From Paragordius varius (lineage: Eukaryota > Animalia > Nematomorpha): a DNA stretch of 64,000 bases. Of this stretch, positions 1 to 64,000 are shown in pieces. The notes under the pieces are model-generated. The model was not told the DNA's origin, made no database searches, and saw nothing but the letters and a program-made list of their open reading frames with translations. The position numbers were made by a program, and so were the translations under genes. The number at the start of each line of letters is the position of its first letter. Position 1 is the stretch's first letter. The stretch is taken from assembly GCA_964247055.1 (NCBI GenBank), contig OZ176050.1:14446001-14510000 (forward strand), given 5' to 3'.

Positions 1-1921
1 AAATGGTTTTGAACAGAAAATATTTCATGTTTTATTACATAATTTATATTAACCATTAAAATTTGGGGTTTTTTTTTCATTTCAATTAAACTAAACCCGT
101 CTGGTGTACCTTTTTATGACCTTTGTTGTTTTTAATTTTTCGATGCCTTTTTATTTTTAGCAAACACATTTAAATTTTAACAATTTTTTTGGTTTTACTG
201 TATGTTCGTTAAAAACATAAAATTTTCACACATAAAACTTACGTTGATTATGGGTCCTGCGAATAACGTGCTCTAGGAATGTGTTTTGGGGAGCCACTAA
301 CCCCTTCCGCGAATTCGAGATCATGATAGTTTTTGAAAATTTTTGTAATTTTTTAGGATAATATATCTACATGTTCATATTTTAAGGATGGTTATTTGTA
401 AAACAATTGATAAAGTAGAGGCATATATCCTCACTTGGCCTCACAAAAATTTGCCAATTGAATTGCGCTAAATGCTGTTTTTTTCTATCTATTGGAGAGA
501 ATGATTTAAGTCATAACTAATGAATTAAATGGAATTTGATGAGTTCGTTAAATCTTTCACTAAAGAGCTGGATCGAATTGGTTAGATTAATTATTTTGGT
601 GGAGGTATGTCCAAAAAATCAAATTATTAATTGGTAAATTGATTGATATATGACAATTTTTTCGCTCCAATTATTTTGGATTGTGTTGTTTGTTTAAAAT
701 GATGTGAGAATATGAAAATCCACAAAACCGAGAAACATAAAAAATATTTCATTTCACCATTTTGAAATGTCAAAAATTGGTTGACAAAAATGTGTATAAA
801 TTAATAGCCTTTTAGCTAATTTTTTTTGGCTCTAGCAAAGTGTTGATCGTTTTATGATGAATTTATTATTATTTTGACAATAAGGAGACAAATATTTTTA
901 TTACAACTACTTACTATTGTCCTCTCGTTTTCACCTGTATTATAGTTGAACGAAATATAAATGTATTCAATAATAGCTATCTATTAGTATGATAACATGT
1001 AGAAATTTAATTTACAAGAATAAAAACAAGTAGCCTTTTAAAAAAATACAAATAGCATATATAATATATATATATATATATTTCTAGTAAGGTAGTAAGC
1101 AGAAATGTATATACAAGCAGCGAGCTAAATGTTTTAATACATTGTTTTCATTTTCAATTTAAAAGATACGTTTGCTTATTTTTTCAACCATCTATTTATA
1201 AGTATATGTTTGGTCTCTTTATATTCGCATAATTTCGACTTTAGTATGTAATTTTTCATAAATGAATTATTTCAAAAACTTTGACAAAGGCAATATTTAG
1301 CGGTTAAATTTTTTTAGAATTCATATTATCTAACGCTTTAGGATAATAATAAATTCTTGTCTATCAAGCTAAAAAATTTTCCCTTATAAATTATTTATAA
1401 TTTTTGAAAATCTCCTGTGATCAGAGTTTTTTAACTTTAGGCAAACAATTTGATTGTCAAGTTTATCATTTTTAAAACAATTTTTTGTTTACAATTTTCA
1501 AGTATTTTTTTGATAGGACAATAAAATATAAGCGTTTTGAGGCTTGGTCAATATCTTAAAAATTGAGATAAATTGTCATTTAAACCAAAAATAATTTATT
1601 TTTATGAACTTTTATTTTCAAAATATATTATGTCCATTCATAGTACATTCATATTAATTGGCAATATTTGGTACATCTTGTAGGAAAAATTGGTAAAAAT
1701 TATTTAATATATAAAAAAAACAAATTTTTAGCAATTAATATAGTTTTTGATATCATTGTTTATTTTTTATAAAAAAATATATTTTAAGCTTATCAAACAT
1801 ACGATTCGCATATGTTAATGCATTCATTGACTGTCAGACAATTTTATAATTTTAATCAATAACCTTCCGTCCCTTACTTTATAAATTTTCAGATTATACC
1901 AAGCAATAATTCTTTTAAAAG

Positions 1922-1922
<1 letters not shown>

Positions 1923-1962
<40 letters not shown>
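1923..1962. repeat. (TA)n microsatellite
   Basis: About 20 units. Other (TA)n tracts at about 13230-13265, 22751-22776, 23957-23985 and 57166-57211. Confidence 0.95.
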
Positions 1963-1968
<6 letters not shown>

Positions 1969-3168
1969 TTATTTAGCCTATAATAATAGGCTAAATTCAA
2001 ACATATCTCATTATAAATGGTTAAAAACATCGCGGTCCGAAATAGCACTCTTATTATGAAATCAGTATGATGTGATGAAATAATATGGTCAACAAACAGT
2101 GATATATATATATATACATAAATTATTTAAATAAAATTTATCATTCGTGTTATATGATAATAAAATGTGCAATATATGGATATTTAAAAAAATTCAAAAA
2201 AAAACAAGGATATGACCTTGACCTTAAAAAATAGAGTCCTAGAGATTTGTCATTTAATATATTCACACTTAATAATAATAATAATAATAATAACATATCA
2301 TTCGTTTATTTATCTTTAAATATTTCAAATTAATTTTAAAGTACTGTGTCAGACCAGATTTTTTTTGAATAATTCAAAAAATGAGTTTCAAATATTAATT
2401 TTGATATTTTTGAATCAGTGTAAAATTATATTATTTTACAGTAGGGTATAGGATTAAAAAAAATTTATCATTAAAAAAACCAAATTATAGGTAACTTTTT
2501 TTCAACCATCCATTTTTTACCATACGTTACGAGTGATTCAAATTTATCCAATTTCAAACCATATTTTGCGGTTTTTTGTCAAAAACCTTAATAAGATTTA
2601 AAGAGCAGGAATATTTGAAATAAAGGAAATAAAAAAAACTTCATACGTATATATATATCCTTTAAAACATTTGTAATTTAATTTATTCTGTACAAAAGAA
2701 AAATCAATTGACCGTTAATATCTGTTGTGATATCTACTCAAATATTAAAGCTAACACATTATGAAATGTATGGTTAATTTAACAATTTACCATACTGGAT
2801 TTCAAATTTTCAAGGATATATTTTTTTATTTAGCAATCAATGCAAAATTAGATAATTTTCTGGATATCAGTGTTTTTTACTGATAAATGGCTTCGCGGAC
2901 CGCATTTTGAAACAAGAAAACACGGCAGGCCACATTTGTTTGAAATATATATATGGGCTTTCATATTTATTTTATTAAATTTTAAAGAAATGTTAAATGC
3001 ATATAAATTATTTTTTTTGCTTATGTATTGCTAATTGGAAAATTCAGAAAATTTGTTTAAAAAATATCAATTTTATTAAAATCTCGTCATTTTTTTGCAT
3101 ATGTATTTGTGGGTCGCACATTATGTCTTGAAGGGCGCGGTTGGACACCCCTGTTTAAACATTAAGTA

Positions 3169-3442
3169 CAGTAAAAACTGAAATTATACGGACAAACGTA
3201 AAAATATAAAGACAAATATTTTTTTCTAAAAGACCACCATATTTTTTTAAATCCTGATTGTTTTAAATTTCAAAATATAAAATAGAAATTTAAATTGGTA
3301 GCACAATCAATTATGTAGTTTACGATTGTAATTAAGTATTTTTTGTAGCAAAAATTACGGTTCTAAAAAATATGGCTGCCTTTTGAAAAAATATTTGTCT
3401 TTATATTTTTACGTTTTGTCCGTATAATTTCAGTTTTTACTG
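3169..3442. mobile_element. MITE family A (TA-CAGTAAAAA...TTTTTACTG-TA), Tc1/mariner-like
   Basis: Near-perfect TIRs of about 85 bp with TA flanks. Further copies at about 4115-4382, 4578-4860, 5182-5452, 11790-12035, 12385-12670, 25050-25340 and 42985-43250. Confidence 0.85.
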
Positions 3443-4114
3443 TAAAAGAGTGTACCCTGACCACCATACCATTCAAAATTTGATTCAAGAAATCTTATAA
3501 AGGTCTTTAAATACCAAATTTCGCAGACAGACAAAATCTCATAAATAATTTAAAGGCTTCTATATTTATGTAGGGCATTTTTTAGCTTTTTATTATAAAT
3601 TAAAAATAGAGATTTACGATATTTAAGTACAGGAATTAGGCGTCTATTCTTAAACAAAATCCATGTTTTATCCAGTATGACCCATATTAGTGTTATAGGT
3701 ATGCAATGGAATAGTGGTGTTAAAATTCTGTTTCAAATTAATGAACAAAAATTAAATTTACTTAAACTTAGCAAATTTTTCAGCAAGGTTATATTTTATT
3801 TTCATCTGGGCAATTTTTGTTTACTATTTATATAATTGATTGTTTCAATAATAATATATTATGGGCTATTTAAAAAAAGGTGATTATTAGGTTATATAGT
3901 GAAACATAGTTATTAATAAAAGTATAAAGAAACAAATATACACGAAAAAATATTTTTGTTAAAAAGACAACCATATTTTTTTAAAATATTTTTAATTATA
4001 ACTTTATTATTTGGGCTACAAAATATCATAGAGAGAGTAAATTTGTATCAAAATATATCTATGTTTTACAACCGCCTTACTCTCTCATTTAAAAAATTTG
4101 TCTTTTTATTTTTG

Positions 4115-5452
4115 CAGTGAAAATTTAAATAATACGGACAAAACGTAAAAATATAAGGACAATCATTAATTTTAACCTTAATTTTACTCATATAAGCTAT
4201 TTAGTTACAATTACAAAATATAGAATTGATGTTTTGGTAATACATAACTCTCTTTCATTTGCTATTTAAAACAATGAGTTATATGGAAATGAATCAAGAT
4301 TTAAAAAGTATGGTTGTGTTTTTAAAAAAAATATTTGTCTTTATAATTTTACATTTTGTCCGTATAAGTTCAGTTTTTACTGTACATTTTGTCTGTATAT
4401 TTTCAAATTAAAAAATTTACATTGATGTAAGGCGAATAGCTCTAATGTAAAATTTGTATTGTCCTATGCCACCCCGTTTCTAATACAAGAGAGAAAAACA
4501 AATAATTGATTATGACAAAAAATATAGCCTTATTAATTCCGTATTTGTACCAATATTTGCCTCTCAATTAACATTTACAGTAAAAATTGAAATTATATGG
4601 ACAAAACGTAAAAATATAAAGACAAATATTTTTATCTAAAAGACAACCATACTTTTAATTCTCAATTTTACTTATATAACTCATTGTTAAGAAATTCAGA
4701 TTATAAATTAGAGACGTATATTGGTAACTCAATCAATGACATATTTTATGATTCTTATAAAATGGTTTTAATAAGATAAATTAGGGTTTAAAAAAGTTGG
4801 GGTTATCTTTTGAAAAAATGTCTTTATATTTTTACATTTTGTCCGTATAATTTCAATATTAACATAAATAATTATCTATCGTTACTATAGGTTGGTAAGT
4901 ATTTATTTATTTATCATTCAAAATTTTAGGTAAAAAATAAAATGTTACGAAAACATAAAAACTAAAAGACATATTATATAACAGTTTTTTTTAAACCCTG
5001 CTTCCATAAAATAAAACTCAACATTTTTGTTACGAAATAGGGAATATAAATGTAATTGTTAATATAATTAATTAAATGTTTTAAAACCGCAATACCATGT
5101 GTGAGGTAGGAAAGTATGGTTTTATTAACACAGTGTACGAAATCGGGGGTCATGAAAAAATATCTTCACATGAAATAAATACAGTAAAAATTAAAATTTT
5201 ACGGACAAAACGTAAAAATATAAAGACAAATATTATGTTTCAAAAGAAAACCATACTTTATTAATCTTTTAATTACAATCGTGAATACATAATTAATTGT
5301 GTTACGATTATACATCTCAATTATGTACTTTGCAATTTAAAACAATGAGTTAGTTATATTTAAAAAAAATAAGATTTAATTAGTTAGGTTGTCTAGAAAA
5401 GAATATGTTTTTAGATCTTAACATTTTGTCCGTATAATTCCAATTTTTACTG
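4115..5452. mobile_element. Cluster of three family-A MITE copies
   Basis: Repeated TIR core TACGGACAAAACGTAAAAATATAAAGACAAATAT and its reverse complement at 4115-4382, 4578-4860 and 5182-5452. Confidence 0.8.
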
Positions 5453-5516
5453 TATATTCTGATAAAATGTGTATCAGGATTATCTGGTGCTTTGGTCCCA
5501 TACGAGTGAAAAAAGA

Positions 5517-6292
5517 AAGTTATTTACACTTTTGTGCTAATTCCTCCATAACGGCTAAATTTGAGCACATTTTTTGTAATTGTTTGAGATGAAAGCTAAA
5601 TGCTTTATTTAATATCACTAAAATATATCATAAACGACTTATACAAAGCGAAACAATATTCTTATAAATTATAATTTTTGGATGTGTGCTCCTAAAGAGA
5701 TATGATCTTCTAAAATGGACTAGTTCTTTTAAAATAAAGTTAAAAATGGCAGGATTGCACGATAAAATTTTTTAGATATATGATAAATTTCGACATTAAA
5801 AAAATATTTTTTAAATGCATACTTCTTACAAAAATTTAATTTTAGCAAAATTTTGTTGAGAAAAAATATATAATTTGATGATGCCAAACAAGATTCATTT
5901 ACTTTTAAATTTGGTGTTTTATATTAAAACAATTATATAATAAATTAGACAAACGAATATTAAGGTGATAGAAATTTTCATCCTTTTTTAGAAAATGTCT
6001 TATTTTAATATCTAAAAGCCTTTTTATATTTTTATTATACCTAAAAAAGAATGAGGTACGCAACATTAGCATGTATTAGAAGAGCAAAAAAATGGAATTT
6101 TCGGAGACCATATCTAAAAATTAAATATTATAACATTTGTTTTGCTCTTTATTAGTAGTTTATGATATATTCTAGTGATATTTTTGGAATGAAGCATTAA
6201 GCTATCATCAAATAAATTTTATTATAAAAAATGTGCTCAAATTTTGCCAATTTCTACTATGGAGCACTTATCACAAAAGTGCAAATAACTTT
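5517..6292. mobile_element. Non-autonomous TIR element with inverted arms of about 190 bp, nested in an older TIR element (about 5140-6390)
   Basis: AAAGTTATTTACACTTTTGTG...AAATTTGAGCACATTTTT on the left is mirrored by AAAAATGTGCTCAAATTT...CACAAAAGTGCAAATAACTTT on the right. An outer inverted pair lies at about 5465 and 6305-6345. Confidence 0.65.
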
Positions 6293-9200
6293 AAATAACT
6301 TAAGCCCCAAAACCAAAATCACCATGAGATTCCTGATATATTTTTTTTATTGGAATATATATAGATCTCATCATGATATTTTTGTGTACACTGTATAATA
6401 AAATACTTTCCGAAATATATTATTCCCTTTTGTTAATTAATAGATAACACTGGACAACAAATTTTTCTGCCATTCGAGTTTTTTGAATTTTCTGATATTT
6501 AGTATAATTTAAACAGAAAATCTGAAATAATAATTATATCTCGTTGGAAGTATTTTGTATAATTTGATTTTTTTGATTATGCGCCCTCTTTATCAAAATT
6601 TTACTAAAAAATATTTTTCTTTCAAAATATACAAGTAATGCCCATTTGTAATATATCATTCGAAAGAGTAATAAAAACTCTATAAAATGCATACTAATAT
6701 GTATTACATCAACACTTAATATTGGACACAAAGAGCGACAAACGCGCGAAGCGAGAGCATTTTTTTTAATTATTATATATTTAAAACTAATGGATGAAAA
6801 TAGCTCAAACTTTGTTTAGATGGTGATGAATGTCCAAAAAAGATAACACAAAAAAGTTTTTTTGATTAAAACATTTTATTATTGCTTTTATGTCACTCAA
6901 AACACCCATTTTTAGGTTTTTTGTTTTTTAAAAACTACCATCTCATCAATATTAATTTATTTTCTTTATAATGCTGATAATTTCAAAATTTTAAAGATAA
7001 AAACAAAGTTTAAGGTATTTTTGATCTTTTATAGCCATTATGGAATAAATTTACAGTTAGAACTATGCATTTTAGTATCCACTAGGTAAAAATTTATGAT
7101 AATAATAATTTTTATTAAAAAAGCTAGCCAAAAGCTTTTTCAAACATTTTTTTTAAATTAAATACTAATATAACCCTAATAATTATATTAAAATAATTTA
7201 TATGATTTTCAAATTAGTTTGTCTGTGAAAATTCTTGACTTATTTAAGGATTGAAAATTTCTACCATTTAAATCCAAATAACTTTTACATCCGATTGATT
7301 TAAATGACTTACTACCATTTAAAAAATGCAGTTTTTTGTGCTCTTACGAATGATATAAAATACATGGCTTCATATCTAAAACATTTAATTTTCGAAATTT
7401 CGAGTTTAATGTTAAATCGGGGCCAAAAATTATCGATAAACTCTAATATAAAAAAATTCTTCCATGCTAGACCAATTTTCTTTTCAGATATATTAATTAT
7501 GTACTTTAATAAAATAAATTTTAAATTTACAAGAATGGCAGTTAAAAAAAGTTATTTGTTGTCTAGTGTAATTGAATTAGAAAAATATATACAGGTATTT
7601 GTCATATTAAATAATAGTAATCGGATAATATAATTGATTCAAAAGTTTACTGAAAGAATTAAATTCAAAACCTTAATCAAAACCACGATAATTAGCCACG
7701 AAAAATTAACAAATAAGGTATAAATATTTTATACATCTTTAACTACTTGAACGCAAAGAAAAATTTTACAAAGTTTCATTTTTTTTGAAAAACAAAATTC
7801 GTAAGTCACAAAAGATTTTAATTTAAAAACATCCAAAAATACCGATATTTGAAGAATAAAATCATATCCCTTGAGATGATAATTAACAAGTCATAAAACT
7901 ATGTTTGACAATTTCAGTAGCTGTTTTTTGTAAAATGTCCAAAGTTAGAATTAATTAATAAAAAATATGATGAAAGAAAATTAACAGATAAACTCAGTAC
8001 ATATGCAAATTTCAACATGTCTTAAATTTTTGACAGTAAACATTCTTATATAAGAACATTGATGAAAATGGCTTTGCTACGTTCAAAAAAGCCAAGATAT
8101 TAAAATACACATCTAGTAAAATTATAGGTGGGATTTTTTCAAATTTCGTAAAAATGATTTCTAATCAAAAATGCAGTTAAGTTTCAACATTAAAAATTGT
8201 TTTTAACTAAAGCCTAGATTTACATAGACAGAGTGCTTTTCCAACAAATTTTAAATGTGCGCACAAAAAATTTTTACCTGCATAAAAAATGAAGAAATAA
8301 CTATCGTAAGAGGCGATTTTAAAGTGTGCAATCACAAACGAAAACACGTAATCCAGTCATAACAACAATAATAATATGTATATATGATTCCTATTTATCG
8401 ATTTTCCCCTTTTTGGATATTTCTATATTTTTACAAATCTACTTACTAATTTTTTAAAAGTATTTTTTTTTCCTATTTTTCAATTGGTCGTTTGGTTCAG
8501 TAAAAGAACTGACAAGCACAACACATAATTAAAATTTATAAGCAACTAGATCGAAAACTATAATTTCAAATTATCTTTTTTAAAATATATATTTATATGG
8601 ATGTAATGTGTAAGAGATATTGATGGTTATTTTGTTTACTTTTTTCCTCAATGAACCTTTTTTTGCCATTTTTAATGATTGCAGTTACGTCATCTTGTTT
8701 TTACGAAATTTTTAAGTTTCGGGTTTATTGCCAACCATTAAATTTGTCTGGGGTTAGTATGGTTTTGTCATTTTAAATTACTTACATTAAAAGGTTTGCC
8801 ATTATTAAAATTTTTTTAAATTTTTCAACCGTAAATATGTTATTTTTCAATTTCAAAATTTTAAGTTTTTTATATCCATATGTATTCAAATTCAAAAAAA
8901 TATTTAAACTTAAGGTCAAACTCGTATTAAGTCAATACAAAAAGAAAAGATATATATATATATGGAAATAGTTAAAGCCAATGGGACATATTAAAATATG
9001 ATAATTTAATTTTTTTATAACTAAACGACACATGTTAGTACAAATTACTTTATTTATATAATAATAAATATGGAATGAGCATACATGATATGTTAATGCA
9101 AATTAAGCCACAAAATAAGCTTTTAAAGGAGTTGGCCTGCGTAAGTTTTTTTCAATCTTATGGTATGTATACATAAAAAATAGCTAATTCAATAAAAACA

Positions 9201-10990
9201 AAAGGCAAAATCCAAATTTATGCTGAGTGGCGGCTAATAAAAAGCTTTTCTTTGAACTTCTTTACTTTATAATATATATATCCATGTACTTTGCAAACCA
9301 TAAATTTTTTTAAGTACATTCTGTGTTTATTGCCAAACATAAAAATCTAGCGTCCAAAAAAGTTAAACTTTCTTATAGTTAAACATTAAATTCTTTACTT
9401 ACCCATTGACGATTTTGTAGTTTTATTTTTTGCAGTTTAAACATTTAAAGCTAAAATATTAATTTAAAAACCATTTTTTTTGAAAAGAAATTTGGTTCTT
9501 AACTTTCAAATTGGACGATATGCACAATAGCTTGTTAAAGTATACATAATATGTTAAATTTTTGGTTTCGTAACCATATAGTGTGAGTTAAGGACACCCC
9601 AATCCGATAAAAATTTGCGATCAAACGCCCATTTAAATGCAACGAAAAAAAAACTGTCAACAACTGATTTGCGACATTTAAAATTATTATTATATAATGT
9701 AAAACTCTCGTATTCATTTTAATAATAATAGATGCTAAAGAAATTAAAAAGCTTTAGATTAAAAATACATTGCTAATTTAATTTAAAAAAATTGGAGTTT
9801 AATCAAAAATTATATTATCCGAAATGGACCAATAAACAAAAAAAAAACCAAAAAATATCAAAGCAGTCGCGAAGATATGAATGCGTATAGGACACTCCTG
9901 ATTCAAAGATATATTTTATTGTTTGATATAAGCTAATTTGTAAATATTTATATAACAAACTACATTTTATATTTAACTATACAGTTTGGTTAACACATGA
10001 TAAATTATATTAAAAATTATAATTTATTTAATATTATGTGGGTAGATTTTTATGTTGCCCTCTCATACCTCTAGTAAAAAAAAAACCAGGCCAAAATAAA
10101 AGCTGTAAAAAAGATTTTTATTAATTCTCAATTCCTCTCTTATTTTTAATAAACTAGCTATAATTATGCTTTATGTGAGCTCGTTCGGCTAAAATCCTAT
10201 ATCAGTTTATTATATGTGCTATAGTTCAAACTTTATATTTATAAATTTTACCCAATTATATATGTTTTAGTTAATCTCAAATATTAAGTAGTACATTTAG
10301 GCGTTGTGTGTTCGGTTAAAATGGTAGAAGCAATTCTAAATTTCTAAAAAACTGCAAAAATGAAAATTGATGCGATATTCCTTCTAAAGGATTCCATAAT
10401 CCTTTTCCTAATCTTTAAATCCGATTTAAATGTTAGCTATAATAATAATAATTTTAATTATTATATTTATTTAAATTAATTAATAGAAAAATCACAATTC
10501 CAATTATATATATATATATAAGATATACTTTGTTTCAAAACAATTTCATGCATTTTTATGTAATAAAATAATATTTTTTCTTATAATTAAAATATAATTA
10601 AGTCACAATTGCTAAGATTCATTGTAGTTTATATTTGTGAGGCGGGAAACGGATGTTTAATAGAAGCAAAATTAATATTTAGTAATATATTTTAATATAG
10701 ATAAATAATTTTTCAACCAACCACAATAAATGCCAAATATAAGATCAGATATATGATTTTAATGATTTTAAAATTTATCTTTCAAAAGTATATATAATAT
10801 ATAATTTGATATCTTTATGTGATTAATCCCAAATTGCATTTTTTGAATACATTTGCCATACAAAACCACAATCATCATATATTTTAAAGTAAAATTTTCT
10901 GTAAAGTGATAAAACAACTCATTTATAGAAAGTATTAATGACTATCAAAGATTTAGGGTTAAAATTTTGCCATTTTTTTCTCGTTTTTAG

Positions 10991-13228
10991 TTAGGGCATA
11001 GCTTGAATGCGTTGATGTAATTGATGAAGTTCATCCGCTATAACTGGAGGTAAATCTTCAGGTAATTGTTCCTGAAAATATTTACTAATTTCCAAGCATT
11101 CCTGTGTCCAAAAATCTTTGGGAATATCAAAGAGCGCATTGTAATCAATGGCCAAATGTTCAAGGCCTTTAAGATTTATAGAACCAGGTTTAGGGATATA
11201 ACCTATGGGTGTTTTTACAGCCACATCATCACCCCGGCAGAACCTTAGCAAACAAACACACACACATATATTTTACACTAAAAGAAATTAAAATTATACC
11301 ATTTACAGTTCAAATTTACCCTTGAACAATTCAAATTCCCCCCTTGAACAATTCATATTCACCCTTCAAATTCACCCTTGAATAATACAAGTTTACCCTT
11401 GAACAATTCAAATTTACCCTTAAACAATTCAAATTTACCCCTGAACAATTCAATTATACACGGACAAAAAACGTGTAAAATTATACCATTTACAGTTCAG
11501 ATTTACCCTTGAACAATTAAAATTCCCTCCCGAACAATTCATATTTACTTGTGAACATTTTAAATTCACCTAACAAAAAACAATTGGTTCAAACTAATAT
11601 AACTCATTATTAATATGTAATATATCTTTATAGCACAGTTTATTCTTTTTTCAGTATTATTTTAACTAAAATTTTATTTTTCAAAAATATTATAAAGTAC
11701 TGGTAATATTTAATTTCATAAAGCACACAATTTATTTGAGGGTGAATTTAGATTGTTCAAGGGTGAGATTGAATTGTAAATGGTATATAAAGACAAATAT
11801 TTTTTTGGTAAAACACAACCAACCATACCTTTTAAACCTTGGATACATTTAAATAAAACTCATTGTTTATGAAAGGTAGGTGAAAATGTATATTGGCAAC
11901 ACAATCAATTATATATTTGACAATTTTATCTAAATAATTTATATAGGATAAATCTAAGGTTTAAAAAATCAGGGGTGTCTATTGAAAAAAAATATTAATA
12001 TATTTTTACGTTTTCTCCGTATATTTTTTTTACTGTATTATTATAAACAATTTATTCAATATTAATATGGGACAATACCGAAAAATAAGAAAAAAATACG
12101 TCTTACGTATCCAATAATTATTAATAATTTAAATTAGAAATTTTTAAATAAAAAATGTTGCTATTAAAAAACAACCATTTTTGCTCGAAAATTCATTTAT
12201 TTTTAATAAGCAAAAAAAACTTCTAAAAAAAGAATATTATACGAACCATATTTAGTAAGGCTTAAACCACAACCCTTAAAGTGTTTTTTAATGGCCTTGA
12301 ATTTATTATAAATTTTTTGATGGACATATTTTATGTATAATTATTTGCAAATGTTTCATAGACAGTTATGAAATTACATTAAAAACGGATATTATACGGA
12401 CAAAACGTAAAAATATAGGGACAAATATTTTTTATTTAAATGACAACCATACACTTTTTTAAATCTCAATTTTTCTAATATGAATTATTTAATTACAATT
12501 GTAAAATATATTATTGATTATGTTACCAATATACATAAATCATTTTCATACTTGTATTTAGTTATATACATCAAGAAAATAACGATTCAAAAAGTATATG
12601 GTTGATTGTGTTTTGGTATATCGAAATAAATTCCTATCTTAATATTTTTTGGTATCCGTATAATTTCAATTTTTAGACACAACAAAAGCAAAAAAAAAAC
12701 TATAAACAATAAACCCTACCTATAAATCCAATCAACTATCCGACAATTCTCACCAAAGCCTGGCCATAAAAATTCACCAGTTTTAGCGTTTTTCTTGAAC
12801 CAATTAACGTGAAAAATGTGAGGGAGTTTACGATTAGGATACTTGCTTTTATCACCCACATCAAGCCAATGTTGAATGTAATGACCAAAATTGTAACCAA
12901 AGAATGGTCTCATAGCAAATGGATCATGCATAATCACTTTAGCTAGTAAAAATTTTTCGAAAAATAAATATTAAAATATAAAATATGACAATTACTACAA
13001 GTAATCTTTGTCAAACGTAAAAAATAAAATTAAAATATAAACTGGTTTGACAAAGATTACTTGTAGTAATCAAAATATCATAATAAATTTATATATTTTT
13101 TGCTGAATTATTGCATATAAAATATGAAAATGCAAAAATAATAATGTCATACCAATTATTACTCAAGCAAAAAAAGGCTTTGAAAAAAAAACGTAAAAAT
13201 GTATTAAAACTTATTTATCCATAAATTA

Positions 13229-13268
<40 letters not shown>

Positions 13269-16200
13269 AAGGGTAGGGTTGTGTATAAATATTAAATAGA
13301 ATCATAAATCGCATATTTGAACTATGGGATAATATAATTCCATAGCCAAATAAATATTTTACATCTGTATCTTAGCTTGAAAAAAAAAACTATCACACTG
13401 ATTTAATGATAAAACAGTAATTATTTTTCAAACAAATAACATCATTATATCAGCATCAATTTATAAATTAAATTTTTTAGCCTATATATATATCGAATAT
13501 TTTGGCTTTTGAGTGTAAAACACATCAAACAATTTGGCTAAAAACCCCGATTGATATCAATGCAATGGCAAATTTATCTCCAAACACTAATAATTTATCA
13601 GTTTTTGCGAAAATAAAAACATTATAGAACACATCAATTGAATGGTACAATTTAATTATTGACCCCTTTAATTTTTTATTAATGTTAGTAATAAAAAAAC
13701 ACTTTATTTCATATATCAATTCAATGGTGTTCATAAATCCCTCACCACCTTTAATTATTAAATATGAAATCTTTTGTTCTTAGGCGTGATGATATAGTAG
13801 GTAGGGATCGGACTCTTATATAGAGTTCGAACCCCGAAACTACGCAATTTTTTCATCATTTCTGTCAGCCCTGAATAGGCGAGTGTTAAAACCCCTTCAC
13901 ATGTCCGGATACAATTTATGTCCTTACCCTTTAAACATTAAAAAAGGAAAAAAAAGACTCTAAACTGTATTTAATCTTTTGTTCTTTGAAAAAATTATTT
14001 CTTTCTTAGTTTAGTAAGAACTAAAAAAACCCTTATGTTCAACCGCGACCTCATAAATTCCTCACCCTATTATTTAAAAACTTTAAAATTAATCTTTTGT
14101 TCTTTGAAAAAAAACTTTCTTTCTTTCTTCAAGTAAGAAATGAAAGTAAAAACCCTTTGTGTTCAAACCGCGGCTTCATAAATTCCTCCTCACCTCCATA
14201 TAAATTATTAAACAATAAATCTTTTGTTCATTGAAAAAAATCTTTCTTTAACTAAAAAAAAACCTTTGTGTTCAGCCGCAGCGGTTGTTTCACTGCGCAT
14301 GGAAGCGCCCATAAAAACGCCATGTTTCCAATCAAGCGCCGCGTAAACAAGTGGAATGCCCCCTGACGGTCTCCGCCCCCCAAAAATGATGGCAGAAATT
14401 GGAACTCCTTTTCCATCCTCCCACAACGGATCCATAATAGGACATTGTCCAGCCGGGGCACAAAACCTAAATTATGTATGTATTAAATTAATGTATGGCC
14501 ATTTACAGTTCAAATTCACCCTCGAACAATTCAAATTCACCCTTGAAAAATTCAAATTCACCTTCGAACAATTCAAATTCACCCTTGAACAATTCAAATT
14601 CACCCTTGAACAATTCAAATTCACCCTTAAACAATTCAAATTCACCCTTAAACAATTCAAATTCCCCTTCGAACAATTCAAATTCACCCTTGAACAATTC
14701 AAATTCACCCTTGAACAATTCAAATTATATACCATTTACAATTCAATTTCACCCTTAAACAATTCAAATTCCCCCTTAAACAATTCAAATTGGCCCTTAA
14801 ACTATTCAAGTTCACCACCCTAAAATAAATTATGTGTTTTTTAAGATGATTAAATATTACCTATAGTTTTTTATATTTTGAAAAAAAGAAATTTTGTATG
14901 GTAATCAAAATAATACTGACAAAATAATAAACGTTACCATAAAAATATGTTTAATTATTATGATGAGTTATATTAAACCGGGATTTCATAATTTATTTTT
15001 AGGGTAAATTTGAATTGTTCGAGGGAGAATTTGAATTGTTCAAGGGTGAATTTAAATAGTTTAAAGTTAATTGGAATTTAAAAGTGTAACAATAAAAATT
15101 TATTCGAGTATCGCAGCAATATACCAAAACGATATTGTTTTTACGCTAAAAACAGTGATTGTATTAAAATTATATTGCAAGCAATTATAATTCAGCTCTA
15201 GTTTGACAAAAATTACTAGGAATAATCGTCGAAAATTATCGATACATTTATATAATTTTCGTAAAAAATCGAAAATTCAGAATAAATTTATATAATTTTA
15301 GCTGAATTATAATTGCAATATATTAATATCAAATAATATTTTGTAAAACTCAAATAAATTTTCAAATTATGAAAGTCTCCTCGCCATTTTCCTAGAGCAA
15401 GTATTGGGAAAATGGCCACGCAGCGATATTTTAGAATAAAACTATTTTGTCTAGATATTCAATAAAAATAAATCCTTATAAACTAATTAAGGCTTAGTTA
15501 TTGTATTACCAATTAATATCTATATTTCTTACTTATTTTGCAACGCCAAACGATAATTTTATAAAAAAACATGGCTATAATTTTACTTTTTATGTTATGT
15601 CTTTAGGTTTATTGTATCATTTGATTTAAGTTTAGAATTATTAAATGAAAACTATTGAATATTTAATTTCTCTAAAATCAATCAATGAATCTTAATTCTA
15701 CTGTTAGGTTATAAAATAATCAATTAATAAAAAATACGATTATATTAGCTTTATATTGTGTCCATAAAATTTACTTATTATTTTTACTGAACAAACCAAA
15801 AATAACTCCTGTAAAGAAAATTTCCAATTCGATAAATTATTTTAAGGTCAAAACCATTCTTTGGGTGGTAATATACATTCCAATAAATTCGATTATTATT
15901 GCTGAATTTACATACATATACCCCATGACAACCATATTAATCTTATTATAATCAAAATTTACACATTATATCAAAAAATAATATCCAGAAATTCCTTGAG
16001 TAAAAAGTAAAAATTTAAATTTTGATGCATAAAAACGCACCTCGAATTCTATTATCAAAAAATATCCAGGAATACCTTGTAAAAAAGTAAAAAATTTAAA
16101 AATTCTGATAATTTTTTTTACATTTGAAAAAAAAACTGCAAAAAACGCACCTCGAATTCTATTATCAAATAATAATACCCAGAAATTCCTTGCAAAAAAA

Positions 16201-19200
16201 AGTAAAAAATTAAATTTTGTGAGTAAAATTTACCTCGAATTCGGATGGGCCGCTAACTGACCACTAGCTTTGGTCCAATTTTTTAGACCGGTCCAGGAAG
16301 TGATTGAAATGTCTGCATGAGTTTTTTCACCTTTGGGCCCCCCAAAGACTTCCTCTTCAAGACCTTCCCAAAATACGCCCCCATCACTTGTTTCAGCCAC
16401 ATTCGTAAATATTGTATTGTTCTTTATAACTTCCATAGCATTGGGATTCGTTTTATATGACGTGCCTATATATATATATATGAATATGAGTTTGTGTTTG
16501 CAAAATGTAAAGAAATTTTTCTAAAAATGTAAATATGCGTATACGTATTAAAACAAAAATAAACAGCGATATTAATTGGATAAATAGACCTGAAAATATA
16601 GTGTGTGTATGGTAAAATAACCCTTTTTTACTAAAAATTACAAAACCACCTGAGAAAGTTTATAAAAAAATACATAAAATTCTTAATACTATCTAAAAAT
16701 TAAAAAAACTTTAAAAAGATTCTGTCTGGTTTTTAAACCTGGAGCAACTCCAAAAAATCCACTCTCCGGATTTATGGCATGTAAATCCCAAATACAATTG
16801 GTTTTAAAAACTTAAAAGTTTCAAAAATTAAACTTTGCGTATATAAATAACTACTATCAAACAGTCAAATACATAAACTTTTTCTGTTTTGAACATAATT
16901 TAACTAAAATCCCAATACCCTAAAACATTCAAAAGCAATCCAAATTTCTTAAAACTAAAACCTGGAGAAAACAATATGGGATGTAAATCCGAGATACATT
17001 AAGTTTCGAAACTTTAAAAATATCGACAAACAAACTTTCAAAAACTGAAAAAATTCAAAAAAAGTTTTAAACAATTTTACTCCCAATACCCTAAAACTTT
17101 CAAAAACAATCCAAATTTCTTAAAATTACAAAAAAAAGTTTTAAACCTGGAACAACTCCAAAAAATCCAATCTCAGAATTTATGGCATGTAAATCCCAAA
17201 AACATTTAGTTTTCGAAGCTTAAAACGTTTTCAAAAAACTACATAAACTTTTTGTGTTTTGAACACAATTTTATAATATCAGACTCTATCAAACTATCAA
17301 ATACTAAAAATTTCTCAAAAACTAAAAAAGTTTTAAACCCGGAGCAACTCCAACCACTCTCAGGATTTATGGCATGTAATCTCCCAAATACATTTTGACA
17401 TTTAGAAAGTTCTCAAAAATTTACTAAAACTTTTTCTGTTTTGGACACAATTTTACTAAAATCCCTAATGTCAGACTCTATCATCAAAAACAATCCAAAT
17501 TTCTTAAAACTAAAAAAACCTAAGGCAAGGATTTATGGCACGTAATACCCAAATACATTTAGCTTTCGAAACTTTAAAAGTTTTCAAAAAATTACTTAAA
17601 CTTTTTCTGTTTTGAACAGAATTCTAAAATCCAGAAACTAAAAATTTCAAAAAAACGTTTTTAAACCTGGAGCAACTCCAAAAAATCCACTCTCAGGATT
17701 TATGGCATGTAATACCCGGATACATTATTTTTCGGAACTTTAAAAATATCGAAAAACAAACTTTTAAAATATTTATAAACTAAAACATTTCAAAAAAAGT
17801 TTTAAACACAATTCCCCTAAAATCCCCTAAAACTTTCAAAAACAATCCAAATTTCTTGGAATTTCAAAAAAAAGTTTTTAAAAAACCTGGAGCAACTCCA
17901 AAAAATCCACTTTCAGGATTTATGGCATGTAATCTGCCATCTCCAGCATCGTCATTGAAACGCATCCAAGCTATATCATCGCCCACACAAGAGGTAGATG
18001 CGCCATCTATCGTTGGATTCATCATTGCCATATTCGTTTTTCCACACGCGCTCGGAAACGCGGCCGTATAATAAAACTTTTCTTCACCAATCGTGTTTTT
18101 ACTAAATAAAAAATAAAATTTTATATAAAAATAAAAAAGATTAAAAACCTTTTTTATAGATAAATAAAGAAAGTAAAGTTTTTTTCCAAAAACAACATTT
18201 TAATATGAAAAAAACGGCCGTATAATAAAACTTTTCACCTATCGTGTTTTTACTAAATAGGAGAGGTAAATTTTCAAATATCTATATTAAGTATATTTTA
18301 AAAACCTTTTTTTATAAATAAATAAAGTAAGGTTTTTAAAGTTTTTGCTAATATTTCCAAAAAAAAACATTTTAATATAAAACTCTTCACCTATCGCGCT
18401 TTTACTAAATAGGACAGGTAAAAATAAAATTTTATATAAAAAGGAACTTAAAAAAAAGTTTAAAAACCTTTTTTATAGATAAATAAAGTAAGGTTTGTAA
18501 AGATTTTGCTAATAATTTTATTTTCAAAAAACCAATTTAAATTGAAAGGAGGCCGTATAATAAAACTTTTCTTCTCCGCGGGCATTTTTACTAAAAAGGA
18601 GGTAAAATTTAAAAAATACAATTTTATTATATCTATCTTAAAAATAAGTATAAAAACTTTTTATAGATACATAAAGTAAGGTTTGTAAAGTTGCTAATAA
18701 AATTTTTTTCATAAAAAACAGTTTAATATGAAAAAAACGGCCTATAATAAAACTTTTCTCTGATTAGATTTTTACTAAATAGGAGGGAGAATTTTTTTTA
18801 TAATAAATATATTTATTGACAATGATTTCAAAAGTACAAGTTAAACTTTTTAGTTTATAAAGTATGATAAGAATATAGAAAATGTCATTATAAAAAGTAA
18901 AGTATGAAAATATGGCTGTATAAACCAACATTTCTCAGATTTTATTTTTACAGAAGTGAAGATAAAATATTCAAATATACCCTTAAACAATTTGAATTCA
19001 CCCTAAAATAAATAATGTGTTTTTTAAGATTAAAAATTATATCTATATATTTTAATATTTTTAAAAAATAAAATTTTGTTTATAATAAATAAAATAATTA
19101 AAAAATAATTAAGGCCATAAAGAAATACATATATTTCATATTAATAATTATTAATATTATCCCCAAAACAAAATTTATCTTTAGGGTAAATTTAAATTGT

Positions 19201-22200
19201 TCAGGAATGAATTCAAATTGTAAATGTATATTCATAAGGTACAGGTAAAGCTGTTTTATAGGTTTTTAAATAGTATAATCCAAAAAAAGAAAAGCTAATA
19301 AAATCAAACATTCGATTATTTTGGCCCTTTATTTTTAGTAAACTAAGGAAAGTTTTTTGAAAACAACCAGTGTCGAAAGCTATATAATAATATTTAGCTT
19401 GGGTTAATTAGTTAATAAACTTTTTCTTTTTTTTAAAAAACAACTAAAAAATTAGAAATGGTTTTTCAAATCGTTAAGTTTTTTTGAGTTATATAAAAAA
19501 TAATTACCCTGATGAGTTTAGCGTTTCAGTTGAAGGGACAAATCCACTAAACATGTGTTGGTTACTTATTTAAAAAACAACTAAAAAATTACAAATCGTT
19601 TTTCAAATCGTTAAGTTTTTTTTGAGTTATTTTAAAATAATTACCCTGATGAGTTTAGTGTTTCAGTAGAAGGGACAAATCCACTAATTAACATGTGTTC
19701 AGCCAGCCATCCTTCCCTCTTTGCTAATATACTTCCCAGGCGGAGGGCAAAACACTTTTTACCTATCAAATAATAAATTATGAAAAAGATTTAAAAAAAA
19801 GTTAAAGACAAATAGGTTGTTTTTTGAAATACTTTTCAAACATGCTTTGATTTTTTTACAATATAACCAATATTACAGTGCAAAATCATCTAAATTGGTA
19901 ACATTGTTTTCAAATATATAAATTTTTTTATAAATATATAATTAATTTGATATAGATAACCACACTTTTTTAAACATAATTTGATTTTTTTACAATATAA
20001 TTTATAGTTTTTTATAGCAATATAGGTATTAGACATCTAAATTGGTAACATTGTTCTCAAATATATTAATTTAATTGTAAATATATAATTAATTTAATAT
20101 AGATAACCACACTTTTTTAAACATGCTTTGATTTGATTTTTTTGAAAAATTTATAGTTTTACATTGCAATAAAGGTAGAGACATCTAAATTGGTAACATT
20201 GTTCTTACAAATATATTAATTTTTTATAAATATATAATTAAGGACTAAATATCACATTTATTAAAGTATGGTTGGTTGTCTTTTCAAAAAATTATATAGT
20301 TTAACAAATAAAGGTATATCAACTATATTGGTAAATAACATTGTTCTCACATATATTAATTTTTTTATAAATATATAATTAGGGACTAAAATATCAGATT
20401 TATAAAAGTATGGTTGGTTGTCTTTTCAAAAAATTTTGTCATAATTTTACATTGCAATAAAGGTAGAGACATCTATATTGGTAAATAACATTGTTTTCAA
20501 ATATATATATTTTATTGTAAAATATAAATAAAGACTAAAAATCTAGGAAATTTATTAAAGTATGGTTGGTTGTCTTTTCAAAAAATATTCTAAAATTTGT
20601 TTTGTAAGATGATTCAAATTTTTAGCATATTTTATTTAAAAAGAATAAAAATTTATAAAATATATGGTACTATCAAAATTTAAATTTATAATAAAGACAG
20701 GTATAGTTGAAAAACAAAAAATTTAATTTTCTATTCTGTTTGAGCATACATGCATTATAAATGAGACTTATAAAGTGAAATATTTATAATTTAAAGTAAC
20801 TTTCATGTTTAAAACCTTTATTTATTAAGCAATCACTAAAATGTGGATTACCAGTTAATATCTCTATTCCTTATATTGGAATCCAAATCAATATATTACA
20901 TTACGAGTAAATAAGTATACATTGCTAGAAAGTTATTAATTTTTGCCAAATAGAATAGTATATAACAAAGGGCGGTATTATTGGCTTATAGTTGATTTTT
21001 TCACTTTTTACTTTTTATAGCCAATAATAATTCTCTTTGGTGCATATATGCTTATGGCAATATATACCATTTCCCAGTCTAAATAAACGTTTTCCCAGTC
21101 AATCGAAACATTTTCCCAGTCAATCGAAACGTTTTCCCAGTCAATCAAAACGTTTTCCCAGTCAATCGAAACGTTTTCTCAATCAATCGAAACGTTTTCC
21201 CAATCAATCAAAACATTTTCCCAGTCAATAAAAACATTTTCCCAATCAATAAAAACGTTTTCCCAATCAATAAAAACGGTTTTATTTTTGATGATAAATA
21301 TCAAAACAAGAATATAAAAACAACTTTTAACCATTATCAGCGTAATATATGGATATTATTTTTTATAAAAACACCGTTATTGAATGACAATTTTTCCAAA
21401 TATATTCCAGTGCACAATCATTAATAACATATTCTTTAAAAAATTTTTTGGAATTGGAGATGTTTTTGAGATAATATTTTTTATTGTATTGATGGTTCGC
21501 ATTATTTGCGGCTAACTTACAAAATCTATAGTTACGGATGAAATATTAAATATAAAAATAATGTATCAATTTTATCTCAAAGGTTATTTAACACTTCATA
21601 TTGGATCTTAAACATAAATTTTACCCTAATTTTATAATATTTATCATTTGGTTCATCGGGTGCCCAATGCGGCTTTATCTTTGTGCGGCCCACTAAAAAT
21701 TTAGAAATCCATCTGCAAAAATATGCCCACCAAATCTTAGTATTATTCATATTTCTTACGCAATTACTCTTAATGAGTTTATTAAATTGGTAACAAATTA
21801 AAAAAATTGTTATATTTTTGTATTTTACAGTCTTATGTCTAATCGAAAAATTATTTATGAAATATATCGAATGCGGAACGCCGTGCTTTTTAAGTAATGC
21901 CGCCCGCGAAGCCATTTGGTTAGACACCCCTGTTTTGGTCAAATATCTTTTTATTAAATATTTTTAAATTTAGATATATTTTCCGACAGTATTTTTATGG
22001 AAAAACTTGACATGTTTAAAAACTGTTCTAAAGCGTTCGGTAATTATTATTGCGAACCATCAATAAAATAAAAATTATCTTAAAAACATCTCAAATTCCA
22101 AAAATATAATTTTTAAAGAATAAGTCATTATTGGTACACTGGAATATACTTGGTAAATTGTCATTTAATAATTGTTTTTCTATAAAAAAATAATAGCCTA

Positions 22201-23952
22201 ATATTACGCTAATAATGGTTAAAAGTTATTTTTATATCTTGTTTTAATATTTACCATCAAAAATAAAACCGTTTTTATTGATTGGGAAAATGTTTTTATT
22301 GATTGGGAAAATGTTTTTATTGATTGGGAAAATGTTTTTATTGATTGGGAAAATGTTTTTATTGACTGGGAAAATGTTTTGATTGATTGGGAAAACGTTT
22401 CGATTGATTGGGAAAACGTTTCGATTGACTGGGAAAACGTTTCGATTGACTGGGAAAACGTTTCGATTGACTGGGAAAACGTTTCGATTGACTGGGAAAA
22501 TGTTTCGATTGACTGGGAAAACGTTTATTTAGACTGGGAAATGGTATACTTACTCATACAGTACATATATACAGTTTGCATTTTAATAGTTGCTTATTTC
22601 ACACACGCTATAGTTGGGTAATTTGCAACACTGTAGTGTATGGAAAAAAGAAAATAATTGTTTTTTCAAAAAAATTTTTTTTCCATTATTCACTACACTA
22701 TTGTGTTGTTCAACTATAGTGTAAAATAAACAACCATTAAAATGCATACTGTATATATATATATATATATATATATAGCTCTTTTAATAACATTTTGTCA
22801 TTTTTTTCACAACTATTTAACAAAAATAAAGTTTAAAATCTTTTAAAATTCTCAATTATATAAAAAATTATTTTACTATTACCTAATAAACTGTTTCCAC
22901 CATACCCACTGCCATAAGATGCAATTTCATTATTTTTTGGAATATGAGCTACCAAAGTCCTTTCGGGATCACAAGGCCAATTATTGACTAGTTTTTCTGT
23001 ATGAAAAAAAATTTTGATTTTTTTAGCGAAAATTTCTTTGATATTGATTTGAATTATTACGAGTTAGTTTCAAAATTACAAATTTACACATGTAGGGCAT
23101 AAATAATTGAAGATAGCTCTAAAAAAATTCTTTAATAACACCGATAAGTAGGCAAAATTATTTAATCAATGCGTAAATCAAAAGAAAAAACAATCTGTTT
23201 TATGTCAATTTTTGAACATACATAATATCGCGTTAATAAAAAGTATCACAAAAAAGTAAAAATAGAGAAAAACATAGCTTTATAACAGTATGAGAAATAT
23301 ATATTGTTGGAAAGTTATTAATTTTTGCCAAATGTAGCATATATGCTGCAAAGAGAATTATTATTGGCTAATAATGGTAAAAAGTGAAAAAAAACAACTA
23401 TAAGCCAATAATACTGCCCTTTGTTTTTTATATATATGCCATTTGGCAACAATTAATAACTTTCTAGCAATATATACTTACTCATACTCTAATAATAATA
23501 ATACAAAGAATAGATGGATTAACCTAGTTAAATAAATGGAGAAAAATTGAAAAATTGACAAACCAAATCTCAATATTAATAGCTTAAAAAAGCTGAAGTC
23601 TTGATTAATTATTTTTTTCGGAAACTTTTTCGGATACTCCAAAAGTCTTCTTTACACAAAAAAATTTACCATTTTGCTAGGAATTTTAACAATAAATTTC
23701 ATTTCTATTAAAAAATTTCAAAAAAACTTTTATAGAATTTACTCGTAAGAGGTAAAGGACACCCCATAGAATGCAGGCATTTAACAAAATCGTCTTGGCC
23801 CAGCTGGCTTAGCACTTTATCAGACATTCGAGTCATGATTCGCATAGAAGCGACGACATACGGACTATCGGTTAATTGAATCCCAATCTTCGAGAGGGGT
23901 GAACCAATTGGGCCCATACTAAATGGTATAACATACATGGTTCGACCTATCA

Positions 23953-23989
<37 letters not shown>

Positions 23990-26900
23990 ACAACATGTAA
24001 AGACAAATATTTTGTTTAATATACATATTTAAAACGCAACATTTTTTTAAAGCAAACGCAACATTTTTTAAGCAGAGGAAACTGAAAAATGCTGCCAATT
24101 GCTTAAAAAGGTTCCCTTTGTGTTGCGAATGCTTGAAAAAATGTTGCGTTTGCTTGAAAAAAGATTGATTGAAAAATGGTATACCTGGTTTAACCTAACC
24201 CTTGATTGATCAATCGATTTCGCAAATAATGTAAAACGGTTTAAATCAATGATAAATTTTTGGATTGCGCCTTAGCATATTTTGCATCAAATAAAACTAC
24301 GGTAATAATCAATAAATATTTCTGTAAGATTGTTTAAAAAACTTAATCATTTTCAATTATAATTATAAAAAAGAGATAAGATTTCAAAATTTATTACATA
24401 TAAACAGTAAATTCCCCCTCTCTAAACATCTAAATACCCAAAAATAATTCAGGTGTCGAGAATCCACCAAATCTCTACACTACAGTCATGTATCCTTTAT
24501 TTTATCAAGAATTTATTTATTTTTTCGTTATAAATATTTGGGTAAAGAATGGAAAAAAACAAGAGAGTTCTATGGTGTATTAACAATATAATATATTCAT
24601 GAAAAAAGTATAAGAATTATCATAGAGCTCTTGTTTTTTTACCATTCTTTACCAAATATTTATACCTCTCATTTAACAGAGGAAGAAAAAAATAAATTTT
24701 TGATAAAATAAAGGATACATGTTAGGAATTTGTAAAAGAACAAAAAAAAGTACCTTTCATACAACCAGGGAATCGATCTGTCCACAGAGCTTTTTTCATA
24801 TCAGCTGGGCTCATCCAATTACCCAGGGTTCCTTTGATACCTTCTTTGGGGGTTGGGATAGTTTCTCGTTTATCGGGCGTTGTAATGTAAGTTTTGCCTT
24901 CAACTCGAGCCACGTCGGCTGGATCCGTTAATGTTAACCAACTATAGAAATGTGGTTGTAAAAAAAAGTTTTAATTTTCTTGTTTTAATTTTTTATTCGC
25001 GAATAAAATATATAGTTTGATTAAAAGAATATATATTGTGGTAATTTTGATTAAGGTATAATGGGATAAAACGTAAATATATAGACATATATATAAAAAT
25101 TTGTTTTGAAAAAAGACAACTTCATACATACATTTTCAAATCTTAATTTTTTTTGTTTGTATAAAAGCCATTTTAATTACGATTGTAAAATATAAAATTG
25201 ATTGTGTAGTAATATATACATCGATTTCTCATACTATTCAATATTAAGTAATGAGTTATATTCAAAAAATAAAGATTTAAAAAGTAGGCTTGTCATTTTC
25301 GAAAAAAATATTTGTCTTTTTATTGTTACGTTTTATCCGTATAATTTCAATTTTTACTGTTTTATAACACGAATAAGGATTTATTTAACTTTTATGACCT
25401 CATATCTTACGCGGAAAGATTTCATTTTTTATATATCGCTTAATAAAGACTTTTTTATTTCTATAGCTATCAAATATTTAATAAAATCAGCAACACACTG
25501 CTTTGATTTTTAAAACTCACACACAACAAATTACTTAAAATGCTGTAAATCCGTTTTGTAATTTTTGCTTTTTCTTGTATATGCAATCTTTTTTAGATCT
25601 AATTGAAACAAAAAAGTATAAAAAAATAATTACACCTAAACTATGAGATAGATAGATGGAAACGTTCACACTTTAATGACAAGGTATCAGTGACATTATA
25701 TTATTGTAAAATAAATTTTTTTAAAAAAAATTGTATACAAAATTATTTAGGAGCATCATACTAAAACTTATTCTTTAGATAGTGAAAAATAAATCAATCC
25801 ATAAACTAAGCAAAATTTCATCAGATACCTAAACAAATATAAATGATATCTTAAATAAATATAGTTTTTGTAAAAAAAGAATTTATATGCAAAAAAAGGG
25901 GGTTTGATATAATTGGGTATTACACACACCCCCGCATATATGATATTTTACATAGGTCATTAGGGCTTTTTGTTTAATTTGTTTGCTCATTTTTTGTCAT
26001 ATCAAGGACAGTGAGCGCCAAATTTGGTTGTAAAATATTGAAATATGTCCATTTATTAATTTTTATACATATATACCATTTACAGTTCAAATTCACCCAT
26101 GAACAATTCACAATTCACCCTAAAAAAATTATGTTCACTATTAATAGGAAATATGTATCTTTATGGCTTAGTTTATTATTTTTTAGGTATTATTTTAATT
26201 TTAAACAAAATTTCCTTTTTTAAAAATATAAAAAAATATAGATATATTTTCTTAAAAACTCTTAAGTTATTTTATGGTGAATTAATTTGTTTAAATGTGA
26301 ATTTAAATTGTAAAAGGTATACATAAATCCATATATCCCAAAAATATTATAGATAAAAGAATTAGAAAATAAATTTAAAAATGTGAAATATTCGAAATTG
26401 TTTATAACATAAAATCGTTGATCAAAACATTTAAATATGTATAATTAATTTTAATAAACACTTCGCTAATTTACTGCATTCTAATTAATCAACAATAAAA
26501 CTAATTAACAAGACTAAAATTTAAAAAAACATGAAAAATAAAAAAACACACCAAACTTAGATGACATGTTCATATAATGTTATGGTTAAAAATTAAATGA
26601 TTAATGACTTTATTTTATATACTCTCCACTCCCTAATACACTTTCTCCTTTTTTTTACTTTTTACATTTTTTAATTTTTGCCATTCATTTTTTGTTTTTA
26701 CTGTAAACTTAGAGGGGGACTGAAATCTATATATATGTGCTAAAATGCTCACCAATTATGATATTTGGGCAGGGGTTTGACTATGCCCTCAGCCAACATA
26801 GTTTCCAACAAATTGGTATTTTCTTGAGATGTTCCATCACACACATAAATATTGTCAGGCTTACAAATTTCAGCCTTTTCTTCAATGTAAGCCAAAACTT

Positions 26901-28081
26901 TGGGGGCTAATATACTCGGGTCTCCTTTAATAAATTTCAAAGGGGAGGACGAAACTGTGGCATTTTTTTGCGACATTGCCCCAGAAGCTAATGTGCCCAG
27001 GCTTTGACTTTGGACATTTTGTAAAGCTGATAGGGGTGATGATTTGTTAGAAGGCGTGAGTAAAATGGCATTTAAATTGCTGTTTGTATCTTTAGTTGTA
27101 ATAGTAGCCTATACAAAAAAAACTTTGTTTCATTAGGGTATTTTGGAAACGCGGGTATATCAATGATGAAGGGAATTTTTTAATTTGGCCTTACTTAATA
27201 AGCATGACAAGTGTACAAAGGATAAAATTGAGAAAAAAAATACTTAAATTACGAAATTAAGGGAAAACATTAATTAACAAAACAAAATTATTATATGATT
27301 ATTGTGTGGAGGCAAAATAAAAATAAATTATCGATTGTTAAAATTTTTCAACATATATAAAGAAGAATCGGTAGATATATATATATATATGTGTATCACA
27401 TTTTTTTCACAAGATATAAAAGACAAATCATGCGATAGTAATAAAAACCAAGCAAGTTTAAAATTCATGATATTCCATTCCAAAAATAACCACAATTTAT
27501 AATATGTTTTATGTTCATTTCGTGCCTCTATTTCCGATTTTAGAATGTGGATGTTAAAATTAAAAATCTACATAATACTACCATAACACTATTTTTAAGT
27601 ATATGGACACCTATTATCAACTTATTTATTGGTTTTTATCTAAATGAAATAATTCTATCAGTCAAAATGTCTGTATGTATGCTTAAAATTCATCAAAATT
27701 AATCTTACATTAGGCGTTCGGTAAGTCGGGCCAAACGAATTTGTGACATGGGCCAAAGGTCTAAGACCCGAATATAATTTAGATGTCGCGGTAGCTAACA
27801 TATCTTTGGTGGGGGTATCGATAGATTGATGATTATTATTGTTATTACCTTGAGTTGAGGTTGTTTTGGTGTTAAAAAGGTTGGGGGGAGGCAAATTTCT
27901 AAAGTATACAAATATATAAGAAATTTAAAATATACAGAAATACGTGATTGATTAAATTTTAATTTGCAGTGAAAAACATGTTGAAACAAGAAATTACACA
28001 CAATATGAAAAAATTAATCAATAAAGAGTATTATGCATATGCTAATTATTAAGTGACTAACCTGTTTGTCGCGGTACTCAT
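10991..28081 (-). CDS. PCK: Phosphoenolpyruvate carboxykinase (GTP-dependent), 12 coding exons, about 771 aa
   Basis: Exons in transcript order: 28081-28062, 27898-27709, 27108-26753, 24941-24754, 23946-23743, 22996-22883, 19762-19645, 18101-17887, 16465-16234, 14466-14264, 12942-12720, 11243-10991. All junctions are GT-AG and phase-compatible (2316 nt). Hallmark motifs are intact: [125 protein letters not shown]. The two 5'-most exons are less certain than the catalytic core. Confidence 0.97.
12991..13070. repeat. Perfect 26-bp inverted repeat with a 28-bp spacer
   Basis: ATTACTACAAGTAATCTTTGTCAAAC (12991-13016) and GTTTGACAAAGATTACTTGTAGTAAT (13045-13070). Confidence 0.95.
13783..13960 (+). 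mobile_element. Possible tRNA-derived SINE (Pol III A/B boxes) in a PCK intron
   Basis: A-box-like TGATATAGTAGG (13790-13801), B-box GAGTTCGAACCCC (13823-13835), GC-richer body and A-rich tail. No convincing cloverleaf; only one copy in the window. Confidence 0.4.
14509..14820. repeat. 21-bp minisatellite (TTCAAATTCACCCTTGAACAA)n from an expanded family-B MITE arm
   Basis: At least 10 near-perfect units. It explains four spurious overlapping ORFs in the track. Confidence 0.95.
16731..17935. repeat. Degenerate tandem array of roughly 200-bp units containing copies of the 3' end and donor of PCK exon 18101-17887
   Basis: ACCTGGAGCAACTCCAAAAAATCCAC..CAGGATTTATGGCATGTAA recurs at about 16738, 17145, 17337, 17528 (partial) and 17665, and in the true exon at 17885. 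Confidence 0.9.
18061..18790. repeat. Degenerate tandem array containing copies of the acceptor and first roughly 40 nt of PCK exon 18101-17887
   Basis: (CGG)CCGTATAATAAAACTTTTC...TTTTTACTAAA recurs at about 18215, 18380 (partial), 18550 and 18738. Confidence 0.85.
19430..19700. repeat. Two-unit tandem duplication (about 140 bp) covering the 3' half and donor of PCK exon 19762-19645
   Basis: 19430-19560 aligns with 19570-19700. Confidence 0.92.
19800..20600. repeat. About five degenerate tandem units of roughly 145 bp, partly derived from MITE family A
   Basis: ATCTAAATTGGTAACATTGTT(T/C)TCAAATATAT recurs at about 19888, 20035, 20183, 20322 and 20471. Confidence 0.85.
21067..22544. mobile_element. 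1.48-kb foldback element with inverted arms of about 450-500 bp carrying 21-bp repeats (TTTTCCCAGTCAATCGAAACG)n
   Basis: Termini CCATTTCCCAGTCTAAATAAACG and CGTTTATTTAGACTGGGAAATGG with TATA flanks. Arm homology extends to about 21510 and 22045. A hAT-like MITE sits in the centre. Confidence 0.9.
23287..23490. mobile_element. MITE family E
   Basis: TIRs AGTATGAG...GAAAGTTATTAATT and AATTAATAACTTTC...CTCATACT. A second copy at about 20895-21066 plus 22545-22560 is split by the foldback insertion. Confidence 0.7.
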
Positions 28082-28644
28082 GATTAAATTGAATGGCACA
28101 AAAAATTTTTGAATTTAAATTACAGAGAAAATTATTGGAAGTAGAAAAAAATTGCGAATTATATTGAAGTTTCGTTTTCGATTTTCAGATAAAGTAAATA
28201 AAATTGTATTTGGCAAGCGACGTGTTATTACATCATATCGTGTTTATATCAAAGGCAAAAAATTTATATTGAATGATATAAACACACACCCCTATTATTT
28301 TTTTTAAGGGAGAATAATAAAAAATCAACAAAAGTCAATACTACCACATACAAAGAGGGTGAAAGTAAACGAGGCTATTTAAACAATTTGGGCCAAATAT
28401 TTATTGAACATATTTATAAAGGTTTGTTTTTTTGAAATGAAACAAAAAATCAAACGCTTAAAGAGTAAAATTAGACAAAAAAATAGAAAAATTAATATTT
28501 TACCGGTAGATCTATCTGAATACCATAGAATTTAGCTGATATTGATTTTGAGTAACGTGAAAATAATTTTTATATATCATATGTTATAATCTACGTATGA
28601 AATATTTATGTAACGACGCCGTGTTTTTCATAAGGTATGTGTGA
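28082..28644. promoter_or_regulatory. Probable bidirectional promoter between PCK (minus) and PTS/ALKBH4 (plus)
   Basis: The start codons are head-to-head and only 563 bp apart. No TSS data, so this is inferred from geometry. Confidence 0.55.
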
Positions 28645-29094
28645 ATGTCCCAAGGCCACTCCGAATACATTATTGATTCGAATCCACTCATTTATTTAAC
28701 CAGAAAGGAATCTTTCAGTTCTGCCCATAAATTATTTGATCCCAATTTGTCTGCGGATGAAAATTGCGATATATATTCGAAATGTGTCGAGACTCATGGA
28801 CATAATTATATCGTTGAAGTTACTGTCAGGGGGCCCCTTTTACCAAATAAACATGGTATGCTGATAGATCTTCAATTACTTAAACATTTAATCCATAAAC
28901 ATATTATATCCTTGTTTGATCACAAATATATTGATAACACCCTACTGAACAACAAAGTAAGTACTATGGAAAATATTGTGGTTTATATGTGGAAACAACT
29001 GGCTGATAAATTTGAATATCCCATTCAACTCCATAAAATTACATTGCATGAAACACCAAATCACTATGTCGAATATTTTGGAGAAAAAATCTAA
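28645..29094 (+). CDS. PTS: 6-pyruvoyl-tetrahydropterin synthase (PTPS), intronless, 149 aa
   Basis: Matches the PTPS pattern: FSSAHKL (Zn His), KC (catalytic Cys), HGHNY (Zn His pair), GMLIDL, LFDHKYID, STMENIVVYMW, LHETPNHYVEY. Confidence 0.95.
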   Translation: MSQGHSEYIIDSNPLIYLTRKESFSSAHKLFDPNLSADENCDIYSKCVETHGHNYIVEVTVRGPLLPNKHGMLIDLQLLKHLIHKHIISLFDHKYIDNTLLNNKVSTMENIVVYMWKQLADKFEYPIQLHKITLHETPNHYVEYFGEKI

Positions 29095-29128
29095 GCACCT
29101 AATACTGCATAATATAAATCATTTGTTT

Positions 29129-30097
29129 ATGAAAAAAATGACGGATTGTTCTTGCAAAGGCATTCGTAAATGTAAAATATGTTCACCCGATTTTTTCGCC
29201 AACTATTCAAATTATGGCCATAAGCCCGATACTGTCAAATATTTCTATTTTTGCGTGGAATGTGGGAATAAAGCATGGGAAGAAAGGAGTATTACATCAT
29301 TAAACGATTTATTTTACTGTCCATATCATTCAAACACGGCTAAAAAACTGCAACCTTATTTAGTAGATCCAGAGTCAATCGAAATATCAGAAATCAATTT
29401 ATTCCCAAATTTCATAAGTATGGAGGAAGAAAAAATATTGGTTGATGCTATCGATTCATGTCCTTGGGCAGGATCTCAATCTGGACGCCGGAAACAAGAT
29501 TTTGGCCCACTGATAAATTTTAAGAAACGAAAAATTCGTTGGACTTTTCCACAAAACGATTCATATAATGAGTGCGTACAAAAAACACTTGAACGATTTC
29601 CAGCTTACCAATTGGTTACTGACATATTAGCTAAAATTCCCTTGCTTAAAAAGTTTACTGTACAATATTCATCTGATGATATGGGTGCTTCCAACCCTAC
29701 AATATTTCCTTACCCATTTTTCCCGGTTGAATTATGTAATCTGGAGTATATGCCTGCACGAGCTTCCCATATAGAACCTCATTTAGATGATGTTTGGGCT
29801 TGGGGTCCACGCCTCATTACATTTAATCTCTTATCCCCTACGGTTCTTAGTTTAAGTAGCGTTCAGCAAAACCCTAAAATTGGTGTTAAAGACTCAAAAG
29901 TCATTTTAATCCCTGTGCCAGCCAGATCCGTTTTGATTCTATCCCATGAGGCCAGGTATAAATGGCTGCATGGGATTGAACCAAAACATATATGCGATCG
30001 GCGAATAGCGATAACGTTGAGAGAGTTTACACTTGAGCTTTTAAAAACTTTTGAATTTGTCAATTTGAACAATGGTAAATGGGGTCAAGTCATATAA
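29129..30097 (+). CDS. ALKBH4: AlkB homolog 4-like Fe(II)/2-oxoglutarate dioxygenase, intronless, about 322 aa
   Basis: N-terminal CSCKGIRKCKIC, QSGRRKQDFGP, HIEPHLDDVWAWGPRL (HxD), RYKWLHGI (distal His) and RRIAITLRE (2OG-binding Arg). The start is placed at ATG 29129 (alternative 29138). The ORF-track start at 28976 is a TTG inside PTS. Confidence 0.93.
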   Translation: MKKMTDCSCKGIRKCKICSPDFFANYSNYGHKPDTVKYFYFCVECGNKAWEERSITSLNDLFYCPYHSNTAKKLQPYLVDPESIEISEINLFPNFISMEEEKILVDAIDSCPWAGSQSGRRKQDFGPLINFKKRKIRWTFPQNDSYNECVQKTLERFPAYQLVTDILAKIPLLKKFTVQYSSDDMGASNPTIFPYPFFPVELCNLEYMPARASHIEPHLDDVWAWGPRLITFNLLSPTVLSLSSVQQNPKIGVKDSKVILIPVPARSVLILSHEARYKWLHGIEPKHICDRRIAITLREFTLELLKTFEFVNLNNGKWGQVI

Positions 30098-32401
30098 TTG
30101 ATGATAGAGCATATACTGAATATTATAAACAATTATTAATATTATGGTTAAAAGGCTTTATATAAAATTTTTAATGTATATATTTTTACTTTACCTATGT
30201 AATATTAGCTATGTACATTTTTACCCATATTTATATATTCCTTTGTATACACCAATGCCTTTAAATGCACCACACGCTCATCAATTACAGTCAGTCGCCA
30301 TAAATTGTATTTTATATTAGATATTTAAATAAATTTTAATGGGAAAAGTTGTAGAGAGTTTAATTAAAATTGGTTAATTGCTAAATATTGAGGTTAGAAA
30401 AAAATTTAACCACTTTAACGGTCAAATTTATCACACATCATGATTTGTCTGACCATTTTAAGATCTGGAGAATAGTATCAATATTTTTCGCCGTTAATGC
30501 AAGGCTAGAAATATATCATATCTATGCCGTGACTAAAGAAGGTGATAGCCATGCTATGCTGTGTTTTTAATGCCAATCCACATTATAAATTTAATAGCTA
30601 AGGTTAAAAGGTATTACTAATTTAATACATTTAAATTCATTTATATCCGATGGATGTTATTAAATATTTTCATCATGTATATCTATTATACAATCGTACG
30701 TTTTTAATCGATAATGACCGTTTATTTCCTTCTGAAATTAAGAGATAACAAAAGATGAGATTATATATATTGTTTATTTTGGCAATATTTTATAAGGGTA
30801 AAAACTTTACCAATCTATTATTAAAAAACACTTCGCTTGCTCTTGATACCAATTAAATCAAAAATTTTCATAGGTTAAAAAGTGGTAATTTGTTATGAAG
30901 GTTGTACCTTAAAATAGATTTGATATTAAGAAAAAACCAGTCTGGCTGCTCAGAAATGCAGCCATAACAAATCGAATTTATATATACAAATTTAAATAAA
31001 CAGTTTTAACAAATTAATAAGATTATTCGATGGCAAGAAATGATATTCATTAATATAATATAATCAAACTCACGCGTGCCCATTAAGGATAACAATTAGA
31101 TCGACACTGAGGCACCGTGTTTTACATACTTTATATATGGTAATTACTGTATATTAATTTTTGATAAGGGAATCAATTTCAATTTTTCCATTAATATCTT
31201 TATTTATTTATTATCATGTGCTAGACAAATGTTTAAAATTTGACTGTTTATATTTACAAGTGGTCATAAACACCGTCAAAAAGGCATACAAAATTGTATT
31301 TTTAATCGATTAAACCTTGCTTTTATAACTTAAAACGAGTGCAATTGAAATCTTAATTTAGGTGGTAAATCACAACTGATCATATAATTGGGCAAACAAA
31401 CAAGTTAGCCCAAATGTTGTACCAATTTAGTAGAAAGATTCTATAAAAATAAAAATACTAGCTTTTATTTTGTCCGATCAAATTAAAAATAATACGTTAT
31501 TTACAAACCATGAAATAACATTGCTTATAAACCGATTTGCTTTTGTGTAGACATTGTAAACAATGAACTAAAAACTTAAAAATAGCGGGTACGGACGCAG
31601 TCCTGTCGGGTATAATTAATATATATTCCTATTCATATTTTTCCAAAAATTAATGTAAATTTGGTGCCATGATATGAAATTAACAAATTCCAAAGGCCAA
31701 AGCCTGAGAAGCGCTTGCTTCGAATGATTAGCCTTTAAATAAACTTTTAAATCCGCTCTAAACGTGAATCTTTTTATTGTAAACGACTGGATTGCCAAAA
31801 TTAATAGATTTCTCTGGATATACATTGATCCAAGCATTGTTAATATTTTAATAATTTTGTTTTGTAATGTAATTGGTGGCGTAATTAAGCTTAAGTATGA
31901 ATTTATACTATCTGATTAAACATTCTTATAAACGTTTTAAAACAGAGGTACCCAACTTAAAATTTTCAACAAACCTGCGAATAGAGACATAAGATCTAAA
32001 CTAATAAATAATTAAGGATTAAATTTTAATCCTTTAATGAACAATCAATGGCGGAGAAGATATAATTTTTCTGAGCAAATTAAAACATGAAAATTTAACA
32101 AACATTTTCTATTTGAAAGGTATTTTTAATATAAAATTTTACCAAGATTTTTTTTATTATATATTTGGAATTTATCTGGTATATTAAAAATTTTTCGCGG
32201 GTAGCTAAGAATAATGTTCTGGAAGCCCGCGTGTTGGACCATCTAATTATAACTATAGTAAAAAATATCATATAATATTTATTGATTTGATAAATTATAT
32301 TGTGTGCATGATTTGTCAAAATGTTTTGGACAATTTAATACTATCCAATGATTTATTCAGTATATATTATATCAGTTACAATGATTTTATCAGTATATAT
32401 A

Positions 32402-32655
32402 CCATTTACATTTCAAACTTACCCTCGAACAATTCAAATTTACCCTTGAACAATTCAAATTCTTAAACACTTTGAATTCACCCTAAAAATATATAAATTA
32501 GGGAATATAATCATTATGGCATAGTTTATTATTTTTTCAGTATTATATTAATTTCAAACGTTATTTTATTTTATAAAAATATAGGTATTAAAAAACACAT
32601 AATTTATTTTAGGGTGAATTTGAAATGGTAAAGGGTGAATTTGAACTGTAAATGG
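32402..32655. mobile_element. MITE family B (TATA-CCATTTACA...TGTAAATGG-TATA) with 21-bp subterminal repeats
   Basis: Clear TIRs. Further copies at 11299/11486-11783, 14499-15065, about 18975-19230, 26076-26317, 35942-36220, 37192-37450 and about 63525-63967. Confidence 0.85.
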
Positions 32656-32809
32656 TATATTATATCAGTTACATTGAATTTGCGTAAGCATATATTACAT
32701 ATCTAAAATTAGACATTTGAGATTTTAGTAAATTGCACTCTTATAAATTATTATCGAATGGTTCACGAGATTCATTAGGAAACATATCAAAAATAAAATG
32801 TCATTATTT

Positions 32810-35800
32810 TTAGGAATTCATCCCTGAGGGATAACAATTAACACATGGTTGAGGAGGCTGGCCAGCTAAATAGCATCTGTTACATTTCTAATATAAATAA
32901 AAGATTCGAATTTATAACTTTTAAAATTAACAAAAAAACTTAAATAGGTTTAGACACATATTTTTTTGAAAAACACATGTTAAAATATATTATTTATAAT
33001 AATTAATAATTTTGTAACAATGTTTTTCAAGGTTTTATCCAAATATGATGGGTTTTATAACCAATTTCAATTTGCTTAAAACAACAACAAAGTTTCTTAC
33101 GTAACAATGTTGATAAAAACTGTTTGTACACCGTTTGCAAACCGTACAATGATTTCTGGGATTCATATCTTCATCAAAAATGACGCCTAAGCACCAAGAA
33201 TACCTATATTTTAACAAAAATACATCTTGTCTTTAGATTCTCAAAAAAATTTTTTAACGGTTAATAAAAATCATGCAAGCACAAATATTTATGTTTTAAA
33301 AAAAATGACACCTGAAAGTAATCAAGCAAGACGGGTTAGGACATGCAATTAAACCTGGAATACAGTTTTTAAGTTGTGTGACAAAATTACAGCATGACAA
33401 TTTGACGGGCATATTCAGATGGGCTTTTAAATCTTTTATCTAATGGTCATAAATAAATTTTTAATGATGGCGTACTTTTTTACAGCAAAAAAGCTGAAAG
33501 ATATATATACATGCATTGTAAAAGATAAGCATGTATATAGTGTAGAAATTAAAATTATACAGGTAAAATGTAAAATCTAAGACAAGGAAGTCCAACACAA
33601 ATGACTTTGCGCGTTGGGTTATATTAATTTTTTTGCGTTTTTTTTTATTTACAGGTCAATTTCGAATGGTATATTTTGTAAATAATGGTAAATTTGGATA
33701 GATATCATCCACAATTTTTATTTTCTCAATTTTTAGAGTACTTTTGCGCACCAAACAAAGCATGTCGGACATCCCTGTGATCTTGAAGCAAAAATTTTGA
33801 AAAGGCAACCACACTTTTCATAACTAATATTTCATCTTAATTTAGTGTCTTTAGACCATTTATATAATTTTACATAATACTAATTTACATTTCTTTCCCT
33901 ATTTAGCATATCCCATAAGATATATTTAAAGACACACCAAACGTTTAATTAAATATGGTGGTGATTTTCAAAAAATATAATACATTTGTCTTTTAGTTTT
34001 TTACCTTTTGTCTGTCTATAATTTCAATTTTTATATCGTATACTTGATAAATATTGTGCATAAGACAAATATCTGTTTTGGCAGCTCGACACTTTTCAGT
34101 CAACGTAGAGTATTTGGGGGCGGAGTTAATGTATTTAGCCGTCGTATGTTGTTGTTCTATGGCTTCAAACATTTCTGATTGGGGAAACTCCACCTCCTAA
34201 ATATATTTAAGCAAAAATTTATTAAAACTTAAAAATTATAATTGACTCCGAATTCTAACTGTGATCTGCACTATGAGTATCGTCGTATTATTACGATTGC
34301 GCCCATGCTTTTTTTATTTTAACACAATTTATTTTAAAATGTATTTCCTTACTGTTTAAACATAAAATTTAAGTCAAGGGTAAAAAGTAGGTAAGATAGT
34401 AAATTACATCGTTGATTGGATTCGTTAACGCAGATCCAAATTCAAAGGAGTCTTCAAACGGGGCCATAGGGGAACATGGGCTATCCAGTAAACTGTTTAG
34501 GATTCCGGTATTCATGTGAGAGTTCTGAGACGAATGTCTTAATAATTTATCACAATTATTCGCACTTATTAAACTATTATTATTTTTATTCGATATTGTG
34601 GGATTAGGTTGGATAGTCAACTTATTTTTTGTGCCTTCTGACCCCAAACATATGACTTGAGAGGATGTCATTTCCTTCTGCAGTTCATTGAGGGGATTAT
34701 GACAATCTATGCAATAGCAATACCGATCCTTGGAATCATCACTTGGCTGATCGGAATCACTAAAAATATAAAATTTGTTCAAATCAAACTATAAGTGTAT
34801 ATTTAAACGGTTAAAAAATGTTTAAGTGTTTTTTCCATTTTTTTACGTCCATTTATTAATAACCTAGTATAGGGGTAATGATTTATAAACAACTATATAA
34901 TCCAAAATCTTCATTTTATTTTTACTAAAGTGAGAAAAAAGTTATTTCCACTCTCACCTTTGAAACCAGGCATCATTGGCATCAACATTCAAGGAATCGT
35001 TTATTCCTTCGTTGGGCAAATTACCATTTTCAGTGGGGGGCAATCGACAAGCATTCCCAAGCTTAATGCAGACACACCGTAAAGTTTTACAACCGCTCGT
35101 GCATTTGCAATGATCTTTTGTGAAACGATATGCCACGGCCTCTAATCGTTTCCGTTTAGCACTCAAAAACTCTTCAAAACTCGGTGTGCCATTGTTAGTG
35201 TTTATGGGATTATTATTAGGGGTAGTGATTTTAGTTTTCTTATCTTTTAACAACTGATTAGGGACAACATTTTTCGGCATATTACAGTTTTTATTGGCCT
35301 GTGTTTCCATATTTTCTTGATGAATAATTAAGGATGCCTTTGACGAGTCATAATCGTAAACTTCGGAGGCCGCAAACTCGTTCGATGTCTCATAGATGTG
35401 ACAATTATTTATTAGGCTTGTTGTTACATAGTTATTATAAACATTTTGATTTGTTTCAAAAAGATTGGCATCATTGATATAATTTGCAGTTTGTGTGTAA
35501 TTATTTAGCCCGTGATAAGCTTCAACATTGTTTTCATACAGATTGTAATTTATTTCAGTTCTCCCATCCTCACAGTTATAGTTTTCATATTCTGTGTATG
35601 AGATTGAGGGTGGATTTAAACTATGCATCTAATAAAAAATATTCAGCGTTTTTATTTATAAATCATATTTAAAATCTAAGTTCTCATTACAAAACTATAT
35701 GTTTTTCAATATTGCGCTATAAATTTTATTTAACACGCTTTAACTTTATGCTTTCAGATAGAGCAATCGCATGTTTTTAAGATAAAATGAACTAAGCAGC

Positions 35801-38800
35801 CGATAAACAAGCGTTACAACGCTGATTTTTTTTGTTTATTTATATTAAAATTTCAAAAAATTGTTTTTCATTTTATCGCTTGATCTTATAAATGTCGAAA
35901 CTTATTGAAACAAAATTGTTAGATATCAAGAAAATTATATACCATTTACACTTTGCCCTTAAACGATTCAGATTTACCCTAAAAAAATGTTTTTTTTAAG
36001 TTTAAAAACACTTTATTTATTCATATTTCTCAAAAACGAAATTTTGTTTGTAATTAAATAATACTGAAAAAATAATAAACTAAGCCATAAAGATTAATAA
36101 TCAGTTATATTAGCCCGAAAACCCAATTTATTTTTAGGCTAAATTCGAATTGTGCAATGGCGAGTTTGAATTGTTCTAGGGTGAATGAATTATTCAATGG
36201 TGAATTTGAACTGAAAATGGTATATCTAATTAGAAACGTTCCATTGTTTAACAGTGTAAAATTTTGATTGCACATTAATATAATTTTTACGTTTTGATAA
36301 TTAAATGACTGTGGACGATTTTCGGTTCCATATGCATACACACCTTGATTAAAATGGCTTGAGTGCAAATTGGCATCGGAGTTAAAAATTTTACCATTAT
36401 TCATATCATGATGTTGGTTATACACTCCCAATTTTTCCATAAATTGTTGCAAATTATGAGGGCTCTCAAATTTTATCTAAATTAAAAAAGTATGTATGTA
36501 AAGCAAATTAATATTTAAAGTTTTAATATTTTTCAAATTTTATAACTTGAGCAGATTCCATTTGTGAACCCTGAGTCATAACCTGATGTAATGTGTTGAA
36601 GAGTGTCAGAAAATAAGTTATTTGACGTGGAAGTGTTTGCACGGCATAAGCGTTATTAGTACAAAGTATGCAAAATTTTTGCAGTTCTTTATTCCTGTCA
36701 TAATGATTGTTGTATGTCTGGACATCATGCGAAAATTTTGGGCGAATCAAGATGTTGGGTATACTATTGCATGTTAACAGTATGCTTGTATCTGCAAATT
36801 TAAAGATTATTTTGGAAAGATATAATATTATTAAGCCTGAAGCCTTCCTTGATTTTTATATACCCCTTTAGCGTTTTAAAATATATTTTTATATTTTCAT
36901 AGGCACAAAAAAGAAATCATTTGCCTATAAAAGGTAATGAAATCAGTAAATTTTGTTAAATGACTCTAAACGGATCTTTGGCAAACGCATAATGTTTAAA
37001 AAATATATTAATGTGATTCACAGTTCCTGCTCTTGATTTAGGGGCTTTAGGATTAAACAGTAAATTTATTTCAATATAACATGCTTGATGGATCATTTTG
37101 AAATATTATGTGACTGTTTTTAAAACATTATCTTATTTTCGCAAATTTTAAAGTTTGATCCTGTAAACGGAGGTAAAAAATATTTAATATACCATTTACA
37201 ATTCCAATTCACCCTTAAACAATTCATATTCACCCTTGAACAATTCAAATTCACCCTAAATTTGGCTAATATAACTCATTTTTTCATATGAAATATATAT
37301 TTACAACATAGTTTATTATTTTTTCAGCATTATATTGATTTTAAAACAGAATTTCATATTTTGAAAATATTAAAAAAAAAGGAAATTTTTATTGTATAAA
37401 ACATAATTTTTTAGGGTGAATTTGAATTGTTCAAGGGTGAATTACTGTAAAATATATATTTTAAATTATTCAATTATCCTATTTTGTCTGTTTCTTAAAG
37501 TTTTAAATTTTTGAGAAAAACCGTTTTTGTATTAACCAAAAACAGTATAGTTTAAAGTAATTCCATTCGGTTCTGGTTTCTTAAACGATTTGAACTTAAA
37601 CATTTTCTATTTTTTGTTGTTTGTCGGAATTCCAAATTGTTCACCGAATAAAAATCAATAAAAATTGCAATGAAACATCCAAGGATAATTCCTTGAAACG
37701 TTCGGTAATCCAATTCATTATTATAGATGTCTTAAATATTTTATACTAATTGTATATATAAATATACACCTACATTGGAAAACAGCTATTTACCTGACAA
37801 TTTTAGGAGCTGGGTCATTGTTTTGAGATTGAATTCAATAATAGCTGAATAAATGAAGGGCGAAGCGGTATTCATGGAATTTTGTAGTGATAAATTTATG
37901 TGGGTATTTCTTGTACATTGATTTAACATGTTGTATTCATCTGCAGAATTGAGTATTAGGGGCATTTCGGCTTCTAATAAGCTATATATTATATTTATAG
38001 CATTACCACAAAGCATCATTTATTTTAAAAATAATAACTGCCTTAATAAATGTCCATCGGAATTTGTATTAAACGAATAAACTAATAAGAGGTATTTAAA
38101 AGCGTAATAATATATTTCTAATTTGGTGCAAAAAAACGATCTCAACCGTTATTAATTTGGAATAGTTTTTTTACCCCAGAGTAAAAATAAATATCAATCA
38201 AATTATATTTAATAATGGAATTTTGGAGTATTAAATACAGCACAAACTGTAAATCTTAATATTTAACTTTACGCCACATATTTACAGGTTTTCTATTGAA
38301 AGATAATGCTTATATGGTTATTTTTTTATTAAAAACTCAAGGCACTAAAAACCCCAAAACGTATTCTTGAGCTTCAAAAAATATTTTTCCTTATTTTTAT
38401 TAAATACAATTTTTATTTACCTTTTATATCGTTATTAAATGGGAATAAAAATGGTCCAATATTTAGAAAAATTTGTGTGCAAAACAAAATTTATTTATCC
38501 AGTGTTATTGTATAAATTTGTAGATGATTAACTAGTTTTAGAGGTAAAAAATATGAGTGACACCCTAACTCAAAACCTGATGTTCTATTCTCGAAATTAA
38601 ATTTGTTCACATAAGTCTAACGACATTTACAGACCTTAAAGTGGGTGAGTATCTGATGACAAATTGGGTATATTTGATAGTTTGCTCATTAATGTAATGT
38701 ATATCCGTGTGCTGTTGTTCCTGTTGTTGATTTTGTTGATGGTTATAAATAATAAGATCATTATATGCAGAATGGCAACCGTAATTGGAATTCGTATGCG

Positions 38801-41800
38801 GAAGATTGCTAAAATTCCCCAACAGGATTTGATTTGTGAGAAATGCTGTTTTATCATAACTGGCCTCTCCGATTCGAAGGCTTTCAAACGCTATCTCAAA
38901 ACATGCACTATTTTCGTTTCCCACAAAATCCTTGGGCGTCCCATAATCGTAATCGTAATTAGTTAAAAGATTGGAAGGATGGATATCAATTTGCGCTGGA
39001 TCTTGGTATCCATCAACCTTATAATAGAAAGATCAACCATTTAATATATAATATTGTGGAATCGTTTTTACCATAATAAATTCAGTAATGTCACTAAATT
39101 TATGAAAAAAATGCAAGTTATAATGGTTCACAAATTCACCAGACTGTCTACTACGCCTCTTCCATTACCCGTTGAAAAATAATGAATGTCATGGCTAGTA
39201 GGAAAGGCATGCGCTTATATCTTAAGAAGCCCTTATGCGTCGAAAGGGTTAATAATGCTTGACACTCTGATGGCATCTAGGGGTACTCGTCTTTTAGGTC
39301 AATTTTTGTAAATGTTAGACCTTCGCATATTTTTGACACCAACTCATCAAACGTATGAGTTATGTGGGAGTCTTCTTGTAAGCACTTATTAATAGGTCGC
39401 TGCATATAACTAATCCATTTGTTTTAAGTACATTACATGTAGGCGTGGCCCATGTCACAGGTCATTTACAAAAATTAACCTAAAAGACGCGTATATCCCC
39501 AGATGCCAGTTGCAGAGGAGTGTCAACCATTATTAACTATTTCGAAACACAAAGGTTTTTCAGATATAAACCTGTCTTTTGTACTTGCCACGGCATCCAT
39601 CATTTTTCAACGGGTGGAACAGGTGCTAGCTGACAGTCCGGGAACTTGTGAATTTTTAGATCACGTTCTAGTGACTATAAAAACGGAAACTGAACACATA
39701 AACAATTTATTTAAAAAACGTATTAAGTCGGCTTGATATGGTCGGATTCAAGTTAAGACATAATAAATTAATGATAGGGGCAGAATTAGTGAACTATTTA
39801 GGGTTGGAAATAACAAAAACGGGTATAAACCTGTGGAAAAAATCTAGGCAAGAAAGAAATAAAGGCCTGTGGATACAAAATTAGATTTTAAGGACTTTTG
39901 ACATTTCATAAACGATTTAAACCAAATTTACAATTGATAGTCGGTCCTTTACATGCATTAGTAAAAACGAATGGGACTTGACAGAGAAAAATGAGAATAT
40001 CTGGAAAGCAACTAAGAAATTGTTGAGCGAAAAACTGTTTATACCACATAATCCTAGTAGGGAGTGCATCTGAATTAGGATTTAAGGGTATTTTAAGTCA
40101 TAAAGTCAAAAGTAAAAGGGTACCGATCGCGTATGCCTCTCAAAAATGTAACTACGCCGAACGGAACTACTCCACTATTGAAAAAAATTAAAAGCAATGT
40201 TGTTTGCACTAGAAAGTTTCATAGTCTTGTGTATGGTAGTAAAATGTAATATTAATGGATTTTTTACCGCTAGTAGAGTTAAGTAACAAAGATCGAAACC
40301 TAAAAGAAATAAAAAATGCTAGATTGTTTAGATGGTTAAATAAGATAAATATTAGAGATAAATCACCAAAATAAAGCTCAAAATAGAGCCGATTTAGATG
40401 ACGAGATCGATGCTAAGTGGTTACCCGATACCTGAGAATTTATTTTGTCATAACGTGCGGTTAAGCAGAGATGAGATTAAAAATGAAAACGCGTTAGATC
40501 CTAAAAAAGTATTCAAATCGTTAAACAACCATGACTGGTCCAGAACTAGAAAAGTTTGTAAACCGTTAAAGACAAGTTGGCATCTCAATATAGACTTGTT
40601 AAGTGTAAATAATCGGATTCTTCCAAAGCCCTTCCCCCTAAAAAGAAGTGGGTGCGATGCCTACACAGCGGTCATAACAACGTAGAGACCATGAAAGCGA
40701 TGGCCAGATTTACGTATTATTGGCCAAAACTAGAAAGAGACGACCTGGTAAAAGCAAGATGCGAAGCATGCCAACGTAGTTGGTTAAATGTACCCCAGAA
40801 TTTTACCTATCAATGGGATCAAACTGTTGCTGTATTGGAGCGGCTGCATATTAATGTACCCGGATGACAGTTATTATTGGTTGTTGATAATTGATAGCGC
40901 CTCCAAATTAGCAGAAATGTTTATTGTAAAAAAAGTACTGCAGCGAATGTAATCCACAAACTAGGAGAAACTTTTGCAAGGTTTGGATTTCCTAGATAGA
41001 TAATTCTGAAAATGCGTCGTAATTTAACAATTAGTATTTTTCAACCTAAGTAAGTTAGGGGTGAAACATATTAAAGTTGCCCTCTACCATCCTAAAAGCA
41101 ATAGGATGGTAGAAAGGTTATTAAATATGTTAAAAAATAAATACAAGAGAAAAATATATAGCGCTATATCCACCCTCAAAACTCTTAACAGTAGCCTATA
41201 GGCGCAACTCTATACACTGGACAACTAAAGAAACCCCGGCTCAATTAATGTTGAAACGAGCACTCCATATCTCCTAACCTGGTTAAATGGTAGAGCGAGA
41301 TTATTAGATACGCCGGCCCCTGACGTCAGTTTTCGATTAATGACCCAGTAATCAAAAAGGACTAAGTCCACGTTGGCACGCGTGAGAGATCCCTGATCAT
41401 ACAGGGCTATTTACCTTCAAAATGTGGGACAAAAATCGAGAGAAACTCGTAAGAAAACACGCCCATCAAATCATACAGCAGCCACATCAGGAATTAACTA
41501 CATCAAGCAACACCAAATGTCGTAACCGCTGAAACTCAAACAGACGAAATCATCAACACCAATGACGAAACCGTTGCATTGAATACCGAGATAACCTCGA
41601 TATCAAACAATAGTAACAAAAGTATTGATAATCCAAGATATCAAGGAGGCAACCACAGCCAGCACCCGATGTAAAGACGTTACCCTTCGAAAACACATCA
41701 GAAACCCGTTCCGTTAAAAGAAAAAAGTGATGTTATAGTTTATAACCTCAAGCACTCATTTAATAATATGGCACTTTACATTTATAAAATGTATACATCT

Positions 41801-44800
41801 ATTAATTGAATATTTAGTAGTAACATCCCTTTTGAATACTTTATACCAGCATGATAGCCTTTTGTGATATAACTTTTTGTATTTTTAATAAATAACCCTA
41901 TTTTACAAAAGATGGTTAGTTGTTTTATTTTTTTAATGGGTCCAATTTTACCTGTAATTGGTAACCATTATATATATTAATAATACCTGTTGATTAACAT
42001 TCCAATGTACAACCCCATTTTCGCAATACTTATTAACATTGGAAAACGGTTTCTCAACGCCATTCAAATTATTTTGGGTTGTTTGAAGGTTTGTTCCGTT
42101 CTTGCTGTTTGGTTTTGATTCTACTGATTTACTCAAGGCCTTTGATAACTTTTGTTTGACTTTGACTTCTTCCCTTTTGTTGGCCATTTTATGTTGTTTG
42201 CTATCAGTTGTGTTGTTTGCCAATGTGTTTCGTATTTTATTCCCAGTAAAATCATAAGCACTCCAAAAAGCCGTTTCCCTTGATTGTAAATGAAGGCTGT
42301 CTTGGTCTTCAGATGGATTAGAGGCATCCGTCATAGCGGATGAAATCTGTGTGGAAAATACGTCACTTGATAACTGGGTGTCCTCAGTTTCAACTGAAGT
42401 AACACTATTGATTGAACATGAGTAACTGCTCGGCTTTTTGTGATCATTGCTGACAATGGGATCAAAATTGTTAATAAACGATGTTTTTGCCAAATTTTGT
42501 CCAAAACTGTCATTGCCATGTTTTGCGGTGTTGTTGCTTGTAATTGATTTGCGTAGTTTTTTATTTTTTCCTTTGGTGGCTCTATTAGATTCTGCCAATA
42601 ATAAGGAGAAATATTAATCTTTCCAAAATTAAAATAAAACAGATTATTAAAAAAATCAACAGCTTAATATTTAAACTTGTTCCATTCGTATTGCATTCAA
42701 TATCATTGAAAGATCCGACCCCACAATTCTGCATACTAGGTTCTGACACTTGAGGGGCCATATTGGTATAATTTTTACTCTTGTGTAACGAATTTCTATG
42801 GTTACTTACGGCAGTGTTTCCATTATCCCGGGCAGTTGATAAAAGCTCTTTAACTGTTAACCGTCGTGCCTTGTTACATGTGTTTAGGAGTGTAGTAGAT
42901 GGTGTATTATTTGGCAATGTTGTATAGGTCTTTGCATTATAGCTACTATTTGGTCGATTATCTGCCAAATTAGATAAGTAAAAATCGAAATTATACGGGC
43001 AAAAGGTAAAAATATATGGATGAAATTTTTTTTAAAAAAATAACCATATAAATCTTAATCCCATAAAAATATTTAATTACAATCGTAAATAATCATAATT
43101 GATTGTGTTACCAATTTACATTTCTAAATTATACTTTGGAGTTAAAAACAATATTGTATTTTAAAAAATCAAGATTTAGAAAGTATGGTCGTCTAAAAAA
43201 TATTTTTGTCTTTATATATTTACGTTTTGTCCGTAATTCCAATTTTTACCGTAAAATTTCGACATATTTTTTACAATTTCATTCCAAAAAAAATTGAAAT
43301 AGACTACTAAAATTCATGGCTGTCATTCAAGCGTTTTTATGCTTTAGGCAATTCTATATTACCGATAGGGTGATTGTTTTACAAACAAAAAAGGGTGTTA
43401 CACGAAATATAAGAAATAAAATCAGAAAACCAAAAGGCGACAAACAGCTGATTGTTCTTAAATTAAACCGTTTAAATTTCGCAGTATATAAATAAATTGG
43501 TCAAAAAATAATACCACAAAACATATTATAAAACTTATTGTTGTATGATATAAAATTATGCAACTCTGATTGAATAATGTTACTTGCATTCCGCAATTCA
43601 CCCAAACTTTAAAGATGAATACAGGCTAGCTATTTTTGCTTACAACTGTACACAAACAGTATTTTCTTTTACATTCGTTATATAATTTTGGCAGAATATA
43701 TAGAAAACGCATTTTATGGGTTGCTTATTTTACACTATAGTTGGGAAACTATGAAAAACATTGTAAATTGTACCATCATATACAAAGCAACAGTTTTATG
43801 ATTTATTTAAACTTATTGATATCACAGTATGCCGTTGGTTAATTGATAGTACAGTAACGTATGATATTTTACAAATTTTGTCTATAATTTAATAAAATTT
43901 ATTGCCGTGTAAGATAGGTGAAAAATGTAATTACAACCATTTGTTTTTTGTTTAACACACTACTGTATTGCCAATTGCCGATAGTTGAATGGTTAAAACT
44001 GATAAACTCAATAATACTGTAAATTCCATCATTGGTTAATCCAAAAACAAATCTGCGCATTTTTTCCATTTTATTCTTAATTATTAAGATTAAAATTAAA
44101 AATCGCTTATTATATTTTCTTTTTTTTACCGGATTTATCACTTCGCGATATTACAATTCTGAGGATTTCAGCACCGATAATATAAAATGCAATAGACATA
44201 GTTTTTTTTTCAAATCGTGATATATTAAATGTAGAATGGAAACATTCTTATAAATTACCCGACATATTTAATCAAAAAATCCTGATAATAATGACATACC
44301 GAAATCCGTATTGTATTCAAAGCTATTCATAGTTTGATTTCTTTGTTGTTTATATGTTAGGGCGGCAGAATCTTCCATATTTGAATGGCACTCCTTTATC
44401 CTTAGTAAATCATTGTTTCCATTGGAATAACCGTTTGAAAGAACTCGCATAGTATCTTCTAAATACGGTTTATTATCACATTGATTGGAATATGTTCCAG
44501 TATTCTGACTACTGGCTTCTAATTGATTTAATAACAACATTGTGTTAATATTGGTTTTGTGAAGAGACGAAATTCCATTTATATTATCATCATTACTTTG
44601 AGTTTTATGGGAATAATAACTGTCCTTGTGTAATATTTCACTGGAAAACATGGTATAGTCTGCGGGCTTGGCGCCATTAACTTCGGAATCAAGGAGGTTT
44701 GGAAACGTTGGTATCATAAAATCACTCATATAATCTTGTCTTGCTTGAGTGTCGTTATAATTATTTACATGACCCATTTCCGGTTCCAAAGATTTTTCAC

Positions 44801-45347
44801 CTTCTCGTTGCTGATGGCAACCACCGTATTGACTGTGATAATTTGGTTGAATTATTCCGGTGGAAGTGGAATTGTTTGATAAATAGCTCTCCTCTCCGGT
44901 ATGCCCACCTCCCAAGATATCATCCAAAAACATTTCGTTAATGTGCAATTCATGATTCTCGACAACAACATTATTGTAATTTTCTGTGCTGGCAAAAGTT
45001 AAATTTTTCTTATTTACGCCTCCGTATATATGGTTGGACGCTGAAAAATCTGTCAGAGGTTTTATCAAGGGCATTAAAAGAGTGTCAGAAGTCGTTCTGG
45101 ATAAATCATTAGAAAATACGGGATTTGTAAGAGAATGTCCATTAAATTTATGCAGAAGGGGTGGTAAACTATTATCAGTGTCAATGTGTCCAATATTAGG
45201 GCCATTATGAAAATTGGCCGGAGGTTTCTTAAAATTAGAGTTAGTTTCACTGCTAGAGGAATGAGTATTCCATTGTTGAAACGCTAACTGATATTGCGAT
45301 TGAGTAGTTATGTAATTTAAAGGCTGACAATCATTAGTTCCGTCCAT
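32810..45347 (-). CDS. Uncharacterised about 1,513-aa protein: long Asn/Ser/Gln-rich low-complexity N-terminus plus C-terminal tesmin/TSO1-like CXC and multi-Cys zinc-ribbon module
   Basis: 14 exons: 45347-44300, 44246-44130, 42961-42677, 42591-41987, 39017-38635, 37981-37794, 36791-36547, 36476-36291, 35628-34958, 34759-34408, 34196-34044, 33439-33312, 33203-33101, 32887-32810. All 13 junctions are GT-AG and phase-compatible (4542 nt, no internal stop). Cys motifs: CKCTSGCKTLRCVCIKLGNAC...YCYCIDCHNPLN; ICLMHNI; KLSCC; CPNPSC; YSWC; NHCTVCKRC; QHCYKCNRCYLAG; PCVNC. The 3' exons are the best supported; the join across 41986-39018 could instead be a boundary between two genes. Confidence 0.72.
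39420..41907 (+). mobile_element. Decayed Ty3/gypsy LTR retrotransposon (RT-RNase H-integrase), 5'-truncated, in an intron antisense to the host gene
   Basis: RT fragments FTKINLKDAY / QMPV...FQRVEQVL...FLDHVLV (YxDD decayed); RNase H SASELGFKGILSH...PIAYAS...AERNYSTIEK; integrase zinc finger LHSGH...YYWP...CEACQ and core YHPKSNRMVER. Domain order is RT-RH-IN. Many stops and frameshifts. Confidence 0.9.
41731..41907 (+). repeat. Putative 3' LTR of the gypsy remnant
   Basis: Follows a purine tract (AAAAGAAAAAAG), starts TGTTATAG, contains AATAAA near its end and ends TTTTACA. No matching 5' LTR is visible. Confidence 0.5.
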
Positions 45348-47876
45348 GTAGCTTTTAAGTAGATAATTGAAATTTTAAATTTTAGTTCGAATGAAAACGG
45401 TAGTAGTGAAGTGTTCTTTTAAATTTAGATTATAAATATTTGCTATGAGAATTGTTTTATTAAAATTTTTCGTAAACGCAAAATTAGGGTTAAAGATGGG
45501 TAAAACCGAAAATAATTTATTACCGATCATCCATTTCATTTTTATTTTATCTGAACTATCTCTACTTTACGCTTCGATCTTTGTATGGGAAATGTAAACA
45601 GACCTAGGGATAAAAATTTGAATACTAACCGCTTTTTATAACTATTTTTTTTCATTTTAGATGTAGATGGCAATAATTTTTAGCTGGTGTGTGTGTGTTC
45701 TATCCGTATAAAATTTATAAGCTAAAATTATCGCTTTATAACTGTAGTTACTGGTAAAAGTAGGTAAGGTAAAGGTTCAATACACTAAAATATATTTGGC
45801 ACTTGAGTATTCAAATGAGGGGCACTTGTTAAAAATAATGATTATCTTCCACTATCAATATCATTTCCAAAAATATGTATCTCATGTTTAAAATTTTTCT
45901 TTTCATTCCTAAAAATATATATAAAATAAAAAAAACTTTAATCTGTTCTTTTATGATAACATTGTTGCGCAACATTGTCGTTTGGTTATCTAAATAACTA
46001 AGTCAGACGATTATCATAAATTAATCAACACGTTTTAATTTATCAGTTTTTAATCTTATTGATTAATATAAATATTTGAAAATTTAAACCCAATTTTCGG
46101 GATTAATTTATTTTAATTGCCTCTAACCTAATTTAAATTTACTCCGTATTTAAAAATAAAATGATAAGTTATATATTTTAAATTTTTAAAATCCTTTTCG
46201 TTTTACTACAATAATACATATATTTAGGTATTTTTCGCTTAGGTCGTTAGGTTATCATGAAGGTCAATCAATTTTTTACTAATCTAGTAAATTATAAGCT
46301 TTTGCATATTGTTGCGTTTTTCATATATACAATGTTTTTAAAATTGATTATCATCTTTTTTAATGTGATATTTCGCTATTCAGTGGTTAATACATCTGGT
46401 TTATTTAGCAATGAAGATGAGGACAGTATATATATATATATATCTATAATCAATTAAATTAATTTATAGTTCTTTCCTGTTATTGTTCGACTTGTGGAAT
46501 GCAAAATAATTTTACATGTTTAACCAGATTTCCTGGAGCATGCTTCCATGTTTTCAGAAATCATGAGAGGGTTTTTGGGTAAGATTAATAAAGGGGAATA
46601 TTTTGTAAAGCTTTGCTTTAAATAGCTAGCTTCTAGATATTAATATTCAATGATTCTGAAATTGTTCACATATAAAATCTACTGTATAAACATGGGATTG
46701 AAATTACTACAAAACCAAAATCTTGATTGGGAATATTTATTACATTTTAATGGGCAACAAACTCCAATTTTAAATAAAATGAGTTACCGATAATTCTAAA
46801 ATATTATTTTTTTTGATTTGGATTAAAACTTCATTACCCCCTTCACTTTTTTGTCATAGTTTACATTTTGGGTAGTTTTATATATAGTTTAATTTTGTAA
46901 ATAAATTACTGTTTTGAAAATTTATTTAGATTAAAATTTTAAAAAATTCTCAAGTATATGATTAAAAAGCTTATATTTTTTACAGTTTTGAGATTTCTAG
47001 AGTCTAAAATTGGGACAGCTCCAAAACACACGATTGAAGCGAACAGATGATATTAAAATTAAAATATAACATGTTTTTGATGGTAAAATGTAGCCTGAAA
47101 GCTTTATAAAATTATTTATTTACAGATTTTAAATAGAATATAAATGCCTGTTGCATAAGCGATTTAAAATAATTTATAAAAAAAATGGCAAAAATTAAGA
47201 TGAGAATTTTTTTAAATTTTATATATTTTGGAAATTTTTTTGTAATTTGCGCCTAAAAGGTTAAAGAAAGCATATTTTTAAATTCTAAATACCTTGATTA
47301 TTATTTAAGATATTTGAAATTTATATTTTTCTGGGATATAACACAAGGTAATGGAATGTTAACATTTAGTTAATTGGTTTATGACTGATAATTTTGGGTG
47401 ACTTTAGAATTAAAATTGTTTGAAAATATTTTTTAGGGATTGTCATACGAAAATTTAAGTTTAAAACATAGACCTTCATAATTTAAGTAACTCATCAAAT
47501 TAGGCTGCAAAAAGGGAATGAATTGTAATTTAATAATACAATCATTAGTATATTTTACAGATATTTTATATAGAAAAATTAATATTTATCTTAAAGAAAA
47601 AGATTTGTCATTTACTTTTTAATTTGCTATCCATTTAATAAATATTTATTAAACTACGTTAGTTGTTTAGATGAATTAGAAAAATATCAAAATTGTCCAC
47701 CAAACCTTTTGTCTCAAAGTCTGTATAATCCAGAACCAATCTTTAACCAAAGTAATGTTGTTTGTTGCAATGGGCATAGATGGTGTAATTTTGATGTCAA
47801 CATTCTACCAAATTACACTTTAAGTAACACTTTTTATCATTCAATATAATTTCTTACATAATAAAGTGTATAAAAA

Positions 47877-48407
47877 TCTATATATTTATAAAAATGGAAA
47901 ATGCTGGCTTTGTGATCTGGTACCGGAAAACCAGAAAACCCATTCAAATCCAAACATTAAAAAAATATAATCATTAATGAGTGCCCCGACAATAGCTTCG
48001 CCCTTTTTTTGAATTAGGCCCCCAGTTTGGGCCCACCCCGTATAAAAAAAGTTTTTTTTTGAAAACAGAAGTCCACAAAAATCGTTTCATTGAGACAATT
48101 TTCCGGAGAACGTGTTAAACCATTCAATTTCAAATAGGATATTTATTTAGTTATTTTCGATTGCGCCGAACATAATCCTCTCGCTTTTTTAATTTAGGCC
48201 CTCTTTTTACCCGCTCCCCACGCATTTTTTTCAAAAAACGTCCACAAAAATAATTTTTTGAATCTATTTTTCCCCAAAGGTATGAGACCGTAATAATTCA
48301 ATAAGGATTCTACATATTCCCTGTTAAAAGGAAAAAATTTTGGTCAAGTATTTCTTTGATGATAGCCGCTGAGTAAGGAGCTACCCGCTAAAAACGGACC
48401 CGTCAGA
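47877..48407 (+). mobile_element. Second, diverged copy of the same Helitron lacking its own 3' hairpin
   Basis: Starts A^TCTATATATTTATAAAAATGG and aligns by eye with 48967-49499 for about 530 bp, then continues into unrelated sequence. Confidence 0.7.
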
Positions 48408-48966
48408 TCGAAATCGCGTGCTTTTAGGGCTAAATTTCAGAAAACTTATCAGGTCATATGAATTCAATAGCTGCTTAAAGTATTACCCTTAAAAAGTCAA
48501 AAATATGAGTTGAGCGGATTTTTTAAATTAGCCGTTAAATAGGCCCTTTACTCCCTAAAAATGCGCTATCATTGAACTATTATTTAGAACGATGATTCCA
48601 AGTATAAAGGCAAATTTTTTTATCTAACTACATTTTTATATTGGCCTCTAGGTAGGGGGCTACCGCCTATAACTGCGCCATCATATCGATACAGCATGCC
48701 TTTAGAGCCAAATTTCAGAAATATAAGACTATGTAAATCATTTTAAAACTTCGTGCCTCATAAAAAAATTGCTTATAATCAAAAATATATTATGCTCATT
48801 TCAAATAAAATTGTTTATCTCAATATGTAAACGAAACATTTAAATGATCAATCCGACTTTATTCATTTTAAACATAAAATCGTATTAGTTTATTGTTTTA
48901 TTATTTATCTATCATATGTATAGGATGTTAACAAATATATGGATAATAAAACATTATTTATGGTAA

Positions 48967-49548
48967 TCTATATTTTTATAAAAATGAATGCTGGCTTTGT
49001 GATCTGTTCCCGGAAAACCGGTAAGCCCATTCAAATCCAAATATCAAAAAAATATAATCATTAATGAATGCCCCGACAATAGCTTCGCCCTTTTTTTGAA
49101 TTAGGCTTCCAGTTCGGGCCCGCCCCGTGTGAAAACCGGTTTTTTTGAAAACAAAAGTGCACAAAAATCGGTCTGAGACAATTTTCCGGAGAACGTGTTG
49201 GACCATTTAATTTCAATATGATTTTTGTTTACTTCCTTTCGATTGCGCCAAACAAAGTCGGCTCTCTATTTTAATTTAGGCCATCTTTTTACCCGCTCTC
49301 CCCGTAAAATGTGATTTTTTTCAAAAAACAAGGCCAAAAAAATAATTTCTTAAATCTATTTATCGCCCAAGGTATGAGACCGTAAAAACTCAATAAGGAT
49401 TCCACGCATTCCCTGTTAAAAGGCAAAAATTTTAGTCAAGCGTTTCTTTGATGATAGCTGCTGGGTAGGGGTTACCCGCTAAAAACTGATCCTCCCAGAA
49501 GTCCGAAGGATTTCCTCGGGCTGCGTAGCAGCCCGAGATTTACGCTAG
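48967..49548 (+). mobile_element. Non-autonomous Helitron
   Basis: 5' end TCTATATTTTTATAAAAATGAATG after an A; perfect 10-bp GC-rich hairpin CTCGGGCTGC-GTA-GCAGCCCGAG (49515-49537) 7 nt before a terminal CTAG (49545-49548) followed by T; A^T target with no TSD. Confidence 0.8.
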
Positions 49549-50972
49549 TTTTTTATATTCGAAATTTTAATATGATATATATCAGTTGTTTTAGCCAAAC
49601 CCTATATCAAGGGTTATGAATTCGTAGCAAATAATTCTATTCGTCTTTTCTTTGATAATGGAATAAGAGGGGAATTTCACGTTTCAGTCCACAGTGAATA
49701 CTCAAATGGGACTTCTTTCAATCAAAATTACCCAAATTTAGTATAAAAATTTTGCTTATATATTTTTATATATTGGCGATTCTGATTTATTTAATAAATT
49801 TAGCGAAACTATAGAATTGAATTTGGAAAAATGCCTGGTAAGACAATGTTCCTAAAAATAAAGCCTTACATAGGGGCCAATGTGCTGTCATATGTGCAAC
49901 AGACATTCTATTTAACATACGTTGAAGGTAAGAATATATTATTAAATCATAATTTTAATGTAATTTTTTTGGGGAAAATACATTAAAAATGATCAAAGTA
50001 TATATAAAAACATTTACTTTTTCCAAAAGACAACCATTTATTTTTAAACTTGATATTATTACAGTATGCATTTTAATGGTTACTTATTTCAACTACAACT
50101 ATAGTTGGGCAAATGGTAAACAGTATATGGCAAAAACAACAAAATGTTAAATAAACAATTTTTTCTTTTTTTCCATACACTACTATGTTGCTAATCACCC
50201 AACTACAGTGTGAAATAAGCAACCATATGCATACTTTAACATAAATCATTGCTATAAATTGCTAAGTATGTAATAGAAATGTAAATTAATAACTATTTTA
50301 TATGGAAAAATCAAGTTTTAAAAACGTATTGTCTTTTGCAAAAAATAATAATGTTGCGTTCGTATAATTTTAATTTTTACTGTTTTCAATGATGACAGAT
50401 CCAGACAGAGACTTACCATTTTGGGCTCGTGATTTTCGCACAACTTACCCCTTGTTATTGATGTGCCCCATATGTTATCGCAATATAAACGGAGTCGTAG
50501 TATGCATGTTTTGTGAAGCTTTTAATCGTACGCGAGAATATATTACATTTGTATGATATAATTAATTATTTTATCAATTAAATGGTCCAATATACATTTT
50601 TTTACAATGAATGAAAAGGGGTTATCTATAATAATTTTTATTATTATAGTACAGTACTGATAGAATAAATTTGATTTGCAATTATAATACAATGTTGCAG
50701 TCACAAATTTTTGTTATCAGTTGAAATTCCACTATAAAAAATTGCATATTTAAGGCTGGGTTGGCGATCAATCGTGTCATTTTTTTATCTATATGACACA
50801 GAGGAGCATAATTTTTGAGGTTATTAATTTTTTATTACATCATACGATATTGATAAAAAATATTTGGTATGAAAACTGTTTATTACTTAATAAATATACT
50901 TTAAGATATTATTATGATTCAAATTATCAATAATTGCTTAATATAAAATTGCTGTTAATTTATAAAACAAAT

Positions 50973-51186
50973 TATAGTACGCATTTTAATGGTTGATTAT
51001 TTCACACTATTAGTTGGGCAATTTGCAACACAGTAGTGTATATGGAAAAAACAACAAAATGTTGAATAAATATTCCCCTTTACATTACTTTATTTATTTT
51101 ATCCAAATTTTGTTTTTCATACACTTAGTTGCAAATTGCCCAACTATAGTGTAAAATAAGCAACCATTAAAATGCATACTTACTAT
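50973..51186. mobile_element. MITE family F
   Basis: TIR GCATTTTAATGGTTG(C/A)TTATTTCACACTAT..GTTGGG. Copies at about 22559-22752, 43700-43856 and 50061-50236. Confidence 0.75.
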
Positions 51187-51580
51187 AATCCTTAAAAAAG
51201 CGTTAATATTCCACATATTAAAATATTGATGATTTCTCCTTATGAAATGCCTTCAATTTAGGCGTGTTTTACTTTTGATGGTAATCAGATATAAGTTTAG
51301 TTAAGGTGAGACTACCAGTGAAGGCGTAAAGGTAGTACGCAGGGCATCGCAAACGTTATACTATAGGTAAATTATTAACCGATAGTTATCTCACACAGTT
51401 AAAATGTCAATAGGACTAATTTTTAAATTTATTCTTATGATTAATAAATACTTATGGTCACAAAATATAAATTTTATAATTAGTGCCAAATATTTGACTG
51501 TATTATTAATGCATTTTACTCTTCAACGTATATTTAGACTCTATATTTATTTTTCATCGCACAAAAAAAGTTTAAAAAGG

Positions 51581-52741
51581 CTAGCGTATATTTGGGAAAT
51601 ATTTGCAAAAGTTTTTATCACAAAACATGTACACAAAGATGACAAGGGTGTAATAAGCCGTCTCCAACATATCAGAGAAGTATATGACTGATATGTTTAA
51701 GATTTTTTCCCGGGCAGCTATAATAATTGTATTTGGAACTTGACACACGCAATAGAAGGCAAAGAAAATAAGTGTAGACAAATCTTTCTTTATGTATGCA
51801 TTGATTGCGATTGATTTTTTCGTTTTACGTTCATGTATATGCTTAATACCCACGCAAGTTTTAGTGTTGTTAGCAATGGCGAAATTCGCCATTGTCTTTT
51901 TTTTACGAGCCAAGCGAACTAAATTTGCCGTTCGACATCCATAATATATGACCGCTATACCCGGGATGATGGATAAGAAGCACATTCGGACTATATCATA
52001 AATGGTGACCCAGTTTTTTTCAAAAATTTCATCTAACACATACAGGGTTTGATGGGCATATGGTATCCATTTACCAGCCATTTCATCTCTCCAGATGTAT
52101 GTCATTTTATGGCACGTTTCTACGCGATACCAAAAATTGCTGGAAAAGGAAAGGGCGATCGTAATCAATGAACAAACCCAAGGGAGGTAAAATTTAATTT
52201 TCTTTCGCTTGGCATCAGAATGGATTAGGGAATAGGGTAGCAATGGGTTTGCCAATGATAAAAACTGGTCTCTTAACATTAGGGCAAGAGTAACGGCTGA
52301 TGCAGAGACTAAACCATTGACAAACATAACTGTCACATACGTCGATATGATCCAATTTCGGTTGGGAAAAAGGGGACCTCCTCCTCTCATATGCGTTAAA
52401 ATAGTACTTACGCTATTATGTAAACGACAAGCACAAGTTATCCAATTATACCAGATCAAGCATGTCAGGTAATAGTAATACCATCGAGTTCCAACTTGGT
52501 TCATGTTACGACGAATTCGCCCTAAAATCCAAAGACCCAGCGAATTGCCCACCAAACCGGTAAAGAGTAATATGGGTAAAACTACGACAGTTATAGCGTT
52601 TGTTAGTACCCGTAAATCAGTGCTAAATATTTCATGTGACACATTGACAGAACAATTATAAATGGTGCTTTTGGTAAGGTTTCCGAGGCCTAGCTTTGTG
52701 AATAAACCATCATTGGAATCTGAATCGTTTGGAGCCGACAT
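51581..52741 (-). CDS. Divergent rhodopsin-class (class A) GPCR, peptide-receptor-like, intronless, 386 aa
   Basis: Seven hydrophobic segments. TM1 PILLFTGLVGNSLGLWIL; TM3 end LMLRDQFLSLANPL (E/DRY position); TM5 FLSIIPG; TM6 FYCVCQVP; TM7 YYTLVIFVYMFCDKNF. N-terminal N-glycosylation sequons (NDS, NLT, NCS, NVS). Confidence 0.88.
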   Translation of the reverse strand: MSAPNDSDSNDGLFTKLGLGNLTKSTIYNCSVNVSHEIFSTDLRVLTNAITVVVLPILLFTGLVGNSLGLWILGRIRRNMNQVGTRWYYYYLTCLIWYNWITCACRLHNSVSTILTHMRGGGPLFPNRNWIISTYVTVMFVNGLVSASAVTLALMLRDQFLSLANPLLPYSLIHSDAKRKKIKFYLPWVCSLITIALSFSSNFWYRVETCHKMTYIWRDEMAGKWIPYAHQTLYVLDEIFEKNWVTIYDIVRMCFLSIIPGIAVIYYGCRTANLVRLARKKKTMANFAIANNTKTCVGIKHIHERKTKKSIAINAYIKKDLSTLIFFAFYCVCQVPNTIIIAAREKILNISVIYFSDMLETAYYTLVIFVYMFCDKNFCKYFPNIR

Positions 52742-55700
52742 ATTCTGATTTTGGGTAAGTTATTAAATAATAACTTTTTTACGAATTACGTATCTTTGCC
52801 AAATATTAATGAGAAGAGTGACATTACTACTCCACTACCACATAAGAAATTCATTAATAATTTAAAACAAATTGTCTTTATTCCATTGATAAACCAAAAG
52901 TACACATAAATTATTTAATCATAATGCGAAAATTATACATGAAAGTAGAGGTAACTTACGCAAACAATGATTCTTCAAATTTATTTAAAATTTATTAAAT
53001 GGTAGTAATACTTTCTTTGCTCTAACATAAGGGAATAAGGAATAAAGCTATGCGTTTACAGAAGTCCCTCATAACTTATCATGGATAAATGCATCTGGCG
53101 CTACGAATATTTCATGAATTATAATACCAAAGTATTCAACATTTTTTCCCGGTTTTTTGGTAAAAAATATAAAAATTTGGAAGGATTCAAAATATTGTTA
53201 CATCAGCTTCTACAGACAATGCCTTTTTATCTGGTTTATGAATTCCATTCCAAAAACGGTTTGTAGTCTTTTGCGATTAACCTGTTAAGCCAATTTTCAA
53301 CGTCTTCGAAACGATTAAAATACTGTTTTGAGATGTTGTGCCCCATTTATGCGAGTTTTACTAGCAGCCAGGTCAGGATATTTTAGAGGAAGCAAAAAAA
53401 TTTTAAGTGGCTTCACTGGTTTATTTCGCTAGCTGAAACAAAAAATTGTCATGTAGCAAAGTACCTTATCTTGTATTATCATTGCAATTATAAAGCTAAA
53501 ATTAAATGAATTTATTGGGTGAATTTTCGATTACCACTAGTAATCTTTGTCAAAAAATAAAATTATTAAATAAACCTTCTGCCTGATTCGGATCGTTTTT
53601 CGATTAATGCATAAATTAGAGCATCTGTTGGCATTAGTGTTGTATATTAGCGGTTTTACATACATGCTCTGTACCAGATCCAGACCACACTCTTCTTCTG
53701 ATGGCAATGCGTTTCACCAATTTCTTTTTCAGTTGTGAAATTTGACTTGATTACCTGAAATAACGTTAGTTTTTGGCGGACTCAACTGGTGTCTGTTTTT
53801 CGTTTATTGCAGATGAACAAAATCTGTACTGAAGGTTTGAGTACCTGAGGTATTCTCTTAGCTAGGGCAATACCTTATCACCACACTTGTATATTATAAT
53901 GTGTTTAGGGTCGAAATGTTTTTTTTCAACGTAGAAGAATTTACTATAGTTTCAGAACCACAAAATGTGGGGTTATTTTGCATAAAAATAAAGTCCAACG
54001 ATTTTAGGCAGTTGATTGGTTTTATAATATTTTTTTTATATCTATTCATAAATCAAAATGGGTAAATTGCAATGGTAATAGGCTAATGCATTATAATAGG
54101 AATATGTTTTAATGATCTCATTTTGAAAGCATTAAATCAGATTTTTTAAAAATTTTAATATATTTCATAAAATATTGAAAAATTTTATAATGAGTATATT
54201 AAAATTATAACGAATTTAACTTTCCGAAAACGCTTGATTTTTACTCACTAGCTCCTTTTTGTAAAAATTCATTATGACCTTTTCGGGTAATTTTGTATCA
54301 CTGAGCGATTTTTCATTTTATAAGGTATTAAGAATTTTATAAATATGCTTTCTTTAGCCTTTTAGCGCATTTTTTTCAAAAATGTAAAATTGTAAAAAAA
54401 TTCTCATCTCAAACTTTTCGCCGCAGCCATTTTTTTTCTTTGAATTTTTTTAGATCACTAATGCAACAGGCATATAGATGCATATTATGATTAGATAATG
54501 TAACTAATTATAAAAAGCTTTCAGGCTATTTTACCAATAACAAGTGCATATAGTTTAATAAATATCAGCTGTTTAATCGTATTTTAAAGATGTCACAATT
54601 TTAAACTCTAGAAATCACAAAACTGCAACAAATATACCTTATGTATGGGGAAAATGTTTGATAATTAGATTTAAACTAAAATAATTTACACAGTAGGTTA
54701 TTTACAAAATTTAGCTCTAGGATATAAAATTACCCCAAATTTAAGATAAAAAAGTGATAAATTTATGTTGTGTCAAAAAATTTTAAACCGTTTGGTAGCA
54801 TAGATGAAAATAAGCGCATTAAATATCTCCGTATCTAGCAAAATTACCCATGTTCAACAATATTTTTGGTCAAAGCGTTGCTTCATTCCAAAAAAATCAT
54901 TAATATATATAATTAACTATGGGGGGGGGGTGATAAAAAATTTTTTTTGACTTGGGTTGCGAATTTTTTAAGTCAGGGCTTGCTTTCGTTTGATAAAAAA
55001 ATTTAACAATAAACGACTTAAGTCATGCAAGAAAACTTGATTCGAAGGTGTAAAACTCATATGATCTAGTATAACTTAAAGATTAGGCAAGGGTGGTGTA
55101 GGGCACACTTGACAGTTTCGAAAATATGGATAACATTTTTGGAAACTATTCATTGGTAATTTTGGTTTTACATGTAATTAAAACCTTGGTTAATGCTATA
55201 ACTGTTTATTTAATAAGTCTAATTTACCTATTCAAATTAGGTGGATACAAAAGAGGATAAATTTTTAGATAAAATATGCTAATATTGCCGCTTTAGTAAA
55301 CTTGCTCAACTTGTTACGGTTGACTTACAAGTCAAGTGCGACTTTTTTACCACCCCACACTATATTAAAAAACAATATTTTTATTTCAATTTTAAGATAT
55401 GGTCTTCAAAAGTGTTAAATTTTTTGCGCCTTAAAATGGGCTTAGACTTTAAAAATAAGCGAAAAAAGCTGAAATATTTATTCAATCGACACAGTGCACA
55501 AAATTAGGCGTTAGAATATTATCTTGTTGAAATATTTTTAGATAAATATAACACGTTTAAATATAGTTCTCGTGTACTTTTGGTTTGGGCATTAAGAGTC
55601 AATTGACTAAAATATTTGAATTTTGTGATATGTGCTCTATATTACAAACTAGCAAAATTAGCGCACCATATGCTTAAATTTTTGTGATCAGCTTGTAGCA

Positions 55701-56745
55701 TCATTAAAATTATCATTAAGATATAATGAACAATAAAAAGCAAAACGCTGGGACCCCAAAAGCCTTGTAATATTTTAAACGTCCAAATCAGTTCCAAAAA
55801 TGTACACAAAATTACCGATGCGATATTAATTTTTATTTGTGCTAGTATGACAAAAAGTTATTTATATTCATACTTTTACAATTTTTAGTTTTAAAATTTT
55901 GTGGAAGCGTATTTTATGGTTGTATTATGGAAACGTTTAAACGCTTAAAAAAACATTTTTTCGTAATGGTTTAAAGGATAATAAACATTTTCATCTCCTC
56001 GGATTTTAAATTTAAGGATTTATTTGTCTTTAGATTTAAGTTTATGAATTGTTTAGCAAAGAAAAACTTTTAAACATTTCGATATGAATTGGGCTAACTG
56101 GATATCTAAGTCACTTTAAATTGTAATCATACAAAAATTATATAAATGGCGGCCTTATAGGTTTATATTTTAATAAAATTATAAATCCAAAAAATGAATT
56201 TTAGTATTGAATAAAAAGTTCCATATTAAACTACCATATCCTTTTTATCTCACAACTTTTTAGCAATATATCGTATTAACATAAATATCAGCAGAAAAAT
56301 GCTATCATTTAGCTTATCTAATCATGTCATGTTTCAACTTTTGATCCATGTTTTTTTTATATAATGAAAATTATCAAGTTTTGAAAGAATCGTCTTTTAT
56401 AATTTGGTCCATCAATGTTTCATTGAAAACTTTTAAAATAGTTTGAATAGAGAGTGCACATAAAATAAATCATGATTAAATGTTATATATTATATGTATC
56501 AGGATTCTCGACGATACACACTTATAAGACAAAAAAAATTTAATGAAAAAATATAAAAATATTTTTACCACCTAGACTCACTATTAAAATCTTAACATTC
56601 ATATTTTATTAAGTAAAAAAAACTTATATATTAAAATTAAACCAAAAATATTGTTTTTTATTTTTGCCTTTTTTGTCATCTGGTTTATGAGTGTATAAAA
56701 AGTTTATACTTTTTTTGGAATCTTACATGAGTGGGATTCTTAAAT

Positions 56746-56898
56746 ATATAATTTATGCAAAATAGGATTTAAAAAGTGGAATATCAACCAACAATTAACC
56801 CAATAAAAATATTAATTTGTCCTAAAACAGACTTGTTACAGGGATTTGATTTGGTGATATTCCACTACTTTTAAATCCTATTTTGCATAAATTTTATA
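56746..56898. mobile_element. Small MITE (TIRs of about 45 bp)
   Basis: AATTTATGCAAAATAGGATTTAAAAAGTGGAATATCA is mirrored by TGATATTCCACTACTTTTAAATCCTATTTTGCATAAATT. Confidence 0.7.
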
Positions 56899-57164
56899 CC
56901 TTTGCTGAAATTTAATAGAAACCCTAACTATAAGATTTTAGGCTATTTATATATTGAAAATATATCCTATAATAATAAACCTAATATCTCAAATTTTATC
57001 ATTATTTTTTGAATTATCCTAAATTATCCTTAATTTCACTTTTGTCGATGTCGATTTCTCTCAAAATTCACCAGGTTGTCCACAAATAAAAATTTTTGCG
57101 GCAAATGAATAGGCTGGTCCAAAGCTTCTCTAGAAAAAAAATTTTTTGAATTTTTTTTCACACA

Positions 57165-57212
<48 letters not shown>

Positions 57213-58074
57213 CACAATGGGTTTTTAATATTTAAAAGTGAGTTCAACATCAATGCCATTTTTAAAAGCTAGTTATTTTTTAGACGCAAATTATAATTTT
57301 TAAAAAATGTTTAATTTGGAAAATTTTAATTTTAAATTTGTTAAAGCGCACTTTATGCTTTTTAAGCATAACGGAAACGGAATTAAAATGCTTTACAACA
57401 TTCTAAGCAGCTGTTTATATAAAATCAAAAGGTAAGATTTAAGGGTGATCAACATTTTTATCACCTAAAAAAATTTTTAAGATGTGTTTGTTTAGGTATT
57501 TAATATAAATTTAAAGCCGTCAATTCTAAAACTAAGGTGATAAAAATGTGAATATTTAGTCAAAATGTTTAAAACGTTTGATACCTTTTCTGCCATTACT
57601 TTAGACTTCATTAGATTTGCATTTTCTGTCCGCGATGACATTTAATTGTAGTTTTATATTGCAGATTTTATTTAAATAGACTACTGCTTTATAAGTTGTT
57701 TTGGTTAAAATTAATTCTCAAACATTTTTTCGCTTTATCTGTTAAAAAAGTTACATTTATTTAGAGTTTCATAATTTCTAGAGTCTAAAATCGGGACACT
57801 AAAAAGCAATCCACAGCTGATTTTAAAAATTATAAATATCCAATATTTGTTAACAAATTGGAATATGTAATTACGCCAGAAAAAACTGCTGAAAGAAACC
57901 GTTTCATTTAAAATTTATGCTCCTATGCTAATAAAAATTGTATAAATAAGCCATAAATAAAATTTAGTTTTGAAAAAAAAAGTTACGTATTTTACAACAT
58001 TTGCAAAATATCGTGTTTATTTGATAAGGCAAAAATCAAATTTTATTTAACACTTGGATACAATACATTTATAT

Positions 58075-58874
58075 CAGTCCTTCGATTTAAATTGGGGTAG
58101 GTAAATACCCCAGGCCTATTTAAAATAAAATTCTTTAAAAAATATGGAAGGAATCGAAACAATGGCAAAGTCCTGCACTTATATAACATTAATAAACCTA
58201 AATTTATAAAAAAATCATTCAAAAATACTTGATATTACTCATTTCAAAAACCGAAACGTAAAAAATTAGTCAACGTGTGCGTGCAATTGTCAAATTGAAA
58301 TATAATAATTAAATGACTTTTTCTATTCCTATCAATGTTACATGTAATTAAATAAAAAATTAGCCTTAAATTTACTCTTAAAATTGAATAAAGAAGATAT
58401 TTTGCAAAAATTTTGTAAAATAAAAATGGCGTCGAAGTAGTTTGTCATGGAACTTTTTTTTTCAAAACAAAACTTTATTTAGATATTTTGGCATATTTAT
58501 ATAATTTTTATTAGGATAGAAGCATAATTTAAATTGGGACCGTTTCCTTCAGTAGTTTTCTAAAATTTCTAATTTAAATTTAGTCTGGGGTATTTAGATA
58601 CCCCAATTTGAATCGAAGTGTTAAATATAAACAGAAGAAGACGTATATGTTGCTTTATTATTATAGTTAGCTAATGCATTCTTGTTGGCTAATTTACCTA
58701 TGGGTTTTACCTATGAATAAGAATATCAAGTATTATATATGATTTTTATGTTTAGTTTTAATAATTTTATATAAGTGCAAACTTTAGCCATGATATTAAT
58801 TTATTTCGTATTTAAGTATTTTATTTTAAACAAGCTTGGGATATCCAAAAACCCGACTTTTAATCGAAGGACTG
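58075..58874. mobile_element. 800-bp non-autonomous TIR element with CAGT termini
   Basis: CAGTCCTTCGATT at the left end and AATCGAAGGACTG at the right end. An internal inverted copy of the left end lies at about 58585-58618. Confidence 0.55.
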
Positions 58875-59933
58875 AAAATGTGTTGTACCTAAGGATTAAA
58901 GTCATATACTCTAACCCTAATGTGCAATTATTTGCCTTTTACAGCTTTTGTTGATGAATGCGCTTAATATAAAGAATGTTTTTTAATACTGAAATTTAAA
59001 ATCGCATTGAGTTATAAAACAACCCTGAAAGATAATAATTTCTTTTTTCGATATCCAAATTTAGCATTAAATATTTTAATTGTGCAATATCAGCATTTTG
59101 CGTTTACATTGATAAAAAGTTGGGGTCCAAAAAAACTTTCGGAGCCCATATCTTATATACCAAATTTTATATAATATTGTTTTGCTTTATATTTGTAGAT
59201 CATATATTTTGGTCAAATCTTTTGGTTTGAAGTAGTGATACACAAAATGTTAATTAGCAAAACGGCACATTGTGCTATTTTCTGATATAGATTATCCTAA
59301 ATCACTCGTAATGCCCCTAACCAAAACAACCGTAATAATCCTGGTTCATTCTAAATTGATCAGGATATATTGTGTGTGGAACTTGTATTTTGTTAAATTA
59401 CTCCTTCACACTATCATAGAAAGTGAACTGGATAGATATAGCTAAAATATGGATAAAGGTTGCTTTTTATTTAAAAACGCCAATGAATTTGCTTAATAAA
59501 TTATATATATAATAGTTTTGGACTTCCTAACAGAAAATAACGAAAAAAAGTTAGCCCCGCGATGTTCAATTGTCTTATCATAAGAAATCAATTTACAGTT
59601 AACACCTTGTTTTTAGAAAAATATTTAACACAAGTGCATTCATTAGGATAAAAAAATTTACATGCGTGAGAATAGCGTATATGGAAAACCTGAAAAATGA
59701 TAACAAGCGCTTTGCTATGCATATCAGTCTAAATATTAAAAATGTTTGCTAGAAATCTAAAAAATAACATAGGTGTTTAAATTTCTTTTATTTCATAGAT
59801 TTATACATATTTAAATATTTATTTAAACCTTAATATTTCGTAAAGCATTAAAAAATTTATTATAAAACTTTATACCTAGTGCTACTAAACTCTCTTCACC
59901 TCAATAGATATGGCGAACGAATATTGATTTGAG

Positions 59934-62900
59934 ATGAGTTGTGAGGCCGACGTCTTTAAGATTAACAAAAAATTAGACGAAATAATTAAATTAAATAATG
60001 ATGTAATATATTTTTACCCTTTAACATATAAATTTTTATAAAAATTTATAATAAATATGAACAATACATGCATATATAATCTACACTAAGTTTTATATTT
60101 TTAGTCGGATACATCGTTAGATTTGTTGAATAAGCTCAATAGTATGCCGCTTACGCTCGAAGTTCTTCAAGTAAATGTTTTATTTAACTTTTTTAGAAAA
60201 CTCGAATTGGCATGACGGTAAATGCACTCCGAAAAAGTACCAAGAATGAACAAATTTCCAATTTAGCCAAACATTTAATTAAAAAATGGAAAAAGTTGTT
60301 AACTGGTAATATATTTAATATAACTATTTTAGATCAAAATGCCAATAAAGAGCGCAAATCATCCAGTTCAAGTGAAAAAATAAATGCGAACGGTAATGCA
60401 ACCTTGCCAAATGATCATTCTTTGAATGGAACCCTAAACAACCATAATTCTAGTCCTTCCAATTCACAAGATTCATTATCTAGCTTCAATCCAGCATTTA
60501 GCAATTCTTATTCGGTAACAAACGATCCAGTTCGACTCAAATGCCAATCGCTAATTTTAAATGCGTTAACATATGATGGTATGCTTTTTTTTCATAAATT
60601 TTTAAAATAAAATATTTTTGGACTTTTATTTATAATGATATTTTTTTTAATTGCAAATATTTTTTTAGTAAATTTATAATTTATCAAAATTTGTTTTATA
60701 AAAATTTTCTCTGTCTTTTATGCTTATATCTTTTGATAAAAGGATACATGGATAAAAAATTGAAGTCATTCATTTTTAACAATAAAAATTAAAGTTTATT
60801 TGCCGTAAAAAAATAAATGCAACGTCAATAGTTTTTGTAAAATATACATTACTCTGTTCATTTAAATATGATTAAAGTTCAGGTTTAAATGCCACACTCA
60901 ACGTTTTTTTAGAATTGGAAAAATTTGAAAAAACGAATATTACTAAAATTTTACAGTATGAAATAAAAACATTGCTGTTTTTTTTAATAGCACCAGATAG
61001 TGCTGGGGTGTCCAATACGCGCCCCTCTAAAATATTTCAGAAATAAAAATTACGATAACTAAGTACAATTGATTATCTTAAACAAATTTTATGAATAAAT
61101 CGTTCAAAATTTTGATGTTGTGAATTAGAATAAAATTTTAGTTTTTGCCGTCTTGTGCTTAAAATCTAATAAAATATTGTTAATTGCCTATATATTTTGC
61201 AAATGCCTCCCGTCAAGCCATTTGTGTTGGACAACTCTGAGGTAATGTTTACAACAAAGCTCAATTATTACTATAGTGAAAGAAAGCGAAAAACTCTATT
61301 ATATTTCTTTTAATTTATAAGCCATTTATCGATAAAAAATCAATTTAATCTTTTCATTGAATTGAATAAGATAAAAACTCTAATGGTGAATGTTTTTTTT
61401 AAAAACAAATTATGTATAATCTCAAATTTTTTTCGATTATGATATGGTGCCTCGTTTTAGTTTACTATCAAAAATATTTTATCTTCAATCCAAACATTTA
61501 TGCGTTAATATATTTGCAGTTTGAAAAGGAAAGAAAAAATATCAATTTTTAAATGGACTAAATTTTAAACACCCATTGACCATTATATTAAAGATCACTT
61601 AATTTATTTAAACTTTAAATTGATTATTTCATATTGATAGATATGCCATATGGGAGAATGGATATTAAAGAAATTGCCGTACGTTGTGAAGATGATATCC
61701 TTTTTTACCAATAATTTTATATTATATTTTTTTATTATTTTAAAATTTGCAAAAAAAATCAAAGGGTTAAACGTAAAAACTTAGAAATTTATTTAATAAG
61801 GACCATACTTTTTCTTGATTAATCATGTAAAAACTGTTTAATTAAAATTTTGAAATATCTTAAATAGTGTATGTTACCAACTTATACTATTTCTTATTTT
61901 GCAAAATTATAGGTATATATATTTTAAAAATTAAAATTTAAAACACTATTTTTCTTAAACATATTCCTTTTAACATTTTGCAATAAAATTTAAATTTTTA
62001 TTGTAAATATTAAGTTATTATTTTACTTGTTTTTTTACCTAGTAATAAAATTAAATATTATTTGCCTTAACTCACACGAACTATTGTAAAATGATATATT
62101 ATACCAATCTTCAAAGAATTCGGTAACACAGAAATGAAATATAAAACTCGCGTAAGGAGTAAAGTCGCAAATTTAAAGGACACCAAAAACCCGAAACTGC
62201 GGGAAAATGTCCTTTTAGGCCACATTGCACCAGAAAGGCTGGCTGTCATGACACCTGAGGTAATGATTTTTATTTTTTTTAAATTATGTTTTTTGAGTTA
62301 ATTGATGTTTTTACTTTTAGGTATATTAGTAAATGGAATATAACTGATTTTTTTTATTTTTTGAAAAGTTAAGTATATATTAGGTTCCTTTATAATGTTC
62401 TCCTTTAATAAGGTACTTTAAACAGTGATGATGTCATCTACAAATTATCTTATCTTTTAATCAATTAAAAGGGTTTTTATACAGAATAAATATGTTTTCA
62501 AATTTTACTGTGTAAGATTTAAAATCTTTCGCATTTTATACAATAATTCAATGAAATGTTAAATTTTATATTTTGCTTATAAAAAACAGATTTTTGAGGT
62601 TTTTTTTAAGATTTTTGAAAAATTGAGAGGCATTGTTGATTAGTTTTTTAGATATTTTTAAAAATATTTTTAATGACACTAAATTGGATATCTTATCACC
62701 AAAAATAAATCTGAAATAATTATTTTTTATGATTTGAGCTGTCTAAATCTTTATATTTGCAAAATTAAAAAGCCCTAGAATAATTGTAATTTACGGGAGT
62801 ATTGAAATAAATTTAGTTAAAGATGAGACCCTAATTTTTTTGGCTCTCGGTATTTATAAGATTTGCGTATATTATTATTATGAGTTTTGAATATTGTATA

Positions 62901-63082
62901 ATTTTTGTTTTTTTTACTGGATTTTTTAAAACTAGGAAATGGCAAGCGATGAAATGAAAAAATTGCGACAACAATATACGAAAGAGGGCATAAATGATCA
63001 TCAAATGTCCACTATAACGGGCACACCGACAGACCTTTTCAAATGTTCCAAATGTAAAGGAAAAAATTGCACTTACACTCAA
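59934..63082 (+). CDS. TCEA: Transcription elongation factor S-II (TFIIS), 3'-incomplete
   Basis: Exons 59934-60002, 60105-60170, 60197-60305, 60333-60578, 61641-61694, 62105-62259, 62936-63082, all phase-compatible. Motifs: [93 protein letters not shown]. The last exon (QTRSADEP) is not in the window. Confidence 0.96.
61003..61239. mobile_element. hAT-like MITE (CAGGGGTGTCCAA-type termini)
   Basis: Ends CTGGGGTGTCCAA and TTGGACAACTCTG. Related copies end in GACACCCCTG at about 2885-3153 and 21655-21932. No TSD is recognisable. Confidence 0.55.
61695..62104 (+). other. U12-type (minor spliceosome) AT-AC intron in TFIIS
   Basis: 5' splice site ATATCCTTT, branch point CCTTAAC (62065-62071), 3' end ATAC. 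Removing it restores the frame (RCEDA-IFKEF). No GT-AG alternative preserves the protein. Confidence 0.88.
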
Positions 63083-64000
63083 GTACTCTATATATACATT
63101 TTAAGTCCTGTTTTTTTAGTTTAAATACTAAGTTTAAAAGTAGCTAAAGTACACACATTAAAAATTAAATTATGTACAACAAATGTGAAAACTAAAGACA
63201 TATAAATTGGTTATAAATTCGTATATAAAAATAAATAAATTTCTTGAAACAAAAAATGTATGTTTTATTAAATTTTTTAATATTTTATATGATTGAAACA
63301 TAAGGCGTATAATCCGAATCCTTTATTATTTAACATCTATACTAACAGTTAAAATTAATTTATCTATAAATTAAAACTCGTCTTCAAAATCTTAAAAGAC
63401 AAATGTTTTTTAGTCTCTTACCAACAATTCAAATCTCTATTCCTTATTTTGCAAGTTTAAACGATAAGTTATAATCAAAAATTCAGGGTTTAATATATGG
63501 TCATGTTTATTAAAAAATATATTTAACATTTACCCTCAAACAATGCAAATTCGACTGCGAACAATACAAATTCACATTTGAACAATTAGAATTTACCCTA
63601 AAAATAAATTAGGTATTTTTGGGCTATTATAACGCCTTATCAATATGAAATATATCTTTATGGCTTAGTTCATTATTTTTCGGTATAAATCTTAAACAAA
63701 AGTGTGAATTTCAATTGTTCGAGGATGTAATTTTTTAAGGTGTTAATTCAAAGGTAAATTATAATTATTCAAAAATTAATTTGAATTATATAAGGGGGAT
63801 TTATGAATTGTTCGAGAATGATTTTGAATTCTTTGAAGGTAAATTTGAATTGTTTAAGGGTGAATTTGAAATGTTTGAGGGTGATTTGAATTGTTCGTGG
63901 ATTTGAATTAATGATAAATATACAGGTGAATTTAAATCGTTTAAGGGTAAATTTGTAGTATAAATGGTATAGCTTTCACATTTTGCCTGTATACTCTATT

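What the first reader, a model, noticed from the sequence alone, without database searches (positions are those of the whole stretch)
32810..35628. Hidden multi-zinc module: a CXC domain split by insertions and fused to a CxxC/HC-rich tail, at the end of a 1,500-aa disordered protein
Seen: the ORF track misses three small exons (33439-33312, 32887-32810 and the true ends of 33203-33101) that splice in frame onto the larger exons. The C-terminus reads CKCTSGCKTLRCVCIKLGNAC-(43 aa)-CYCIDCHNPLN...ICLMHNIYQIKDLKAHLNMPVKLSCC...NCIPG..ACPNPSC...YSWC...PRNHCTVCKRC....QHCYKCNRCYLAG...PCVNC. Established: nine-Cys CXC/CRC domains (tesmin, LIN54, MSL2) bind three Zn ions and DNA; canonical spacing between Cys6 and Cys7 is about 3 residues, not 43. 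Inference from memory, not a search: this ordered pattern (CXC-NPLN, CxxxNI, CC, YSxC, HCxxCxxC twice, CxxC) resembles small uncharacterised Cys-rich proteins in bacteria and scattered eukaryotes. Here it would be a little-studied metal-binding module attached to about 1,000 residues of N/S/Q-rich sequence typical of transcriptional or chromatin regulators.
Basis: partly seen in the sequence, partly recalled or inferred. Interest (0 to 1): 0.75.

Follow-up and report, generated by a model that had tools for sequence, protein, structure and literature searches.

The report
Split CXC plus conserved zinc tail
The last six exons of a horsehair-worm-like gene encode a real, conserved but unnamed cysteine-rich module, a DNA-binding-type CXC domain pulled apart by insertions plus a second zinc-finger-like tail, which also occurs compactly in an annelid; it is a modest new domain family, not a routine known gene.

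Summary
Six minus-strand exons (35628-34958, 34759-34408, 34196-34044, 33439-33312, 33203-33101, 32887-32810) join in frame through GT-AG introns.

- **Splicing support:** a 34-aa exon search of 1.84 billion proteins found three relatives. One is a Gordionus (Nematomorpha) protein that reads continuously across junctions 3/4, 4/5 and 5/6. All six exons lie in the same order in the Gordionus locus, with pN 0.20 against saturated pS.
- **Compact form:** Capitella teleta ELT99491.1 carries the same module unsplit. The Cys6-Cys7 spacing is 3 aa there, 12 in Gordionus and 43 here.
- **What it is not:** it is single copy. The genome's LIN54-, RCHY1- and ZCCHC4-like loci lie elsewhere.
- **Family status:** no Pfam model matches any member. 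The tail's ligand spacing equals the DHHC-type cysteine-rich core, but reads YQHC, and the similarity is weak.
- **Unsupported or unverified:** bacterial relatives were not found. The 1,500-aa upstream model is plausible but unverified.

Likely function (inferred): a nuclear multi-zinc DNA/chromatin-binding module.

The parts
34958..35628 (-). Exon E1. It holds an N/Y-rich low-complexity stretch, a conserved basic patch (AKRKR...AVAYRF), CXC Cys1-6 and the first 29 aa of the insertion.
   Evidence: AG at 35630-35629 and GT at 34957-34956. Its C-terminal 48 aa are 81% identical to Gordionus L004:7698-7841.
35047..35109 (-). First half of the CXC domain, Cys1-Cys6: C-x-C-x3-C-x4-C-x-C-x6-C. Lys and Arg sit at the positions of MSL2 R526 and R543.
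   Evidence: The role of the MSL2 residues is from PMC4248295. The positional equivalence is my own pattern alignment.
34720..35046 (-). The 43-aa acidic insertion between Cys6 and Cys7, which is interrupted by the E1/E2 intron (34957-34760).
   Evidence: The same loop holds an intron and 12 aa in Gordionus, and 3 aa with no intron in Capitella.
34408..34759 (-). Exon E2. It holds the last 13 aa of the insertion, CXC Cys7-9 with HNPLN (34719-34687), then about 93 aa of low-complexity linker.
   Evidence: It matches Gordionus L004:8321-8425 and Capitella residues 267-281.
34044..34196 (-). Exon E3. The linker ends here with the conserved DICLMHNIYQ that starts the tail.
   Evidence: The motif and the junction position are conserved in Gordionus P0001 and Capitella.
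33312..33439 (-). Exon E4, the tail core with CC, C-IPG and CPNPSC. This is the zinc-ribbon-like part that was modelled with the best confidence.
   Evidence: 51% identity to Gordionus; E 2e-5 to Capitella, 7e-11 to P0002. pLDDT is 79-90 for the equivalent Capitella residues.
33101..33203 (-). Exon E5: YSWC, NPRNHC-x2-C-x2-C-x4-YQHC. This is the DHHC-type cysteine-rich-core-like stretch.
   Evidence: It is single copy in the genome. It is 79% identical to Gordionus and 52% to Capitella and P0002. It gives weak matches to ZDHHC9/5 and hhalign probability 54% to an own-genome DHHC enzyme.
32810..32887 (-). Exon E6: x-C-x2-C-x9-C-x2-C, then the stop codon.
   Evidence: It is 80% identical to Gordionus L004:11246-11305. 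An equivalent unannotated exon lies at Capitella L005:8075-8155.
36105..45347 (-). Probable upstream exons of the same gene. These are same-strand ORFs of 359, 127, 216, 105, 77, 75 and 115 codons, 32-40% N+S+Q+T. Retroelement debris lies in the large intron at about 39.1-40.9 kb.
   Evidence: The junctions were not verified. No Pfam domain was found, and there was no match in the 10 kb upstream of the Gordionus gene.

Best explanation
The region is the 3' end of a single-copy host gene of a nematomorph-like animal.

What it encodes. The C-terminus is a conserved, so far unnamed bipartite zinc module.
- The first part is a single tesmin/MSL2-type CXC domain with nine Cys, expected to form a Zn3Cys9 cluster.
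- The second part is a tail of about 110 aa with about 15-16 conserved Cys/His, enough for about four further Zn.
- The tail has a zinc-ribbon-like core (CC ... CPxxxC ... YSWC). Its end reads HC-x2-C-x2-C-x4-xxHC-x2-C-x2-C-x9-C-x2-C.

How it is stretched. In Capitella the module is compact. In nematomorphs an intron lies in the Cys6-Cys7 loop, and the flanking exon ends encode acidic low-complexity sequence there (12 aa in Gordionus, 43 aa here). A second insertion of about 140 aa separates the CXC from the tail.

Inferred mechanism.
- The insertions loop out and the zinc clusters still assemble.
- The CXC N-terminal half contacts DNA. It keeps Lys and Arg at the MSL2 R526 and R543 positions and is preceded by a conserved KRKR patch.
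- The tail is a structural zinc domain for a second nucleic-acid or partner contact.
- The long N/S/Q-rich upstream part acts as a regulator or scaffold region.

Shown: the exons, their conservation, the collinearity of the module across phyla, and what the gene is not. Inferred: zinc binding, DNA binding and nuclear role.
For: - Exon model in frame with GT-AG introns.
- E5 alone retrieves three relatives from 1.84 billion proteins, at E 6e-11, 3e-4 and 7e-4.
- Gordionus CAK9300799.1 reads continuously across the E3/E4, E4/E5 and E5/E6 junctions.
- All six exons are found in order in the Gordionus locus.
- Nucleotide similarity is confined to exons, with pN 0.20 against pS 0.94 over 161 codons.
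- Window exons E1 to E5 match Capitella ELT99491.1 collinearly, at residues 241, 267, 295, 307 and 351.
- The last exon is conserved in Capitella DNA.
- The module is single copy in the genome.
- The MSL2 CXC uses its N-terminal half, with R526 and R543, for DNA contact (PMC4248295).
- The ligand spacing is identical to the DHHC cysteine-rich core.
- The tail core is modelled as small beta hairpins with pLDDT 79-90.
Against: - There are no transcripts of this species.
- The E2/E3 junction has an alternative.
- The Pfam TCR model does not score the CXC of any member, not even the unsplit Capitella one.
- A 43-aa loop inside a Zn3Cys9 cluster is unprecedented to my knowledge, and it might disable the cluster.
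- The AlphaFold models are poor outside the core. The CXC part has pLDDT below 30, and no PDB fold reaches Z above 3.6.
- Capitella has Asp, not Arg, at the MSL2 R543-equivalent position.
- The function is entirely inferred.
Confidence: 0.55

Rival explanations
1. The tail is a derived, soluble relative of the DHHC-type cysteine-rich domain (or of RBR RING2 / CTCHY-type fingers). It would keep a reactive Cys (xQHC) and act catalytically, for example as a thioester or acyl carrier, rather than as a structural or binding domain.
For: The spacing HC-x2-C-x2-C-x4-xxHC-x5-C is exactly that of DHHC enzymes. The only PDB sequence hits of the profile that fall on this stretch are ZDHHC9 and ZDHHC5, at E 3-5. 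hhalign against an own-genome DHHC enzyme gives probability 54% and E 1e-4 over 21 columns. Weak structural neighbours include RBR RING2 domains.
Against: - The Asp-His dyad of DHHC is absent: YQ here and in Gordionus, AQ in Capitella, DL in P0002.
- There are no flanking membrane helices.
- The Pfam DHHC model finds 16 loci in this genome but not this one.
- The first CxxC of the DHHC core is reduced to one Cys.
- All similarity scores are below significance.
Confidence: 0.1
2. The module is a domesticated piece of a transposon protein. CxC-type zinc domains accompany several eukaryotic transposases. It would now be fixed as a host gene.
For: CXC-like domains of the form C-x-C-x2-G-C-x-T-x-R-C-x-C occur in transposon ORFs (from memory, not tested). 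The phyletic pattern seen so far is patchy. Retroelement debris lies in a nearby intron.
Against: - It is single copy here.
- No transposase or integrase domain is found in any same-strand exon.
- Intron positions are shared between nematomorphs and Capitella, at E3/E4 and E5/E6.
- The exons are under strong purifying selection.
- The retroelement pieces are on mixed strands inside an intron.
Confidence: 0.08
3. It is a divergent orthologue of a named gene: LIN54/tesmin, MSL2, RCHY1 or ZCCHC4.
For: It has a CXC pattern with MSL2-like Lys and Arg. HC-x2-C-x2-C repeats also occur in RCHY1 and ZCCHC4.
Against: - A LIN54-like locus with two CXC domains is on contig C5.
- The RCHY1-like locus is on C2.
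- N6-adenine methyltransferase loci are on C3 and C5, and the C5 one has its own zinc tail.
- No RING, methyltransferase or second CXC is found in this gene's exons.
- hhalign against the RCHY1 and ZCCHC4 pieces gives probability 3% and 1%.
Confidence: 0.04
4. The insertions have inactivated the module. On this view the gene is decaying, or only its disordered part matters.
For: The 43-aa and roughly 140-aa insertions lie inside and between zinc-binding segments. The CXC is not recognised by Pfam.
Against: All candidate ligands are retained. The exons holding them are the best conserved parts against Gordionus (79-81% aa identity) although synonymous sites are saturated. There are no frameshifts or stops.
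Confidence: 0.06

Closest known systems
MSL2 CXC domain / tesmin-TSO1 (CRC, Pfam TCR PF03638) domains
   Same: It has nine Cys in the order C-x-C-x(n)-C-x4-C-x-C-x6-C-...-C-x-C-x2-C followed by (H/K/Q)NP. It is a single copy of the domain, as in MSL2. Lys and Arg sit at the positions of the MSL2 DNA-contact residues R526 and R543 (PMC4248295).
   Different: The Cys6-Cys7 loop is 43 aa here, against 2-3 in the canonical domains. The Pfam TCR model scores no member of this family. There is no RING (MSL2) and no second CXC (LIN54). The domain is always followed by the extra zinc tail.
DHHC-type cysteine-rich domain of protein S-acyltransferases (PF01529)
   Same: The ligand spacing is identical: P-R-x-HC-x2-C-x2-C-x4-xxHC-x5-C. 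Weak profile hits to ZDHHC9/5 and to an own-genome DHHC enzyme support this.
   Different: The DH of DHHC is replaced (YQ, AQ or DL). There are no transmembrane helices. The first CxxC is incomplete. An extra C-x2-C ... C-x2-C follows. No Pfam match is found.
CTCHY zinc finger of RCHY1/Pirh2 and the C-terminal zinc fingers of ZCCHC4
   Same: It has tandem HC-x2-C-x2-C units ending in a further Cys/His pair. A YS-x-C ... FD-x-D lead-in resembles the genome's own RCHY1 exon.
   Different: The spacer between the units is 6 aa, against 9-11. There is no CHY, RING or methyltransferase domain. hhalign probabilities are only 3% and 1%. The zf-CHY model does not hit this locus.
Capitella teleta ELT99491.1 (UniRef R7U741, 'Tesmin/TSO1-like CXC domain-containing protein') and Gordionus CAK9300799.1
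   Same: They carry the same module, collinear from the CXC to the last C-x2-C. Intron positions are shared at E3/E4 and E5/E6.
   Different: The Capitella module is compact (Cys6-Cys7 is 3 aa, CXC-to-tail linker about 17 aa) and its public model lacks the last exon. The Gordionus public model is truncated to the last four exons. Neither is characterised.

Membership tests
Tesmin/TSO1-like CXC (CRC; Pfam TCR PF03638) | Nine cysteines in the canonical order and local spacing (C-x-C-x3-5-C-x4-C-x-C-x6-C ... C-x-C-x2-C) | tested here: met
   Read from the sequence. The same holds in Gordionus and Capitella.
Tesmin/TSO1-like CXC (CRC; Pfam TCR PF03638) | Short (2-3 aa) link between Cys6 and Cys7 | tested here: not met
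   The link is 43 aa here and 12 aa in Gordionus. It is 3 aa in Capitella. The own-genome LIN54-like gene has 2 aa.
Tesmin/TSO1-like CXC (CRC; Pfam TCR PF03638) | Score above the Pfam gathering threshold | tested here: not met
   No hit on the exons. A whole-genome scan hits only contig C5. There is no hit on the unsplit Capitella protein at E up to 10. The window's domain could only be scored as two halves.
Tesmin/TSO1-like CXC (CRC; Pfam TCR PF03638) | Zn3Cys9 cluster and DNA binding | not testable with these tools
   This needs metal analysis and EMSA. The model of the CXC part had pLDDT below 30.
LIN54 / tesmin orthologue | Two tandem CXC domains | tested here: not met
   There is one CXC here. 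The two-CXC locus is at G000:C5:8919879-8924044.
MSL2 orthologue | N-terminal RING finger upstream of the CXC | tested here: not met
   No RING is found in any same-strand upstream ORF, scanned ORF by ORF. Small unlisted exons could be missed.
ZCCHC4 orthologue | N6-adenine methyltransferase domain (PF10237) in the same gene | tested here: not met
   PF10237 hits only C3:3122990-3123537 and C5:11809279-11809866. The C5 locus has its own HC-x2-C-x2-C tail.
DHHC S-acyltransferase (PF01529) | DHHC catalytic motif | tested here: not met
   The motif reads YQHC here and in Gordionus, AQHC in Capitella and DLHC in P0002.
DHHC S-acyltransferase (PF01529) | Pfam model match and flanking membrane helices | tested here: not met
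   The genome has 16 DHHC loci, none of them here. There are no hits on the exons or on relatives. The protein ends 25 aa after the motif, with no hydrophobic segment.
DHHC S-acyltransferase (PF01529) | Zinc-ligand spacing HC-x2-C-x2-C-x4-xxHC-x5-C | tested here: met
   This shows resemblance of the zinc scaffold only.
RCHY1-type CHY/CTCHY zinc finger (PF05495) | zf-CHY model match, with RING downstream | tested here: not met
   No hit is found. A genome scan hits only C2. hhalign against the own RCHY1 exon gives probability 3.4%.
Transposon ORF | Multiple copies and a transposase, integrase or RT domain in the same ORF set | tested here: not met
   DNA, exon and profile searches of the whole genome find this locus only. 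No such Pfam domain is found.

The most novel reading that the evidence does not exclude
The CXC-plus-tail unit is a distinct, ancient domain family binding about seven zinc ions. It would be conserved across protostome phyla (Nematomorpha and Annelida, with likely Rotifera and Nematoda clusters) and perhaps present as stand-alone proteins of about 155 aa in environmental microbes. Its tail would be a soluble sister of the DHHC cysteine-rich core. Together they would show how a Zn3Cys9 cluster tolerates a 43-aa loop, and possibly where the DHHC zinc scaffold came from.
Probability: 0.2. Interest if true: 0.65.

Novelty: new variant of a known kind. Interest (0 to 1): 0.45.

Why it matters
- It defines a conserved cysteine-rich module that no Pfam model covers. 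Public annotations truncate it: the Gordionus model lacks the CXC exons and the Capitella model lacks the last exon.
- It offers a natural experiment on how much loop a Zn3Cys9 CXC cluster can carry, with 3, 12 and 43 aa in three species.
- It shows a soluble protein with the exact zinc-ligand spacing of the DHHC core but without the catalytic dyad. This is a lead for the origin or diversification of that scaffold.
- In practical terms, it shows that exon-by-exon searches can rescue small Cys-rich exons that ORF tracks miss in AT-rich animal genomes.

Tried and rejected
- Pfam on each of the six exons and on seven upstream ORFs gave nothing meaningful.
- PDB sequence search with E5 gave nothing. 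With the profile A2 it gave only E above 0.3. With the Capitella protein it gave nothing.
- ESM Atlas with E5 was uninformative.
- All three word-index protein searches found no further relatives: E1 region, Capitella region 236-395, and profile A2. The length filter and the need for exact 5-mers limit these searches.
- The search for related loci with A2 in prokaryotic genomes and JGI metagenomes gave pattern hits, but none was confirmed.
- My own degenerate NPRNHC-x2-C-x2-C DNA pattern gave 12 and 20 hits. All were out-of-frame chance matches with stops nearby.
- A profile search of 401 genomes of the phylum of an Anaerolinea-labelled MAG (taken to be Chloroflexota) had a best E of 0.01, which is chance level.
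- Both AlphaFold models had low overall confidence (mean pLDDT 63 and 42). Foldseek and VIA-align found no fold above E 1.8 or Z 3.6. These results say nothing about fold novelty.
- Alignment A3, with exon fragments, misplaced the first CXC half onto the tail and was discarded.
- The LIN54, MSL2, RCHY1, ZCCHC4 and transposon readings were rejected, as listed under the membership tests.
- A bacterial promoter/terminator scan of the 3' end was irrelevant.
- A second look-up of earlier findings by words was not available.
- The joined spliced protein was not submitted to any search or fold tool.
Full report
**Setting.** The window is G000:C1:14446001-14510000 of a 110-Mb, roughly 25% GC eukaryotic assembly. 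The best relative of the gene studied here is from Gordionus sp. (Nematomorpha). This agrees with an earlier scan note that the animal is probably a horsehair worm. No contig handled here looked human.

**Observation.**
- On the minus strand, six exons each follow an AG and precede a GT: 35628-34958, 34759-34408, 34196-34044, 33439-33312, 33203-33101 and 32887-32810.
- Their phases (0/2/0/0/2/0) keep one frame for 494 codons, ending at TAA 32812-32810.
- The 43-residue gap between Cys6 and Cys7 consists of 29 aa of E1, one split codon and 13 aa of E2.
- Only five stop-free 34-codon windows with six or more Cys exist in all six frames of the window, and two of them belong to this gene.

**Are the exons real?**
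I did not submit a joined protein to any tool.
- Exon E5 (34 aa) against 1.84 billion representative proteins gave three hits. P0001 is Gordionus CAK9300799.1 (135 aa, 79% identity). P0002 is 105 aa, from an 856-bp ENA metagenome contig. P0003 is Capitella teleta ELT99491.1 (395 aa, match near its C-terminus).
- In the Gordionus locus L004, tblastn finds all six exons in the same order and strand. E1's C-terminal part lies at 7698-7841 (81% identity), E2 at 8321-8425, E3 at 10028-10099, E4 at 10419-10523, E5 at 10963-11064 and E6 at 11246-11305.
- Nucleotide similarity between the two species is detectable only inside exons. Over 161 aligned codons, pN is 0.20 while synonymous sites are saturated at pS 0.94.
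- This is purifying selection on coding exons in two deeply diverged lineages.
- The weakest junction is E2/E3, where a second phase-0 donor exists at 34656.

**The insertions.**
- Capitella carries the whole CXC in one exon, with 3 aa between Cys6 and Cys7.
- Gordionus has an intron in that loop and 12 aa. The window has the intron and 43 aa.
- The CXC-to-tail linker is about 17 aa in Capitella and about 140 aa here.
- So a compact ancestral module has been stretched in nematomorphs by low-complexity sequence added at exon ends.

**The module.**
- Window exons match Capitella collinearly: the CXC first half at residue 241, the second half with NPLN at 267, CLMH at 295, E4 at 307 (E 2e-5) and E5 at 351 (E 5e-14).
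- The public Capitella model stops by reading into an intron. An exon with a strong acceptor at L005:8075-8155 supplies the missing x-C-x2-C-x9-C-x2-C end.
- Cys/His conserved across the four sequences number about 15-16 in the tail, in addition to the nine of the CXC. That is enough for roughly seven zinc ions (inference).

**What it is not.**
- The Pfam TCR model finds a two-CXC LIN54-like gene on contig C5, but not this locus.
- The zf-CHY model finds an RCHY1-like gene on C2.
- PF10237 finds methyltransferase loci on C3 and C5, and the C5 one has its own HC-x2-C-x2-C tail.
- The DHHC model finds 16 loci, none of them here.
- The exon DNA, E5 and the family profile A2 each hit only this locus in the genome, so it is not a repeated element.
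- No Pfam family matches any exon, any upstream ORF or any of the three relatives.

**Closest known motifs.**
- The CXC has the MSL2/tesmin Cys order.
- The MSL2 CXC contacts DNA through its N-terminal half, using R526 and the minor-groove Arg R543 (PMC4248295).
- By my own pattern alignment, the window and Gordionus have Lys and Arg at those positions, and the insertion lies after this half.
- The end of the tail has exactly the DHHC cysteine-rich-core spacing (HC-x2-C-x2-C-x4-xxHC-x5-C). The Asp-His of DHHC is replaced by Tyr-Gln, and an extra C-x2-C ... C-x2-C follows, as in CTCHY or ZCCHC4 fingers.
- The only PDB profile hits on this stretch are ZDHHC9 and ZDHHC5, at E 3-5.
- hhalign gives probability 54% (21 columns) to an own-genome DHHC enzyme, against 3% and 1% to the RCHY1 and ZCCHC4 pieces.
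- These are resemblances of a zinc scaffold, not memberships.

**Structure.**
- The AlphaFold model of the Gordionus tail has mean pLDDT 63. The model of the Capitella protein has mean pLDDT 42, but 79-90 over residues 310-360, the CC ... CP ... YSWC core, which forms short beta hairpins.
- Foldseek and VIA-align gave only weak zinc-ribbon, RING2 and SBP-like neighbours, with Z at most 3.6.
- The fold is therefore undetermined.

**Distribution.**
- Confirmed members are two nematomorphs, one annelid and one unidentified metagenome eukaryote.
- The ESM Atlas lists, as unverified leads, an unnamed 155-aa cluster (score 0.90, TM about 0.5, labelled mostly Bacteria on 7 records), a 213-aa rotifer cluster and a nematode 'CRC domain' cluster.
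- Direct tests found no prokaryotic member. These were pattern and tblastn scans of one genome per species and of JGI metagenomes, and a profile search of 401 genomes of the phylum of an Anaerolinea-labelled MAG, taken to be Chloroflexota.
- These tests are narrow, so the result is 'not found', not 'absent'.

**Upstream part.**
- Same-strand ORFs of 359, 127, 216, 105, 77, 75 and 115 codons, with 32-40% N+S+Q+T, lie between 36105 and 45347.
- The nearest one ends in phase 0 at a GTAAA donor, and E1 begins in phase 0 after a pyrimidine-rich AG.
- In Gordionus the E1-like exon continues upstream without a Met.
- A protein of about 1,500 aa is plausible, but I did not verify those junctions.

**Verdict.** This is a real, conserved, unnamed multi-zinc module in a single-copy host gene. 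The bacterial link is unsupported, and the function (a nuclear DNA/chromatin-binding module) is inferred.

Noticed in passing
window 11309-11773, 14509-15056, 32412-32645, 37202-37426, 63701-63957: A 21-bp tandem unit containing AGGGTGAATTTGAA occurs 45 times, against about 1 expected. It is arranged as inverted arm pairs, like a foldback or MITE-type element. One copy sits just 3' of this gene's stop and others sit in its introns.
   Followed up: partly
window ~39151-40900: Gypsy/BEL-like pol (RT/integrase) ORF fragments lie on both strands in inverted arrangement, inside the large intron of the gene.
   Followed up: no
L005:8075-8155 (Capitella teleta KB306824.1): The public model ELT99491.1 reads into an intron after QHCP. 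It misses a last exon encoding x-C-x2-C-x9-C-x2-C, which is preceded by a strong acceptor.
   Followed up: yes
L004:4400-8425 (Gordionus OX940785.2): The public model CAK9300799.1 (135 aa) is truncated. The conserved exons with the basic patch, both CXC halves and an E1-like N-rich exon lie upstream of it and are not annotated.
   Followed up: yes
window 34656: An alternative phase-0 GT donor lies inside E2. Joined to the E3 acceptor, it would drop about 83 codons of the low-complexity linker. The consensus is weak and the site is untested.
   Followed up: partly
L048 (G000:C5:8919700-8924200): The genome's LIN54-like gene also has introns inside both CXC domains, but at different positions. 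One example lies after YCECYE, between Cys5 and Cys6.
   Followed up: partly
window 51581-52741 (-): A 386-codon intronless ORF has a seven-transmembrane-receptor look. It was not examined.
   Followed up: no
P0003 residues ~90-215: The N-terminal part of the Capitella protein is modelled, at low confidence, as beta strands plus a helix. It has weak Pur-alpha/PC4-like neighbours (Z 3.0), which may be chance or a mis-joined gene model.
   Followed up: no
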